A stretch of DNA of 59,430 bases, counting the filler, from Sphacelaria rigidula (Eukaryota): the NCBI GenBank assembly GCA_964200075.2. It is 4 parts of 4 records of this genome, joined end to end, with 100 filler letters (N's around TTAATTAATTAA, not from the genome) between each part and the next. Parts side by side here need not be neighbours in the genome. Positions count along the whole stretch, not along the records: positions 29,771 to 44,550 come from CAXNAA020002050.1; 3 more parts are not named here. One strand, given 5' to 3'. The translations under genes and the position numbers were made by a program. This document shows, piece after piece, positions 1 through 59,430 of the stretch. The notes beneath the pieces were generated by a model. The model did not search any database and was not told the DNA's origin. It was given only the letters and a program-made list of their open reading frames with translations. Position 1 is the first letter of the stretch, and each line of letters starts with the position of its first letter.

Positions 1-80
1 GTCTTCCGTGCAAGAGAGAAATGCCACTTCAACCCCATATTTTGTATGAACCCCAAAATTTAAAATTGGCTGTCAACAGG
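1..80. mobile_element. Probable end of a DNA transposon abutting the Gypsy gag region
   Basis: Ends aaaattggctgtcaacagg. The related end aaaatcggctgttaacagg occurs at 29808-29826, and both are preceded by an aacccca-t-rich motif. Confidence 0.35.
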
Positions 81-1102
81 TGGTGGCGTTGATTGAAGGG
101 ATACAGGATTCGATGTCGGCGATGCGTCTCATTGTGGGGGATACCCACCCCACACGGTGGATGCGGGGTTGGGAAAAGACAATCCAAATGAATTTACAGA
201 GAGCGGTACACACGAGTGCGCCTGATGCATCCAACATAGTCGCGCGAATTGCAGAAGTGATGTCTACGGTAACTCGCTTGCAAGCGGAGGGTCCGTCGGA
301 GCCCGATGCTTTGGCGTTCCTTGTGCGGGTACTTACCAGGGAACTCAGCAGTCTTACGCCCGATGCCATGTAACGTGAACTCATTCATTTCCAGGCGGTC
401 GAAGGGACGGCATTCGCGGAATACCTTCGTAGCCTCCGCATACTGGTAAGCAATGTGCAATGCCTTGGTGCTGAAATGACTCCTGACCAGGCGCAGGTAC
501 AGTCGGCTATCAAAACGATCATTCAGGACCAATTCCCGGGGATAAGTAGCTATGTATTTGCGGGTAGGGACGACTGTGCGACGCCGTTCGCCTCGTTGGA
601 ATGATTAATGGCGAAACTCGATAATTTCAGATCTAACACGATGCGGGTGCATGCGCCGCGGTTCGCGCAGGGGTCGATGGGGGGAACGGCTCGGAACCGC
701 TATCCCCCAAAAGTGAGCCAGGGCAGGGCATTTGGGAGGGTAATGAGTATCACCAATTTGCGCGATTTTGACCTAGAAGACCAAGAAATGGCTTACGTGT
801 ACATGGTGGGGCGGGGAAATGGGGACCGTTTTGGGAGAATTAAAGACCCGCCTTTTAATGAACCATTCCCCACCCGTGACCTTAAAAACAAGGCGCGACA
901 AGCTTTTGGCCCATATTGTTTAAACTGTGGTAGCGCGGAGCATACGTTGGCTCGAGACTGCCCGGAGAGGCCCATTAACAAGTCGGGTCTCATCCGTCAT
1001 TCTATGGGTGAAGGCACCCGGGATGAGGTGCGCCAGAAATGGGCTCGGTGGCAGCGGCGTTTGCGCTCCTATTTTACCGAAAACTACCCCCCTAAGAAAT
1101 GA
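80..1102 (+). pseudogene. gag: Gag with zinc knuckle, interrupted by in-frame stops
   Basis: ORFs 80-373 and 608-1102 share a frame. The intervening sequence reads FQAVEGTAFAEYLRSLRILV. Knuckle CLNCGSAEHTLARDC. Confidence 0.8.
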
Positions 1103-1159
1103 GGGGCGGCGGTAAGGATTGGGCCGCCTTACCGGTAGCACGGGTGCCAGGTATCAAAG

Positions 1160-1355
1160 GAGTCATCCTACGATAGAGGGGGGGGGATTTTGGGCCATTT
1201 GTTGCTCGAAACTTCGAGTCAGATCGTCGTTGAAAGCAGCAACGGTTATTCGAACAAGCTTGTTGTGGATCAATAACGCNNNNNNNNNNTGACACACTTA
1301 TGAGCCTCGTTTTTCGTGAAACTAAATACCCCCCCCCCCTATCGTAGGATGACTC
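1160..1355. mobile_element. Sola-like MITE (contains an N gap)
   Basis: TIRs gagtcatcctacgatag-G-run / C-run-tatcgtaggatgactc. 4-bp flanks aaag/aagg. Confidence 0.8.
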
Positions 1356-1399
1356 AAGGAGTCTCGTCGAGCTCTTTATGGTCGGTCCCCGGGGTGTGT

Positions 1400-1790
1400 G
1401 TGTTCCACAGCAGAGGGAGACGGCTGGGGGTAGTGAATTTTCGGTTATCGAGGATATTCGGTGAACTCGAACTGGCCAGTCGCCTGGGGAAAGTGTTCCA
1501 CAGCAGGCTCAACCTGTTCCATGTAGCGAATCCTCTGCTAATCATGATGCTCATCGAGCTCCACAAGGTCGCTCGCCTGTGTCTACTATTTCACAGCAGA
1601 CTGCCGTATGTAGTAAAGATTCGGTTAACAAGGATGTTCGGCGGACTCGAACTGGCCAGTCGACTGGGAAAATTATTCCACAGGAGGCTCAACCTGTTCT
1701 ATGTAGCAAATCCTCTGTCAATCATGATGCTCGTCTAGCTCAACAAGGTCGGTCGCCTGTGTCATTTGTTCCACAGCAGGCTGTTCCTGC
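1400..1790 (+). repeat. ~180-bp tandem duplication (two ~90-bp subunits) in the N-terminal pol spacer
   Basis: tcggtt...actcgaactggccagtcg...aggctcaacctgtt... starts at 1441 and again at 1621. Confidence 0.8.
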
Positions 1791-2809
1791 TATAGACGGC
1801 GAAATTTCTGTCATTTCCCTCCCCTACAGAGCGGATTTTGGTAATGAGACAGGGTACGATCTGTCTGGGGGTGTCGGTGAGGGTGGGTGTGGCGTTTCCG
1901 CTTTGGGGGTAGCCGTGGGATCTGTACAATCTTCACGTGACCTTAGCAGAGGGGGAGCGGCTCCTCCACTTTGCACTATGTCCGCTACGCGGCAATCTGG
2001 TGCGGTAGGTGTTGACCGACGGAAGGGGTGTGTGGTTCGGGTTTGCGCTCCGGATAGCTTTTCCTTCCAGAGTGGCGAAGGTTCACGGGTAAATGAGTCA
2101 CTTGTGCAGGCCAGCTGTCGCAGTGGGCGGTGCTCACGTCCGACAGACGCTAGAAATTTGGACGGCACTGGCGTGATGGATCCATCACATGGTAAAGAGA
2201 GCCCGGCAGATGAATTCGTCCAGGGTGAGGGAGGTATTCCGCGTCGCGACGCTCGGGGCGTACGAGGCACTCGGCGCTGCAACCCGAAGAAGGGGGCGTC
2301 GCAATACGCTACCAATTGAAGGTCTGCTCTCTCTGGCGTGAAGCCAGACTTGAGTGACCCTGGTTTGGGCTGACTTTCCTCGAGTAGGATCTCGGTTTCC
2401 AAGGGTAGCCAACTTGAAGCACTGTCGGAGGATGATAGCTTGGTGACACCTGCGGGCTCAATGCCAATGCAGTTTTGTTGATGTACCCAACCTTTTGGAA
2501 CTGAGAATTGTCTCCTCACGCTCGGGAGCATCCGTAGATGCTCGCGTGGCTCGACCTGCTGTTGGTAATGTGAGCGATGGTAAGCCGATGGAAGTAGAAG
2601 AGCACATTCATGTTCTCGACCCATCTGGCAATCGCTTGCAGTCTAAGGAACCACCCGCATCGATTCCTGGTCTCATCTCTTGTCAGGTTCCGCGCGGCAG
2701 GCGGGGCGCGTTCTTACCGGAAGTGATTTCGGTGATCGGCGGGAACGTTTCGGTAAATCGCGTGCGTAATACGGCAGGAGTGAAGGTGTTTGGCGGCCCA
2801 AAGGCAACC

Positions 2810-3140
2810 CGGATGTGGGGGTGTGCGGCGCTATTAGACAGTGGGAGCCTGGCGACGTTCATCCTGAACAAGGTATGGATGTCCATGGTGCAACATGGGG
2901 CTGGTTCTGGTGACGCGGTGCGGAACATTGATCCCGTATCATGGGGTATATTTAATGGTGTTCCTCTGAAAACGACTTCCCAGGTGCGCTTGAATATTCG
3001 CTTCATTGAGGGTGCGCGCAAGGGTCGGGCCTCGAGCACGAGTGCTTGTTTCGCGGTCTATGCGCATGTCGTGCCCTACGGTACCATGTCTTTTGACTTA
3101 CTGTTGGGACGCGATGGGTTGACTCAATTTCCTGTGCGAT
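2810..3140 (+). pseudogene. Retroviral-type aspartic protease
   Basis: ALLDSGSLATFI and DLLLGRD motifs in ORF 2495-3445. Confidence 0.85.
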
Positions 3141-3743
3141 TATATCGTGGTGTCAGTGAATCTAGAACGATCAAGTCGCTTAAGGTGGCCTCGCAATCTC
3201 CAGGTCCCACTGCGGTTGATCGTTGGGTCCAGAACGCGGTGGGTATGATTGAACGAGCGTCGGGACCAGACGAGGAGGTGGTGGTAATCTGTGCGGGTGA
3301 GTCCGATCAGGTAGTGACGCAAGAGTTGACGTGGGGTTCCCGTTACACTGCAGTCGCCGAGCGGGTCTCCTGCTCCGCAAGGTTCGTACTATATGAGTTC
3401 CCAGCAGGGTTGGCCCCCCTCCGAAATGGTGGTGGATGCCGGTGAATCAATTATTTCTTTGAGATGTACGGGTTTCGAGGGTATCGTGGACGTGCCGGCG
3501 ATGAAATTGGGTAGGGCAGAGTTGCCTCTGGTACCGTGTTCGCTGAATGATGCAGAAATTTCCAGACTACCAACCCCGGTGCCCCCTGGTGTGTTTGTTG
3601 TCGAGACGGAGGTATCGGCTCCATCAGACGAGATGTATGGAGACTTAGGTGCGGATAAACGCGTGGCTTTTCGGCGTATGTGGGATCGCCTCCCGGTGCA
3701 TTTGCGTAGTATAACTTTCGGGTTGGAGGACAAATACTGACAG

Positions 3744-4579
3744 GTGGAGGCTATCGACAAATTGGCGGACGTATTGTGCAAGTTCTCGCATCGGTTTTCG
3801 GTTGACAAGATGGATTTAGCGTATTGCACGGTGGACCCTTTCAAAATTGAACTGAAACCCGGGTCTACTCCCATCAAGCAGCGGCCGTACCGTCACAATC
3901 CCGCCCTGCAACGGGAGGTGCAAGTGGAAATGGACAGACTCTTGGCTGGTGGGTTGTTGCGCTCTTATTCCAATTGGAGTTCACCGCTGGTGGTAGTAAA
4001 CAAGAAAGATGGCGGAATTCGTTTGACGTGCAACTATCGGAAACTCAACGAAGCCACTGTTATCCCTGTTTCGCCCGTCCCCACCATCGATCAACTTTTG
4101 GATGAACTGGGCGGCGCGAAAGTATTGACGTGTTTGGATATTCTATCGGGTTATTTCAACGTCTCGATCCATCCAGACACCATCCCCCCCACGGCCGTGT
4201 GCACGCAGTCAGGTCTGTACGAATGGCTAGTTATGGCTATGGGGTGCAGCGGTAGTCCGGGTTGGTTCCAATCTATCGTGGCGAGGGTGTGTGAAGGGCT
4301 GGAACGGTGCCGCCTTAACATTGATGATATCTGTACGTTCAGCTCAAATGGGGCTGAACATGTGAACGACTTAGCCGCTTTTCTGGAACAACAGACAAAA
4401 TTTAATTTGAAACTGGCGCCACAAAAAGCGCATGTGGGGGCGCGAGAAACGCAATTCCTGAGTCATCACATCTCGGCCGACGGGATCGCGCCCGGCTCTA
4501 AGAAAGTGGACTCGCCGCGATTAATGCCTATGCCGACCAATGTCGGTGAGCTGCGTTCGCTCTTGGGGGGGTTAAGTTA
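3744..4579 (+). pseudogene. Reverse transcriptase (Gypsy type)
   Basis: PIKQRPYR, SNWSSPLVVVNKKDGGIRLTCNYRKLN, LDILSGYF, GLYEWLVMAMG, and a degenerate YxDD (NIDD). Confidence 0.93.
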
Positions 4580-5164
4580 TTGCGGAGGTTTATAACCAAG
4601 ATGGCCGCTCGTACCAAAGCCATTAATGGATTGTTAAAAAAGGGGGTTGAGTTCACGTTCACGCCAGAACATGAGGCTACCGTTCGCGAAATAGTGGACG
4701 ATTTGCCTGGCACTAGGGTTCTGGCGTTCCCAGACTATGAGGGTGCTGCGTCTTGTGGCCGTCCTTTTATGTTGGTTACTGATGCCAGCAAGGAGGGACT
4801 GGGGACTGTGGTGGAACAGCGCCAACCGGACGGTGCGGTGCGACCTTTATACTTTTTGAGTCGGAGCACGTTGCCGAATAAACGAAGCTGGACGGCCACT
4901 GAGTTGGAAGCGGGTTCGATCGTGTGGGCAGTGAAGAAAAACCGTCCGCTGTTTTATGGGATGCCTTTCCAAATTTATAGCGACCACCACCCTTTGCGCA
5001 ACTTTTTAAGCTTAGCAGAGAAGGTGCCGCGGGTTCAGCGTTGGCACTATTTTCTTAGCGCGTACACGTACAAAATTTTCTACAAACCAGGTGTCGCTAA
5101 CTCCAACGCTGACATGGGGTCCCGTCTGCCGCAAGCTGATAGTCCGGAGGATGTTAGTGGGTAG
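4580..5164 (+). pseudogene. RT connection and RNase H
   Basis: LVTDASKEGLG, ELEAGSIVWAV, FQIYSDHHPL, RVQRW, YKPGVANSNAD. Confidence 0.92.
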
Positions 5165-5979
5165 TTCCAAATCACCGACCCTGCCGATGTCGATGTATAC
5201 TCTATTGGGGCAAGTGGTATCGTGCCTCGTGACTTTGAACGGCACCATGGTTCTGGTTTGGATGGGCTCCCCGGTGTGTCAGGCTCGCCTCAGGGTTCCA
5301 GTTTGGATGGGCTTCCTCCTCATGGTGTAGTTCAAAGGGGGGGGGGAGAACACCCGGACATGCTGCTGACACTTTCAGAAGTAGCGGACGACGAGTGGGA
5401 TCAAATTCAAAATACTCTCAGGCAAAAACGGTCGATGACAGTCTGGAAGGGTCCGGAAGTGGTAAGATATGACTCACGACTTCTCCTCCCAAGGGTTACG
5501 GATGTGGTGTGTGGGCAGTGGGAACCGGGTTTGTGCTTACATGCTTGCCCGGTTACTGAAGTGGGAAAATATTTATAACACGAGACGACGGGCTCGGACT
5601 TTTTGGTAATCACGGACGGTGGGGCTGGGTCAGCCGAAGGTGACGGTCTGGGTACTCCCGCGCCCACATTAGAGGCGGCGGAAGCATGCAATCTTGGAAG
5701 GCGTTTGTGTGCCAAGTTAGCGGGTGACTGGGTACTCATCCACAGACTGATTTGACTGCGCGTACGACTACTATGCATCTCTTACAGGGGACAACGGCAC
5801 TCACGAAGGAAGAAGAAAAACCAGTGGGTAGTGGTATCGATGTGAAACAACTAAGGGCGTTGCTGAAACAAGGAGAACTGTTTGAGCTAGCGAATGGTAG
5901 CAAACTGTTAGTGAAAAAGTTGACCCCTGCGCCTTTGAATTCGGAGGACCGGAACCAGGGGGGTATTTGAGCGATACCT

Positions 5980-7200
5980 CGGGGACGAACCTGTGCGAAC
6001 GTATGTCCCATTGATGCTGAGGCCCTGGGTGATGGATCAGACGCACAAAGAGGCAGTGCACCTTGGGGAAAAAGTGACCCTATCGCTGCTGCAACGGTAT
6101 TATTGGTGGGTAGGGATGAAAGAGAGTGTGAAATTCTGGATTAGACGCTGTTACTCATGTCAGGCCAAGAAATCTGATCGGTACACGGTGCGGTGGCCTC
6201 TAGTCTCGCTGCCACTACCGAGTCGACCAGGGAAAATGGTAGCGTTTGATTTCCTTGGCCCCGTGCCGACAATAAAGAGGGGTAACAGACACATCTTCCT
6301 CATGGTGGATCTATTTAGTAGGCACGCGGAAGCTTACGCGATCACCTCTGAAGAGCACTCGGCTACCGGGTGTGCTGCGATCATCGTGGGGGATTATGTG
6401 CCACGATGGGGTTGCCCGCACACTTTCTTGTCGGATCGAGGGGCGGAGTTCACTTCCGCGGTGTGTAGGTCGGTCTATGAAATGATGGGTGCGGTAAACC
6501 GGTTCACGAGCTCGTACCACCCTCAGACGAATGGGATGTTGGAGCGGTTCAACCACACTTTGTGTCAAATGCTGTCTTATTTGGTGGTGGACGATCAGAG
6601 CAACTGGGATGAGTCCTTAATGCATGAGATCTCAGCTTACAACAATAACATCAGTAGGGGTACCGGGTTGTCTCCAAATCAGGTACACATTTTGGACGGT
6701 ACCCGCGCATGCCCATGACTATTCTGGAAGGTAAGGGGGTGCGGGGGCACCAGAGTTTGAAGGCCGATCAGTTGGATTATCTCCAGCTGATGAGAGAACG
6801 GCAGGTAAAAGCGCACGAGTTGGTGAGGCAAGAAGATTTTTTGAGCAAAGCAAAACACGAAGCCAAGAACCAGGGTATTGAGGAAATGGCAAACCGCCGG
6901 TGGGTAAGGCGGTGCAGTGGGTATTTGTGTATCATGATAAAAGCACCATCACCGCGGGGGGGGGTAAGGCGGTGCAGGTGGCGTCGAGTACAGCCCGGAA
7001 GTCTTTGGCGCTGTCAGCAAAGCTGGCTCAGTGTTGGACGGGGCCATACAAAATTTTATTCGTAGGACCGGGGGTAACCTCGGAGGGTGAACAAGTGGGT
7101 AGGAATTTACTGTTGCTGGAGATTCGACGAAACGAGCCAGGGGTCAACATGAATTCCAGGGTGTCAGTGGCGAGGTGTAAGAGGTGCTGCAACCCCCATG
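5980..7200 (+). pseudogene. Integrase (HHCC, DDE core, GPY-like motif), frameshifted
   Basis: HKEAVHLG...CYSCQ, VAFDFLGP, MVDLFSR, LSDRGAEFTS, YHPQTNGMLERFN, WTGPYKI. Confidence 0.93.
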
Positions 7201-7207
7201 AGGGGCC

Positions 7208-7453
7208 GACACCTTCTACGATAGCCCCCCCCCAAAAAGTGCATGATTTTGGGAGGCAAAATCTTCACGTAAATCGAAATGGAAAAATATAAGCACAACG
7301 AGAAGCTGGGAATTCCCACGATTGGGTTCGTTCTAGCCAATGTCGCCAATATGAGGCGCTTCATGCAGCCTAACCCGAGCATCAGGCGCTGTAAGGCCAT
7401 TTGTGTCGTGACACTCAAAGCTGGTTTTGGGGGGGGGTATCGTAGAAAGTGTC
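7208..7453. mobile_element. MITE with GAC..GTC termini inserted in the integrase C-terminus
   Basis: TIRs gacaccttctacgatag-C-run / G-run-tatcgtagaaagtgtc. Perfect GGCC TSD (7204-7207 and 7454-7457). Removal restores NPHEG-PDKPRFLPW. Confidence 0.85.
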
Positions 7454-7559
7454 GGCCGGACAAACCAAGATTTTTGCCCTGGGGGCTTAGCCAATATGTG
7501 ATGAACAAATATTCCGAGCGATCGCCGCCTCTGCATCTCACGGCGGAAGACGTCACGAT

Positions 7560-7720
7560 GGAGTTGGATACTCGCAGGATATTGCCTGATAAATTGGTGA
7601 AACACAGGTTGTCTCGGGGGATGGGTGGTGAGCTGGCGGTAGAGTACCTCACGCATTGAGGCGATTTGGATGTTCCTAGGTGGGAGCATGAAACCGATAT
7701 TGGCCGGCAGGTAATCTTAA
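7560..7720 (+). pseudogene. Chromodomain-like segment at the integrase C-terminus
   Basis: PDKLVKHRLSRGMGGELAVEYLTH*GDLDVPRWEHETD fits the I..HR...EYLVKW......TWE pattern. Confidence 0.6.
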
Positions 7721-8084
7721 ATTTTTGGTTGGGCGAACCTACACAGGTTAAATGTGACAATGCTCAATACCGTAAATATCGCATTCATTTGTCGAGGCGC
7801 ATACCGGCGCACGAACAGGATGGATAATACGTGGCGCCGGGTTATGAGGTGTCGGGACGCAGGAAAGATGGTCCCGATGTGTATAATCCTGACATTGCCG
7901 GCTCTTATGTATATTTCAAAACGGCCTCCGCAGGTTGGCAGTTGTCCGACGTGGTGGGACTGGAGGAGAACCCCAGTCGGCAGGAACGGCCACATACCCT
8001 CCGACTTGGGGCGCAAGTACGCGGTACATCTCCAGTGGGCAGCCCTCGAGGAGAGCCGGGGTCGACCGGGGGACTGGTGTTGGC

Positions 8085-8820
8085 ACTTCCACATCCTGCG
8101 GAAATCTGTTTAACATTTCGCGCATGGCTGGTGACAGAGCGGGGTGTTTCGTGGTGGAACTGGTTGTGGTGGCTTATGTCGGGTGCTGGTCCATCCATAT
8201 GCGGTGGGAAACCGTCAACTATTCCGCGCATGTGTGGGACAGGGCGGGGTTTTTCGTGGTGGGACTGGTTGTGGCGATGGACGTTTGGTGCTGGCCCATC
8301 CTCCCTCCCCCCCCCCCCCCATCGTTCCATTGTTTATTTGATTTGATTTGATTTGATTTGCTTTGTACTCTCCTCTTGTTTTCCTTTTTCTTGCTTTAGG
8401 TCGATCATTTCTTTCTGTGCTTTGCTTGTGTTGACTTTTCATTATTATTTTGTCACGACTTAGTCTGATATGTCGTTCTGTTCGACCACTCTCTTTTTTT
8501 CTTCTTTTTCTGTTCCTAATTTTTCTGTTCCTTTTTTTTTTCCCCCTTCGAGCGTGTTTGAATTTCGTTTTTCTTGGGTACGTCTATCATGAGACCACGG
8601 CTGGACCTCGGGGGGGTCACTTAAAGTGCGACAATCAATCAGTCAAAATCAATCATCCATATGTTGCGGGAAACCGTCAACTATTCCGCGTATGTGTGGG
8701 ACAGGGCGGGGTTTTTCGTGGTGGATCTGCTTGTGGCGATGGACGTTTGGTACTGGCCCATCCACATGCTGCGGGAAACCGTCAAATATTTCGCGCATGT
8801 GTGGGACGGGGCGGGGTGGG
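8085..8820 (+). repeat. ~105-bp tandem repeat (~3.5 units) downstream of pol, split by a LINE fragment
   Basis: Unit catccatatg..gggaaaccgtcaactattccgcg.atgtgtgggacagggcggggtttttcgtggtgg... near 8192, 8654 and 8759, with a diverged copy near 8087. Confidence 0.8.
8302..8653 (+). mobile_element. 5'-truncated LINE 3' UTR with (AATC)-type tail
   Basis: gtcacgacttagtctg...gggtacgtctatcatgagaccacggctgga...aagtgcgacaa is shared with 53209-53423 and 58209-58430 (minus). catcc TSD. Confidence 0.75.
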
Positions 8821-9395
8821 TCGAGGAGGAGCTAGGGTGGACGGAGGCTTGTGATGTTTGGGATCTGGCCATCCTGGACTGGAGCGGGACGGAGTGCCGC
8901 GAGGCTGCACGCAAGAACGAGCAGGAGGACGACGCGAATAACTGATGTAATGGCTGTAGCTCGGAGAAAATTTGACTCATGTCCATTTGTGGTTTTCGCG
9001 TGCACTTTCTCTTGGTGGATTCAAAATTGGAGTCGGAGTTACCGCTGCTTTTCCGATTTCCCCACTCCTTGCGAGCGGTTGTGTCCGGAGGCGGTGACTC
9101 TAGGTAGTAAGTAGCAACATGAAATATGTCTCTGTTCTCGGAATGTCATCGTGGTTTTTTGTTGTTGTTCTTGTCTTTCGGTCGTTTCCAGTAGGCTTTA
9201 GCCAATGTGACCGTACTCTCGTGGAGTGTTTTCTTTCGTTCTGATTTCGTCGTGGTTGGATATCGGAGCCTGAGTCGTCGTCTCCTTCGATATTCCCCAC
9301 TCCGTCGAGGTGAACGTATCAGGAGTCAGTCGAGCTTTCCAGGGTCGGGACTGTGTGTAGCTAAGTGAAACCAAAAGAAATCATGGGCAGGGGCC

Positions 9396-9848
9396 TGTGG
9401 GGGGTTACAAAAGTGAGCTCAGCCTTGACTATGTTGTTCGCACAAAGTTAGGCCAGCCCACGAGCCAAACTTTATGTTCACAGGATGGGCTGATGTGGTA
9501 AGCTCAGTTTTCAGTGGGTAACCAAGTCATCGTAAGCGCCGTTTCTACGACGGAAATTGCTTGCTAAGAGGGTGCTATACAGCGTCCTACTGGAGCATGA
9601 CAGAGTACAGTTCCGACCGAGACGGTTTCAGGCTAGGGAGCACAGACAGTTTGATTGTGGAGCGGGTTTCAAGGGGCCAAGGGCCGAGCTTGTCTCTAGG
9701 TGTGTCAGCTGCTAAACTTGGGGACCTTGGTGGGCGAGGAAGTAATCAAGTAACCGTCAACATAGCTGGCAGAATGTCGTCAGTAGGGCTGTGAAACGTT
9801 TCATTTTGACTGTTTTGGTGCGGACCGCTGAGTTTGGTGTGCCCCACC
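9396..9848 (+). repeat. Candidate LTR of the Gypsy element
   Basis: Purine-rich gggcagggg (9385-9393) followed by tgtgggg, with a near-inverted ccccacc at 9842-9848. No second LTR in the window to confirm. Confidence 0.35.
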
Positions 9849-9867
9849 CTTGGTCAGTTCTCACCAG

Positions 9868-10118
9868 GATTCATCCTACGATAAGGGGGGGGGTATTTGA
9901 TTGCAAGAAAAAGAGGGCGCATAACTGTATCAGACGACCTGCCACACTCGCGCTGCGCTTGTATTTGGTTCAAACGGTATCAATCGTTAAAAACGAGCGT
10001 TATTTATCTATAACAAGCTCGTTCGAGCAACCGTTGCTGATTTCAACGACGATTTGCCTCGGAATTTCGTGCAAGAAAAGGCCCAAAATACCCCCCCTCT
10101 CCTATCGTAGGATAACTC
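9868..10118. mobile_element. Sola-like MITE
   Basis: TIRs gattcatcctacgata-G-run / cctatcgtaggataactc. Flanks ccag/ctag. Internal sequence homologous to the 1160, 22220 and 52450 copies. Confidence 0.8.
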
Positions 10119-11679
10119 CTAGACCCCAGCTTTGGGGTTTGCAACAATAAGGGCTTGTATAGACATAGAAGGACATCAACTAATAAATGTCAACACGAAG
10201 CTTTGGGCCACCTTTCTCTTTCTCCATCCGCACTTCCACGGGGCTTTTCCCCCTGACTGTCCTAGAGGCTCTCCTCAGCCCTGGTTAACTGAGCTAACAA
10301 GTGCACCACAGAGTAAGAACTTACGAGTGAAAAGAAGGGATTATCTATTTCTGCGAAGCAAAATTCAGGTTTCTCTCATATTCCGGTATTCTAGACTGCA
10401 GGTCTGTTCAGAGGTGGTCAGGTATGAGTGTGAACTCGTATATGGTGGAGATGGTGACGGCTCCGTTTGTCCTGAGCACCGAGTTCATGGGTACGGGTTG
10501 TTCAATAATAATCAAACTAAAATCATCGATTTCTTCGTTGTTTTCCATGATTCTCGAAGGGATTTAAACCTGGATTTCTGTGTTGATGGACATACGTGCG
10601 CTACTCAAGCCCCATGTGCGGCAGAGAGGTCAATAAGTTTTTTCTTTTGTCCAGGCCCGGTCTGGGCTTCATTTCCCTCCGCTAGCTGGCTACAGCCCAG
10701 AACAGTTCAGAATATCGATGATATTTTCACAGGCACCATGTCATCATGAAACGAGTTTATACGGTATACCTTCGAAGGAGGGCGGTGCTCTAGCACACGG
10801 GATCGCACACGCAAGAGGAATGCATGTTTGCGTTAGCTGTCTAATGTCCCGCGTGTAGAGTATTTGGTTGTCTTCGCCGTTGCATCTCCAACCAATTTCT
10901 GTCGCGGTACCAACTGTATCTTTACCGCAAGATGCGCCAACCCTGGCCAGGCGGTGGGCATCGCGTGAGTACTGTCTGCACGGCGCCGATCAACACGAGC
11001 CATTCCGAAGAAAAGCACGACGGCCAACAATGGATAGTTACAATAGCAGCATAAATGCCGATATAGTCCTTTTCTGGGGTTATGCCACCAGGGAGCACGA
11101 AACAACGCACAGCGACAACGATAGCACCGCCTCATCTCATGCCCCGCGTATCCAAAGCCGTGCAGGATACAGGAGGCGAAAGCTAGCTAAGTGCAAAAAT
11201 GGAGACTGCAACGCCGACCCCCGCCACCGCAACGATACCGCAGGAACGATGACGCTCATAGCGAACGTTGGGTACACCAATCCGTATACAGAAAGACAAA
11301 GCACTCCTTGTGGGATCGTTGGTGTCCTGGATACTATCTTTCCGCAGCATAGTACAGTCCTGTACTGTGGCTGCGGTGGCTGCGGGGACCAGAAGGCCGG
11401 TGACCACGAGTGTGACGGAGTCTATACTAAAATCAAGTTTGCGTTAAACTATACGTTGTATAATGTAGAGGAACTGGTAATAATTTGAATTAACATACTT
11501 GAAATTAGTGTATGCGCTATGTAATTTGACCCGTGCCCATGAACTCGGTGCTAGACAAGGCGGGCAAAGCTTGAATTCATCGCGCGTATTTCACACGCCC
11601 GAAGAATGTCGATCATGGGCGCACATATGACGGTAGCTCACGACACAGTTCCAATTCATCGCGCGCTCCGAGGCGCCCG

Positions 11680-14289
11680 GTGGATGCCAACCGTGACCGT
11701 ACTCACGAGGATGATTCGCGGCACAGATCAAGTTCATCACACGTTCACTCGCGCTCGAAAAACACCGAGCATGCAACCGCGCGCACCCCTCCTGCTCCGC
11801 ATCCGTCACGCCGGCGTCATTTACGTAATGATAATACTGTACATGCTGACGATATCCAAAATATATTTTCGGACATGTCACCGGCTCTTGAATCCTCAAT
11901 TGAGGGATCCGGCCGTACTTCATCGCAAAACCGACGACCCGACAATGACCTCGACCCGCCGTCCCGCTCCGATACTGCGATTATTCGTTCTCTTCAACAA
12001 CGATTGACAGATCTCGAGCGAGAACTAGCAAAATCAACAATGGAGAACTCATTATCCACCGCCGCTGCCGCCAAGACCACGGTGGAGACCACAGGTGTTA
12101 CTGCAGCTACTGCTGCCGCCACAACTGCCGCTGCCGCCGCTGCTACCTTGGCCGCTGCGCCTTCTGCCACGCCAACTACAGTCACGCCCCCCACACCCGT
12201 TGTCCCCCCGTCTGCAGTCGATACCGCCGCAGATAGTGGTTCAACCATTGGCACGGTCGCGGATGCCCCCGTGCGCTCGCCCGCGTCTGTGGAGGATCTC
12301 CCTCCGCTCGGCGACGAGCATTGCCCTACCGGTCTTCTGTTGAGGCTGTTCAGGAACCACCCCCGTGCGGGACAACTGAACCTCATTGATGATTACGCCT
12401 CGCAAGCGCCAGCACTGGCCAAGGACGTACTCGAGCAACAAAGGGAGGCCGACGCCGCTGCGGCACGCGTCCTGAACACGCAGTCAAGCATCAAGACGTT
12501 CAGCGCCAGGCTGCACGCGCCTAGACAACAAACTCCGCGGCCCAACGCGCTCTATGGGAAGGCCGCACTGCTGCGTTGGTGGCTCAGAAGTGCGTCAAAG
12601 ACCTCGAGGATCATGTCCGCAGGACTGCCCACGACGCGGCCACGTTGGCCGCTCGCCTCACAAATCATCCGGCCTCTCCGCCGCCTATCAGCAACACGTC
12701 CGGTGGTCGCCCTTCCCGTCAGCCAACGGCCGACACGTCTACTTACGTGATCCCACGTAAGACCGACAATACGTCGTATGCTGCGGCCGCTGCCGTCTCC
12801 ACGACGGCTCCAGCACGCCCGCCTCGTGCACCTAGCTCGGCGGCCGATACCCGCCTGACGCCAGGTCTGCAACTGGCGCCTCACGAACGAGTGTGGCTTT
12901 CTCGTTCCGCGGCCGATTGTACCGACCCGTTCCGCAGAAGCAACCACCTCCACTGCTCCCGCCAGGCCTGGAACTTAATTTCGCAACGCATGCTTCACGT
13001 TATTGATGTTTACGTGGAGCAGGGCGGCTTCTTCCGCGACGAAGGGGTACCGGCACTCACCTTGGGCCAACTGGTCCTCCAGGTCACTATCGGGGATTGA
13101 CCGGATCACCAGCGTTACGTCCGCGCTGTCAACGATCTTTTTGCGGCGCTACGCGCCGCTTACACCTCTGACCCCGGCGCCACCATCGCCGACGATGACC
13201 AAGATGAAGATGGGTGGACTCCCGCAAGTGCCAACTGCAGGGGACAAAAGAAGAACCACCGGAGGGACGACGACGACAATGATGGAGGAGGCTCAAGCCG
13301 CCGCCACGGTGGTGGAGGATCCTCTTCGGGCGGCTCCGGACCGAACCTCCCGGCTCGCAATACCCGCGGCCCGCCTCGCTAGAAAACCGGAGGTAATTCT
13401 TCAGGATCTTCCGCGACAGGCTGGAACCGGTCTGGTACAGACCTGCCCCCCTCGGGTCCGGCGTCAATGGTCAAACGACTAAGGCAAGCAACAAATGAGT
13501 ACGCCTCCCCTCGGGTCCGGCGACACCATGGCAAGTGATCCCTAAATTGACTGATGTTTCGGCTCGCATTTTAGGTTTATCTGATACGGACACACCTGAC
13601 CGTTCATTGTCTTCTACTTCAGCTCCCGCTTTAGCAATCGCTGCGGCTGACAAAGAACGTTCCGAAGCTAGTGAAAAAGCAGCTTCCGATAGAGCCGAGT
13701 CTACCCGAGTAGCTGCAATACAGAGACAGTATATTCAGATGGATGTGAAAAATCTGTGGCACATTAAAAAAATGCCTGCTGCGAATAATGAAGATTCTTC
13801 GGTACAGTATACTTCTGCCCTCATCACGTCCATTCGCCGCACTGTTTGTAACATCCTTCACTTGGCGGATGCAACTGGCACCCAACGTTTCGAAGATTCC
13901 GATTGGGTAGAGGGCTGGCAGACTCCCTTGCATAAAGCATTGCATTTTCCATCAGCCGCCGCTCTCCCGACATCGCTGCTTCTTTACCACAGATCCTCGA
14001 CGGCTTCCTCGCCGAAATGGATCCGGATATTGCCAAGGGGAAGGCAGGCCCGGCATTGCTCTCTGATTCAGATTCGGAGAGGCGTTTGATAGGCTGTTTT
14101 GACAAAAGTGGCCAAGCCAGCGCCATCCAGAGGCTGAGTTCTTTTGCTGTCGCATCGGATGTCCCCTTCGCGGATTATCTCCGTGAATTCAATCTTTTGG
14201 CTTTTGGTACTACCGATGTCGGACGCCAAAACGGACCGAGCGATGCAATGTGTCAGACTTACATTCGTAATACACACTTGGACAAATAG
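11680..14289 (+). pseudogene. Fragmented gag-like polyprotein of a second retroelement
   Basis: Long low-complexity ORFs ending SFAVASDVPFADYLREFNLLAFG..G..PSDAMCQTYIR, which align by eye with the first gag (HFQAVEGTAFAEYLRSLRILV..G..PDQAQVQSAIK). Confidence 0.6.
13464..13503 (+). mobile_element. 40-bp 3' end of poly-C-associated LINE (copy A)
   Basis: tcaatggtcaaacgactaaggcaagcaacaaatgagtacg flanked by the duplicated cccctcgggtccggcg. Confidence 0.85.
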
Positions 14290-14787
14290 CACCCTGTGGG
14301 GCACGTCTACAGGGTTCAGGGAAACTGTGCAGTGTTTCTCGCGGGGATTGACTGTAGGGTATTATTTTGTGCCACACAGGGCGCTTTACAGGGTTTCGTC
14401 ACTGCGTGTAGTGTTCATTGCTGTTAATATACTGTTATGGGTGCGCCTGACTCCCCAAACTGGGCAAAAAAAGTGTCACCGACCAAAATCACGAAAAGAC
14501 ACGAACATATCGACTTTTGGGGCTTATTCAGGCTCGTCGGGTAAAATATGCCCAACGTCATCGGAAGGAAACGACATGGATCCAAAATTCATAAAGAGAA
14601 CCCTACCGTTACTTTCGTTGTTGTTCCACATATACTGCATGCCACTGCGTAGCTTTTCGTCCATGCTCACGATACGCTGGAATGCCAGGAGGCTAGTTGG
14701 GTTGATCCAACCCAACGCACACCGAAAACCCTCGGGCAAGGGCGGTGCACACATTCTTTGAACAAAGTGAGGCCTTGGTAGACCCCA

Positions 14788-14887
14788 NNNNNNNNNNNNN
14801 NNNNNNNNNNNNNNNNNNNNNNNNNNNNNNNTTAATTAATTAANNNNNNNNNNNNNNNNNNNNNNNNNNNNNNNNNNNNNNNNNNNN
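14788..14887. other. Artificial contig linker
   Basis: N44-TTAATTAATTAA-N44. Confidence 0.97.
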
Positions 14888-14993
14888 CCCCCCCTATCGT
14901 AGGAAGTGCTCCGTCTCGAAAGGGATGCGTGGTCAATGGTCAAACGACTAAGGCAAGCAACAAATGAGTACGCCCCCTATCGTAGGATGACTC
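14888..14993. mobile_element. Right TIR of a Sola-like MITE carrying a 68-bp poly-C LINE insertion (copy B, 14905-14972)
   Basis: ccccctatcgtagga is duplicated (14890-14904 and 14973-14987) around the LINE end. The TIR finishes ...ggatgactc. Confidence 0.8.
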
Positions 14994-17196
14994 TTCGGAG
15001 TTTCGCCGACTGCTGCCTGGGTGTCAAATTCTCTCGCTAGGGCTGACGATAGTGCCTCAGTAGTCTTCTTTGCAAATTACATAGCTCAATCTGGAGCAAA
15101 ACCTACATCGCATGCTATAACTCAATAATTCAACAGTTGTAATACCTGTTCAAAACTATGGCCCAAATCAAGGGTGTCACATCTCTCAGCCAAGGCACAT
15201 ACTCCCTCCCCCCTTTCCGTCTTGAAGGAGAATTTTAGACGTCGGTCCCCATCCACCATGAAAGCGGCGTGCAAACGTTTGGAAGTAGCTGCACTAGCTG
15301 AAGGAGTGATGGGTAGTACACGGACAAATGATTAGGCGCACTGATCTTTGCCTACACCTCCCCCTTCACAACGCTGTATAACACGCCACTCACGGCGTGA
15401 GCCAGGCAATCAGGTGGCCATTCTTCTTCTCGCTTGCGTTTTTTGGTAATGGTGACGGTGGTCAAGTTGCATCATATTGTGCGGGGTGGAGAACCTCAAC
15501 TCTGCGAAAAGGGGATGATCGCGCTACGTACTGTTTATACAGTGAAACACCCATGAGGCAACTCATTCGAGGCTGTCATCGATACGCAACGTAATTAGTA
15601 CGCTTCGGACCGAACAATCTTAGCAGGATGCAGCTCACCCTTTACGCGACTCGCCGAACACATCACGGCGCTTCGCGCTTGGCGATTGATTGCAAGCGCG
15701 GCCCGGCGAAAACCCGGCGTGCTCCGTTCCGGCTTCGTAGGGATGCGAGGTCAATGGCCGTATTACTGCGGCTTGCAAGATCATAAGTACACCCCCCCCT
15801 CTCTCCCCCCTATAGGGTGCGCGGTCTTCAGGCAACTCCAAAGATCAGTCGCCTCGCGGGTAGTTTTTAAACACCACATCAGTTCGATCGTTCTGCTTCG
15901 CGGCCGACCCGTATGAATCTCTCAGAAACAGTGTACACCATTGCTCGCAGTTTAAACACGTACTTTCAACACCCAAAGTAGCTCCACTTTCAAAAGTCTG
16001 ACTACGCTGGGTAGCCTAACTACTCAGATTTAGAGCGGACCCCCTATCTATAACTCTTCAGGCCAAATTTGGGCTTGGAGAAACTATTTGGTGTGGTGCC
16101 TGGACCGAGAGATGTGCCACTCCTTGCCCCAATCACCGCATTTCTTAACATCTTGCTTGGTGGAACATGTCAACCACTGCGAGAAAACAAAATGCCCTGT
16201 GCCATGTTATTTTCGGAGGTATGGCCGAACCACCATAAGGTGGTGAGAGGAGCGGGTAAGTTGCAAGTTGTTGCCCGAAACAACAGAGTTCATGGATTGA
16301 GTGGTGTGAATGGTGTTCCCGGGGTGAAACGCGGTCAAGCTGTCGACAGGTCACTGACTTACGGCATCATGACAATGTTAACTACTTGTCACTGTCTCAA
16401 GCAACGTGTCAACATGGTTGTTTCGAGCGACAAATCCGGTTGACCCCCTCTCTCCCACCTACCGCGTGATGGGTCAAAATTTCTCTGCCCCATGTGCGAG
16501 ACTGATCGGCAGCGCGTTCGTGTAAATTCGTGTCAGATAATATGTACATTGATGTGCGCCGGGTTTTTTTATCCCCGCGAAGATCGCCGGAAACGCTTGT
16601 ATTTTGATGCATTTGGCGTACAGCATGAGCAAGCTATGTTCTACTTTCCTCTAGCCGTAGGTCGGCGTCGAAGGTGGCTCTATGCTCATACTTTGTAAGC
16701 TCCCGCAGAGGTCGCGGGTGCGAGACCCTGTTCAATGAGCGTCGTCCTTGGAAGACTGACTGACAAACTGGTTTCACGGTCTAAAATTGTTTTGTTCTCT
16801 TCTCGTATGGCGTCCCCACGCGGTGGGGGTCTGTTCCTCCCTTTGTTTCTCGAGGCTGGTACCAGAAACTAGCCTGGTGTGTTTCTTGTCCTCCTATATT
16901 CATTCCCCCCCCTCCCCCTACTCCCTGTTTTTGAATTCTTCTCGTGTGCAGGTTACTCGGTTTGCGTTTTCCCCCTTTTTCATCACTGTCCTTCTCGAGT
17001 TTCCTTCCCCGAGTATTTTCGATGTGTCACCTTGTGTACGTATAGTTGTGACCACGGTTGGATTCGCAGCGGAGTAGATCATGCACCGCAATCGATCAGT
17101 CGACCAATCAATCAATGCTTGTATCTGACCCGGTGCGCTTGTGTGTGTTGGCGCGGTTTGTGCTGGTGCGCCACCGTGCTTGTACACGTTTGGTAG

Positions 17197-20100
17197 TACA
17201 ATATCGGCGGTGCCAACAAGCCCCCTAAATGTGGTGCTACGCACCCAGCAGCGGCGGTCGTGCCCGCTTCACCCGCGACAGTCACCGTCGTCGACAACAA
17301 TGATGGCAAATTCTCCAAACGACCCACGACGGGAACGGTCACAAGGAGGGCCAGGATGAATTCTAAAGCCGAGGAAAAGAATTCCAAGGAAACTGCGGAT
17401 AACATCAACGTTCGTGATAGACGGGCGGCACTGTTCGCCAGCCGCGCTACTGCCGTCGAGGATGATAAGGGCAGAGACAAAGACGCATGTAAAGTTGCAG
17501 TCCCCGACGCGACGAATCCTGTCGAACCCGCGGCCAGGATGAATACTGAAGCTGAGGAAAATAGTTCTGAGGGAGTTGCGGATAGCACCAACATTTTCGA
17601 AAGACGGGCGGCACTGTTCGCCAGCCGCGCTTCTGCCGTCGAGGATGATAAGGACAGCGGCAAGGATGCATGCGATGTTGTAGTTCCCGACGCGACGACT
17701 CCTGTCGCACCCGCGACTTCCGTGCCCGTACCGATGGTTGAAGCGGACGAGAAATTTTCTTCGACTTCGCACGTACGTGACGTAAAAGAGTCGAACACAG
17801 TACTGCCGTCAAGAGCTGTATCCTCGGAAGACGCTGTACCCGCTCCGCATTCATCTCCTGCGGTGCCGGCGCCTCAGACCTTCCTCGCCCCCGATCTCCC
17901 GGGGTGGATGGAAACGAGTGACCTGCTGGCGCTGCTAGGCTCGGGACCTGATGCTGTACATGAAGCAGTCGCTAAGGTTGTCCGTGAACAGGGGGTTGGC
18001 TCGGAAGAGGATGCTGCTGGTCCTGGGACGGAGGCGGGTGTCTGTCGGAGGTGGTGGGATGCGGCATGGCAAGCCGGCGAGGCGGAGGTAGCTGTCGCGG
18101 CAGCGGACGCCTTTTGCCTACATTTGGGGTCCATGCGGGTGGGTGCATGTCTTGTTCTCCATCGTGTGCGTCCCTCTCAACGTTTCTAGGCAATTGTATT
18201 CAGAGTTAGCGCGTTTTCGAGTCAAGGAGGTGTGGACCTCGGTGTTAAAACGAGATTTCTTGGGTAGACAGCTGTTGCTCCCCTTCACAAGCACGGGCTG
18301 CCCGGCTGCAATCGTCGCTTTCTATGGCGCTGGCACCACCTCTACGCACCCCAACCCCTCTCCCCTCTCTCGCCCGTGTGCTGTAGGATGATCTCTTCTC
18401 GACCGCCGACGAGCAGCGTGCGGCCCTGTTGTTGGCGTTCCTTGGCACTTCGCCCCACGCCGCGATGGTCCGCCGCGTCTTTCTACAAAACCCCTCGGCG
18501 GCGCGCGCCACCCTGCGCCTTGCTTTGGCTCCCCTGCGCGTGAACAAAGCAACTCACGCAGCAGCGGTAAGCCGTGGCGTGCTGGTGGCTGCACCATTTT
18601 CGACGGCGGCTGAGCAGCCGGCTGCGTCGGAGGCGATACGGAGGCTGGAAGCATGGAATCCGCTAGAGGGGTTGGAGACACTTGATGTGCTGCTGCGAAG
18701 CACTGCTGGTTCCGCCGCCCTGGTAGTCACTTTAGGGATCGAGGCCCGAGACACGAGCTGCGGCCACGGGGCACAGTTCGAAGCCGATTCCTGTCTCGGC
18801 CCCCTTCTCGGCGCATTAGGGTGCGTCTTGCCGATAAGAGCGCACCTCGAGGCAGCTCGCGAGCAAGCTGAATCGATGTTGACAGGGGCAGGGGAGGAGT
18901 CGGCGCCTCAGAAGCAGGTGCAGCATCTTGGCATCTTCTGTATTTAGGCCATTCATGTGCTACCATACGTGTGGTGATCAAGTAATCCGTCGATCATTCA
19001 ATGGGCAGGTTTCTTGACTCGCGGCCATGCCCGTCTCTTGACGTGCCCTTCTGCATGTGTTACTGAGCAATGCTACGGTAGGGGTGCACTTTTTGCGCGA
19101 AATCTTGTCTGGTTCAGGGGCTCCTACTCGTAACGATTCTAGATTGCACGAGAATATGGGTCAGAGCATCCCCGTTTGCAAATTTATGCGGGATATCTCT
19201 AGCACATTGATATCGTAATCCTGGCGTACCCTCACATATTTCGTAAGTGGTGTTTTGGATGAGATACAGGGCTCCTAATAATTCAAACCTCAGAAAATAT
19301 GTGTGCACCCCTACCGTAGCATCACTCTACTACGTGTACTGCATCACAACTTGATTCGCCAATTGAACTATTAGGTGCCGGTCGCGAACACGCTCGCCAA
19401 GCTGTGGGCCAAGGTACTCGCGGAGGGGTCATCTAAACCCCAAAAGGCCCTGGCCAACCAGTTCAAGACATACAGGAACCAGATCGTGAGGAACAGGCAG
19501 GGTTTTGTGCTACTTGTGGAGGCGGCGCTGGTCAAGGTCCGTCATATTTCGTTACGTTTCGTGCTGGCATGTATATCTTGAGTTGGACTATTTCTCCTAG
19601 ATTTTGCCTCCCTACTATATACGGTACAGGGACCGTGTTTCCACCGCTTGGTTCGAGTTTTATTTATATGTGAACCCGACTCGTGCTCTTCATTCCATTC
19701 CCCAAGTGCGAGTCACACGCAACAATGGGCGGTGGCGATTGACCCTTTCCCGAGCCCTTTGTTGCCCCCCACACGGCTGTCCAGTGTTCACAGTCCCCTC
19801 GACTTCCCTGGTGCTGTGCATCGCCGCTGCCCCTTCGTCGGGAACAGGCAATGACGACCAAGAGTGTGGCGCACCAGGCCAAGTTGGACGTGTGCGCTTG
19901 GCTATCGAAGGCAATCTTTCTGCACGAGAGCCTGCCGCAGCTGTGCCACCAGCAGCAGCCAGAGCTACTTGGCGAGCCCGGTTCGGGTGCCACGTGTGCG
20001 TCATCGGCGTTCTTGATGAGTCTGTGCGCCCTGCTGCTGCGCCTCGGAGCTCGGAAGTTTTCGTCTACCGACGTCAAGGTGCGCGCGGGGCTGGACAGCA

Positions 20101-23100
20101 ACTTTTTGTTTTGCGTTCGATTTTTTGTGCGTACTGTTTGATATACCTCGACATGGTGTTGGGCTTCCGGTCGCGTCGAATTCCCCAGGTGGGCAGTTTA
20201 CTCAATCCCGCACGGCAGCAACCTGCTCACCGTATTCCCTCCGACGGCTCTTGCTTCTGCAATCGTCCCTGGCTTCCACGCGCGCTTTGCAGAACCTGGA
20301 GTGCATCGACATCTCGTACCTGGAGGAGGGATCGGTTCTATGGGAAAGCGGTGCCGGCACCACCGTTTTGACCGACAACGACGAGCCCAGCGAGAATGAT
20401 GAAGACGTCTCTAGTGGCGATGGCGAGCCAGGTCATGTGGAGAGACCGGCCTCGCCGCCACCGAAAGACGGCGTCCAGGAGGAGAAAAGCCCGGTATCGT
20501 CCGAGGATGGTGATGATGCTGATAGATCAGCGGCAACCGCTGCAGCCGAGGATTCGGCAGAGAACGACGCGGTTTTGGCCACGCCCACCACGGGCGAGAC
20601 AAACGGACATAGTCCACAGCGACGACTTCTCGCACGGAGGCGCCGTGGCATTCTGGGAATAAGGGGAGGTGGAACAAAGAAGGAAGAAGAACCTGCATTC
20701 AGTTTCGCTACTGAGCTGTTCTTCTTGACGCACCGCGCGCTACAGGTCATCGTGAACCCCCTCAAGACCCGGAGGGATAAAATGCGTGAGATCATCGACA
20801 GGTCCGCGCTCGCCGAAACGGGCGTTTCTGCCTCCGCCGAAATTTCAGGCGGAGACTCGGCTGCCGCCGTTGCCGCCGCCGCCGGTGGGGGCGCCATCTC
20901 CCCCGCCGCGATTGCGCTACTCAGACGGGTCGTTTTCAAGGAGACGGATATGGCGGTAGCACTCGGCTGGGTCGTGGAAGGGTTCGGGTGTGAGGCCGTC
21001 ACGGGTCTCGCATGCCAATTCGGCACTTTCACTGCCGCTTGGCTCAAACGACAAATGAGCGCCAGACTGAATGATGCTAACCGTTTCGCCACCGGCGGTG
21101 CGGGGGCGGCGGTGACTGTGGGTGTTGATGGCGTTGTAGTTGGTGATCGCGGCCCAGTCACCGCGGGCTCGATGTCTTCTGTATCCCCTGGGCGCATATC
21201 CGGTGAAGGAGATGCAGTGAAGGCAGCGGCGGCGCAGACATTTGCGAGGGTTCCCCCCGCGCTCATCGAGACGATGTGCGATGCGTGGGTAGCGGCCATT
21301 CTTGAGGGGCAAGGAGAGGAATTCCTTACCCGGAGGGCCGCGGAGAACGCCGCTTATTTTTGCGGGGAGGTTATGGAGCAGGTGAGACAAGCATAATCTG
21401 AATCATCAATCGGTAGGCCCACCACGAGTGCGCTGCGTTGAGACTCCGCTGCTGTCGTTGGGGTCGCTGTAACTGTAGCTTATTTTCAACATCACAAGGC
21501 AGGGTGCCCTGTCTGATGGCTCGAGGTATCACAGTGGATGCCACGCCGATTGGGTGGATGGGAACAAAGGGCGGCTGCAATGTAGGTTCGATATCGCCGC
21601 CGCTTGTCCAGGCTGTACTGTCCAACACCTTCCCCTCGTACTAACATGGTCTTGCATCACCGTGAACACCGCGACCAAGTCCAATATTTCCCGGTTTGCT
21701 CTTCGCCGCTTCCTTTAACAGGTCTCTCTCGCTCTTTGCAGGAGGACCTTCCTTCCTCTTCACTCGTGCGAGATATTGCTGATTGCATTCGTTCCCATGC
21801 ATTGCCCTTTCACGTCCCGAATCGCGAATGACTTCGATCAAACCCATCCCACCCCTCCCATGAACCACGCTATAGGTCGATCTCAGGTTGTGGCCACCGA
21901 CGCAATCCAAGCTGGTGGACGTGCTCGAAGCTCTCATCCGATCAGGGACGAAGGCCCTGAACAATAAAGGGTCCCGGGGCTACCAGGTGCGACACTCTGA
22001 CTTTGTTATGTTTAATATTTTTTGTTGTCTCGTAGATTTACCGCAGGCCTCCACATTCTCGGTTTCCTTTTTCTCTATCCATGCTTCAACACACTGGACA
22101 CATCAACACTTGTGCAATCCATTTCGTACGAATGACGAGGTTCAACAATGATGCGAATCAGTCCTCGCGCACGAATTACAGGTTGTCAGTCATCGCGTTT
22201 GATTCGTGCCATTCAAATGGAGTCATGCTACGATAGGGGGGAAGGGGTGTTCGATTCCGCGAAAAATGGGCTCGTAGGTGCTTCAGACGACCCAACACAC
22301 TCGCGGTGCACTTGTATTCGGGTAAAAGCGGTGTCAATCAGTATGAGTGAGTGTTATACATCAGAAGTAAGCGCGTTCGAACAACCGTTGCTATGAACGA
22401 CGATTGTACGTAGAATTTATTTGAAGAAAACGGCCCAAAATACCCCCCCCCTATGGTAGAATGGCTCAATGACGGCCAGGAAAAGTATTTACATTCAAAC
22501 TCATGCCGCACGAATCATAGGTGAGCGCTACGTAAGAACCGCTGTTCTTGCACGAATCACAGTTGGGCGAGACGTATGTTTGGTTCGTGCCGCAAAAGCA
22601 ATGGACGGATATAGTACGTTTGCCTAGGGTTCTATGAATGGCGCGTGGAAAACTGTGCGTTGCATTTGTACCGTACAAATGTCAGACGAGAAAACGTACG
22701 TTTGATTTGTGCCATACGAGTGGCGGGCGTGGAAAACATACGTTTGATTTGTGTTGCACGAGCGATGAGGCGGGAGTAACGAGCAATGCACCGTTTTTGT
22801 ACAAATCCCGCTATTGAACCGTGAAAAAGACCAAGCAATTTGGACTTAACACAATGATGTGGCCGGTTTTCTCCTGACACTCCATCACTAAGGTTTCCTC
22901 GAGTAGGGCACTTCCAGTGCACAGACTAAATGTGTTGTACATGCTGCTGGAAGGCTTACAGCCCGCACACGTACCCCGTCCCACGGGAAACTGAAGACCT
23001 GCCTGCATAAGTAAGTGCGGTATAGAGCACCGCAAATATCCGATGCGACTCGGTGCCAGCTACAAGGCCGTGGCAGCAGTGCCAGTGTTGGTAATGGTGT

Positions 23101-26100
23101 GGTAGCTTTGTTCTGTGGTGTTGACGACGACGACGACGACGACAACGAGAAGGAGGGCGTTCGGAATGCTCTTGTCAATGTATGATTTATATTCCCGTTT
23201 GTCCATTCCATTTCCGATCCTTTAGCTTGCGAAATGTCCGAGATGTTCTCGAACCCCCAGAGTGAAATGAAAACGGCTAGTTGTGAAGACCCATAAACAC
23301 CACAACGCGTCGTTATCGAGGAACCTCACTCACTGCGTATGGGTCCTCGCCACCGGTAATCCCCCCTCAACTCACAGAAAATCAAACGTATTCTATGGTA
23401 GTTATCAGCATTTGGGTGCGTGGTGTATGCATGAAGAAGCTTTATCTTTCGACCGTTGCGTCACCGTTGACCTTTGGAGGGGCCTTGACATTGTCCGTTT
23501 GAACAAAAACACTTTGATACGATGAGAAATGACGATGGGGTATGATGTCTTACGCTCCCTTATTGCGATGTGCGCATGAATCATGCCGTTGGAATCATAG
23601 CTCGTCATCACGAGGTGCACAAGGGTAGAAAAAGTACGGACCACACCTTATGAAATATGCGATAGTGCCGTGCGGCGCGAGTGATCGGCGGGAAAAATAT
23701 GTGAAATAGCTGTCCCTTGCGATTGGGGGGTAGAAAAAAAGCTGTGGTAAAATTGTGTTTTGTGAATAAAATATCAGGAACTAGTACGGAAGGGTAGTTG
23801 CACACCAACGGGATGTGGGAAAAGTCCCCGTTGAAATCGGAGAGCATGAATAGCGGATGCAATCACGTACGTATAGACCGTGCCGTGCGAAACACGAGTC
23901 CGTAACATATGTATGTACGAATCACAATTAATCTACGAATCGCGTGGTTGACCCGTGGAAAGAAACGAATATGGACGAATCGTGATTTGATCCGTCCTGA
24001 ATGCGAATGGCTTGCTCATGTTACCGCGAGCCGGATCGGTGTCACCTTGATTGGATATACGTGGGAAAAATGATTGTCAAATTGACAAACCAACATTTTT
24101 TCATAATTTACTTAACCGAACTGCTGTACCAAGGTATCTAATCAACCATTGCATTCATGAAGCAGGGCTCCATGTTCTGGGGCACCAAGCGAGGCTTCGC
24201 CGGAGCGATCCTCGATGACGACACCCTGCGATGGACGCTCCCCCGGCAGTTGATGAGGCTCTACGTGTCTATCCAGTCCGTGGAGGGACTGGCTGCCGAG
24301 CTACACCTAAGCTTCTTCAAGTATGGGTGAGTTCATACCACACTTGGTCATTTTTGTACTGATGACAGTGATCCATTAGACTATCCCATTTGTTGTGTGG
24401 GCAACCGTGCACTTCGAGTGGCTAAACCAAACCCCGAGATGGATATACGCATCGAAGATCAGCTCTCCCACGTTGCTTCATCTCATGGAGTCTGGTATTT
24501 CTTACAAGTGCCGCCTAGGACCCCTTTCATGGTTCGCCCAGGACCCGTCAGAGTTTCATTCGGCTTGTTCGGGCAAGCAGAAGCGCGTAGCTGAAGAAAG
24601 ACCATGCCACCACCTTCGTGGTCGTTCTCTGCTCGCCATGACGATGTCAGTATGATGAGCAAGTGCTCACACATCATGTTATTGTCAGCATCATCGTCGG
24701 TGTCGAGTTGTATCGTTTCTAGTGCCGGGCCCCTCGAGTGTTTCATAATGCCGTATTTTGCACAACAGTATCCTCCTGTAGACAACTCTCGGATCACAGG
24801 TTTAGGCCACTGGTTATCTCTCAAGAATCCTGGGATGGACACGTCAAACATCTCTTGGCGCGAAATATTGGACGAGTACTTTGTCAACAGCTCTTTGATG
24901 AGACACCTGTACAATTTCGTGTCTATGAATGAGTGCGCCGAACGAGTATAATGTTGAACCAGAGGATGGTCAAGACCGGACATGTGGAACCCCAGCCCGT
25001 ACCAGCCAGTTTTGGGGGTGCTTGTTTCGGGAACGGTACACGAATATTCTGCAAAAACAACAATGTTTTTCGGCACTGTGCGCTGTTTCGGTTGTGGGGC
25101 ACGCATGAGAGTGCCGAATAAGCCTGCGCCTTTTGATCTCGCTGCGCCCCGGTGGTCCAATGGTCCAACTGACGTCATTAGGGCGGAGAGAACGCAGGTT
25201 CGGTTTCCGCTGCGTTGGGTTTTCATTAGAAGTACCGGATTTCCACTGTTGACAGCGTGAGGAAGTACGGGAGTAGAGAAACGAGCTCGACTGAGCTTGT
25301 TTGAGGAGAGTTAACGCGACGCGAGAGTGCTGGCCATGATCCAATCCGCGAGACCAAAATTCAAGACGTGTACGATACGGGGAAGACACGGTTGATTCCT
25401 TGAGCCCATGGGCTCGTCCCGAGGAAGGAAGAAGGCTAGAATAAAAGTGAGACCAAGAAAATACAGAAGCGACAACATCTGCGCACATGGAGAGGATTCT
25501 AGGGGACCACGAGCTGGTCCTGGGAGGCACGTCCGTATGACCTGCGGTCACTTTCGGAGAACTTGGCCGACTATTGAAAACGACATTCGCAGCCTTGATT
25601 GCACTCTCTTTGGCACAGAACTATCGACCCTGGCCACACAATCCGCGAAGAGTTTTTGAAACGAATGCGTGTGCTGCAACATTCAGCGCCGAACGCTCCT
25701 GGAGAAGGGTGAGGTAGTTGCTTGTGCGAGATGATTTCTCAGACCCCGCAGTCGTCGGAATTTTCGAAAATGATCCACATGCAGCTCAGAGCCTCCCACC
25801 GCGCGCGGAGTATAAGGGGTTCGGGGGAAACTATTGTATTATGCTATTTCCGGTTGACCTCGGTTGATGCTTAAGCACTGCTCGACACTGTTATTGCACA
25901 CACGATTCATTCGAGAATAATGCAAGAGAAACCCGCTGAGTTCGAACACACATACCCCACCCGCTGAGTTCAAGAGCGTTCGATCTATTTGCCTGTAAAT
26001 TACTATTGGATAAAGATGTAGGCACCCAGTTGCTCGTGAACTACTTAGGGACTTATGAACTAAAGCGACTCTCCTGTTCGAATTTCACCTGCTTCATGGC

Positions 26101-28799
26101 CATTTCTCTGGCTTGTGAGAAGTTTACACACGTATCTGCACCCATACTACGGGAACCTTGATCTTTTTTTTGTCTCGTTTTGTCACCTTTTGTTTCAAGG
26201 CAGTCCATATCAACTACAGCTCGGGATGACTCAGTATCACCGAGAGTCTGAATTATCTGAAATTACAGTTGAAGCGATTGCAGCTAGCGGCATTAATTTT
26301 CCATGCCCCATCCGGACATTCGTGTGCAATTTCAATTGTATAATCGAACGAGTGCCCGGGAGACAATGGTGGTGAACGGACCGTTTTTGTTGTTTGTAGT
26401 AGTAACACTACTAGTAGGAGAAGCAGCACTAGCAAAGTTGATGAAAACCAAGGGTTACGTTCGACAATACCTGCCAAACCCGCCGCTCATGTTTCGCTCG
26501 TCACCCCCCGTTACATCGTCGCCCTGTTTTCGATGCTTGCGACGCACGTCATCCTTTTGCGTGTATCTTAACCTGCCCAGAGTACGGCAGCGTGTCGGCC
26601 GCATCCTCCTCCAGCTGTGGGCGCACCCACTGGGAGACTCTCGCAAGGCCATCCTCGAACTTGTCCGTGCCTCCATGTCGGCGACCACCGCTGACGGCGG
26701 CGCTATTGGCGGAAGCAGCACTGGTGCCGCCGCCGTCCTGCCGCAGAACCTGCTAGCGAGGGATTTCTTCACCGCAGCGTTCGACGTGATTACGATGTTC
26801 TTCAACAGTGGCATGGAGCATCTGAGGGACGGGGCGATTGAGGAGAGCGCCAACGACGGTAGGCCGCTCCAACCGGGCCACCCACACTGGCAAAAATACA
26901 GCAACGAACGCAAGAGTTGCAAGTCCTCGCTGGACAGCATGTGAGGCGGGTGTTGTGCGTTGGGGAGCAGGCGCCGAGGCGGGGTGTATTTGTTGCGGTA
27001 ACGTTATATTTCAATTTTGCTTGCGAAGAGATCGCAGGACTACAGAAATACGTAAAATGTACGAGGATGTGCTTCCGTGGTGTTCGTGTTTCAGCTAAAA
27101 CATTGAAACCCGAAGCTGGTGTACTTCCTCTGTCCCATAAGTAAAGGTACCTACATTTGTACGGGTCCTTAACGATGTCCGATCGATTTTTTTAAAATGA
27201 ACTTTGCGGTGTTTTTGGGGTTCAGAAAACGTGCTGAAAATTTGCAGCTCGTGCTTGAACCATGCCGCCGAACGGCTGCAAAAACAGTAATCAGCCCAAA
27301 TATTGGCCGTTTTTTGCCCCTTTCCGAGAGGGAAAAAGTGTCGATTTGTTTTTTAATCGCGTGGGGCTTTCTGGCAGCAAGCCCTAGTGAAGGCGGGGGC
27401 GATTGAAGAAAAAAACAAATCAACACTTTTTTTTCCCTCGGAAAGGGGCAAAAGGCGGCCATTTTTGGGTCGACTACTTTTTTTGCAGCCGTTCGGTGAC
27501 ATGGTTCAAGCACGAGCTGCAAACTTTAAACACATTTTCTTAACTCAAGAAACACCGTAGAGTTCATTTAAAAAAAACGATCGGACATCGTTAAGGGCCC
27601 GTACAAATTTAGATACCTTTACTTATGGGACAGAGGAAGTATAATGCTAAGCTCTTCTTGAGTTGCAGTGCTAGGCGCGTATTTGCGTACGTCGGGTGTG
27701 GTGTCAGGCTTCCCTGAGAGTAACACACCTAAGCCCGCCTCGTTAATGGTACCCTCGCGCTTTCAATGGCCTCAATCGGTAGGACTCGCTCTATCCTCGT
27801 GCTGCTGACGACCCTTGGTCAAGAAAGAGAAGTCCTTGACTTGCTCCGTGTGGGAACGCTGGGGATTCGTTCAGCCGCGCTGCTGTCGGTGATGCTCCGG
27901 TCGTTGTACGGCGAGGAGGCTTCGGAGACTACGGTCGCTGAGCCTGAGGAGTGGGGCCTCAACAAGGTGTGTTGTATATTCCGTTGTATCGTGAGCGGCG
28001 TTTTTGAAATATTGCCGCGTTGGATGGAAGGTGGAGTGTTACGTAGCAGCCGTTGGTTCGCATGGCCGGGCAGTCTTGAGCACGGTGCTCATTGTTGCCT
28101 CTGGTACGGCAAGAGATTGTGTGCACGGGGGGCAGTGAGCGAGCGCGCGCCCCGAGATATCCTTTGTGTGCGCTCGAATGTACGTGTGCTATTTGTGCGG
28201 TACCACGGGCGCGGGAAGAGTCACGCAGTCTTTCATGTCAGGGGATAGCGCGCTGCTGTATTAGTGGTCGGCGGGTCACCATTCCGCTCGGCAGAATGCA
28301 TCCACCTATTATTCCCCACCCAACACGCCCACTCGATCTCCGTTTTCCCTTCCCTCCGCTATTTCCATCAAACCAAACACAGGCTGAGCTTGGAGGCATG
28401 GGCTGCCAGCTGCTGGCCGGCCTCGCGGGTCCCGGCCTCGCCAAGACCAAAGCCTTCGCCGCGGCGCTGAAAAGTGTAGACTCCGACTTCGATAGCTCTC
28501 TTCTCGAAGCCGCTGCCCGCGGCCCCGGCGGCGGCTGCCTTCGCGGGGACCTGCTCACCCGTCTGTCGCTTGCCCTAGAGATCGAGGACGAGAGCAGGAA
28601 AATGCGACAGCTTGAAGCCGTCATCGGGGGTGGCAAGGGCGCTGCTAACGACATCGTAGATCCCTTCGAAGGAGTGCCCCACGAGATAGACAACCAGGAG
28701 CTGGAGAGGGAGTACGGGTCCGCGATGGTGGATTTGGTGCACATAGTGGTGGGTTTCGCCGGAATGATTACGCTCATATCCCCTCTTCTGCCTCCATAA
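17197..28799 (+). CDS. Ufd2/UBE4-core (ubiquitin conjugation factor E4-like) protein, spliced. Exons 17197-18138, 18387-18917, 19375-19536, 19848-20078, 20293-21381, 21876-21986, 24166-24326, 26581-26940, 27783-27966, 28383-~28736/28799. 5' and 3' ends uncertain.
   Basis: All nine GT-AG joins are phase-compatible. Ufd2P-core-like motifs in order: SSAFLMSLCALLLRL, CIDISYL, FSFATELFFLTHRAL, FARVPPALIE, SKLVDVL, LMRLYVSIQ..FFKYGVRQRVGRILLQLW, LLSVMLRSLYG..VAEPEEWG. Confidence 0.85.
17349..17714 (+). repeat. 183-bp (61-aa) in-frame tandem duplication in the Ufd2-like N-terminus
   Basis: ARMN..AEE.N...AD..N...RRAALFASRA.AVEDDK...KDAC.V.VPDAT.PV.P occurs twice. Confidence 0.9.
19065..19327. mobile_element. 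Intronic Sola-like MITE (different subfamily)
   Basis: TIRs gagcaatgctacggtaggggtgcac / gtgcacccctaccgtagcatcactc. Perfect TACT TSD. Confidence 0.85.
22220..22467. mobile_element. Intronic Sola-like MITE
   Basis: TIRs gagtcatgctacgataggggg / ccccctatggtagaatggctc. Perfect AATG TSD. Confidence 0.85.
27124..27639. mobile_element. Stowaway-like (Tc1/mariner) fold-back MITE in an intron
   Basis: TA|cttcctctgtcccataagtaaagg ... cctttacttatgggacagaggaag|TA, with ~235-bp inverted arms. Confidence 0.9.
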
Positions 28800-29670
28800 T
28801 GTATTCGCATTTTGTAGACGTCGAGCTGTGTCCCGCCTTGCTCTTGTTGCCGGGGGCGTGGGGTGGGGTACTGAGCAGGGATGGTCGGGTGTTTCACGGT
28901 GCGGCGGGGAAGTGCATTGATCAATCCACTTCTTGTCTTGAAGAAGCTTGTCGAGACTTTCTGCCACGGTACTGATGTAGTGCTCGCTGCGCCTGTAATG
29001 ATTCTGCGTCCTGCCCTCCTCTGAAAATCACCCATGAATCAAGACACGGCCTGCAGCTGTGCAGCGCACAGTTTTACCCTGTCACCCCCATTAACCGCCG
29101 GGGGAACCGGCTGCCTGGGTATCCAACATTCACCGCTCTGTCTCGCGCCCGTTGCAGTTTTGTCTGGTTGACCTCGCATACATTTTTCACACGGACACCA
29201 GGTGGAATCATTGTCTCCAGGACACTACTTCGACCGTCGTCGCGAAGGGTGCACGCTGATAAATGCCCGCAAGGTGAGCCTGTCGACGAGACGCACTGAA
29301 GCGGAGTGACTTGGACGTCGACCTTACGTTTTGATTTGCTAGTAGTACCCGACCATTGTTGGGGAGGGGTATTCATGTGCCTCCCTCGCTTCCTTACGTT
29401 ACGCACACACATACCCATCGGAGATTGGGGTCGTTCGAACATATGACATCACACTACAGTACAATTAAACTCGGGGAAGAGAAACACACAACTGGGACTT
29501 ACTTGTCCGCAATACCCCCCCCTCCCCCCTGGTTAGACACCCGTGAGGCAGTGTAAAAGCCGTGGCTGTCTCTGGAATTGGCGATACCACAAAATGAAGC
29601 AACTCGTTGTAGACTGTCATCCAAATACAAGATTATCAGCAGGCTTCGGGCCGAACACTCTTGGCAGGAT

Positions 29671-29770
29671 NNNNNNNNNNNNNNNNNNNNNNNNNNNNNN
29701 NNNNNNNNNNNNNNTTAATTAATTAANNNNNNNNNNNNNNNNNNNNNNNNNNNNNNNNNNNNNNNNNNNN
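29671..29770. other. Artificial contig linker
   Basis: N44-TTAATTAATTAA-N44. Confidence 0.97.
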
Positions 29771-32700
29771 GAGTTGAACCTCATTTGTTTTTTCAACCCC
29801 ATTTTCGAAAATCGGCTGTTAACAGGGGCCAGGTGGAGGGGTCGCACATGGGGTGGTGGCAGCTCCTGTTTTTCTCTTGGCAACGTTGTCGACCGCCTCA
29901 AGGGGTGGGGTGTTCTGCAAACCGCGTGAGAACAGAAGGCGGCCTGCCTCGGTCAAGGGCATAGTGCGTGGCGCAGACTACTGTTTACGGAGGGGATGCA
30001 GGAAAAAGTAGCTCAGCTGATACTGACTTCGTGGGGGTGGACATCGGTGTGAAGTGAACAAGCGCATCCGCGCTAATCGATACTCTGTCTCTACCACAAT
30101 ATTTTGATGGCACTTTGAAGCACTATTCACAGGGATACGGGCGTATGTACAGCATCGATCGAAACCCCGTTCGTCATCTGAGCAAAAAATTCTCGTTTTG
30201 ATGCAGTCGGGTGCGTATGGATTTTCAAGCTCTCGGTCCCAAAAAGATGAAGCAGCTTTGCAAGTGCGGGTCGAGTAGAGTATACTCGGTTGCGGGATAT
30301 TTTGAATGTCGTACTTACAGTACACGGATTGGGGGTAGGGTTTTAGAGCGATTTTTACGGCGACAAACCCTGGTTTTTACACGTGGGAGCACTTCAGCCC
30401 GTCTACAGGCGGTTTTCTCCCGTGGTTAGATTTTTTGGACCCCAGTCCGTTGGGATCGCGCTCCACTTACTTTGTGGGTAGGATTTCGTACCACGCAGTT
30501 TCGTCCCTGATGCCTGCCATAAGAGAAGATGCGCAAGTTTTCCCCGACGAAAAATTAGCGAAGCAAACCCGACTACTGTAATGCATCTATTCCTGTGCTC
30601 AACTCGTGCTCTATGCTGCAGGGTTGCGGTCGTAGCTGAGAATGATTTGGATGGAGTTTGAACCATCATGTGAACAGGTGTTTGAATCAAGCTCCATCTT
30701 TTTTCAACTATTTTTTTGTTTTGAAGCCCCGTTTCAACTTTTTTTTTAATCAGGCGTTCTTTATGCGCCTTATTCCCGTCCTTGTTGTGGCATTGTAGCG
30801 GTATCCCCCCACGATGCGCGCTGTCTAGCACGCGGGCGAGACGACAAGTTGGGCACCCGAAGTTTTGTCGATTATTAAAGAAATGCATATTTTCCTGAGT
30901 TTTTGAGTTTGGAGCTCACAACCTACACACCGACTGCACGAGTCACCATCCCTAATCGACCACGTCAAAACGTTCACTCTCCACAAATTCGTGTCGGCAC
31001 AACGGCACAGCTTTGAACGAGGTGGGAGAGACGCTGTCAGAACGGAACAATTACGATAAACTTTATATGTTCATGGGGATCATCGGTTCCATACAAGATC
31101 GCACGAAAAAAATAATGTCGGAGCGGAAGCGATTGCAGAGGGGTTTACGAAGGTGAGTGGAAATCTGAGAACGTGCTCTTTTGGAGCTGGGTGGACACCG
31201 ACACGTTGGAATGATCTGTTCTACTTGTCGGGTGAATTCCAGGACATTTCCTCGGTCTCCGGTGGCCGCAGTTTCTATTTTCGCCAACCAAGAACTTGAG
31301 TTCAAGAACAGTCGGGAAACGGTCAAATACCGAGAAATTCGCCATATTTTTCTGGATTTCACCCTTCCCGGACGAGAATTCTTCTTTGACCAAAATAATA
31401 ACTGCGGCCACCGAGGAAGGGGGAAACGTCTAGGGCCCACCTCAATGCGTAACGCAAATCATCGCAAGGAGTTAAATTCCCACTTCAATGAGTGACGCAA
31501 ATCATCGCAAGGTGTCAAATTCCGCCTAGCTCTCTGTTGAGGCGTGGAACTATGCAAGAGTTATAACAGGGCAATTTTCCGGGTTTTGATTTCAATTTGT
31601 TCTCGAGTAGATGGGAGTATATCGTTTCACGGGACCAACACTGCTGCTGTACCGCATTGTCGACTCCACGAGAGTGTGGCGTGCACTGTATGACACCGCC
31701 CATGATGCTACACCCTACAGTACGCTCCGACGCGGCAATCGGCTGCAGGAAGAAGACATACCCCTGCCCTTTCGGTTCTCGCTTCACTAGTTACCAGGGC
31801 TCGGGTGTGTGGATATGTTAATATCCACGCGTGAGCGGGGGTGACCAGCCCATACACTCCGCCCCCCATTGCGGCAACGTACGAGAAGCTGAGGATAGTT
31901 GAGGTTGATTGATTCGGATCTGGGGTCAGCGGACCACTTCCTTTGTGCGATCATTTTTCACTCTCACTGCTTACACCCACGGTTTCCGAATACGTCAAAT
32001 GAAGATACTAGAGAACGGTTGATGGTGTTGAATTACGTCCGATTGCCCTGCCTGAACTCCGTATTGTTCGTCCACTTCGCTCTGTCAGCGCGTGCGGGGT
32101 AACTTGAATCGCGTGACGATGGCCCGAGCAAAAACAGAAATGTTCGACAGTAACACATGTTTCCTACGTCCGCCAACGCGTGCCGGCACCCCCGCCCCCT
32201 CATGAAAACGACAGCTGCATGTGCGGGTCCCGTCCATGACGACTCTACGGCAATGGAAAAGAGCGGTTGCGTCGAGATCGCCAGAAGCGATGAAGACCAT
32301 CGCTTGGGCATTTCAATGCGACAACCGTGGCGTTGACTCGGGAGCCATATCCCTGGCTTTTCTCAGAAGCAAGCAGTACGCAGACCTGCATGATAAACCC
32401 CAGGCCCAATCCATCGCGATCAACATGCTCGTCAGGTACACACCACCCGTCTAATGCGGCTAGATAATCACATGACCCTTAGTTTATCGCATCTTGTGTC
32501 AGGGTCAATCGCTGGGGATGTCGACGTACGATGCATCGTGTAACGCACCCGAACCCGACGCCCACAAAAACACAGACGCCGACTGTGCATCGTTGAGGCA
32601 CGCGCTGGAGCGGCCACCCTCTGATCACACACCGCTCAACATGGATAATGAAATCGCTCATTTCACATCGGCGATGATTACCGTTTTCAGACGATAATGT

Positions 32701-33208
32701 TTTTCATCAACATCGGACTCTCGTACATTCAAGATCCCGTGGAAGGGTCTACGAAAACGAGAGCACCAGACAGAGTTGCCGGTGGGCGGGATATCAGTTC
32801 CGCCATCCGCGGTTTCCCTTGGTTCCGTCATGCAGCACCTAACGGGTGAAAAGTCTTATGTACTCTTCACAGCACACATTATATATTCGCGCTGCCCGCA
32901 GGTTCCAAACGGCGAACAAAACGAATCCTAAAGCGAGTGAATGGGGGCGTATCTCCACAGATGCACAAACAGCCGCAACCCTCCTGCAGCGTTCAGAGAG
33001 GCAGATCCCTCGTGAAGCGTGGACCGACGTCTTCGAAGAGTAAGTTTGCATTAATTGTAACACGCGCGTCGATTGCGGTGGGCCGTGACTGCTGTCGTAG
33101 GCTACAGTATTTCGGAAGCAAGGATCGCGCGTGCAGCACATGTTTGTGTCACGCTTAGACTTGCGCCCCTTACTCTAGCAACCTTTCTGGCATCATTCCA
33201 CCTTGCAT

Positions 33209-33685
33209 AAAAAGCGTAGCGTTTCAGCAGGTGGCATAGATAGCGCAGCGTTTCGGCAAGTAGCGTAATCGATACTAATTTTTAAATGGGGGGCATAATC
33301 GAGCTTAAATTCTCCAGTAGAGTTGGCAACAATGATCTAAATGTCGACGTGGTGTGATATGTTGGGGTGGAACTCTGCTTTCATCGACCGCGGCCGGGTC
33401 TGATATACCAGTCATTCAAACTGCAGGGTTGACTTTCGTTTCTTTGTTTCACTCCATATATCTAAACATATATTCACAGCGTAGCGTATAGTATGCATGT
33501 AGTGATCGGTGGGTCTGCATCCGGTCAAAAATGGTGCTTGTTGGATATTGCGAGCATAATTGAGCATAAATCCCATCTTGCGAGCATAGATCGTCGAGCA
33601 CATATTTTGTGAAATTCGAGCACAGATTGCGCTCCATGAGCCGAATCTTTTGTGTAACTACTAGCATTACAAAATGACTTTACTA
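33209..33685. mobile_element. ~477-bp insertion interrupting an exon
   Basis: Flanked by a GCAT duplication (33205-33208 and 33686-33689). Removal gives the in-frame DNLSGIIPPC-MRGKSAATL. Confidence 0.6.
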
Positions 33686-36600
33686 GCATGAGGGGCAAAA
33701 GCGCTGCAACACTCACGGGAGGCATTTTGCGCTCCGCGAACATCATCGCGACTAGGGTTGCTCGCGAGTTGACTCGCGGCACATACCGGCTGGAGGATTT
33801 CAAGCTGCACGTCCCGGACTTCATCACATCAGTAGACAACAGCATAGAAGAGACACGGGCAAGCCTGCCCGAGGAAGAACGGAACGGAGCAGCCATGAAG
33901 GCGTTCGAAGATGTCTGTCTCGACAAACTCCATCGGCGGCTGGACCTGGTACGTGACCGACACACAAAAGCCAAGAGTTAAATGTTAGATAGTGGGTAAT
34001 TCGGGCGATAGGTCGCCGAGACGATACAAACGTAAGGTGGATCGGACATGCTGCTGTGATAAATAAATCCAAATCGCGCAGAACGGGCTTGCGACGAGCG
34101 AAATTGGCGCATGCCAGTCATGGGCACAACAAGGATGGCACACCCACGTGATCAGGAGACAAGTGAAACATTTCCACGAGGTTGTTCACCTGCATCTTCA
34201 ACCACGGCCTGTTTTCGCAGAAAGCACAAAGAGGGGCCCTGAGGCGGTACAACGATAGCTGGAGGAAGAGGTGGGACGACGCCAACAACACCATCGCTCG
34301 CTTGAAGTTGGCGAACGCGGGCGACGAGGAAGGCGATGACGAGGATGCTGGTGAATCGGAGGAGGATGACAGCGATTGTCAACGACCGGCTGACGGCAGC
34401 CGCAAAGACGAATTGTGTCCCTCGTGCGACCCATCATCATACGTCAGGTGAGAAGGGATGGAATGAATCAACACGCAAGCCGTTTCGACGGTGCCGAGCA
34501 CACCAGTTGACCTCCCGAAGTACAATGCTACCGCTCTAAGATTGCCACGTGTAATGATTAAAACAACAATCACCTTACCTGGAAGACCGCCAACCGCTCG
34601 ACACTTTCATGCCGTCCTCGCAATGGCAGATACCGTTGCGTACACTGCGGGATGAAGTACCAGACCTTTTGTGAGCTGCTTGTGCCCGTCTCCGAGGATG
34701 CATCTCTTGCCGAGAGGAAGCTACGTCTCTGCCTTGTCTGCGAGGACGAGCCGGGGCGCCAAAAGAGGAAAGGGGACAGAACTGACGGGGTCGGAGGCGG
34801 AGGGAATCCTAAAAAGAAGGGGAAGAAATCGTCACAGGCAGGGCAAATGCTGCCCCCTGCCGGTCCCACCGTGGAAAGCAGAAGGTGCGAGGATAGATTG
34901 CCGTTGTGGAGACTGTGTCGTCGGCTAAAGCTTACCTTTAGATCGCTCCCTTGTACGACGGTTGTGACAGCATGCATAAGTCGGTCGACATGCGACACTG
35001 GGACTGTCAAGCGCAGCTGTTTATAGGTTCTCCTGCCTTTCGTTCAACCTCGCGCACTGCTCGACTATGAAAACCTGACGGTGCAGCCGCCAGCTTAGCC
35101 ACCGCAGTGGAACGCACGCCGAAGAATTACGCCGGATTGGCCCCCACCCCAACGCCAGCTCAAAACCGCCAAGCCAAACAATGAATGGCTATCTACCACG
35201 TGATGTTCGATTCCACGGTGCATGGAGGGCCTTGTTTACTCGACACGGACGAAAACAAACAGAAGCGTGAATATTCCGATCTGCTCAATATGAGGATATT
35301 TTATCATATCGATTTTACGTGCCGGTTGTTGCCCCCCCCCCCGAACCAACCACTTTCTCGGGAGGGGCTATATCGGAGACACACGCTACACCCCGCGACG
35401 TGCGGACGACTAGCGCGCAACGAAGGGAAACTGGCGATGCTATTGCGTGCTTACGACATGATATTGTACAGGGCTTATCACACGGGCATACACGAGGATA
35501 ATCTACTCCGCCGCCACTGTGCTCTTATTGACCAACAAGAGCCACTCCCTGTGAAGAGACCACCGAAGCTTATCATAGTCTCCATCGATGTCGAGAAAAC
35601 AATGCTAAGCACGACACATGATGACAACAAGGGATACTTCAGGTGGTTCGTTGAAAAGGTACTGGAAGTCTTGCAGCCGATGGGCACCATCGTCTTTGCA
35701 GTCCCGCGGCCCTGGAATCGACACGAACATCGTATCCAAGGTATCACGGTCTGCACGGTTCGTGACAGGCACAACCGCGGCATCGATGTTGCTGAAAACA
35801 GGGTAGACACATCTGAGTCGGTATTCGCCACACGAGCGCGGATAGGGTAAATTGTGTGCTTCGTTTCGTCCGTCACATTGAATCGCCGCTTTTCTACATC
35901 CTTCACTGCTCTGATACGGCATCCTGTGGTGATGTTGATACTCCCCTGGCACCCCCCGAACATCCACCATCGCTGCGATCCACCGCGGTGCGCACCCCTA
36001 GGCAGGCGCGATTGAAGCCGACCCTTCAATGGTGGTCGAAGACGACTACGTGCTAGTAGAGTACTCCAGCCGCCACGGAGGCTCCCGAAAGAAACACGAG
36101 AGGTATCATTTTTACCCTCACATGGAGGGCATCTTAGTGGCACACAAGCAACCGAGCGAAGAGAACAAAACATTCACGGTCAACCCGAGGGTGACCTTCG
36201 CCGATCCCTACGGCACGAACACCAACGGCAAAGTGCCGGAATGCTGGCAAACGATGGGCGGGGAGCCAGAAGACAAGCTCGCGTACAAACAGGGCGGGCC
36301 TGTTGGGGGACCCGTCAATTCCTTCCCGCCGCGGGTACTGACTACGTTCATCAACAGGTGATAACATACTTTCTGACCCCGTATCCTCCTTCCTATGTGA
36401 GACAGTATGCACTTTCGACGATCGTAGTGGAAACTTCACTTCCGGTGGGCGGGTGGCGTTGGAACATGCCGCGCCGTGAAAGACATGAGGTGAGTCGATG
36501 TCATTGTAGGCCTTGTGGCCAACAACACTTCTGGATGTTGTGCTTTTGGTCGAACGGAAGGGGGTCCGAAATACCAGAGAGATCCGAGGCATGCATGCAC

Positions 36601-37441
36601 GTGGTATTTAATACATGTTGGGACAAGTCTCAGCGAAAGCTTCGAGCGGGAATCATCAAATTCGAAATGCTCCCCACAGTGATTAGTTGTGGTGAATCTT
36701 TCATGACGTCGGGATCATCGTACTGTCATCGGACAGGTTCACCCTGGCAGGAGATGCCGTGATGGGGATTGGGGTGGAGAGCACGCAGCTACTGGAAGTC
36801 GCTCTCGAGCTTGGTCGACCCACGGAGCTCTTCCTCCACAACCGCGGTCTCGCGACCGAGGTTGGGGGCCGAATGGAAAGGGCCTTCCGAAAGGCCTTCA
36901 TGTCGGGGATGTTCAAGGCAAGCCCCCGAAAAACCGAATGATTGCCCGAGGTATCGCGATCCTTATTCCGCGTCTTTGGCCGATGCGCAGGCACGGAATC
37001 GGATTTGATTACTCGCGACTAATATCTGATGTGCCAGATGAAGCTCACACCAATGATCCCGACCTCGCGTGTGTTCATGCGTCACCTTTGCCAGCAGTAT
37101 GATATCAGCGGCGAGGTGTACGTGGGGCCGACGCTGCTCCCATCAGCGCTGCCCGCAGACACAACGCCGGCAGGATTGCTGGTTCGGGGTCCGGGAGACA
37201 CGACCGAAAAGATCATGACGGGTGCTGCACAGACTTTCGGCTACAAGCTGGAGGTGAGAACAGCGCTGCATGTGGGGCGATAAGGACACTGTGACCCCGT
37301 AGTCCTCTTTTCCTTCGCCTCTTACCGCCGTTTGCGTCCTGATATGTACGTGAGTGTCACATGATTTGAAGGGATGTCGGGGGTGTACGAGAAAAGAACA
37401 AAAACGAACACCTGTGAACCCTCCACCCCCCTACCCGAACG

Positions 37442-37796
37442 AAACGACTAAGGCAATCAACAGATGAGTAGCCCCCCCCCCCCTACCCGAACGGGACGTG
37501 GTAAAGGGGGAAATCCGGGACGTGAGCAAAGGCGGTATGCGATCGTATGATGCATTAGACAATAGTGAGAAAACGATGGCTCTCCTAGGAGGTAGATGGT
37601 GGCCAAAGACGGTGAAACAGAACGGGGATGCAAAAGGTTCTGGTCCAATACGTGGAAAAAGGTGGTGAGCTCGTGAAGGAACGTGATGAGCGCAAAAATA
37701 TTGGAGGGTGTCTATTAGGAGTAGGAACGGTGCTCCGTCTCGAAAAATATGCGTGGTCAATGGTCAAACGACTGAGGCAAGCAACAAACGAGTACG
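37442..37796 (+). mobile_element. Two nested poly-C-associated LINE 3' fragments (copy C 37442-37471; copy D ~37489-37796)
   Basis: Both end gagta(c)g followed by a C-run. TSDs cccccctacccgaacg and ccccctaccc. Copy D encodes a decayed ORF end: DALDNSEKTMALLGGRWWP...RNGAPSRK.CVVNGQTT.ASNK. Confidence 0.8.
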
Positions 37797-39624
37797 CCCC
37801 TCCCCCTACCCCCCGAGAGGTCCAAAAACAAAAATGGGACATAGGTGCGCGTTTTGTTTTTTCGTGCACCGTTGGAGATGTAGTTTTTTCTTGCTGCGTG
37901 GAATAGAGTTCTTGCTGCGTGAAATAGAGTTCTCTTTCCCTCCCGCTTCACCGCACTTCATGAAAAAACAGAGTTTTTCGGGTCCATTTATGGGCGCGTC
38001 CACATCGCGATGCCCGGGGGACATGTGGTTTCGGGAACAACTACACATCCGTGGTTTTGAGACCCCTGTCGAGCACTGATTCCAACTACCGCCCCTCCTC
38101 CGTATCCCGAACTGGCTTTCTCATGTTTGTTGCCGCTGGCCGTCTCTACCTTGTCCACCGTTGATTTCGGTCGCAGCGTTCGACGTTCAATCAGGAGAAC
38201 GAGCTGTTCCTCATCACGAAGCCTGGCCAGCAGAAGATCGTATACCCTGAAATTCCCTTGTGGGGAAAGTACAGGGTATACACCACGCCCAGAGAGGCTG
38301 TATATTCGATACCTCAAGAAATCCTGGATCAGCAATGTACTCGCATGGTATTGATCGCATCCAACAGACAAATCAGGCGCCTCGTAGAGCCCGGCAGGGA
38401 AGCCTGCCAGCCGGAAGCGGCCCTGTATTTGGAGGTCTCAGACACTTGCCCATTCTACCACTTGGAAAGGGATACGGGCGGGGAGGGGGTTGTGATGGGG
38501 ATCAGGTCGAAAATACCGCACAATGGCCTCAGAGACTCGTACATTACCGCTGCGATAGGCGGCGCAAATGGCACGCAGCATGCTGTAATAGCCAGTGTGC
38601 AAGAGAGTCGAGAGAGGAAAGGGAGGCTCGCCGCGAAGCAGCCTATCGCGGTCACTCCCGGGGATTTGGTCGTAGGTGGGCCGGGATTCGAGCAAAGGTG
38701 GCTGAAGGTCAGACCCGACACGGATCGAGAGAGGTTGGAGGACGAGGTGGCCCCCGATGATGATGACGATGACTGTAATACTGGAAGTGGCGGCGATGGC
38801 AATGATGGTGGTGGTTGCAATAGCAATAGTGATGACGCTGAAGTCTCGAGTTGCAGTCGCGCAGTTGGAGAGTGAAAGCAAAAAGTTCACATACAGGTCG
38901 GGATGCGGACGCAAACGTACAGTTCAGGGCGGGGTCGAGATCCTGCCATGTAGTATGATGCGGTGTTGCGATGGTGTCTATGACGGGACGGTACGAAGCG
39001 ATATTGAGGTGGATGTCAACGATTTCTCTTTCGGCTGAGACATTGCCGCCTCATATATGCTCGAACCGGATTGGAAAGCTCGACGGGTATTTGCAGTACG
39101 GTTGAGTCGTGAAATAAAATATCAATGTTGTGCATCGGCCGTCAAAGAAGGAGAATATTCACGCTTTTTCATGCCCCATTCTTCATGAAAGCTCAATCAT
39201 CCGCTCGGCACATCACTGCGTTGGCAGTGATATCCCCGCAGCACATCACTGACGAGCAACTTGACGACCGAGATTTTTGTCTGGACGCGAGCCTCGAGAC
39301 AAACAGGAGCGAGAACATCGTCGACATTTAAACACACGTTGTTATGGTCCGTCGCCCGCAGCTAACCAGGGATCGGCAGCATGTGCAACCACGGACGCAC
39401 TTCCCACTTCTCCCCAAAATTACACATGAGTAGCGTCGTGCGGTACTCTTGAGGGCTTCTTGATATCCAACGGCTAGGGTCTTCAAACCTCATTTCATTG
39501 ACGAACCTCATTTTATAAAATATCCTCTTAGATGATGAAGCACCCAGCGGGGAGGGAAGTTGAAAACGGAGATGTAACTTCATCAAAAACGACATGAGGC
39601 TGTCTACCCACGCAAGCAAACACT

Positions 39625-40172
39625 AGATGTTATATTTCACAGCAAACTCTTGCATCGGTATCTTCAGTTTCACTCAAAAACAGGAACATAAAAGCGACAC
39701 GGACCGTGGAGTCGAACCCGACCCGACGCCACCACAACATCGGCGTCAGCCACGAACCCCTGCCCCCTCCCCTCCACCTTCTATCCCCATGAAAACGCAA
39801 TTTGTACTTCTACATCAGAGACACAATATCGATTACTTATCGATTTATGATACAAATCGCAAAAATAAAAAGCTTGATTCCCTCATGCTTGGTTGCACGT
39901 TTTCGAGCACGCAAAAGTTTGCTGATCTCGTCTGACACGAGTCGAGTTGCAACCAAACTAGGAACAAAGGCTACCCACCCACGCAGGCAAATATATGATG
40001 TACAGTTTACAGCAACGCCCCGCGTCAGTACTTCTAGTTCCACTCAGATACAGAAACATGGAAGCGACACAGCCCATGGAGTCGAGGCCAACAGAAGGCC
40101 AGTGCAACGTCGACGTCAGCAGCGACGAAAACGTTGCTACCAACGCCCTTCCCTCTCCCCCTCCGCCACTCT
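39625..40172. repeat. Diverged ~370-bp-period duplication in the hAT 3' region
   Basis: gatgt..atttcacagcaa...cactca.a.acag.aacat..aagcgacac...tggagtcga near 39626-39716 and 39997-40086. Confidence 0.6.
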
Positions 40173-40173
40173 G

Positions 40174-43100
40174 TTAGTCCTCCTTCATGTACATCTCATC
40201 AGCAGTAGGTGCCTCCCTGTTGTTCAGGACGTCGAATTCAGCTTCAGCGTCCACCAAGCCAGACTCATGTCCTTTGAACCGCGCGGGAATACATGAACGG
40301 ATATCTTTAGCGGCGATCCTGGGAATGTCTCCGTACGCAGGAATGTGCTCGTAGTTGGCCTTTAGGAACATAACGATCTCCACCCAGTATTTGCCAATCC
40401 GACTCTGGTTCGTGACAAGCAGGTTACCGTAAGCACTGGAGTCACGCTCAACCTGCGCAGCGGCAGTCCGACTGCCAAACACCTGCTGCGCGACTGGCGC
40501 GAGGTAGGGGTACTTGACCTTGCCTTTTTTCCTCCACCAGGGCAACACGGCCTTGCACTCCAACTGTACAAAAAACGAACGGACAGGGAGGCAGTGATTG
40601 CATGTTGCACATAGCAAACAAACACAGCATAATGGCGAGGGATCTTTCATCAGATGAGGCTCATCGACTACCGCTCATTTACTGATCCCCGAGGGACCTA
40701 CCCAAGGTGTATTAAATGTAAACGTTTACACAGAAAAGTGGAAGCAGAAAAAAAGAATCAGAGGGAACTGGAGCAACAACGACAAAAACAGGCAGGAAAG
40801 GAGGGGGAACAGAGCAGAACTTCCGAAAACAACAGAAAAAAACAGGAAAGGCCAGCCTCAGCAGCATGGCTTCAGGTAAGGAGGCAGTCCGCAAAACAAA
40901 GCGTCGTGCGAAGCATTGTACATCACGACAACCTAATCGTCCCCCCTCTGTAAACGTGCTCCAGCGGTCGTCCGTCACCCTCGCAACCGCACTTGGAATT
41001 ACACTGATCTCGCTCGTGTCCATGTACAGCGCTTGATGGCGCGCGATCTCATCTTCACAGCCCGCTCCAACAGGTTGTCCTCCTTGCGGCCCTCCTCGTC
41101 GCCTTCTTCAGCACCGCCAACGATGGGACTCCTGCCGAAGGAAGAAACGTTACTGCGGGTGAGAGTGCGTGAGCCGGGTCTACAAATGCATAAAACACGA
41201 GATCTTACAAATCGGGGATGGGTCTTTTATTGGGGATGAGAAACCCGGATAATGAAAGCTTTCGTATTCACACCACATCTTCGAAGTATGGTTCCACTTC
41301 TTCACCTAATGATAGCTATTGACAACTGCTACACGCAATAGAAATTTGGATTCTAATCGCCGAAATGTTGGGGTCCTAGGTGAAAAACCAATTTTGAAGA
41401 ATTTCGGGTGTCCGAACGGACGCCATAAATGGTTCCGAAATTGTTTTTTTTGCTAGAACCCCAACATTTCGGTGATCGAAATCCAAATTTCTTTGGCGTG
41501 TAGCAGTTGGGACGCCAAAATGGTTCCGAAATCATTTTAACTAGGACCCCAACATTTCGGTGATCAAATTCCAAATTTCTATGGCGTTTAGCAGTTGTCA
41601 ATAGCTATCAGTAGGTGAAGAAATTGAACTATATTTCGAAGATTTGGTATACATACGAAGATTTTCATTATCCGGGTTTCTTATTCCCAATGAAATATCC
41701 ATCCCCAATTTGTAAGATGCCGTGTTATAAGCGCTTGAGTGACTGTTGGCCTGCGGGGCCGGCCGATGCAGCGTGCAACTGCAGCTCTGTCGCAGCGTTC
41801 ATGGCCCTCGTTTTGATGTCGATCCAGCAGTGGGCACGTTTGGTCAATACCTCCTTGTTCGACGCAGGGATCAAGCCAGCTTTGTCGCTGGGCAGGACAC
41901 CCCTGTCATTTTCAGTCAGTCGGACGGCCTCAAGGTATGAACCGTTGTTGTACGGTGGGGTGAGAAGCACGGCGGCATCGCGGTAAGGGAAAGGATCGGG
42001 GGAGGTCGTGCCCCACACCCGCCCGTACAGCCGCGAAACAAGGGTTCTGCTGAGCTCTTCCCGGGTATTGATGGCAACGCCATGCAAGTTGTCCGGCGAA
42101 AATATCTTCGAGGGTAGCGGTGCTTTGTCCCCGTTCCGCCCCTGGCGTCCCTGCTCAGCTTCCGGGGAACCCGGAGCGAGGGGGAGGTCGAACACTCTGA
42201 GCGGCTTCGTGGGGTCGAGCACCTCCACCTTCAATTCAGCGAAGGCCATGTGTACCTCTACAGTCATCGGCACGTCGCCCTGCTGGTCGTCACGCGTAAT
42301 GGCAGAATGGGGTTGCTGCAGCGAGTACAGCTGCAGGATGGCGTCCTTGTTGCTGCCTCTGTCAAGAGGGTACTCCCCGCCTTCGTCGACGTGGAGCTTC
42401 CTGAGCACGTGCCACAAGCGGATAATGCGCTCCAAGATGCGAACCAGACTCAGCCATCGCTGGGGCGCATGCTTGGTGATCTTGAAAATCTCGTTCAGCA
42501 TCTCGAGCTGAAGCTCCTCGAATCTCTGCTTGAACGTGCTGGACTGATTCACCCTCGCAGCGGACTTGATGACGAGCTTGATGACGTCGCGCGCGGCCGG
42601 TTTCTTGGACTTTTGAGGGTCGGCCCAGGTACCAAAGGCGTTTTCGGCGGCCTTGTCGGTCAAGTGGCAGGTGCACCAATCCCATGGGATGCCTTGCTTC
42701 CTCGAGAGGATGTTGGTGCATATGGCCTTGACGTCGGGGCCACTGTTCGTTGTCCCACCAGCAATATCGGGAAGCATTATCCCGTACTCCGCTAGCGTCG
42801 CCTTGAAAATGGTGAACAGGATTTCGTTGACCCTTTCCGCTTATTGTACCTCCGCCGAAGGGGCGTAGTGCTTGACCTGTACAGAAGAGTATAAACGACA
42901 AACAAGGACCAAAGGACAGCGAGATGAAACGGCCGTCACGATTTGAACATCACTACCAACTTCTATCAGAAGCAGAGTAGGGTTGCACGCCAGAGGGGGG
43001 AGGCGACGAAGCAATATCATCCAATTTTATAACGGCAGTCATCTCGAAAACTGGAGAGGGTGCCGTGGAAAATATAAATATATTTTCCAAAAAGGAAAGG

Positions 43101-43640
43101 CGCGAGGGGTGCGCGAGGGGGGGGGGTACAACAAAACAGCACGAGCGGGTGATAACACAAGCTATTGATGTATTCTATACTCGGCATAAAACCTTTCTGG
43201 CAAACCGTTATCCTATGCATTTTCAGAGCTCACCCAACAACAGTAGATGTATATTATACTCGAGGTTCCCAGTACACTTAGCAGTGATTCACTGCCAAGT
43301 GTATTTCATTTACTGATCCACCGCTACGGATCCAACCCAGGGATATTCTGAGCCCCAAAACGGTGAGGCTGGGGGCCTGCTCGAAATTGAAGTACTGACG
43401 CAATTCGTTTTCATCCGCGAGGTCTGTGGGGGGTATACCCACACCAAGAAGAACGTCTCGGAGATTTAAGTTGCGGTTCACATAGAATCCGTGGATGCCA
43501 AGACATTTGCGCGCAGACACCTTGCAAGCCCACAGATCAAGCCCGTGGTGAAAGATGGCCAGCGGTGCCGCCCGGATATCTTCCAGCATGTTCCCAACCA
43601 CGACCTGCAGGGCATCAGTTGCCGTAATACCGGTAGTCTA
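40174..43640 (-). pseudogene. hAT-superfamily transposase, spliced and degenerate
   Basis: LDLWACK..LGIHGFYV (first Asp), TTNSGPDV, WCTCHL (CxxH), QRWLSL..ILERI, and the dimerisation domain LPWW...KYPYLAPVAQQVFG..AAAQVERDSS. A TIR-like tagggtcttcaaac lies near 39475. Confidence 0.88.
41194..41726. mobile_element. Long-TIR non-autonomous DNA transposon inserted in the hAT ORF
   Basis: aacacgagatcttacaaatcggggatgg ... ccatccccaatttgtaagatgccgtgtt, ~190-bp inverted arms, ATAA TSD. Removal restores LKRL-CICRPGSR. Confidence 0.85.
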
Positions 43641-44489
43641 CATACCTTTGATATTCTAGCGGTTCTTTCGGTGTTTTTGCACTTGCCCGGGAATTCGAAG
43701 AGGCTATGTTGGCACTGTGAATTAAACTGCAAGTCGAATAACACGTGGAACTCCCGTTTGACAGACGCTCCTCTTTTGCATGTGTTTCGGCGCATTTGTC
43801 AATATGCAATGAAAATCACAGAATATGAAAGAGCAGTGACTCACGGACCAAATCTTCCTCACTGAGCAGAGCGGATTTCGCGCCCGGTAAGATATGCGAG
43901 AAGGAAGACGGCCCGCTCACCACATTTTCGACAACAAGTGATTGCTCCGCGGAGCATATATACTCCGTGAGTAACACTCAACATGTCCCGCTTCGTCCGG
44001 GTTTTAAGGAGCGACATGCCGATGACAAAATGAACCGAAACGACGCGAAAATGAGAAAATTCTTAGTATGCCGCACTGACCGTTGTTCACGGCTGTACAA
44101 GCTGGGTCAGCCGAGGACATGATTCTTGGCTTGATCACCATTTCGCGGCTGCGTGTCAAGAATCAGGAGTTGGATTGACACGATAAACACACATTATCAA
44201 CGCGTGGGAAGTGACCCGACTTCCCAGGAAAAGAGGAAAAATATCTAACAATTCTGGCCGCTCCGTAAGGCGGACCAGAATGTGAATACGGGAAAGTGTT
44301 TTTTTTAGCTTTTACGTCGTTGTATGCCCTAAAAAAAGCGAGCTACGCGATATTTGACATCCTTGAATGCTTTGCTGTCCTCATTGACGCGATTCCAGCA
44401 CACCTGGGCGTTTTTCCGAGAAAGATACTGTGTTGGTAAAAAAATACTGCGACCACTTCTCAAGCCATCCCCACGAGTATGTTATACAA

Positions 44490-44518
44490 GTTATATTATA
44501 ATTATTACAATTATTATA

Positions 44519-44550
<32 letters not shown>
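44490..44550. repeat. (TAT)n microsatellite at contig end
   Basis: Direct reading. Confidence 0.9.
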
Positions 44551-44650
44551 NNNNNNNNNNNNNNNNNNNNNNNNNNNNNNNNNNNNNNNNNNNNTTAATT
44601 AATTAANNNNNNNNNNNNNNNNNNNNNNNNNNNNNNNNNNNNNNNNNNNN
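44551..44650. other. Artificial contig linker
   Basis: N44-TTAATTAATTAA-N44. Confidence 0.97.
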
Positions 44651-47146
44651 AGGCTACGTGTACCTGGGTTGCAACGCTGAAACAAAGCCTAGGGATTGCT
44701 TCGTCACGAGTCGACTCATCATACTATAACCGAGTAATTTTCAGACGAATCATTATGTGTTCGACCCTTGTAATACTTTGATAATTACAGCCTGGGGGAC
44801 CATCTGGAAACTTGGATCTTCTGTCATACATAACCCCCGAAATCATGGGTGAGCTTGTTTTCAAAGCTTTAGCCAGAAACTTTCAGAAGAGGGAAATATT
44901 TGCGGTCAAGGAGTTGTGGGATGCCCCGCAATCCGAATCCCTTTCCCCATTTCGAATTTCGGATCGGTATGGCGTTATGCATTTTGTCGGACTCCGCAAT
45001 ATTGCTCAAGTCCTCGACTTCGAATCCTTGATATTTCTGGTATAGTAGTCGGTGATCACAGGTGTGAAACCAGCCCGCCCACGATAATGGGAGTGATGGA
45101 TCAGCGGAGACCTTAATGCTCAGAATGGATTACAGGTGATCCCAATACACCTACATATTCCAATGTGCACATGGCAACTGCACAACTCTCCACTTTCACA
45201 GGCCTTGTCCATTGCCAGCAGTACGGTCAAGGCTGGGAAGGGTGAAGGCGGTGCCGCGGGTGATGACGGCCTTGGACGGGGTAGTGCGGCCACCGCTGGG
45301 CGAAGTGGTGGTGGAGGCGTCCGGAGGTCACGGTCACGGAAGGTGAACAAGATGCGTGCTGCCATGGTATCGGTATTACTCCCAGTCTTCTGGGGACTCG
45401 AATCGGTTCAGCGGGGCTCGAAGCCGGATGAGAGTCCATGCCTTAACTGCTGGAACGACGCGACCGATACACCCTGGCTTGCTGGTAGCAACTGAGTACT
45501 TGTTCGATCTGTATTTTTCGATAGGCGTGCTCAGCCTTCGAAGATACTCTGTTTGCTATTGGCATCCTTCCTCCCCACACTTTGAGGTAGTATCAACGGG
45601 TCTACCTTTTGTCTCGGAAAATCTCCGACTTCGTGGGGAAAAGAGTTTTTTCTCCGAAAAATATGAGAGCGGATAAGCAGGTCAGGCAATATATCAATTG
45701 AAGATTGACTACGAATGTGCCCAAAAATCCAGTGTCGGAACTTATTTTAATGAGCAACTTGTACTATGTGGGGAAATTGGAAATGAAATCACATTTTTTC
45801 GGGAAAGCTGAGCAAAGTCTGAAAACATTGCCCCGTTAACAAGACGGACCCCTTAGCCCCAAGGCTCACCTTTCGCCTCTTTCTCCACCTTGTGTGTGCC
45901 CGGTACTCGCGGACCACTCTCTGCTGTCGCGCTTTTGTTGACGGTACAATAGGCCCCTGCAGCGAGACTTCCGCCCACACTGCGGACGAAAGCCGTAGAG
46001 TGGAATGAGACGCACCATACAGTAGGACGTTTCAAGCATCCCAGTAAGCAAGCCTTCGTTCGCTATTTGGAATCGACCTACTGTTGTGAGTGCCGAGACA
46101 GCGCAGTGTCCAGGGTATCCGCACACGCCTAGAAAGGCTCGTGCTACATGAAACGATACAATCATATCAACAACGTGCAAAGTGTACAGCGGTACATCTT
46201 GACTGACCGATGCTCCGCCCCTCTCGCCGCTGTATATTGCAGGTCTCCAAGGAAGGTGTTGGCGGTGTCAGCACAGACAAGGCACCGCGCGGTGGTCCGA
46301 GAGGGGCCGGTAGAGGACCGTGCCGCGGTTCTTCAAGAGGGTCCGGGAGTGGCCAACGGGAGTTAGGCAATGCGGCTACGGGAGTCGGAGGACTGGATTG
46401 CGATGGGCCCGGGGTAAAGGTACGGGACATTGCGCCTTGTAACGTATGGCGTGGTGCTGATCTGCAACACGCGAGACGCTGTTGATGGGCCACATCTTTC
46501 TTCAGACGGGTTTATTTTTACTGTCCGTTTCGTGTTTGGTACACTATGTGTTATTATGTTGCTCTTGTTTCGTGCGCGACTTGTGTCAATTTATTTGTCT
46601 TGATGTAGTTGGCTGTGTATCCCTCTCTGCCTCCTTGATACCTCGTTTTGTTTGAAAGTGACGACAGTATTACAAGCCATCTCTTGCCTCGAGACGGGGG
46701 ATGTTTGCCGTCGTGGCGTACGTAACCAAGTCACCTGTAGGGCAGAAAAGGTGGGCCTGAAAACTTGTGCAATAGCGAAAAAACCCTGCCCATCACGCCA
46801 AGTACAGCAGCTCTCGAAAATATTAGTCGTCCAAGAACTCATAGACGGGGAGCCAGGTAGGTTACAAGGTGACCAGGCCCGTGGAATTACACGCTCGTCC
46901 CAGTACCGATGCCTCTAGCGTCCGTGTATAGCTTGAATAACCAAGCGTTCCGGCAGGGTGGTGCACCGGGGTGACAAAGATGCCTGCTTTGGGGCAGTGA
47001 AAGCAGGGGTGTCCGCGGTACCTACGCTGATAGAGGGCAGGTAGTGTGACAATGGCCCCCCGGTGGTGTTTTTGAGTTGTTTTATAGGCCACTGTGTCTG
47101 GCCATCGAAGTCATTTGTCTACACTGCGAAGTAGTCTGATCGCTTT

Positions 47147-50100
47147 ATGAGCTACTTGCTCATGTTGGCGGATCTCGACCGCCGACTCTTTGCACTGACC
47201 CGCGACGACTACCGTACGCCATACATTTGGCAGAAGCTTCTTCAGGACGTGGAGAGGCTGTTCAATGACAGTCACCCGGGTGTGGAGCGGGTGACACCGT
47301 GGTTCGGGCAACTTCTTGTCCGCACGCGAGGTGATGGCAACTGCTTTTTTGCTTCCTCCATGATATCCTGCGTCCTAGACGCGGCGATGGACCTTTCGAA
47401 AATGACGGCCTTGGTGGGCAAGGCTCAGGTCGTCAAGAAGACCGACGCCTATCGGGCACTGGGAGAGACGCCCCGATACCAGGTAACCCCCCGTAAAATA
47501 GAGCCGCTTTGGCTTTTGGAGCTGCGAGTATGGCCGACGTGTCAAATGGGTTACCTTCAGTTTCAGCAATCGATCGTCGTGTGAACCGCAAGTATTGCCT
47601 ATGACACGTGTCTGACGTCAGATAGAAAAGTCGGATGTGCGAAGTCCGTCTCTCAAAGTATCCATGAAGCATGCATTGGTTCCAGCGGAAGGTGACGATT
47701 GCTATTCGCATAGTGCCTCAACTTAGAATGATGTTGTGACCTCTGCTTTGCGCGACGGATGTGAAAACGGACCTACAGCAAATGTGCATTGCCCTGTACC
47801 ATGGTGGCCTTTAATCGGTAACGCGCGTCCATGTCTCGGTTATTATTGAGAGCTCTTCAACAAATTGAGGTGCAAAAAAGACCAGCGGTGAAATTGGTAT
47901 CCACTATTTAGGAAGCAAATGAAGAGAAGTTCAGCCATCAAGGAGTCGAGTGGTATGGTCGCTAACGGAGACAAGTTGTCCGTTTTCGCCCAACCATTGA
48001 GAGCAAGATAACAACAATATACCGGAGGTTGACCATGCAGAAAAGTAGAATCACTGAAGGAAAAGACGTGAGAAAAAGAGCAAACATTGAGAGTCTCATG
48101 ACGAGATCGGAGTTCCCTCAGAAAAGTTCAAAATCCGCTATTTTTCTCGGACACCAGTCAGAGCTATACACCAAGCGACGGCTCGAAATGATCGTACGGG
48201 CAACAGGAGCCGAGGGCAAAAAACAGAAGAAACAATACGAACGTCGTTTTCCATGTATCAATGAGCACTGCTGTACTGTAGCGCTTGGTGGTTTCTGCAA
48301 TCAAGTGCCCCGAAGAGTTGAAGATGCATTGCAGACACACATGTCGCACCTTCAGTACAACCCAAACAATTGTTGCGCATGCAGGGCCCTTGGTGAAAAC
48401 ATGAAAGACTTCAACGAATGAGTAGTTCATAATGTGAAGCCGTGTCCAACGGCTTCGCACCCCGCCGTGTGCACTGCACATCGCGCTTGCACCGATAGCA
48501 TCATCACGCCTGTGGTTTCCCAGGTCGTCGGTTGGTGAGAGACTGGCGTGAGGTAGTAGGTACCAAACCCAGACCACGGTAGTTGTGCAAACGTATCGTT
48601 ACTGGCATCTTGAGTGCCTTATTAAATACTTGGTGATGGAAATTTCCCCACACTGGCCTCCCCTAACTTTGTGTAACGCCTCGGCGTAGCCGCCCTTACC
48701 TCCACTTCTTGCCGTTTTTGCTTTGCCTTTTCGACCGTTCATGTACACCAAACATGTGGCCGGTTCGAAAAAGGCGGCTGTCGACAGCTTCCTGGAGTAC
48801 CTCGCCGGGTTGAAGAGGCAATTGCACAGCCACAACATGAGCCCAGGAGGCAGCGGCAAGGGCGACGCCATATTCGGCGTGTCTCTGGGCGCCACGTTTG
48901 TGATGGATCTGACGGCCAAGGGGGGCAGCCATGTGCTGCTGTACCGGGGGATGGTCCTCGTGGCCAGGATCCTGGATTTGGTGCATGCCCCCAAAGGCAC
49001 CCCGGAAGACTACGTGGTGAGCGCTACGGCCGGGGCTGTATTTGCCTGTCGAAGTGCGATAGTTTCGGGCGCTTTCCCTGAATTGTGTACACTATGTTCC
49101 TCTTTTCCATGCACATGCCGATTGTGTATTCTGCACCTCATGTATGGAGTACGAGTATGACACGTGCGTCACAAAACCCCGCGCTACAGTAGTGTGTTTT
49201 CCGGCATCGCTCTTTTCATTGCCGTGACGACGAGATCCGCTAAATAGCAGCACACCAAGCTCCTTCGTTCGTCACCTTTTATGCCTTCTGCTTTCCACCA
49301 CTGTTTTCCGTTGCTTCTTGATTTCATGCATCCCAGCTCTGCGCCTTTGCTTCTGGTACGTTTCAACACCATATGCATGCACACGCAAGAGAACACATCT
49401 CAATACACCAACACGACACTCTCCGCGGTATAGGGTAAGGAGATACGCTTATGACAAAACCCAAGCGGTCTGCACACTGTTAGAGTCTTCACCGAGTCAC
49501 CGGCCCTCTTTCTTGTTCCCACCTTGTTGTGTGCGGTAGAGTGCGCTGGCGAAGGTGAACACCAACGTGGACTTCGCCGAGTCCAACGCCGACAGGACGG
49601 CATTCCAGCTCCCGGCTATGAAGGTACTTGAGATGCCGTAGAATGAGCCAGTCGCGTTCACTTGTTCATGTTGAGAGTGCGAGCAGCACAACTCGGATCC
49701 TGCAATTCGAAGCTCCTATTGGAACGCCTCCGTACACCATACTACGTGCGATTATGGTCGGATACCGGCGACCATCACCAGTCTCGGACACGTGAGCCAC
49801 ACCCACCCTGTGAAACACAGGATCTAATGGGTAACAAGGGCTCACGGCTGTTACCTCATCACTCATGACATGTCTTTTCTCTTGTTCAGGGAATATCCCT
49901 TGACGTTGTACTCTACTGTGTTGGGAACTTCCCGGTAGTGGGCACTAGGAAACAGACGAGCGAGCCCAAGACCCGGTGTGACTAGATGGTACTTGAAACT
50001 TCATCACGCCCACGGGGAGCAGGCAAGCAAGTCTGACACTCTCTCGTCCTGGCGAGCTTACCAGGTCCCCCGACTCATCACGCACATCACACACGAGATA

Positions 50101-52244
50101 AAGACAGGATAGGGCACCCTGCATTTGTGAAAAGACAAGTTATGTGCAGGCTAACCAGGCCAGAAAGCATGGCCTTCAATGTAACACGGGGATCACCTTT
50201 GATGTCAGCCCGTCAGCCCCTGGCAGACCGGGAGGACAGCCGGTGCTTGCGGGTTGTCTGGAGGGTGTTTTGATTTCTCTCTGATGATCACTTTCCGGCG
50301 GAAAATATTCCGTATTCTCAAATTGGGTCGAATCACCCATGCCTCTACGTTGTAAAGATCGTACTTTCCGCATCAAGCCTACCTGCACGCTCCCTGTGTT
50401 TCCGTTCGAATTATGTGCGGAATTCACAACACATGTTGGCTCGTAGCGTTGTCTTCAATCGGCAGCGCGCCGGTGTACCGCCGGTGCCACCAAAACAAGC
50501 ACGAAACCTTCAGAAACTAACGACAATGGTTTCGTGAGATTGAACGCCTACAGTTGAGTGAGAGTGAGCTCTGATATTCGCTCTGACTTGACCAGTTTTT
50601 CATTATGTGTGTGCTTTTCTCTGCATGCAACACTGTCGTGTGGTTACAGCTACACGTCGATATCCTACTACTCAGGGATATGAAAGGCTTGAGTCGCAAG
50701 TTGCTGCAGAAAGCATATCAGGCCTTGTTAACGGCCCGTAGGGTCATTTCGGAACTGACACTATTTCATTCATAAACTGACCGCTTTTCACTCTTAGCTG
50801 TACCGTAGACTGTTGCCAATCTCACGAAAATACTGTTGAACGTCGTTCCTTGATACTCTGGCATCTCTTTCTCTCATGACTTTGTGTTTCTCCTTCCGTC
50901 CCAAAAGGCTTCAAGCCACAACCTATCCCAAACTGAGACCGAGAACTCCAACGCAGACCTTGTTTGACCCTGCGACTTCATCGTTGGTCCCTTCTTTCTC
51001 GCTCCACGCAACACCCCAATCTGCAGCCCGGTCACGGCCTAGGCATGACCGTGGGGTTGCTCATGGAGCGATACCTCCCACCCAGCACCCAACAGGGGCG
51101 ACGTGTGGCGATGCGCAACGTGGAGGTGAGCGGTGGAGTCGGCGAAAAAAGCGAAACAGTTGCCTGAATGATACTCCCGATCGATAGCATGAGTTGCAAT
51201 TGTTCGTGCTGGTGCCGTCGGGTCGGACATGATCGCGCGCGATGTTGTCAGCAGTGAACTACTTGAATGTTCAGCAACTCAAGTGGCTCTGTTTCTATTT
51301 GCGCTGAACTTCCGTTCCGTGGCAATCGTGGCGCGGTTCAAGTCGTTTCCTATGAATTTCCCCAGCGGGAGCGGTGTGACGGCGATTCCTCAGCATAAAC
51401 GGCATGCTTTTCTGTACCAGGTGGACTACTCCACAGTGCTCACCACGTGGTAAAACAACCACCGAAGTATGATAGGTCTCACACCCCCCGCTTTAGTGCA
51501 CGCTGTCACGACAAACTCCCTATGGTGCTGCTAAGCGTGCGGGTGATGCTGATTTGTCGAGAAGTGAACCGAGGTCGTTCGGTAGAAGTATCGAGGGTCG
51601 AGCTTCGAACGTTTGGCGTAGGCAGCGTTCGAGAATAGATTCGGGTTTCCGTCGTAGAGCGCCCGCCTTGAGGGCATACACTTTTTTCGGAATTATCAGT
51701 TGCGGCTATGCCGGTCCCACTGCGAGTTGTGGCTGAGATTGTATTTAAAATGCACTGCTGTCATGAAGGAGTCCATGCCGACGACAAGCCACGATCGACA
51801 AGTATAGAAGGGGCAAAACTCTCCACCGTGAAGTTCGGAATTTCCCCTCATGGCGTGATGCGTACAACGGCCTAAGCCGCCTCGCCCGTACTGTGCGTTT
51901 CATTGTCCTCAATGTGTTTTGTGGTGTGCGCACATATGGAACGTAAGGACGCATCCACAAGTTTTTTCGAAGATGACCGGACGAAAACGCCGGTGGCATC
52001 CGGCATCAAACTCCGACGAGGCGAGTTGCAGCACTTTGACGTCGTCTTGCCGGCCGACAGTGCTCTCGGCACGAAGTTGGCCGAGATGTTCGGAATCGAC
52101 GTGTCGTCGAGCAACCACCTGGACCATCTGGAAGCCCTCCGCCTGGAGAGAGCGTCGCAGGAACAGATGTCGACTGCTGACGTGCTCATCTGCGAGGCTG
52201 CAGCTGACACTGAGCTAGAGCAGCAGAAGTGGCTGTTGGCAAAC
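47147..52244 (+). pseudogene. OTU/otubain-like cysteine protease gene, probably degenerate. Exons ~47147-47482, 48774-49016, 49540-49623, 49890-49934, ~51936-52244.
   Basis: Cys box VRTRGDGNCFF and His box IKLRRGELQHFDVVLP. Phase-0 GT-AG joins for the first four exons. In-frame stops upstream of 47147 and no clean acceptor near 51935. Confidence 0.65.
50522..50837. mobile_element. MITE with (A/G)AC..GTT termini
   Basis: gacaatggtttcgtgagattg ... caatctcacgaaaatactgtt, flanks taac/gaac. Inverted homologue of 57515-57811. Confidence 0.7.
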
Positions 52245-53118
52245 GTGAGTTCTGTCTATGTTGAGATAGAGTTCGCCGGTGTGTCGGACTTGCACCCTAG
52301 TGTACACGACGGCGAGCACGTCTTTGCTTGCTGCGCAGGGTGACATGTCAACGGCCGATGTACTGAGGGGCGAAGCTACGCCGACACCGACGTCCGGCAC
52401 GAGGAGCGGCTGCTGGTACAAGTAGACGCGAGTAATGTGCATGTCGTGAGAGTCATGCTTCGATAGACTGGTGGGGGGGTATTTGGTGTCATTTCTTGCT
52501 CGAAATTCCACTTCAAATCGTTGTTGAGAGCAGTAACGGTTATTCGAACGCGCTGGTTACCGTTGAATAACGCTCATTCATATTGCTTGACACTGTTTTT
52601 ACCCAGGTACAAGCGCACCGCGAGTATGTTAGGTCGTCTGACACACCAATGAGCTTACTTATTCGTGAAATCAAACTCGCCCACCCCACCACACCCCACC
52701 CCACCCGATCGTAGCATGACTCGTGATATATTTGGCCGGTTTCTCGAACTTGTACCGCGGGATAGTGATGTGACGGTTAAAAACGGCTTTGCTTGCTGTC
52801 CAGGTTGAGATTTCGGTCGCGGACGCCCCAAACTGCGACGCAGAGGTTAGCACGGATGTAGAGGAAGGAGCAAGAGCGGCTGCTTGCAGATGTGACTCGC
52901 GTGAATGTCGTGGTAGATGCCTCCGGTGCGTCGAATGGACGCCTTGGTGTGAGCCGTGTTGCGGCGACTGGCACCAGGGCGTACGTTCGACGCACCGGGG
53001 GCATCTACCGCGACATTCACGCGACTTACATCTGCCAGCAGCCGCTCTTACTCCTGCAAATCCGTGTCAACCGCTGCGTCGCGGCTCACCGTGTCCGCGA
53101 CCGACATCTCATCTGCTT
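52160..53118. repeat. Four copies of a ~28-codon exon-like unit (three forward, one inverted)
   Basis: EQMSTADVLICEAAADTELEQQKWLLAN|gtgagt. Homologues at 52339-52421 and 52804-52891, and on the minus strand at ~53030-53115 (EMSVADTVSRDAAVDTDLQE*ERLLAD|gtaagt). Confidence 0.75.
52450..52722. mobile_element. Sola-like MITE
   Basis: TIRs gagtcatgcttcgat / atcgtagcatgactc. Perfect GTGA TSD. Confidence 0.85.
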
Positions 53119-53208
53119 GGCTCACGACTGACTGCACTATAGTGGTCGACCACCTCATGAGCATACCGCTCGCCGGCGATGAGCAGCAGGGATGGGAGAC
53201 ATACATCA

Positions 53209-53423
53209 TGTGTTGACTTTTCATTACTTTTTTTGTCACGACTTAGTCTGCTATGTCGTTCCGTTCGACCACTCTCTCTTTTTTCTTTTTCTGTTCCATT
53301 TTTTTCTTAGAGCGTGTTTGAGTTTCGTTTCTCTTGGGTACGTCTATCATGAGACCACGGCTGGACCCCGGGGGGGTCAGTTGAAGTGCGGCAATCAAAT
53401 CAAATCAAATCAGATCAAATCAA
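53209..53423 (+). mobile_element. 5'-truncated LINE 3' UTR with (TCAAA)n tail
   Basis: Homologous to 8430-8640. acatca TSD (53203-53208 and 53424-53429). Confidence 0.8.
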
Positions 53424-53557
53424 ACATCAGATACACCTCGGTGGTACCGCGTTTGTTCCACCGCTTGGCTGAACTACCGCGGTTCCCCAAGACAGTCCCT
53501 CGAATATGTATACCTGTGCAGGCCTTGGCCATATTGCAGGGGATATATCGTCAAATG

Positions 53558-53639
53558 TTTGGCAGGAGATCAATCCGACAATAGGCACATAAAAACTATT
53601 TGGCAGGAGATCAATCCGACAATAGGCACATAAAAACTA
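53558..53639. repeat. Perfect 41-bp tandem duplication
   Basis: tttggcaggagatcaatccgacaataggcacataaaaacta occurs twice. Confidence 0.9.
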
Positions 53640-56089
53640 TTACGAACGAAACTCTACACCACAAGCCGCTGGTAGAACGGCCTCACGACCAAATGTTCAC
53701 AGCGTAGATGCACAGCCGACGGGATGATACTCGGAAGCTGACTTGCAGCACCATTCGAACCAGGCTTTACATTATGTCGAAATATTTACTTATCCCTTCA
53801 CAGTACTATGTCAGAGCCGTAGGTTCACCACCAGGTATTGTGTGGCCTGTTGCATAGCAACTGAAGTCCAATAGCTGTACAACCAGCTACTGTCTATCTT
53901 CCATTTGAATCAGGTACCCATTCTCGCGCATGTTGTGTCGTTGGAGCTCTCAGCTCTGAGTGGATTCTCTGAGCTCTCACTGAAAGCGCTCTGAAAGAGA
54001 GCCCGACCAAGTAGATCCTGGCACGAACCATTACATGGCAGTGCTCGTTGACCTGCACTCATCGTCCGTCCGCTTTGCAGAGGGTACAGGTTATACTAAA
54101 CGAGGTTTATCGGTGCATCAAACTTTCAGTTTCGATATGTGATCTACGTAGTTATGATAGCAGGAGGTGCGCCCAAACTGTCCACATCAAGTTGGCGCTT
54201 TTCAGCTTCCTTCGTTTTGTCGTGGTGACCCACTTGTTTTTCATGGCGTGTGCCCTGCTGTGTTCATCACCAACTTATCCAAACGACCGCCAACCCGACC
54301 CCCCCTATGTCGTGGTATGTCTGCACGTGCTTTTCGGTCTTGCGCTCGAAACCTGCCGTGCCTTCATGTCCAGATTGAGCGAAGGAACGAGGAAACTCGT
54401 CTGTCGATGGCTTTTATCGCTGCCCTGTCCGCGGTGGGGGAGGGGTGTGGGGAGAGGGGAGGTAACCCATGTGTCTCGCGCCTCTGCCGTTGAACTAGCA
54501 GCCACGCGTCTTCGAGAGGTAGACGCGTTGTTTTGAAGGCAGCGATCACTGCCTGTCGTTGGTCATCACTCTTCGAGGAGGTGCAGCCGTTGCATGTCGT
54601 CTACAGCAATAACCCGGACCTCACGGAGGAAAGGGGAGGCTGGGGGACGAGGTGCTGTACAAAACCGAATCATATTTCGCCGAGTTAGAGTTTGGCGCTA
54701 GCGCTCCGGTAATATGTGGTATTAGTGTGTGAAGTAGCTGTTCATCCACATCTTGAGCCTTTTCGAAGCAAAAATTGTAAAAGGGCGGTCGTAGCGAAGC
54801 GGGGATTCAGTGACTCTTCGTCACTTTCTCTCCTGTTTCACAGGTACGAGCCGGGGGCTGGGCTTTCGAGGGGCGGGGGTGCATCTCAAGGTAGCGCCGT
54901 ACCAGTGGATGCGTGATATTTGTGCTTGTGCAAAATGTAAAGGGGAGGGGGGCTGGTGTAATCTCCTAGCTGGCGTCTCGAAATAGGTGAAGGCCGTGAG
55001 ATACTGAAAGACATTCGGCATCTCGTAGTCACGCTTTAAGTCGATCACGACCGTGATGCTTGGTGCAGTTCGGTGGCGGGGAATGATTTCGTCGTGACCG
55101 AAATCTGAGGCAAAGCTGTGGGTGCTTCGAATTGTATACACTCGGACGAAGCATTTTGGCGTAGGCTCAGCCATGCTGCATCAAAATACTCGGAGATATA
55201 TGGCGAGCGCTCCATGTATTAGACACGTGGCCGAAGGCGGCAATCTCGGAAGGCGTCGTCGCCAGTATCGCTTGTTCTGTACATGTGCGTTGAAATGAAT
55301 CACCCTTCTGTGGTGGATCTTGCGTCATGTGCAAGGGTATGTGTGCTTTGCTTCTTTTCCACTTCCTACCCCGTGTTTCCTTGTGCCATATCAAGGAAGA
55401 GGACTGCAAAGGTCAACCTTTCACCGCGCGTGATACTCGCGAACGTGCACACCGGCAAGTACCCACTTGTTTCGCGGTGCGAGGTTATTTCTCTGCAAAA
55501 GGCAACACTGCCATTGTCTCCGTCTTGATTTCTTTCGACGGCAGCGGGTACATACATGTGTCCCCCACATGCCAATCTCTCTCGACTACTCCCCAACCCG
55601 GTTATTCTGCTTCCGCCGTTGACGAGGTTTATTGGACGAATCGGCAGCACCCCGCCATGAATGCGAAAGCAAGGCCTCTTTTACATCAGGCGCTGCTCGA
55701 ACTTTGACACAGCAGGCGGTTAGGACTGGTTGTGAGCCTTCTCGTCCGTTACCCCGCTACCTGCGGCCACGCGAGACGCGAAAACGTAACCCAACGCCCT
55801 TGCCTACCCCTGCATGCTATGTCAGTACCCCAAAAGAGTACTGCATCGCCGGTGCTGTATAGCCCCAAGTACGCGTGGGCTGGACACCTGATCCAGCATT
55901 GAAGATGGGATAATGCTGCTTGAAACACGGCGCGCTGCACACGCTCTTTTTCTCTTCTTTTGTTCGCCGTTTTCTCTACTCCTAGCCTTCCTCGGGACCG
56001 AGTCCGTAATCTCAAGAGTTTAAGCGATGTCTCGGTCGGCACAGTGCCTTGCATGGTTTGTTTTTGGTCTTGTAGGATTTGATGAGAGC

Positions 56090-56255
56090 CCCCACATCAT
56101 GTCCACTCTCGTCGAACCGTCTTTAGTGATTCCGCCGTCATGCTTTGAACGGCGGGAATCAGAGTCTTCTCCGAAAGAGCGTATGCATCGGGACTCGAAT
56201 TCACAACCTTCCGCCCTAACTCGACGTTGTTGTACAACTCAGGCCACCGGAGCAC
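56090..56255 (-). mobile_element. tRNA-derived SINE-like fragment
   Basis: Minus strand ccggtggcctgagttg (A box-like) and gaattcgagtccc (B box-like). No intact cloverleaf. Confidence 0.45.
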
Positions 56256-57212
56256 GATAGCACCGTAAGCGGCAAAGCTCAACACTTGATACGCTCGAAT
56301 GCTTGCTTGCAATGCTTCCGACGTGGGGGATAACGTGAAGTCGGAATGAGACTGACAGCTGTAGTATGGTCTAACTTCGAGTACGGCGTGTCTCCTGGCA
56401 CGAAGACGCCTAAACATTGCTCGTGAGCATGAGGAAATCGCTTAGGAGTAGTTTGTGCGACCCCCAAGGCCTGAAAGCGTAGTACATGTCGATCCTGGGC
56501 TTAGGTATAGCCACGCATATTTTTCGTGTCGATATACGTACAACCATGGGGGCAGGCGTGCCGCATTCCCGGGTTGGAGCAGGTGTGAAGCGCGGGAGTA
56601 CACTTCGGGCGGGCCCGAGTTTGGTCATTTTCATCGGTCCTTGATTCTCTCCCCAGAAGAGAACTGGAGGTGTCTAACGCGAGTGTCGTTCAAAGCCTCG
56701 ACTCAACTTTCACCTGCTGGTTCCTCTTCAAAATCTTGAAGCAATCCATGAATCGAGTCAGAACAGCGGAAGATACCGGACAAACCCTGCGTAGTAGGAC
56801 CGCGTAGTTCACCAATTGCTTTCTCCCATACGGCGTTGTAGTAGAGCAGAGGGAGTGGTTCACCCCTGGTCGGTGATGATGTGTTCTTTGGGTCGCAATC
56901 CGTCATTAGACGGTGATATTCGCGGGGCAGCGGAGGTTAACCGTCCGTTTCCCCAGAGGGAAGTGACAACAAAGGGGAGTAAGTAGCATGCCAAGCAGCA
57001 TTAGCTTCCATGTTTCCGAATGCGGTAGCAGTACGGAGATGACAGGGTGGGTGAAATCGCCGCTCTGCCGAACCACCTAGTAGTGTAGGTAGGCAGTACA
57101 CGGGCGTGAAAAATAGAACATATGAATTTCGCCGTGTAACTTTCACTTTTCAGCTCATGCAAACGCTATCCGAATACTCGCAGTAATAATTATAGTTATC
57201 GAGCCCATGCGA

Positions 57213-57500
57213 CCGGTCGCCCCGGTGGCTCGGCTGGTAACCTCGAAGCATTCTGACGGTTGGGTCGTGGTTTCAACTCTCGGAGCGATCTGGGATTTTT
57301 TCTCACACCATACCCAACAGTGGAGAGCGACTATGTCGTGAGTACACAAAATTCGACTCAACGGTCGACGAGGGAAAGGTACTGCTGAACCCCTCTCGCG
57401 ATAAAAAATTTAGACAAGCACCGCAAAAGGAAGGTGGGGTACTAAAAACAATGAAAAGTGAAAAAGCTGCTGTGTTGACCCTCCTTTGTGACCCCGGCTG
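57213..57500 (+). mobile_element. tRNA-derived SINE-like element
   Basis: ccggtggctcggctgg (A box-like, 57226-57237) and gtttcaactct (B box-like, 57270-57280). Confidence 0.45.
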
Positions 57501-57514
57501 ATGCGCCCACATAT

Positions 57515-57811
57515 AACAATGTTTTCGTGAGATTGAGAATAGAGGATACGATTGAGAGTAAAAAGCCGTCAATTAGTGAATAAATCGTTTTAGTTCCGAA
57601 ATGCTCCCGAAGGACGCCCGACATGCCTTCTGTAGTAGCTTGCCACTGGCCCTCAATATCCCTGAGTAGGATATCGACGTGTAGCTTTAGGCAAACGCTA
57701 GAGATGGAGGCAAAGAGAACTACACACGGAATGAAACATTGGCTAATTGAAGCGAACGATCAAAGGCACTCTCAATCAGCGCTCTACTCTCAATCTCACG
57801 AATACGTTGTT
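57515..57811. mobile_element. MITE with AAC..GTT termini
   Basis: aacaatgttttcgtgagattgaga ... tctcaatctcacgaatacgttgtt, flanks atat/attt. Confidence 0.75.
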
Positions 57812-58208
57812 ATTTACCGGAAGGTGTAGACAGGCGTCCAGAATAGATGGGACGACAACACAACACACATGCGTACACACCTCGCCCCGCTGGTGTCATG
57901 GTTCAGCTGACACCATTAGGGTGGGGGAAACGCGGGTTTGACTTCCCTCCAGGTGCACCTAGTTTGTCGGTTTTTGTATCAGAAGCATTTATTTCCGTTG
58001 TGAAGACGTGACGGACGTGAGTAGGAGAAGTAGTCTGTTCGGCTGAGCGTGTTAGACGATAGTCGACGCGGTGCGGGAGTGCTGATCTAACCCGCGATAC
58101 CGTACTGAACGGCGTGTACCAGGCGAGACATGAGTTGGTTGCAGCCTTAAAACCACGGGCTCGTCCGGAGGAAGGGAAGGTATAACTAGTAGGATTAGAA
58201 GTAATGGG

Positions 58209-58720
58209 TTGTCGCACTTCAACTGACCCCCCAGGGATTCAGCCGTGGTCACATGATAGACGTACCCGAGGCGAAACAAAACTGAAACACTCGCTGAAGA
58301 AAAACAAGGAACACAGAAAGTCGAACATAACGACATAGTAGGCTAAGACGTGAAAAAAACAAAAACAATTCAAAGCAAAGACGCACAGTAAGAAATGGCT
58401 GATCAAAAAACAAAAACGGAAAATACGAATAAGCCCTGGGGATGCAGGTCAGCGGAGTAGATACCGACACACACCAGCGGGTACCGCAGAGCCACCGACT
58501 AAGGACATGATCAACAACCGGTATGGGCAGACACGATTCTTCGATTGGCAGCCCTCGACGCAACAGCCTCTCGTTTGTGACGGCGACCTGATTTTCGTTT
58601 GTCCGCGCATCGCCACTTGTCCTCAAAGCCGTCCGCCCCTTTTTCGACTCTAATATGCCATTTGCTCATCTTCTTCGCCGCAGTGACCCAACCGTACGTA
58701 TCGTTAACCTCTACACCGTA
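58209..58720 (-). mobile_element. LINE 3' end (decayed ORF C-terminus plus 3' UTR)
   Basis: GWVTAAKKMSKWHIRVEKGADGFEDKW followed by the same 3' UTR seen at 8450-8632 and 53236-53392. Confidence 0.7.
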
Positions 58721-59200
58721 GACAAACCATTCCCGTTGCGTTGAATGAAAAATAAAAACTGCACCACCCAAATTAATATCAGTGCAGTCGACTTGAACAC
58801 AATGTTCGAGAGATAATATGGTGAGCAAAATTAAGTATGTATATGATGCAAAACGGTCACCGATGATGAGCCCAACATTCGATCTATAACCACACCATGC
58901 CAACGGGACACCGCCGTAAGAAATTATTACTCTCAAATCAACCTCGGGGGGGAGAGCAAGGAGGCGGATACTAGGCATCCTTCCGCTGATGACCGCCTTG
59001 GTACCAACCCTATATACAGATCAAAACCTATCAGCGGGGGTTGTTGTTCAGGGGGCGGTATACCCCGTACCGGGTTACAGTCTCCAGTGGGTCTCCACGC
59101 ACACAAGCTGATGAGAGATCTCCGATTGACGTCAACTTTGGCGACTGCACTCATGACAGACTCGCGCTGTTTTAACGAGGATCGGATGAGCACTCCCAAG

Positions 59201-59400
59201 AACATCCGATTATCCAGTTTGAGGATGGAGCTTTTCAGTGAAGATGGTGACCCGGAAAATTAAAAAAGTCGCATCCACACTAATTCTTCGAGATATGGCT
59301 TCATTCCTTCATCTGCTGGTAGCTATTGACAACTACTGAACGCCATCAAAAATTGGATTCCGATGACCGAAATTTGGGTTGCCTAGGTGAAAACAGCCAA
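59201..59400. mobile_element. Diverged left arm of the 41194-41726 TIR family
   Basis: tagctattgacaact...ttggatt....cgaaat.tggg...cctaggtgaaaa is shared with 41312-41386. Confidence 0.7.
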
Positions 59401-59430
59401 TCATCTATGTTGAGGATGGTGCTTTTGATT

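Follow-up and report, generated by a model that had tools for sequence, protein, structure and literature searches.

A spliced, many-copy gene of the brown alga Sphacelaria rigidula with a PHD-type finger and a diverged amino-methylase-like domain, likely a transposon accessory gene

The window (the whole stretch of DNA analysed, 59,430 nucleotides including filler, from assembly GCA_964200075.2 of Sphacelaria rigidula) joins four parts of four records, and its positions 29,771 to 44,550 come from CAXNAA020002050.1. Within that part, splice-site and phase analysis connected seven exons spanning 33688-38875 on the + strand by six GT..AG introns, all of which keep the frame. The preliminary description had proposed that short ORFs in this region join through phase-compatible introns, and this is borne out. 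The features are as follows.

33688-33948, + strand: exon A of 87 codons, beginning with ATG and coding for a helical-looking N-terminus; its GT donor is at 33949
34221-34447, + strand: exon B; acidic tract and first zinc-finger Cys pair (CPSC)
34630-34884, + strand: exon C; remainder of the PHD-spaced finger and a basic tract including KKKGKK (34810-34829)
35472-35740, + strand: exon D'; first (N-terminal) third of the methylase-like domain
36006-36357, + strand: exon E; central part of the methylase-like domain, reaching the helix ahead of motif I (FPPRVLTTFIN)
36737-37253, + strand: exon F, made up of F1, a linker with stops and F2
36737-36938, + strand: F1; last (C-terminal) third of the methylase-like domain, closing at TGA 36939-41
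36939-37037, + strand: linker with two in-frame stops, TGA 36939-41 and TAA 37020-22
37038-37253, + strand: F2, starting at an in-frame ATG
37254-38176, + strand: F-G intron (GT..AG), containing a very abundant short dispersed repeat at about 37522-38023
38177-38875, + strand: exon G; conserved region, then acidic tail; stop at 38873-75
3741-6715: LTR-retroelement pol
40177-40674, other strand: hAT dimerisation domain (E = 6.1e-5)

The joins go beyond chance, and four of the six are covered by annotated proteins of S. rigidula together with a single RNA-like joint. Exons B, C and D' are collinear with protein P0024, P0001 bridges D' and E, and P0037 crosses the F-G join (the last 36 residues of F2, then G). 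The same joint, 37253 to 38177, was present in RNA-like contigs (two in run X6, three in run X7). In X6, the fit of contig record 21 begins at 34220 and is preceded by 70 letters located elsewhere, which are consistent with the A-B join. The putative E-F1 join is phase-compatible, and an HMM alignment crosses it. Contig depth in X6 and X7 was higher over exons than over introns. From 33688 the frame is open for 522 codons, to the TGA at 36939.

The gene had been placed as starting at 32221, but nothing was found to support exons in 32221-33687; exon A, the first of the chain, gave no match in a Pfam search. A candidate phase-compatible upstream exon lies at about 32215-32435 and could be joined to an acceptor at 33685-86. 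The ORF at 35185-35850 (221 aa) has intron for its first 95 or so residues. The order of features given earlier holds for the N-terminus, acidic tract, Cys pairs, KKKGKK, methylase-like region and acidic tail, but not for the SET-like region.

The finger of P0024 reads C-x2-C-x9-C-x2-C-x4-H-x2-C-x19-C-x2-C, the exact spacing of a PHD C4HC3 finger; in the window copy the Cys pairs are divided between exons B and C. No PHD match was obtained in Pfam at E up to 10, and the best solved structures for P0024, AIRE PHD2 (E = 0.12) and MLL3 PHD (E = 2.2), were not significant. The proposal of a PHD finger is retained on spacing and lacks a profile match. At the position of P0024's His ligand the window copy encodes Gln (codon 34661-63, exon C), so this copy is probably impaired.

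A bacterial-type amino-methylase fold had also been proposed, and profile-profile comparison upholds it. When D', E and F1 were aligned together with 30 bacterial PF01555 enzymes (hhalign), the match reached a probability of 80.3% (P = 1.4e-5, score 42.6, 238 columns) and was collinear across the whole domain, query positions 1-261 corresponding to template positions 4-265 of 268. Column shuffles (n = 45) scored 13.8 ± 2.3 (maximum 20.0), the reversed query 16.0 and the five other orders of the three exons 28.5 to 30.0, leaving the native order highest. Taken alone, D' aligned to template positions 5-89 (P = 3.6e-4), E to 89-206 (P = 0.1) and F1 to 203-265 (P = 0.0088); E and F1 together gave P = 0.0011. 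The alignment finishes 13 residues ahead of the first stop. An HMM made from the 30 enzymes and run against this single target gave E = 0.009, with a matching stretch that spans the E/F1 join. In a language-model search with exon E, the top three named ESM Atlas clusters were all PF01555 (0.88 to 0.89, under the Atlas's own mark of 0.9). The sequence comparisons support the reading of D'-E-F1 as a complete but strongly diverged amino-methylase-like domain of the beta class (PF01555, N6/N4).

At the place of motif IV, exon D' has RPPKL in the window copy and xPPKL in the family, with an aromatic residue in 0 of 30 members and Lys in 24; an LHPxGT...VPRPW block is conserved in the same exon. The place of motif I, in F1, reads GDAVMGIGVES and is degenerate in the window copy, GIGVES standing where the FxGxG loop would be, and VALELGR follows at template spacing. 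The alteration of motif IV is common to all 30 members and so does not reflect damage to this copy. The view that the locus is a decayed copy fails for motif IV, which is altered family-wide, and stands for the Gln at the His ligand and the two in-frame stops.

It is very unlikely that the methylase likeness is spurious, with D'-E-F1 forming a novel domain, Rossmann-like or unrelated, whose resemblance to PF01555 enzymes would come only from chance and composition. Such a view draws on the curated libraries, as neither the exons nor their homologues matched a methylase, a PHD or any further family in Pfam, PHROGs or NCBIfam, on exon D', whose AlphaFold model (pLDDT 83.4) had no significant structural match, on the unmet defining motifs IV and I, and on the Atlas scores. 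The narrower YhdJ-type profile gave P = 0.024 for D', P = 0.096 for D'EF1 and an HMM E of 0.17, global pairwise alignment against shuffles gave z from 0.0 to 4.4 depending on gap penalty, and profile depth was two sequences for exon E and one for F1. Against chance resemblance stand a collinear full-length match far above the shuffles, the fall of three exons on the right consecutive segments with a high score in native order only, the template spacing kept by the motif IV PP and by GD...VA..LGR, and the independent Atlas result.

A SET-like domain had been assigned to the region after the methylase, and this was not sustained. Pfam gave no SET match in any of five family members. Comparison with SET by hhalign remained at shuffle level (P = 0.38 for F2+G, 0.16 for F2 and 0.056 for F1+F2), F1+F2 scoring 16.1 where shuffles scored 11.3 ± 2.0 (maximum 17.9). 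The alignment does put RHLC of F2 on the NHSC place of SET and GAAQTFGY on the ELxxDY place. However, F1 fits the methylase C-terminus, at exact template spacing, better (P = 0.0088) than SET (P = 0.02). The AlphaFold model of exon G was unusable (pLDDT 33), and exon G had no family match in Pfam, PHROGs or NCBIfam and no usable match in the ESM Atlas; its homologues number four, two of them from S. rigidula.

One long protein had been proposed, but the two in-frame stops interrupt exon F. The linker is either the true end of a first gene plus spacer or a broken linker. In the DNA-like run X1, summed contig depth was about 1,000 to 3,300 across 32000-36517, 16,932 at 36769-37019, 57,189 at 37020-37270 and about 125,000 over G; depth here is the sum across all contigs at least 90% alike and not a copy number. 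It is roughly 20 to 60 times greater for F2+G than for A-E, stepping up across the linker, so F2+G may be a separate repeat gene. Slightly favoured is a gene that ends at TGA 36939, followed by a second gene from ATG 37038 to 38875 that belongs to a far more abundant repeat.

Possible, but tentative, is a single gene from A to G, the brown-algal counterpart of PAG2, with PHD, PF01555-like and strongly degenerate SET-like or other C-terminal domains ahead of an acidic tail. On this reading the two stops either make the window copy a pseudogene or are removed by an unseen intron. F1 and F2 share one frame, and a GT..AG pair at 36861-37037 (177 nt, phase 0) would excise both stops, but its donor is GTTGGG, whereas in all six used donors the third base of the intron is A or G. 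For P0039 (a homologue of E) and P0036 (a homologue of G) alike the longest contig is given as 6828 bases, so the two may share it. There is also a red-algal precedent for a methylase and second domain within one protein, as PAG2 combines PF01555 with SET according to the accessible part of its description (bioRxiv 10.1101/2025.02.11.637652). The depth gap and the SET scores count against this reading.

The closest proteins to the window copy are from S. rigidula (83 to 90% identity; P0039 is 83% identical to exon E), in keeping with a Sphacelaria and not an Ectocarpus source. A search of a 1.84-billion-protein library gave 31 matches with likeness limited to D', and in 29 homologues the similarity of D' ends at exon borders. 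In the DNA-like runs X1 and X3, many near-identical and 90 to 95% alike contigs lie over exons and introns alike (in X1, 13,929 of 21,191 aligned contigs are only 90 to 95% alike), and both runs contain a deletion variant joining 33800 to 36614. Repeat family D4, present in the F-G intron, has copies at 13437 and 14906. With many copies in DNA contigs and transposon remains around the gene, a transposon link is plausible, and we infer that the family is transposon-borne.

An ordinary, non-mobile host family of chromatin proteins, expanded in this lineage and represented here by a paralogue amid unrelated transposon debris, seems unlikely. Intron positions are conserved across paralogues of 26 to 56% identity, S. 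rigidula has annotated gene models, the depth pattern in X6 and X7 resembles expression, and no element termini, target-site duplications or transposase are tied to the gene. Opposed to this are the contigs alike over exons and introns, the shared deletion variant, database relatives that are short fragments throughout, as degenerate copies would give, and published algal methylase genes of this type, which are transposon cargo in the sources as far as accessible.

Phaeoviruses integrated in brown-algal genomes encode adenine methylases. A viral origin had been put forward earlier beside a transposon; only the transposon remains plausible, and a phaeovirus-like insert, an integrated piece of giant virus with a viral DNA methylase, is highly improbable. 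No relative came up in 2.9 million viral contigs, scanned four times with single proteins or alignments as queries, the gene has six spliceosomal introns, and no viral hallmark gene was found among the surrounding ORFs scanned.

The best reading, to which we give a probability of roughly 0.6, is a many-copy spliced brown-algal family that combines a PHD-type finger with a diverged PF01555-like domain and is likely a transposon accessory gene. In its product, a helical and acidic N-terminal region would be followed by the C4HC3 zinc finger of PHD type, a basic tract for nuclear targeting and the amino-methylase-like domain. The finger may bring the protein to histone tails. Because motif IV has Lys and no aromatic residue family-wide, and the window copy has no FxGxG loop, the methylase-like domain may serve chiefly to bind DNA or cofactor, or be an enzyme of changed chemistry. 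Most likely, the family is carried by a DNA transposon or descends from one, and red-algal PAG2 and the ParB-methylase gene of Ectocarpus Sola1-1 would be models for such an accessory role.

Bacterial PF01555 (N6_N4_Mtase) enzymes such as E. coli YhdJ have the same order, motif IV region first and motif I region last, and about 260 residues are collinear, with the PP of motif IV and GD...VA..LGR retained. However, this family falls under every curated cut-off, has xPPKL in place of (D/N/S)PP(Y/F/W) in 30 of 30 members and, in the window copy, GIGVES in place of the FxGxG loop. Unlike the bacterial genes, it is spliced and many-copy, with eukaryotic reader and targeting modules. In bdelloid rotifers, N4CMT is an amino-methylase with a chromodomain. 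Fungal clade-4 N6A enzymes carry PHD or Chromo, and chlorophyte-type Dam carries PWWP with ZfCW/PHD-X, in the accessible part of the source (PMC4738411). These share the logic of a bacterial-type DNA amino-methylase fold plus a histone-reader module. They belong to other methylase clades or keep catalytic motifs, whereas in this family a non-canonical motif IV is conserved and the protein may be non-catalytic; it is also a repeat family, not a single-copy host gene.

The family is rated as resembling the accessory genes of giant algal transposons, of which a PHD-type finger plus methylase-like domain would be a variant. In red algae, giant DNA transposons of the Plavaka type (EnSpm/CACTA) carry PAG2 as their accessory gene 2, and Mutator, Zisupton and Fanzor-bearing elements are reported to carry it too (bioRxiv 10.1101/2025.02.11.637652, accessible part). 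The three-domain architecture, which had not been recognised earlier, is therefore not without parallel, PF01555 and SET occurring there in one transposon-borne protein. Both families have a eukaryotic repeat-borne PF01555-type domain followed by a further C-terminal region, and PAG2 is described with a proposed action on chromatin or the element's own DNA, mostly degenerate copies and low transcript levels. PAG2 yields PF01555 and SET directly by InterPro, whereas the brown-algal family has no curated match, an unsupported SET and, compared by description, altered motifs IV and I. It also has an N-terminal PHD-type finger, which the accessible text does not mention for PAG2, and no linked transposase is seen. 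Closer in lineage is Sola1-1_Ec32, a 21.5-kb Ectocarpus transposon whose accessory gene (1104 aa) combines a ParB-like domain with an N4C/N6A DNA methylase (PMC12477816, accessible part). That gene is likewise brown-algal, spliced and a transposon-carried bacterial-type amino-methylase, its product being interpreted as an accessory factor for binding or marking the element. It has ParB, whereas the window exons have none in Pfam and the PHD-type finger would take the targeting role, and the sole nearby transposase remnant here is hAT-like rather than Sola1.

The gene was reconstructed from ORF pieces as a chain of seven + strand exons, A to G, which join at splice sites:

33688-33948, + strand, exon A
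34221-34447, + strand, exon B
34630-34884, + strand, exon C
35472-35740, + strand, exon D'
36006-36357, + strand, exon E
36737-37253, + strand, exon F
38177-38875, + strand, exon G

All six introns of the chain are GT..AG and all six are phase-compatible. The joined frame runs for 859 codons plus a stop, with in-frame stops inside exon F at 36939-41 and 37020-22 (F1 and F2 denote exon F before and after these stops). The preliminary description, which saw short ORFs joined by phase-compatible GT-AG introns, was largely right in its observation and is partly supported in its interpretation: the joins hold, and the single uninterrupted protein is unsupported. Nothing supports the 5' part of its range, 32221-33687.

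The ORF at 35185-35850 was compared with 1.84 billion representative proteins using HMMER, giving 31 matches at E ≤ 1e-3, eight of them at E ≤ 1e-10. Two of these, P0021 and P0023, were left out: they are long or repetitive and match over short stretches. In all 29 retained homologues the likeness is limited to residues 93-190 of the ORF, and the two common borders are the acceptor and donor of D'. A word-indexed search for longer proteins containing ORF D found none. Three homologues span joins of the chain: P0024 has the acidic tract, zinc finger, basic tract and D' unbroken, P0001 spans D' to E (89-90% identical) and P0037 spans F to G. These three and P0035 come from Sphacelaria rigidula as unnamed protein products; being gene models, they depend in part on splice-site logic.

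Independent support for the F-G join comes from the joint 37253->38177, present in two contigs of run X6 and three of run X7, both taken as RNA by guess only, as no run with window contigs is recorded as RNA. Contig depth in X6 and X7 is 15-40 over exons A-E versus 2-8 over most introns, whereas in X1 and X3, the DNA-like runs, it is even across both. This expression-like pattern is a hint, contig depth being a poor measure. The E-F1 join, which has no bridging homologue, is based on phase, an HMM alignment crossing the join and the exon-order test described below. ARAGORN and Rfam scans of 31000-41000 revealed no tRNA or RNA family.

A candidate 5' exon lies at 32215-32435 (ATG at 32237, donor GT at 32436), its phase fitting an acceptor (33685-86) directly ahead of the exon A start codon. 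In X7, a contig that stops at 32437 begins fitting at 32209, after 30 letters placed elsewhere; an X6 contig reads through the donor unspliced. A 781-base X7 contig matches 34699-35022 and 35040-35338 with about 160 letters between them, compared with 17 in the window, so the window copy is short of about 143 bases within the C-D' intron.

From profile-profile comparison, we conclude that the product of D', E and F1 is probably a single amino-methylase-like domain of the beta class, complete but very diverged. Up to E 10, Pfam listed no PF01555 row for D', E, F1, P0001, P0039 (an E-like homologue) or P0024, weak matches above about E 0.1 being mostly filtered, and Pfam, PHROGs and NCBIfam returned sub-threshold noise only for the exons and homologues. 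With a narrow profile (E. coli YhdJ and 80 relatives), the HMM gave E 0.17 and hhalign gave P 0.024 for D' and P 0.096 for D'+E+F1, the alignment being collinear. With a diverse profile of 30 further PF01555 members from one bacterial phylum, D'+E+F1 aligned with a probability of 80.3% (P 1.4e-5, score 42.6, 238 columns), query 1-261 covering template 4-265 of 268. Column shuffles (45) scored 13.8 ± 2.3, with a top score of 20.0; five other exon orders scored 28.5-30.0, the reversed query 16.0 and exons A-C 15.1. Aligned to the same profile in parts, D' fell on template 5-89 (P 3.6e-4), E on 89-206 (P 0.1), F1 on 203-265 (P 0.0088) and E+F1 on 89-265 (P 0.0011). An HMM made from 30 PF01555 enzymes gave E 0.009 with D'+E+F1 as the single target. 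The likeness to PF01555 members is collinear and full-length, the motif IV region preceding the motif I region.

An independent language-model search of the ESM Atlas with exon E had PF01555 clusters as its top three matches (0.89, 0.89 and 0.88), and its ten best family-bearing matches were all of one family or clan; with scores under the 0.9 mark, this pointer to PF01555 is treated as a lead only. Needleman-Wunsch scores compared with shuffles gave an outcome that varied with gap penalty. Among solved-structure sequences, the D' profile matched only a T-cell receptor chain and a flavin reductase (E 0.06-0.1) and exon E only ribosomal protein L6 (E 1), and fold searches using an AlphaFold model of D' gave no significant match. 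Complex prediction in which D', E and F1 were separate chains returned a score of 0.00 and no answer, which is evidence neither way. A metagenome scan with an alignment found no credible relative; four loci matched over no more than 15-17 residues and were taken as spurious. For the methyltransferase fold first proposed there is the collinear profile match; no curated profile matches, and motifs IV and I are altered.

The catalytic motif IV of PF01555 is (D/N/S)-P-P-(Y/F/W), and the cofactor-binding motif I is an FxGxG loop after GD.VLDPF. Here the motif IV place reads x-P-P-K-L, compared with D-P-P-Y in enzymes. Among 30 family members the first proline is present in 21, the second in 26 and the lysine in 24, an aromatic residue is present in none, and the first position is T, N or S in 16. 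Motif IV is altered across the family, and the change is thus a family trait rather than decay of the window copy. (SIDVEK, at first taken as the motif IV place, was rejected because hhalign aligns PPKL with PPY instead.) At the motif I place, where F1 is covered by one sequence only, the window reads GDAVMGIGVES against the template consensus gD.VLDPF.GSGT, and this is followed by VA..LGR, spaced as in the template. The lysine in place of the base-stacking aromatic of motif IV suggests either a pseudo-enzyme or an altered reaction, and we infer that the methylase-like domain may be non-catalytic or re-purposed.

It is conceivable, albeit improbable, that the conserved (T/N/S)PPK of an expressed, repeat-borne, PHD-guided brown-algal family of amino-methylase-like proteins is no decay and forms a novel active site or mode of binding. 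Such a protein would act as a reader of histone tails and, by non-DPPY chemistry, mark or shield the DNA of its own element or else, as a pseudo-enzyme, compete with host silencing. If true, transposons would here encode an epigenetic counter-measure, and this in a lineage reported to be without ordinary cytosine methylation.

The ligands of a C4HC3 PHD finger are spaced C-x2-C-x(9-21)-C-x2-C-x4-H-x2-C-x(12-46)-C-x2-C, and the finger of P0024 fits exactly (C-x2-C-x9-C-x2-C-x4-H-x2-C-x19-C-x2-C). The window copy keeps all seven cysteines across exons B and C and has Gln at the place of the His, thus departing from the pattern; it is probably impaired. Pfam gave no row for PF00628 (PHD) with P0024 at E up to 10, and its rows for this protein were all sub-threshold: DUF6431 (0.0013), C1_1 (0.0027), ZZ and FYVE. 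Among solved structures, P0024 matched AIRE PHD2 at E 0.12, with all ligands aligned, the KSR C1 domain at 0.82 and an MLL3 PHD at 2.2. The finger can be called PHD-type by its ligand spacing. For the PHD finger of the preliminary description there is the exact spacing in P0024, next to the missing Pfam row and the Gln of the window copy. The decayed copy that it had also proposed agrees with this Gln, but the altered motif IV is no part of such decay.

A SET-like region, also claimed at first, is unsupported by the profile comparisons but still conceivable. No Pfam row for PF00856 (SET), at any E value up to 10, was returned with F1, F2, G or the homologues P0035, P0036 and P0037. In hhalign comparisons with a profile of 31 SET domains, all bacterial, F2+G scored 12.1 (P 0.38), at the mean of its shuffles (12.4 ± 2.6); F1+F2 scored 16.1 (P 0.056; shuffles 11.3 ± 2.0, top 17.9) and F2 alone gave P 0.16. 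For F1 the C-terminus of the methylase is a better fit than SET. The alignment sets RHLC of F2 on the NHSC place and GAAQTFGY on the ELxxDY place, which is not significant and probably the source of the SET idea. Exon G has four relatives (53-85% identity); it has no family match in Pfam, PHROGs or NCBIfam and no usable match in the ESM Atlas, and its AlphaFold model, from five sequences, is unusable (mean pLDDT 33.1).

The methylase alignment stops 13 residues ahead of the first in-frame stop, A-F1 is an open frame of 522 codons, and an in-frame ATG (37038) begins F2. Summed X1 contig depth, which is not a copy number, is about 1,000-3,300 up to 36517, 16,932 over 36769-37019, 57,189 over 37020-37270, about 125,000 over G and about 50,000-60,000 beyond the stop; the same stepwise pattern is present in X6 and X7. 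It agrees either with F2+G being a repeat gene of its own, far more abundant than A-F1, or with partial copies of one element that have a strong 3' bias. That A-G is one gene remains a credible alternative, since F1 and F2 are in the same frame, the E-like P0039 and the G-like P0036 each list a longest contig of 6828 bases, and a possible intron at 36861-37037 would take out both stops, although its donor is weak. We lean slightly towards A-F1 and F2+G being two units.

The window is eukaryotic and has abundant mobile-element remains, including:

3741-6715, + strand, LTR-retrotransposon pol in three ORF pieces (RVT_1 E 5.6e-18, RT_RNaseH 7e-27, Integrase_H2C2 3.8e-15, rve 3.5e-11)
40177-40674, - strand, hAT C-terminal dimerisation domain (E 6.1e-5, above the Pfam cut-off), 1.3 kb past the gene stop

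The region 32000-39500 is covered in 30 of 30 bins by both X1 and X3, with many contigs that are mostly 90-95% alike. Contigs of both runs join 33800 to 36614; the 2813 bases left out between them have the ends CA..TA, unlike an intron. This variant is a deletion derivative without most of the PHD-methylase-like gene, like non-autonomous copies of DNA transposons. The gene thus has many dispersed copies, deletion derivatives included, as expected of accessory genes of the PAG2 or Sola1-1 type. The proposal that it is transposon-borne agrees with these copies, but a repeat search of the window found no inverted repeats bracketing the gene and the hAT domain; that it is virus-borne gained nothing from repeated scans of viral contigs, which gave no relative.

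Other repeats lie in and near the gene. A short dispersed repeat at 37522-38023, inside the F-G intron, is probably a SINE- or MITE-like element; its summed X1 depth is 1.9 million, compared with about 2,000 for the neighbouring gene, again not copy numbers. As repeat family D4 it recurs in 75-93% identical copies at 13437-13507 and 14906-14976. Just before the hAT remnant, which perhaps extends to about 43640 (long upstream ORFs at 41728-42840 and 43281-43637 have no Pfam match), two similar segments of about 190 bases stand in tandem orientation (39598-39790 and 39960-40170), recognized by eye and from similar ORF translations; ARAGORN and Rfam found no RNA gene in them. A MITE-like inverted repeat pair of 203 bases, 84% complementary and 149 bases apart, occupies 41183-41737 and has a related copy at 59250-59393. 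Paired runs of 44 N with 12 bases between them, found at intervals of about 14.88 kb (14788-14887, 29671-29770 and 44551-44650, and also listed with 1280-1289), look like masking rather than a biological feature, and they all lie outside the gene.

DNA methylation is regarded as minimal in brown algae. Intact members of the family, if they bind SAM or DNA, would offer a direct way to study how mobile elements handle chromatin in these algae; the window copy is probably impaired, yet the family is a worthwhile target. For annotation, a whole domain family was missed by Pfam, PHROGs and NCBIfam and became visible only through profile-profile comparison over spliced exons. In the literature, no report was found of a PHD plus methylase-like family in brown algae, although supplements of transposon papers may list such genes, and 'brown alga' together with 'N6_N4_Mtase' was found in no paper.

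It was only in 2025 that bacterial-type DNA amino-methylase genes were described from giant transposons of algae. To these the S. rigidula family adds a PHD-type front end, a family-wide change of the motif IV aromatic to Lys and a brown-algal order outside Ectocarpus. The Sola1-1 transposon of Ectocarpus is described as having an accessory gene for a 1104-residue ParB plus N4C/N6A methylase protein, among many accessory genes on giant elements (PMC12477816). PAG2, which combines PF01555 and SET by InterPro, is described from giant Plavaka elements and other element types of red algae (Bostrychia preprint, bioRxiv 10.1101/2025.02.11.637652), and the review by Iyer et al. describes eukaryotic adenine methylases repeatedly fused to PHD, Chromo and similar readers (PMC4738411). 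Compared by description with PAG2, the Sola1-1 accessory gene and these reader-fused adenine methylases, the S. rigidula family is of a known general kind. Where the Sola1-1 protein has ParB, it has a PHD-type histone-reader front end instead. From these precedents as described it is set apart by such a front end joined to a PF01555-like domain, a family-wide xPPK, the lack of a curated-profile match and a Sphacelaria-type host.

Follow-up and report, generated by a model that had tools for sequence, protein, structure and literature searches.

The methyltransferase-like segment that we analysed in Sphacelaria rigidula is probably the catalytically dead, methyltransferase-fold module of an accessory gene carried by a Sola1-type brown-algal transposon, a module that would have been kept for DNA binding or scaffolding and would serve the element encoding it. 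The window, that is the whole stretch of 59,430 nt analysed here, was taken from assembly GCA_964200075.2, and the gene lies in its positions 29,771-44,550, which correspond to CAXNAA020002050.1.

Gene structure and decay of the window copy

The gene spans approximately 31.0-38.9 kb of the window and comprises about 12 exons (Table 1), whose extent was marked by islands of conservation in divergent copies, the boundaries of exons B to E being approximate. Three of these exons contain the segments on which the original prediction was based. That prediction had placed the motifs correctly, and both the location of SIDV and the in-frame intron between 36357 and 36737 are confirmed on the sequence, but the gene extends on both sides of the segments then considered and its multicopy transposon context had been missed.

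Table 1. Features of the transposon copy and of its accessory gene, in window coordinates.
Feature	Position	Strand	Remarks
Sola1-like DNA transposon copy (putative), remainder	29822..39529	+	Left part truncated, adjoining an assembly gap and the end of another element
First coding exon of the transposase gene, remnant	29825..29962	-	Starts MPLTEAGRLL; matches the reading-frame start of copy L102
Deletion junction	30180..30181	.	About 1.1 kb lost, with the ParB-like exon and the intergenic region between both genes
Exon B, helical region, ends approximate	31013..31152	+	Conserved in divergent copies; one base shorter than in sibling copies
Exons C, D and E, helical middle	~32231-32436, 32899-33042, 33792-33957	+	Conservation islands in copies L024, L030 and L035
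Exons F and G	34220-34447, 34630-34884	+	Acidic tract and PHD-like C4HC3 zinc finger; spliced F-G-H contig
Exon H	35472..35740	+	Predicted methyltransferase-fold domain begins; SIDV at the motif IV position, 35581-35592; acceptor backed by spliced contig
Exon I	36006..36357	+	Predicted region of strands VI-VIII and target-recognition insert
Exon J	36737..36917	+	Predicted motifs X, I (GIGVEST, 36765-36785) and II (Leu, 36834-36836, replacing Glu); GC donor at end
Exon K	37095..37253	+	Extends the protein beyond the apparent stop at 36941; homologous to Ectocarpus model P0024
Exon L	38177..38875	+	C-terminal domain and acidic tail; 36% identity over 105 aa to Ectocarpus model P0030, E=6e-14
Right terminal inverted repeat	39485..39529	.	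Terminal motif with two substitutions in the window copy

The intron at 36358-36736 opens with GT at 36358 and closes with AG at 36735-36736, and the in-frame join reads ...FPPRVLTTFINR on its upstream side and FTLAGDAVMGIGVEST...RMERA on its downstream side. A second GT-AG intron, at 35741-36005, connects in frame the SIDV exon to the exon encoding DDYVLVEY, and both the NCBI brown-algal gene model P0002 and the Ectocarpus model P0024 are continuous across this junction. Two other limits of the gene were considered and ruled out: the 221-aa frame at 35185-35850 as its start, the first 95 codons being intronic and frameshifted in sibling copies, and the stop at 36941 as its end, since splicing continues to exon K. 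A homologue search with the 221-aa frame yielded 72 candidates, none of them significant, and a search for shorter proteins extended over just 30-32 residues.

With regard to splicing, exons F, G and H are joined in one contig of run X3, and the join between exons K and L (37253-38177, GT..AG) was found in three runs and was absent from the fourth. Runs X1-X3 are presumed, as a guess, to be RNA, and between their contigs and the window there is a divergence of a few percent; therefore, these data document splicing for the family rather than expression of the window copy.

The copy of the element in the window is decayed and non-autonomous: its ParB exon is deleted, the reading frame is shifted and the transposase gene is truncated. 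Specifically, its alignment to the C1473 copy skips from position 2876 to position 3999, so that it has lost some 1.1 kb, and the ParB exon with it. At position 31105 an extra base relative to the window is present in contigs from each of the four runs, and exon B, being one base short with respect to its siblings, is frameshifted. In addition, the transposase gene is reduced to its start, and the His ligand of the finger is replaced by Tyr, all 8 siblings of the same subfamily with sequence at this site having His. The reading frames of exons F to L are open. The original view that the motifs themselves had not decayed recently holds, while the decay of this copy outside the domain had been overlooked.

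Copies, ends and transposase partner of the transposon family

Searches of the alga's own genome returned 55 matches among 65 candidates for exon I and 77 among 81 for exon J; in a representative library exon I gave 23 matches, 19 of which we read as exon-sized relatives. Sibling copies are present on eight further contigs, together with one partial copy, matching the window at 83-94% over several kb. The right boundary of the element is sharp at 39529, with a CTGTT terminus in 29 of 30 loci and unrelated flanks beyond it, and a type of end related to it is highly abundant (2,279 candidates, 40 of them scored). The ends of the element read AACAG...CTGTT, the left and the right one having been seen on separate contigs for gene-bearing copies. 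The family comprises several subfamilies, with protein identity down to about 35% (35-55% between subfamilies).

The ParB-like exon that is deleted in the window is present upstream in the siblings (44 matches on 43 contigs). The opposite strand carries, about 1 kb beyond it, a gene whose first exon has 58 matches on 55 contigs; this partner exon occurs in 31 of the 43 ParB-bearing contigs, and in all 31 the orientation is opposite. On contig C5190 a later exon of the opposite-strand gene matches DUF7869 with E=7.4e-20, a domain which we take to be that of Sola transposases. Among 45 distinct end flanks, 32 have A at -4 and 29 have T at -1; 20 combine the two, and 10 show a strict AWWT; this bias agrees with the AWWT preference that is described for Sola1, along with a 4-bp target duplication, in PMC3845634. 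When junction pairs were sought for a target-site duplication, no matched pair was found: of the candidates, one pattern match was ascribed to chance, one gave none, and a two-ended piece of 418 bp had unmatched flanks. A search of viral and metagenome contigs retrieved no relatives and one unrelated ParB-like protein. The host element is probably a Sola1-type DNA transposon of brown algae.

Modules of the accessory protein

The intact gene encodes, in this order, a ParB-like module, a helical region, a PHD-like finger, the putative beta-class amino-methyltransferase fold and a C-terminal domain, and is arranged head-to-head with the transposase gene. The ParB-like exon carries VLDGNHR and matches the ParB-like family PHROG 4715 (E=9e-4, the best value among the three of seven members that match). 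The motif L-D-x-N-H-R is present in all seven aligned copies and, for the GxxR nucleotide-binding motif of ParB/Sulfiredoxin-like domains, D-G-N-H-R is read in six of them. Against Pfam and the PDB the exon gave no significant match, and its single-sequence model has a pLDDT of 44.9. The C4HC3 pattern of the finger is found in the siblings and in the Ectocarpus model P0030, with the spacing of the His slightly shifted; a search of Pfam with the PHD-like finger gave no match.

Evidence for a methyltransferase fold

By comparing a 15-row algal profile to a profile of 11 beta-class methyltransferases with hhalign, we obtained a match with E=1.8e-5 and a probability of 78% over residues 87-236 of the domain (motifs VIII to II). 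The global profile alignment places SIDV on DPPY, GIGVEST on DPFAGSFT and the Leu on the motif II Glu, and the spacing between motifs X, I and II is retained with respect to the beta-class enzymes. Against the 11-sequence HMM, 4.3 bits were obtained with the domain of the window by itself and 4.4 with the best of 500 shuffles, so that the signal of the window sequence is at chance level and the resemblance rises above chance only family-wide; the Ectocarpus model P0024 scores 11.8 bits. PF01555 of Pfam matched neither the window exons nor the 18 alignment members, P0024 and P0030, and sequence searches of the PDB gave nothing significant.

The AlphaFold2 model used for the structural comparison was built on the Ectocarpus protein P0024 from a 17-row alignment, and has a mean pLDDT of 36.7, with only residues ~38-150 reaching 60-80. 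Its search against 48,161 chains gave four chains with Z of at least 8, and the top five are beta-class DNA methyltransferases or, in one case, a putative one: M.MboIIA (1g60; Z 8.7, rmsd 6.7, 165 residues aligned), CcrM (6pbd; 8.4), TTHA0409 (2zie; 8.1), M.RsrI (1eg2; 8.1) and M.BceJIV (8urk; 7.9). A Z near 8 is barely above the level of common folds or arrangements, and the weight that we give to this search comes from a single class holding the lead. Foldseek returned mostly class I methyltransferases. These profile and modelling data support the assignment of the domain to a circularly permuted beta-class amino-methyltransferase fold, in the order IV-VIII, target-recognition domain, X-I-II.

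Replacement of the catalytic motifs and selection on the domain

The motifs were counted on the retrieved loci, which cover part of all matches; there, 42 matches of exon H reduce to 27 distinct rows, 25 of them spanning motif IV, and 62 matches of exon J to 49 distinct rows. The motif IV signature [DNSH]PP[YFW] is found in none of the 25 distinct copies, which have the consensus S-[IL]-D-[VAG]-E; the first residue is Ser in 21 of them and Asp in Ectocarpus. At motif I, DPFxG is absent from all 49 rows (consensus G-[IV]-G-V-E-x-T), a Glu occupying the position of the glycine in 48, and the acidic residue of motif II is missing in 47 out of 47. The Ectocarpus homologue reads DLTR at motif IV and GIGVETT at motif I, with Val at motif II.

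Several polar residues are invariant in the methyltransferase-like domain and, taken together with the Ser or Asp at the first position of motif IV, they leave room for an unusual chemistry. As described in PMC4738411, the base-stacking aromatic residue and both prolines of motif IV are essential to the mechanism; the aromatic residue, the prolines and three SAM-binding features having been lost together, the domain is best read as inactive. From this established chemistry we infer a domain devoid of catalysis and of SAM binding.

The dN/dS values over exons H-J, obtained by simple counting and thus rough at high dS, are 0.27-0.57 for the window versus 8 copies of the same subfamily, and 0.17-0.25 versus 10 copies of other subfamilies (dS 0.65-2.1), two further pairs being saturated. 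An element-encoded protein shows this pattern, constrained between lineages and relaxed within them. The replaced motifs must be old, since they are common to the Ectocarpus protein at about 30% identity, and a recent decay was ruled out by the family-wide losses together with purifying selection between subfamilies. In conclusion, all these comparisons of sequences support the view that the methyltransferase-fold module is an old, constrained pseudo-enzyme. The original prediction, which had proposed a beta-class scaffold with both signatures replaced and a long-standing pseudo-enzyme rather than recent decay, is borne out in part, namely on these points, by the low-confidence Ectocarpus model, the profile match, the family-wide replacement and the constraint between subfamilies; in the aligned relatives the replaced motifs are conserved and none of the 25 has SPPY or DPPY. 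The comparison that it proposed with the PF01555 class holds for the family profile, and fails for Pfam itself, which matches no member.

Relationship to the Sola1-1_Ec32 gene of Ectocarpus

When 7,999 candidates were scored with a profile of exon I, a single longer protein emerged, which is an Ectocarpus model. The Ectocarpus protein cluster has 11 members, including the 1,116-aa model P0030, which is collinear with the Sphacelaria family in its ParB-like, helical, C4HC3 finger, methyltransferase-like (residues ~575-820) and C-terminal parts. For the 21.5-kb element Sola1-1_Ec32, a 1,104-aa ParB and methyltransferase gene lying opposite the transposase is described in PMC12477816; the paper predicts that the accessory protein makes 4mC or 6mA and modifies the element that encodes it, and gives AACCG-CGGTT as the ends and a 4-bp duplication. 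On the analogy of architecture, size and element type, we take P0030 to be this published protein or its orthologue.

As far as Sola1-1_Ec32 is described there, the Sphacelaria family shares with it a ParB-like and N4/N6-methyltransferase protein of about 1,100 aa, the position opposite the transposase, a large element with terminal inverted repeats of like ends (AACCG-CGGTT in Sola1-1_Ec32, AACAG-CTGTT in Sphacelaria) and nested insertions. The family corresponds to the accessory type so described, although the window copy has lost its ParB exon. The two differ in that the published protein is predicted to methylate, whereas all Sphacelaria copies read, and P0030 as well, have other residues in place of the catalytic and SAM motifs. 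In the literature surveyed, which lay outside most subscription journals, the gene is mentioned only in PMC12477816, and in the accessible text of that paper we found no mention of the lost motifs, the PHD-like finger, the C-terminal domain or the expansion into multiple subfamilies. The gene and its transposon context were already known from Ectocarpus, and a dead enzyme is contrary to what has been predicted in print. The original prediction had not recognized the domain as a single module within a transposon accessory protein that had been described in that alga before.

Discussion

The family-wide replacement of the catalytic motifs makes it more likely that the protein binds DNA or chromatin than that it methylates. 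The ParB-like and pseudo-methyltransferase modules would load the protein onto the DNA of its own element and the PHD-like finger would read histone tails; once bound, the protein might keep the element transcribable or guide its transposition, in a host where silencing would act through histone marks. Brown algae are reported in PMC13076208, as far as its accessible text goes, to be without the 5mC methyltransferases DNMT1/3/5 and without PRC2, with repression through H3K79me2 and with 4mC and 6mA at background in a sister taxon. A broader proposal, for which we would claim a real chance but not an even one, is that Sola1 transposons encode their own anti-silencing chromatin factor, in which a nucleotide-binding ParB domain of bacterial type, a histone-reading finger and a DNA-binding former methyltransferase would load on the element and shield it against histone-based silencing (H3K79me2) in a lineage without DNA methylation, by analogy with VANDAL/VANC and with unrelated parts, in place of the self-methylating enzyme that has been published.

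An active amino-methyltransferase with strongly deviant motifs, placing 4mC or 6mA on the transposon that encodes it, would agree with the prediction published for Sola1-1_Ec32 (PMC12477816), with the Ser or Asp retained at the first position of motif IV, with the strong constraint on the domain and with the unusual strand-4 motifs described for some clades in PMC4738411. We consider it unlikely, given that the essential aromatic residue and both prolines are missing in 25 of 25 copies and that the SAM features of motifs I and II are lost jointly, with Glu replacing the cofactor-contacting glycine in all rows but one. A dead domain could also act as a reader of modified bases, as the original prediction had suggested, or pair, itself inactive, with an active methyltransferase, as METTL14 does with METTL3. 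Precedents are METTL14 itself, the second domain of fungal Clade 4 and the DIRS1 domains, as described in PMC4738411, and the first residue of motif IV is still polar. We nevertheless hold this to be improbable: PF01555 had no matches in the alga's own genome with 13 of 14 controls recovered, a negative result that weighs little, since the search was exon-wise and the assembly is incomplete, and in the accounts available in PMC13076208 DNMT1/3/5 are absent from brown algae and 4mC and 6mA are at background in the sister taxon. For the reading of modified bases, in particular, we found no support.

The presence of at least 11 introns and a PHD-like finger, as well as an Ectocarpus cluster that carries the label expressed and whose members, from several species, share at least 90% identity, would suit a host chromatin gene captured passively, as in Pack-MULEs, or domesticated to serve the host. 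This origin appears distinctly unlikely, in that the head-to-head linkage to the transposase exon is fixed across subfamilies 35-55% identical in protein and selection acts between transposon subfamilies, being relaxed within them. Highly improbable, finally, is a resemblance to amino-methyltransferases due to chance, with the SIDV exon belonging to a HAD-type or other alpha/beta domain: in the Atlas, exon H alone recalls HAD-family clusters (0.81-0.88), and the score of the window sequence by itself does not exceed that of the shuffles, but the whole domain recalls methyltransferase clusters, with PF01555 at 0.76-0.78 (a lead only), permuted beta-class enzymes head the structure search and the profile-profile match spans motifs X, I and II. 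On these grounds the HAD-like reading of exon H was dropped.

The reading that we prefer, a dead methyltransferase-fold module retained by the transposon, rests on sequence evidence that speaks against the self-methylation proposed in PMC12477816 and, on the description available, fits a host lineage reported to be without DNA methyltransferases. It would shift the focus from methylome scans to the binding of DNA and chromatin. A conserved, expressed chromatin factor encoded by a transposon would offer a handle on how transposons persist in brown algae, where silencing by 5mC or PRC2 is lacking.

Comparison with other known systems

The order of motifs, IV-VIII, insert, X, I and II, is that of the beta-class enzymes M.MboIIA (1g60), CcrM (6pbd), M.RsrI (1eg2) and M.PvuII (1boo). 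Unlike PF01555 enzymes, the Sphacelaria domain has no [DNS]PP[YFW], no DPFxGSG, no motif II acid and no Pfam match, and belongs to a spliced eukaryotic fusion. Bdelloid N4CMT is an active host enzyme acting on transposons; it is host-encoded, whereas the Sphacelaria protein is transposon-encoded and apparently dead. What the two have in common is the fusion, in a eukaryote, of a bacterial-type amino-methyltransferase to a chromatin reader (8s9n, Z 7.1; PMC8885841).

Red-algal Plavaka elements, as described in 10.1101/2025.02.11.637652, resemble the Sphacelaria family in that PAG2 and PAG3 are cargo of giant algal transposons with ParB-like and methylase domains and a proposed action on their own element. 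Plavaka (EnSpm) differs, in the same description, in that PAG2 combines a Pfam-detectable PF01555 with SET and that ParB is encoded by another gene, together with a 2OG oxygenase. Methyltransferase folds without catalytic residues are likewise described in PMC4738411 for METTL14, the second domain of fungal Clade 4 and the DIRS1 domains, the latter being also transposon-borne. The DIRS1 domains are there derived from PCIF1, unpermuted and carried by a retroelement, whereas the Sphacelaria domain appears to be of the beta class, belongs to a cut-and-paste element and is fused to a ParB-like module and a PHD-like finger.

Internally deleted derivatives and possible partial transcription of the accessory gene

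Internally deleted derivatives of the transposon, found in contigs C21821, C11961, C15079, C8007 and C6615 of the same genome (G000) and in others (loci L105–L111 and L118–L120), retain the start of the transposase gene together with exon J of the accessory gene, and are missing from the list of exon I hits. In the sequencing runs guessed to be RNA, the contig depth of the spliced K/L joint is much above that of exons F–I, hinting at a C-terminal-only transcript of the accessory gene. The window copy and several siblings carry a GC donor at the J/K intron, and read-through translations (Val, not Ala) imply a GT donor in other copies.

Sequence context of the transposon copy

The transposon may be located in an intron of the probable Ufd2 gene, with the assembly gap lying between the Ufd2 exons and the element. 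The two intronic repeats are probably nested miniature elements.

Features in and around the transposon copy
Feature	Window position	Strand	Remarks
LTR retrotransposon pol, decayed	2447-6718	+	RVT_1, integrase
Exons, gene probably encoding ubiquitin elongation factor E4 (Ufd2)	17197-29000	+	Pfam support weak (E=0.018)
AACAG-type end, separate element	29771-29821		Directed into assembly gap; adjoins transposon copy
High-copy intronic repeat	31184-31462		Inverted repeat
J/K intron donor	36918-36919		GC
High-copy intronic repeat	37502-37814
hAT transposase, decayed	40174-42840	-	PF05699, E=6.1e-5; beside transposon right end
Inverted repeat	41183-41737		With decayed hAT transposase

Nested insertions resembling the arrangement of the AACAG-type end occur in contigs C25039 and C2758. 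A 418-bp element composed of two right-type ends, forming a near-perfect palindrome, was observed at L156:738-1155, where the site is rearranged and lacks a matching duplication.

Relatives of exon I in other records

The cluster of the exon I relative P0010 comprises 131 members from ENA records, and those listed are on long contigs, which suggests either that a further host carries numerous near-identical copies or that a large number of assemblies is represented.
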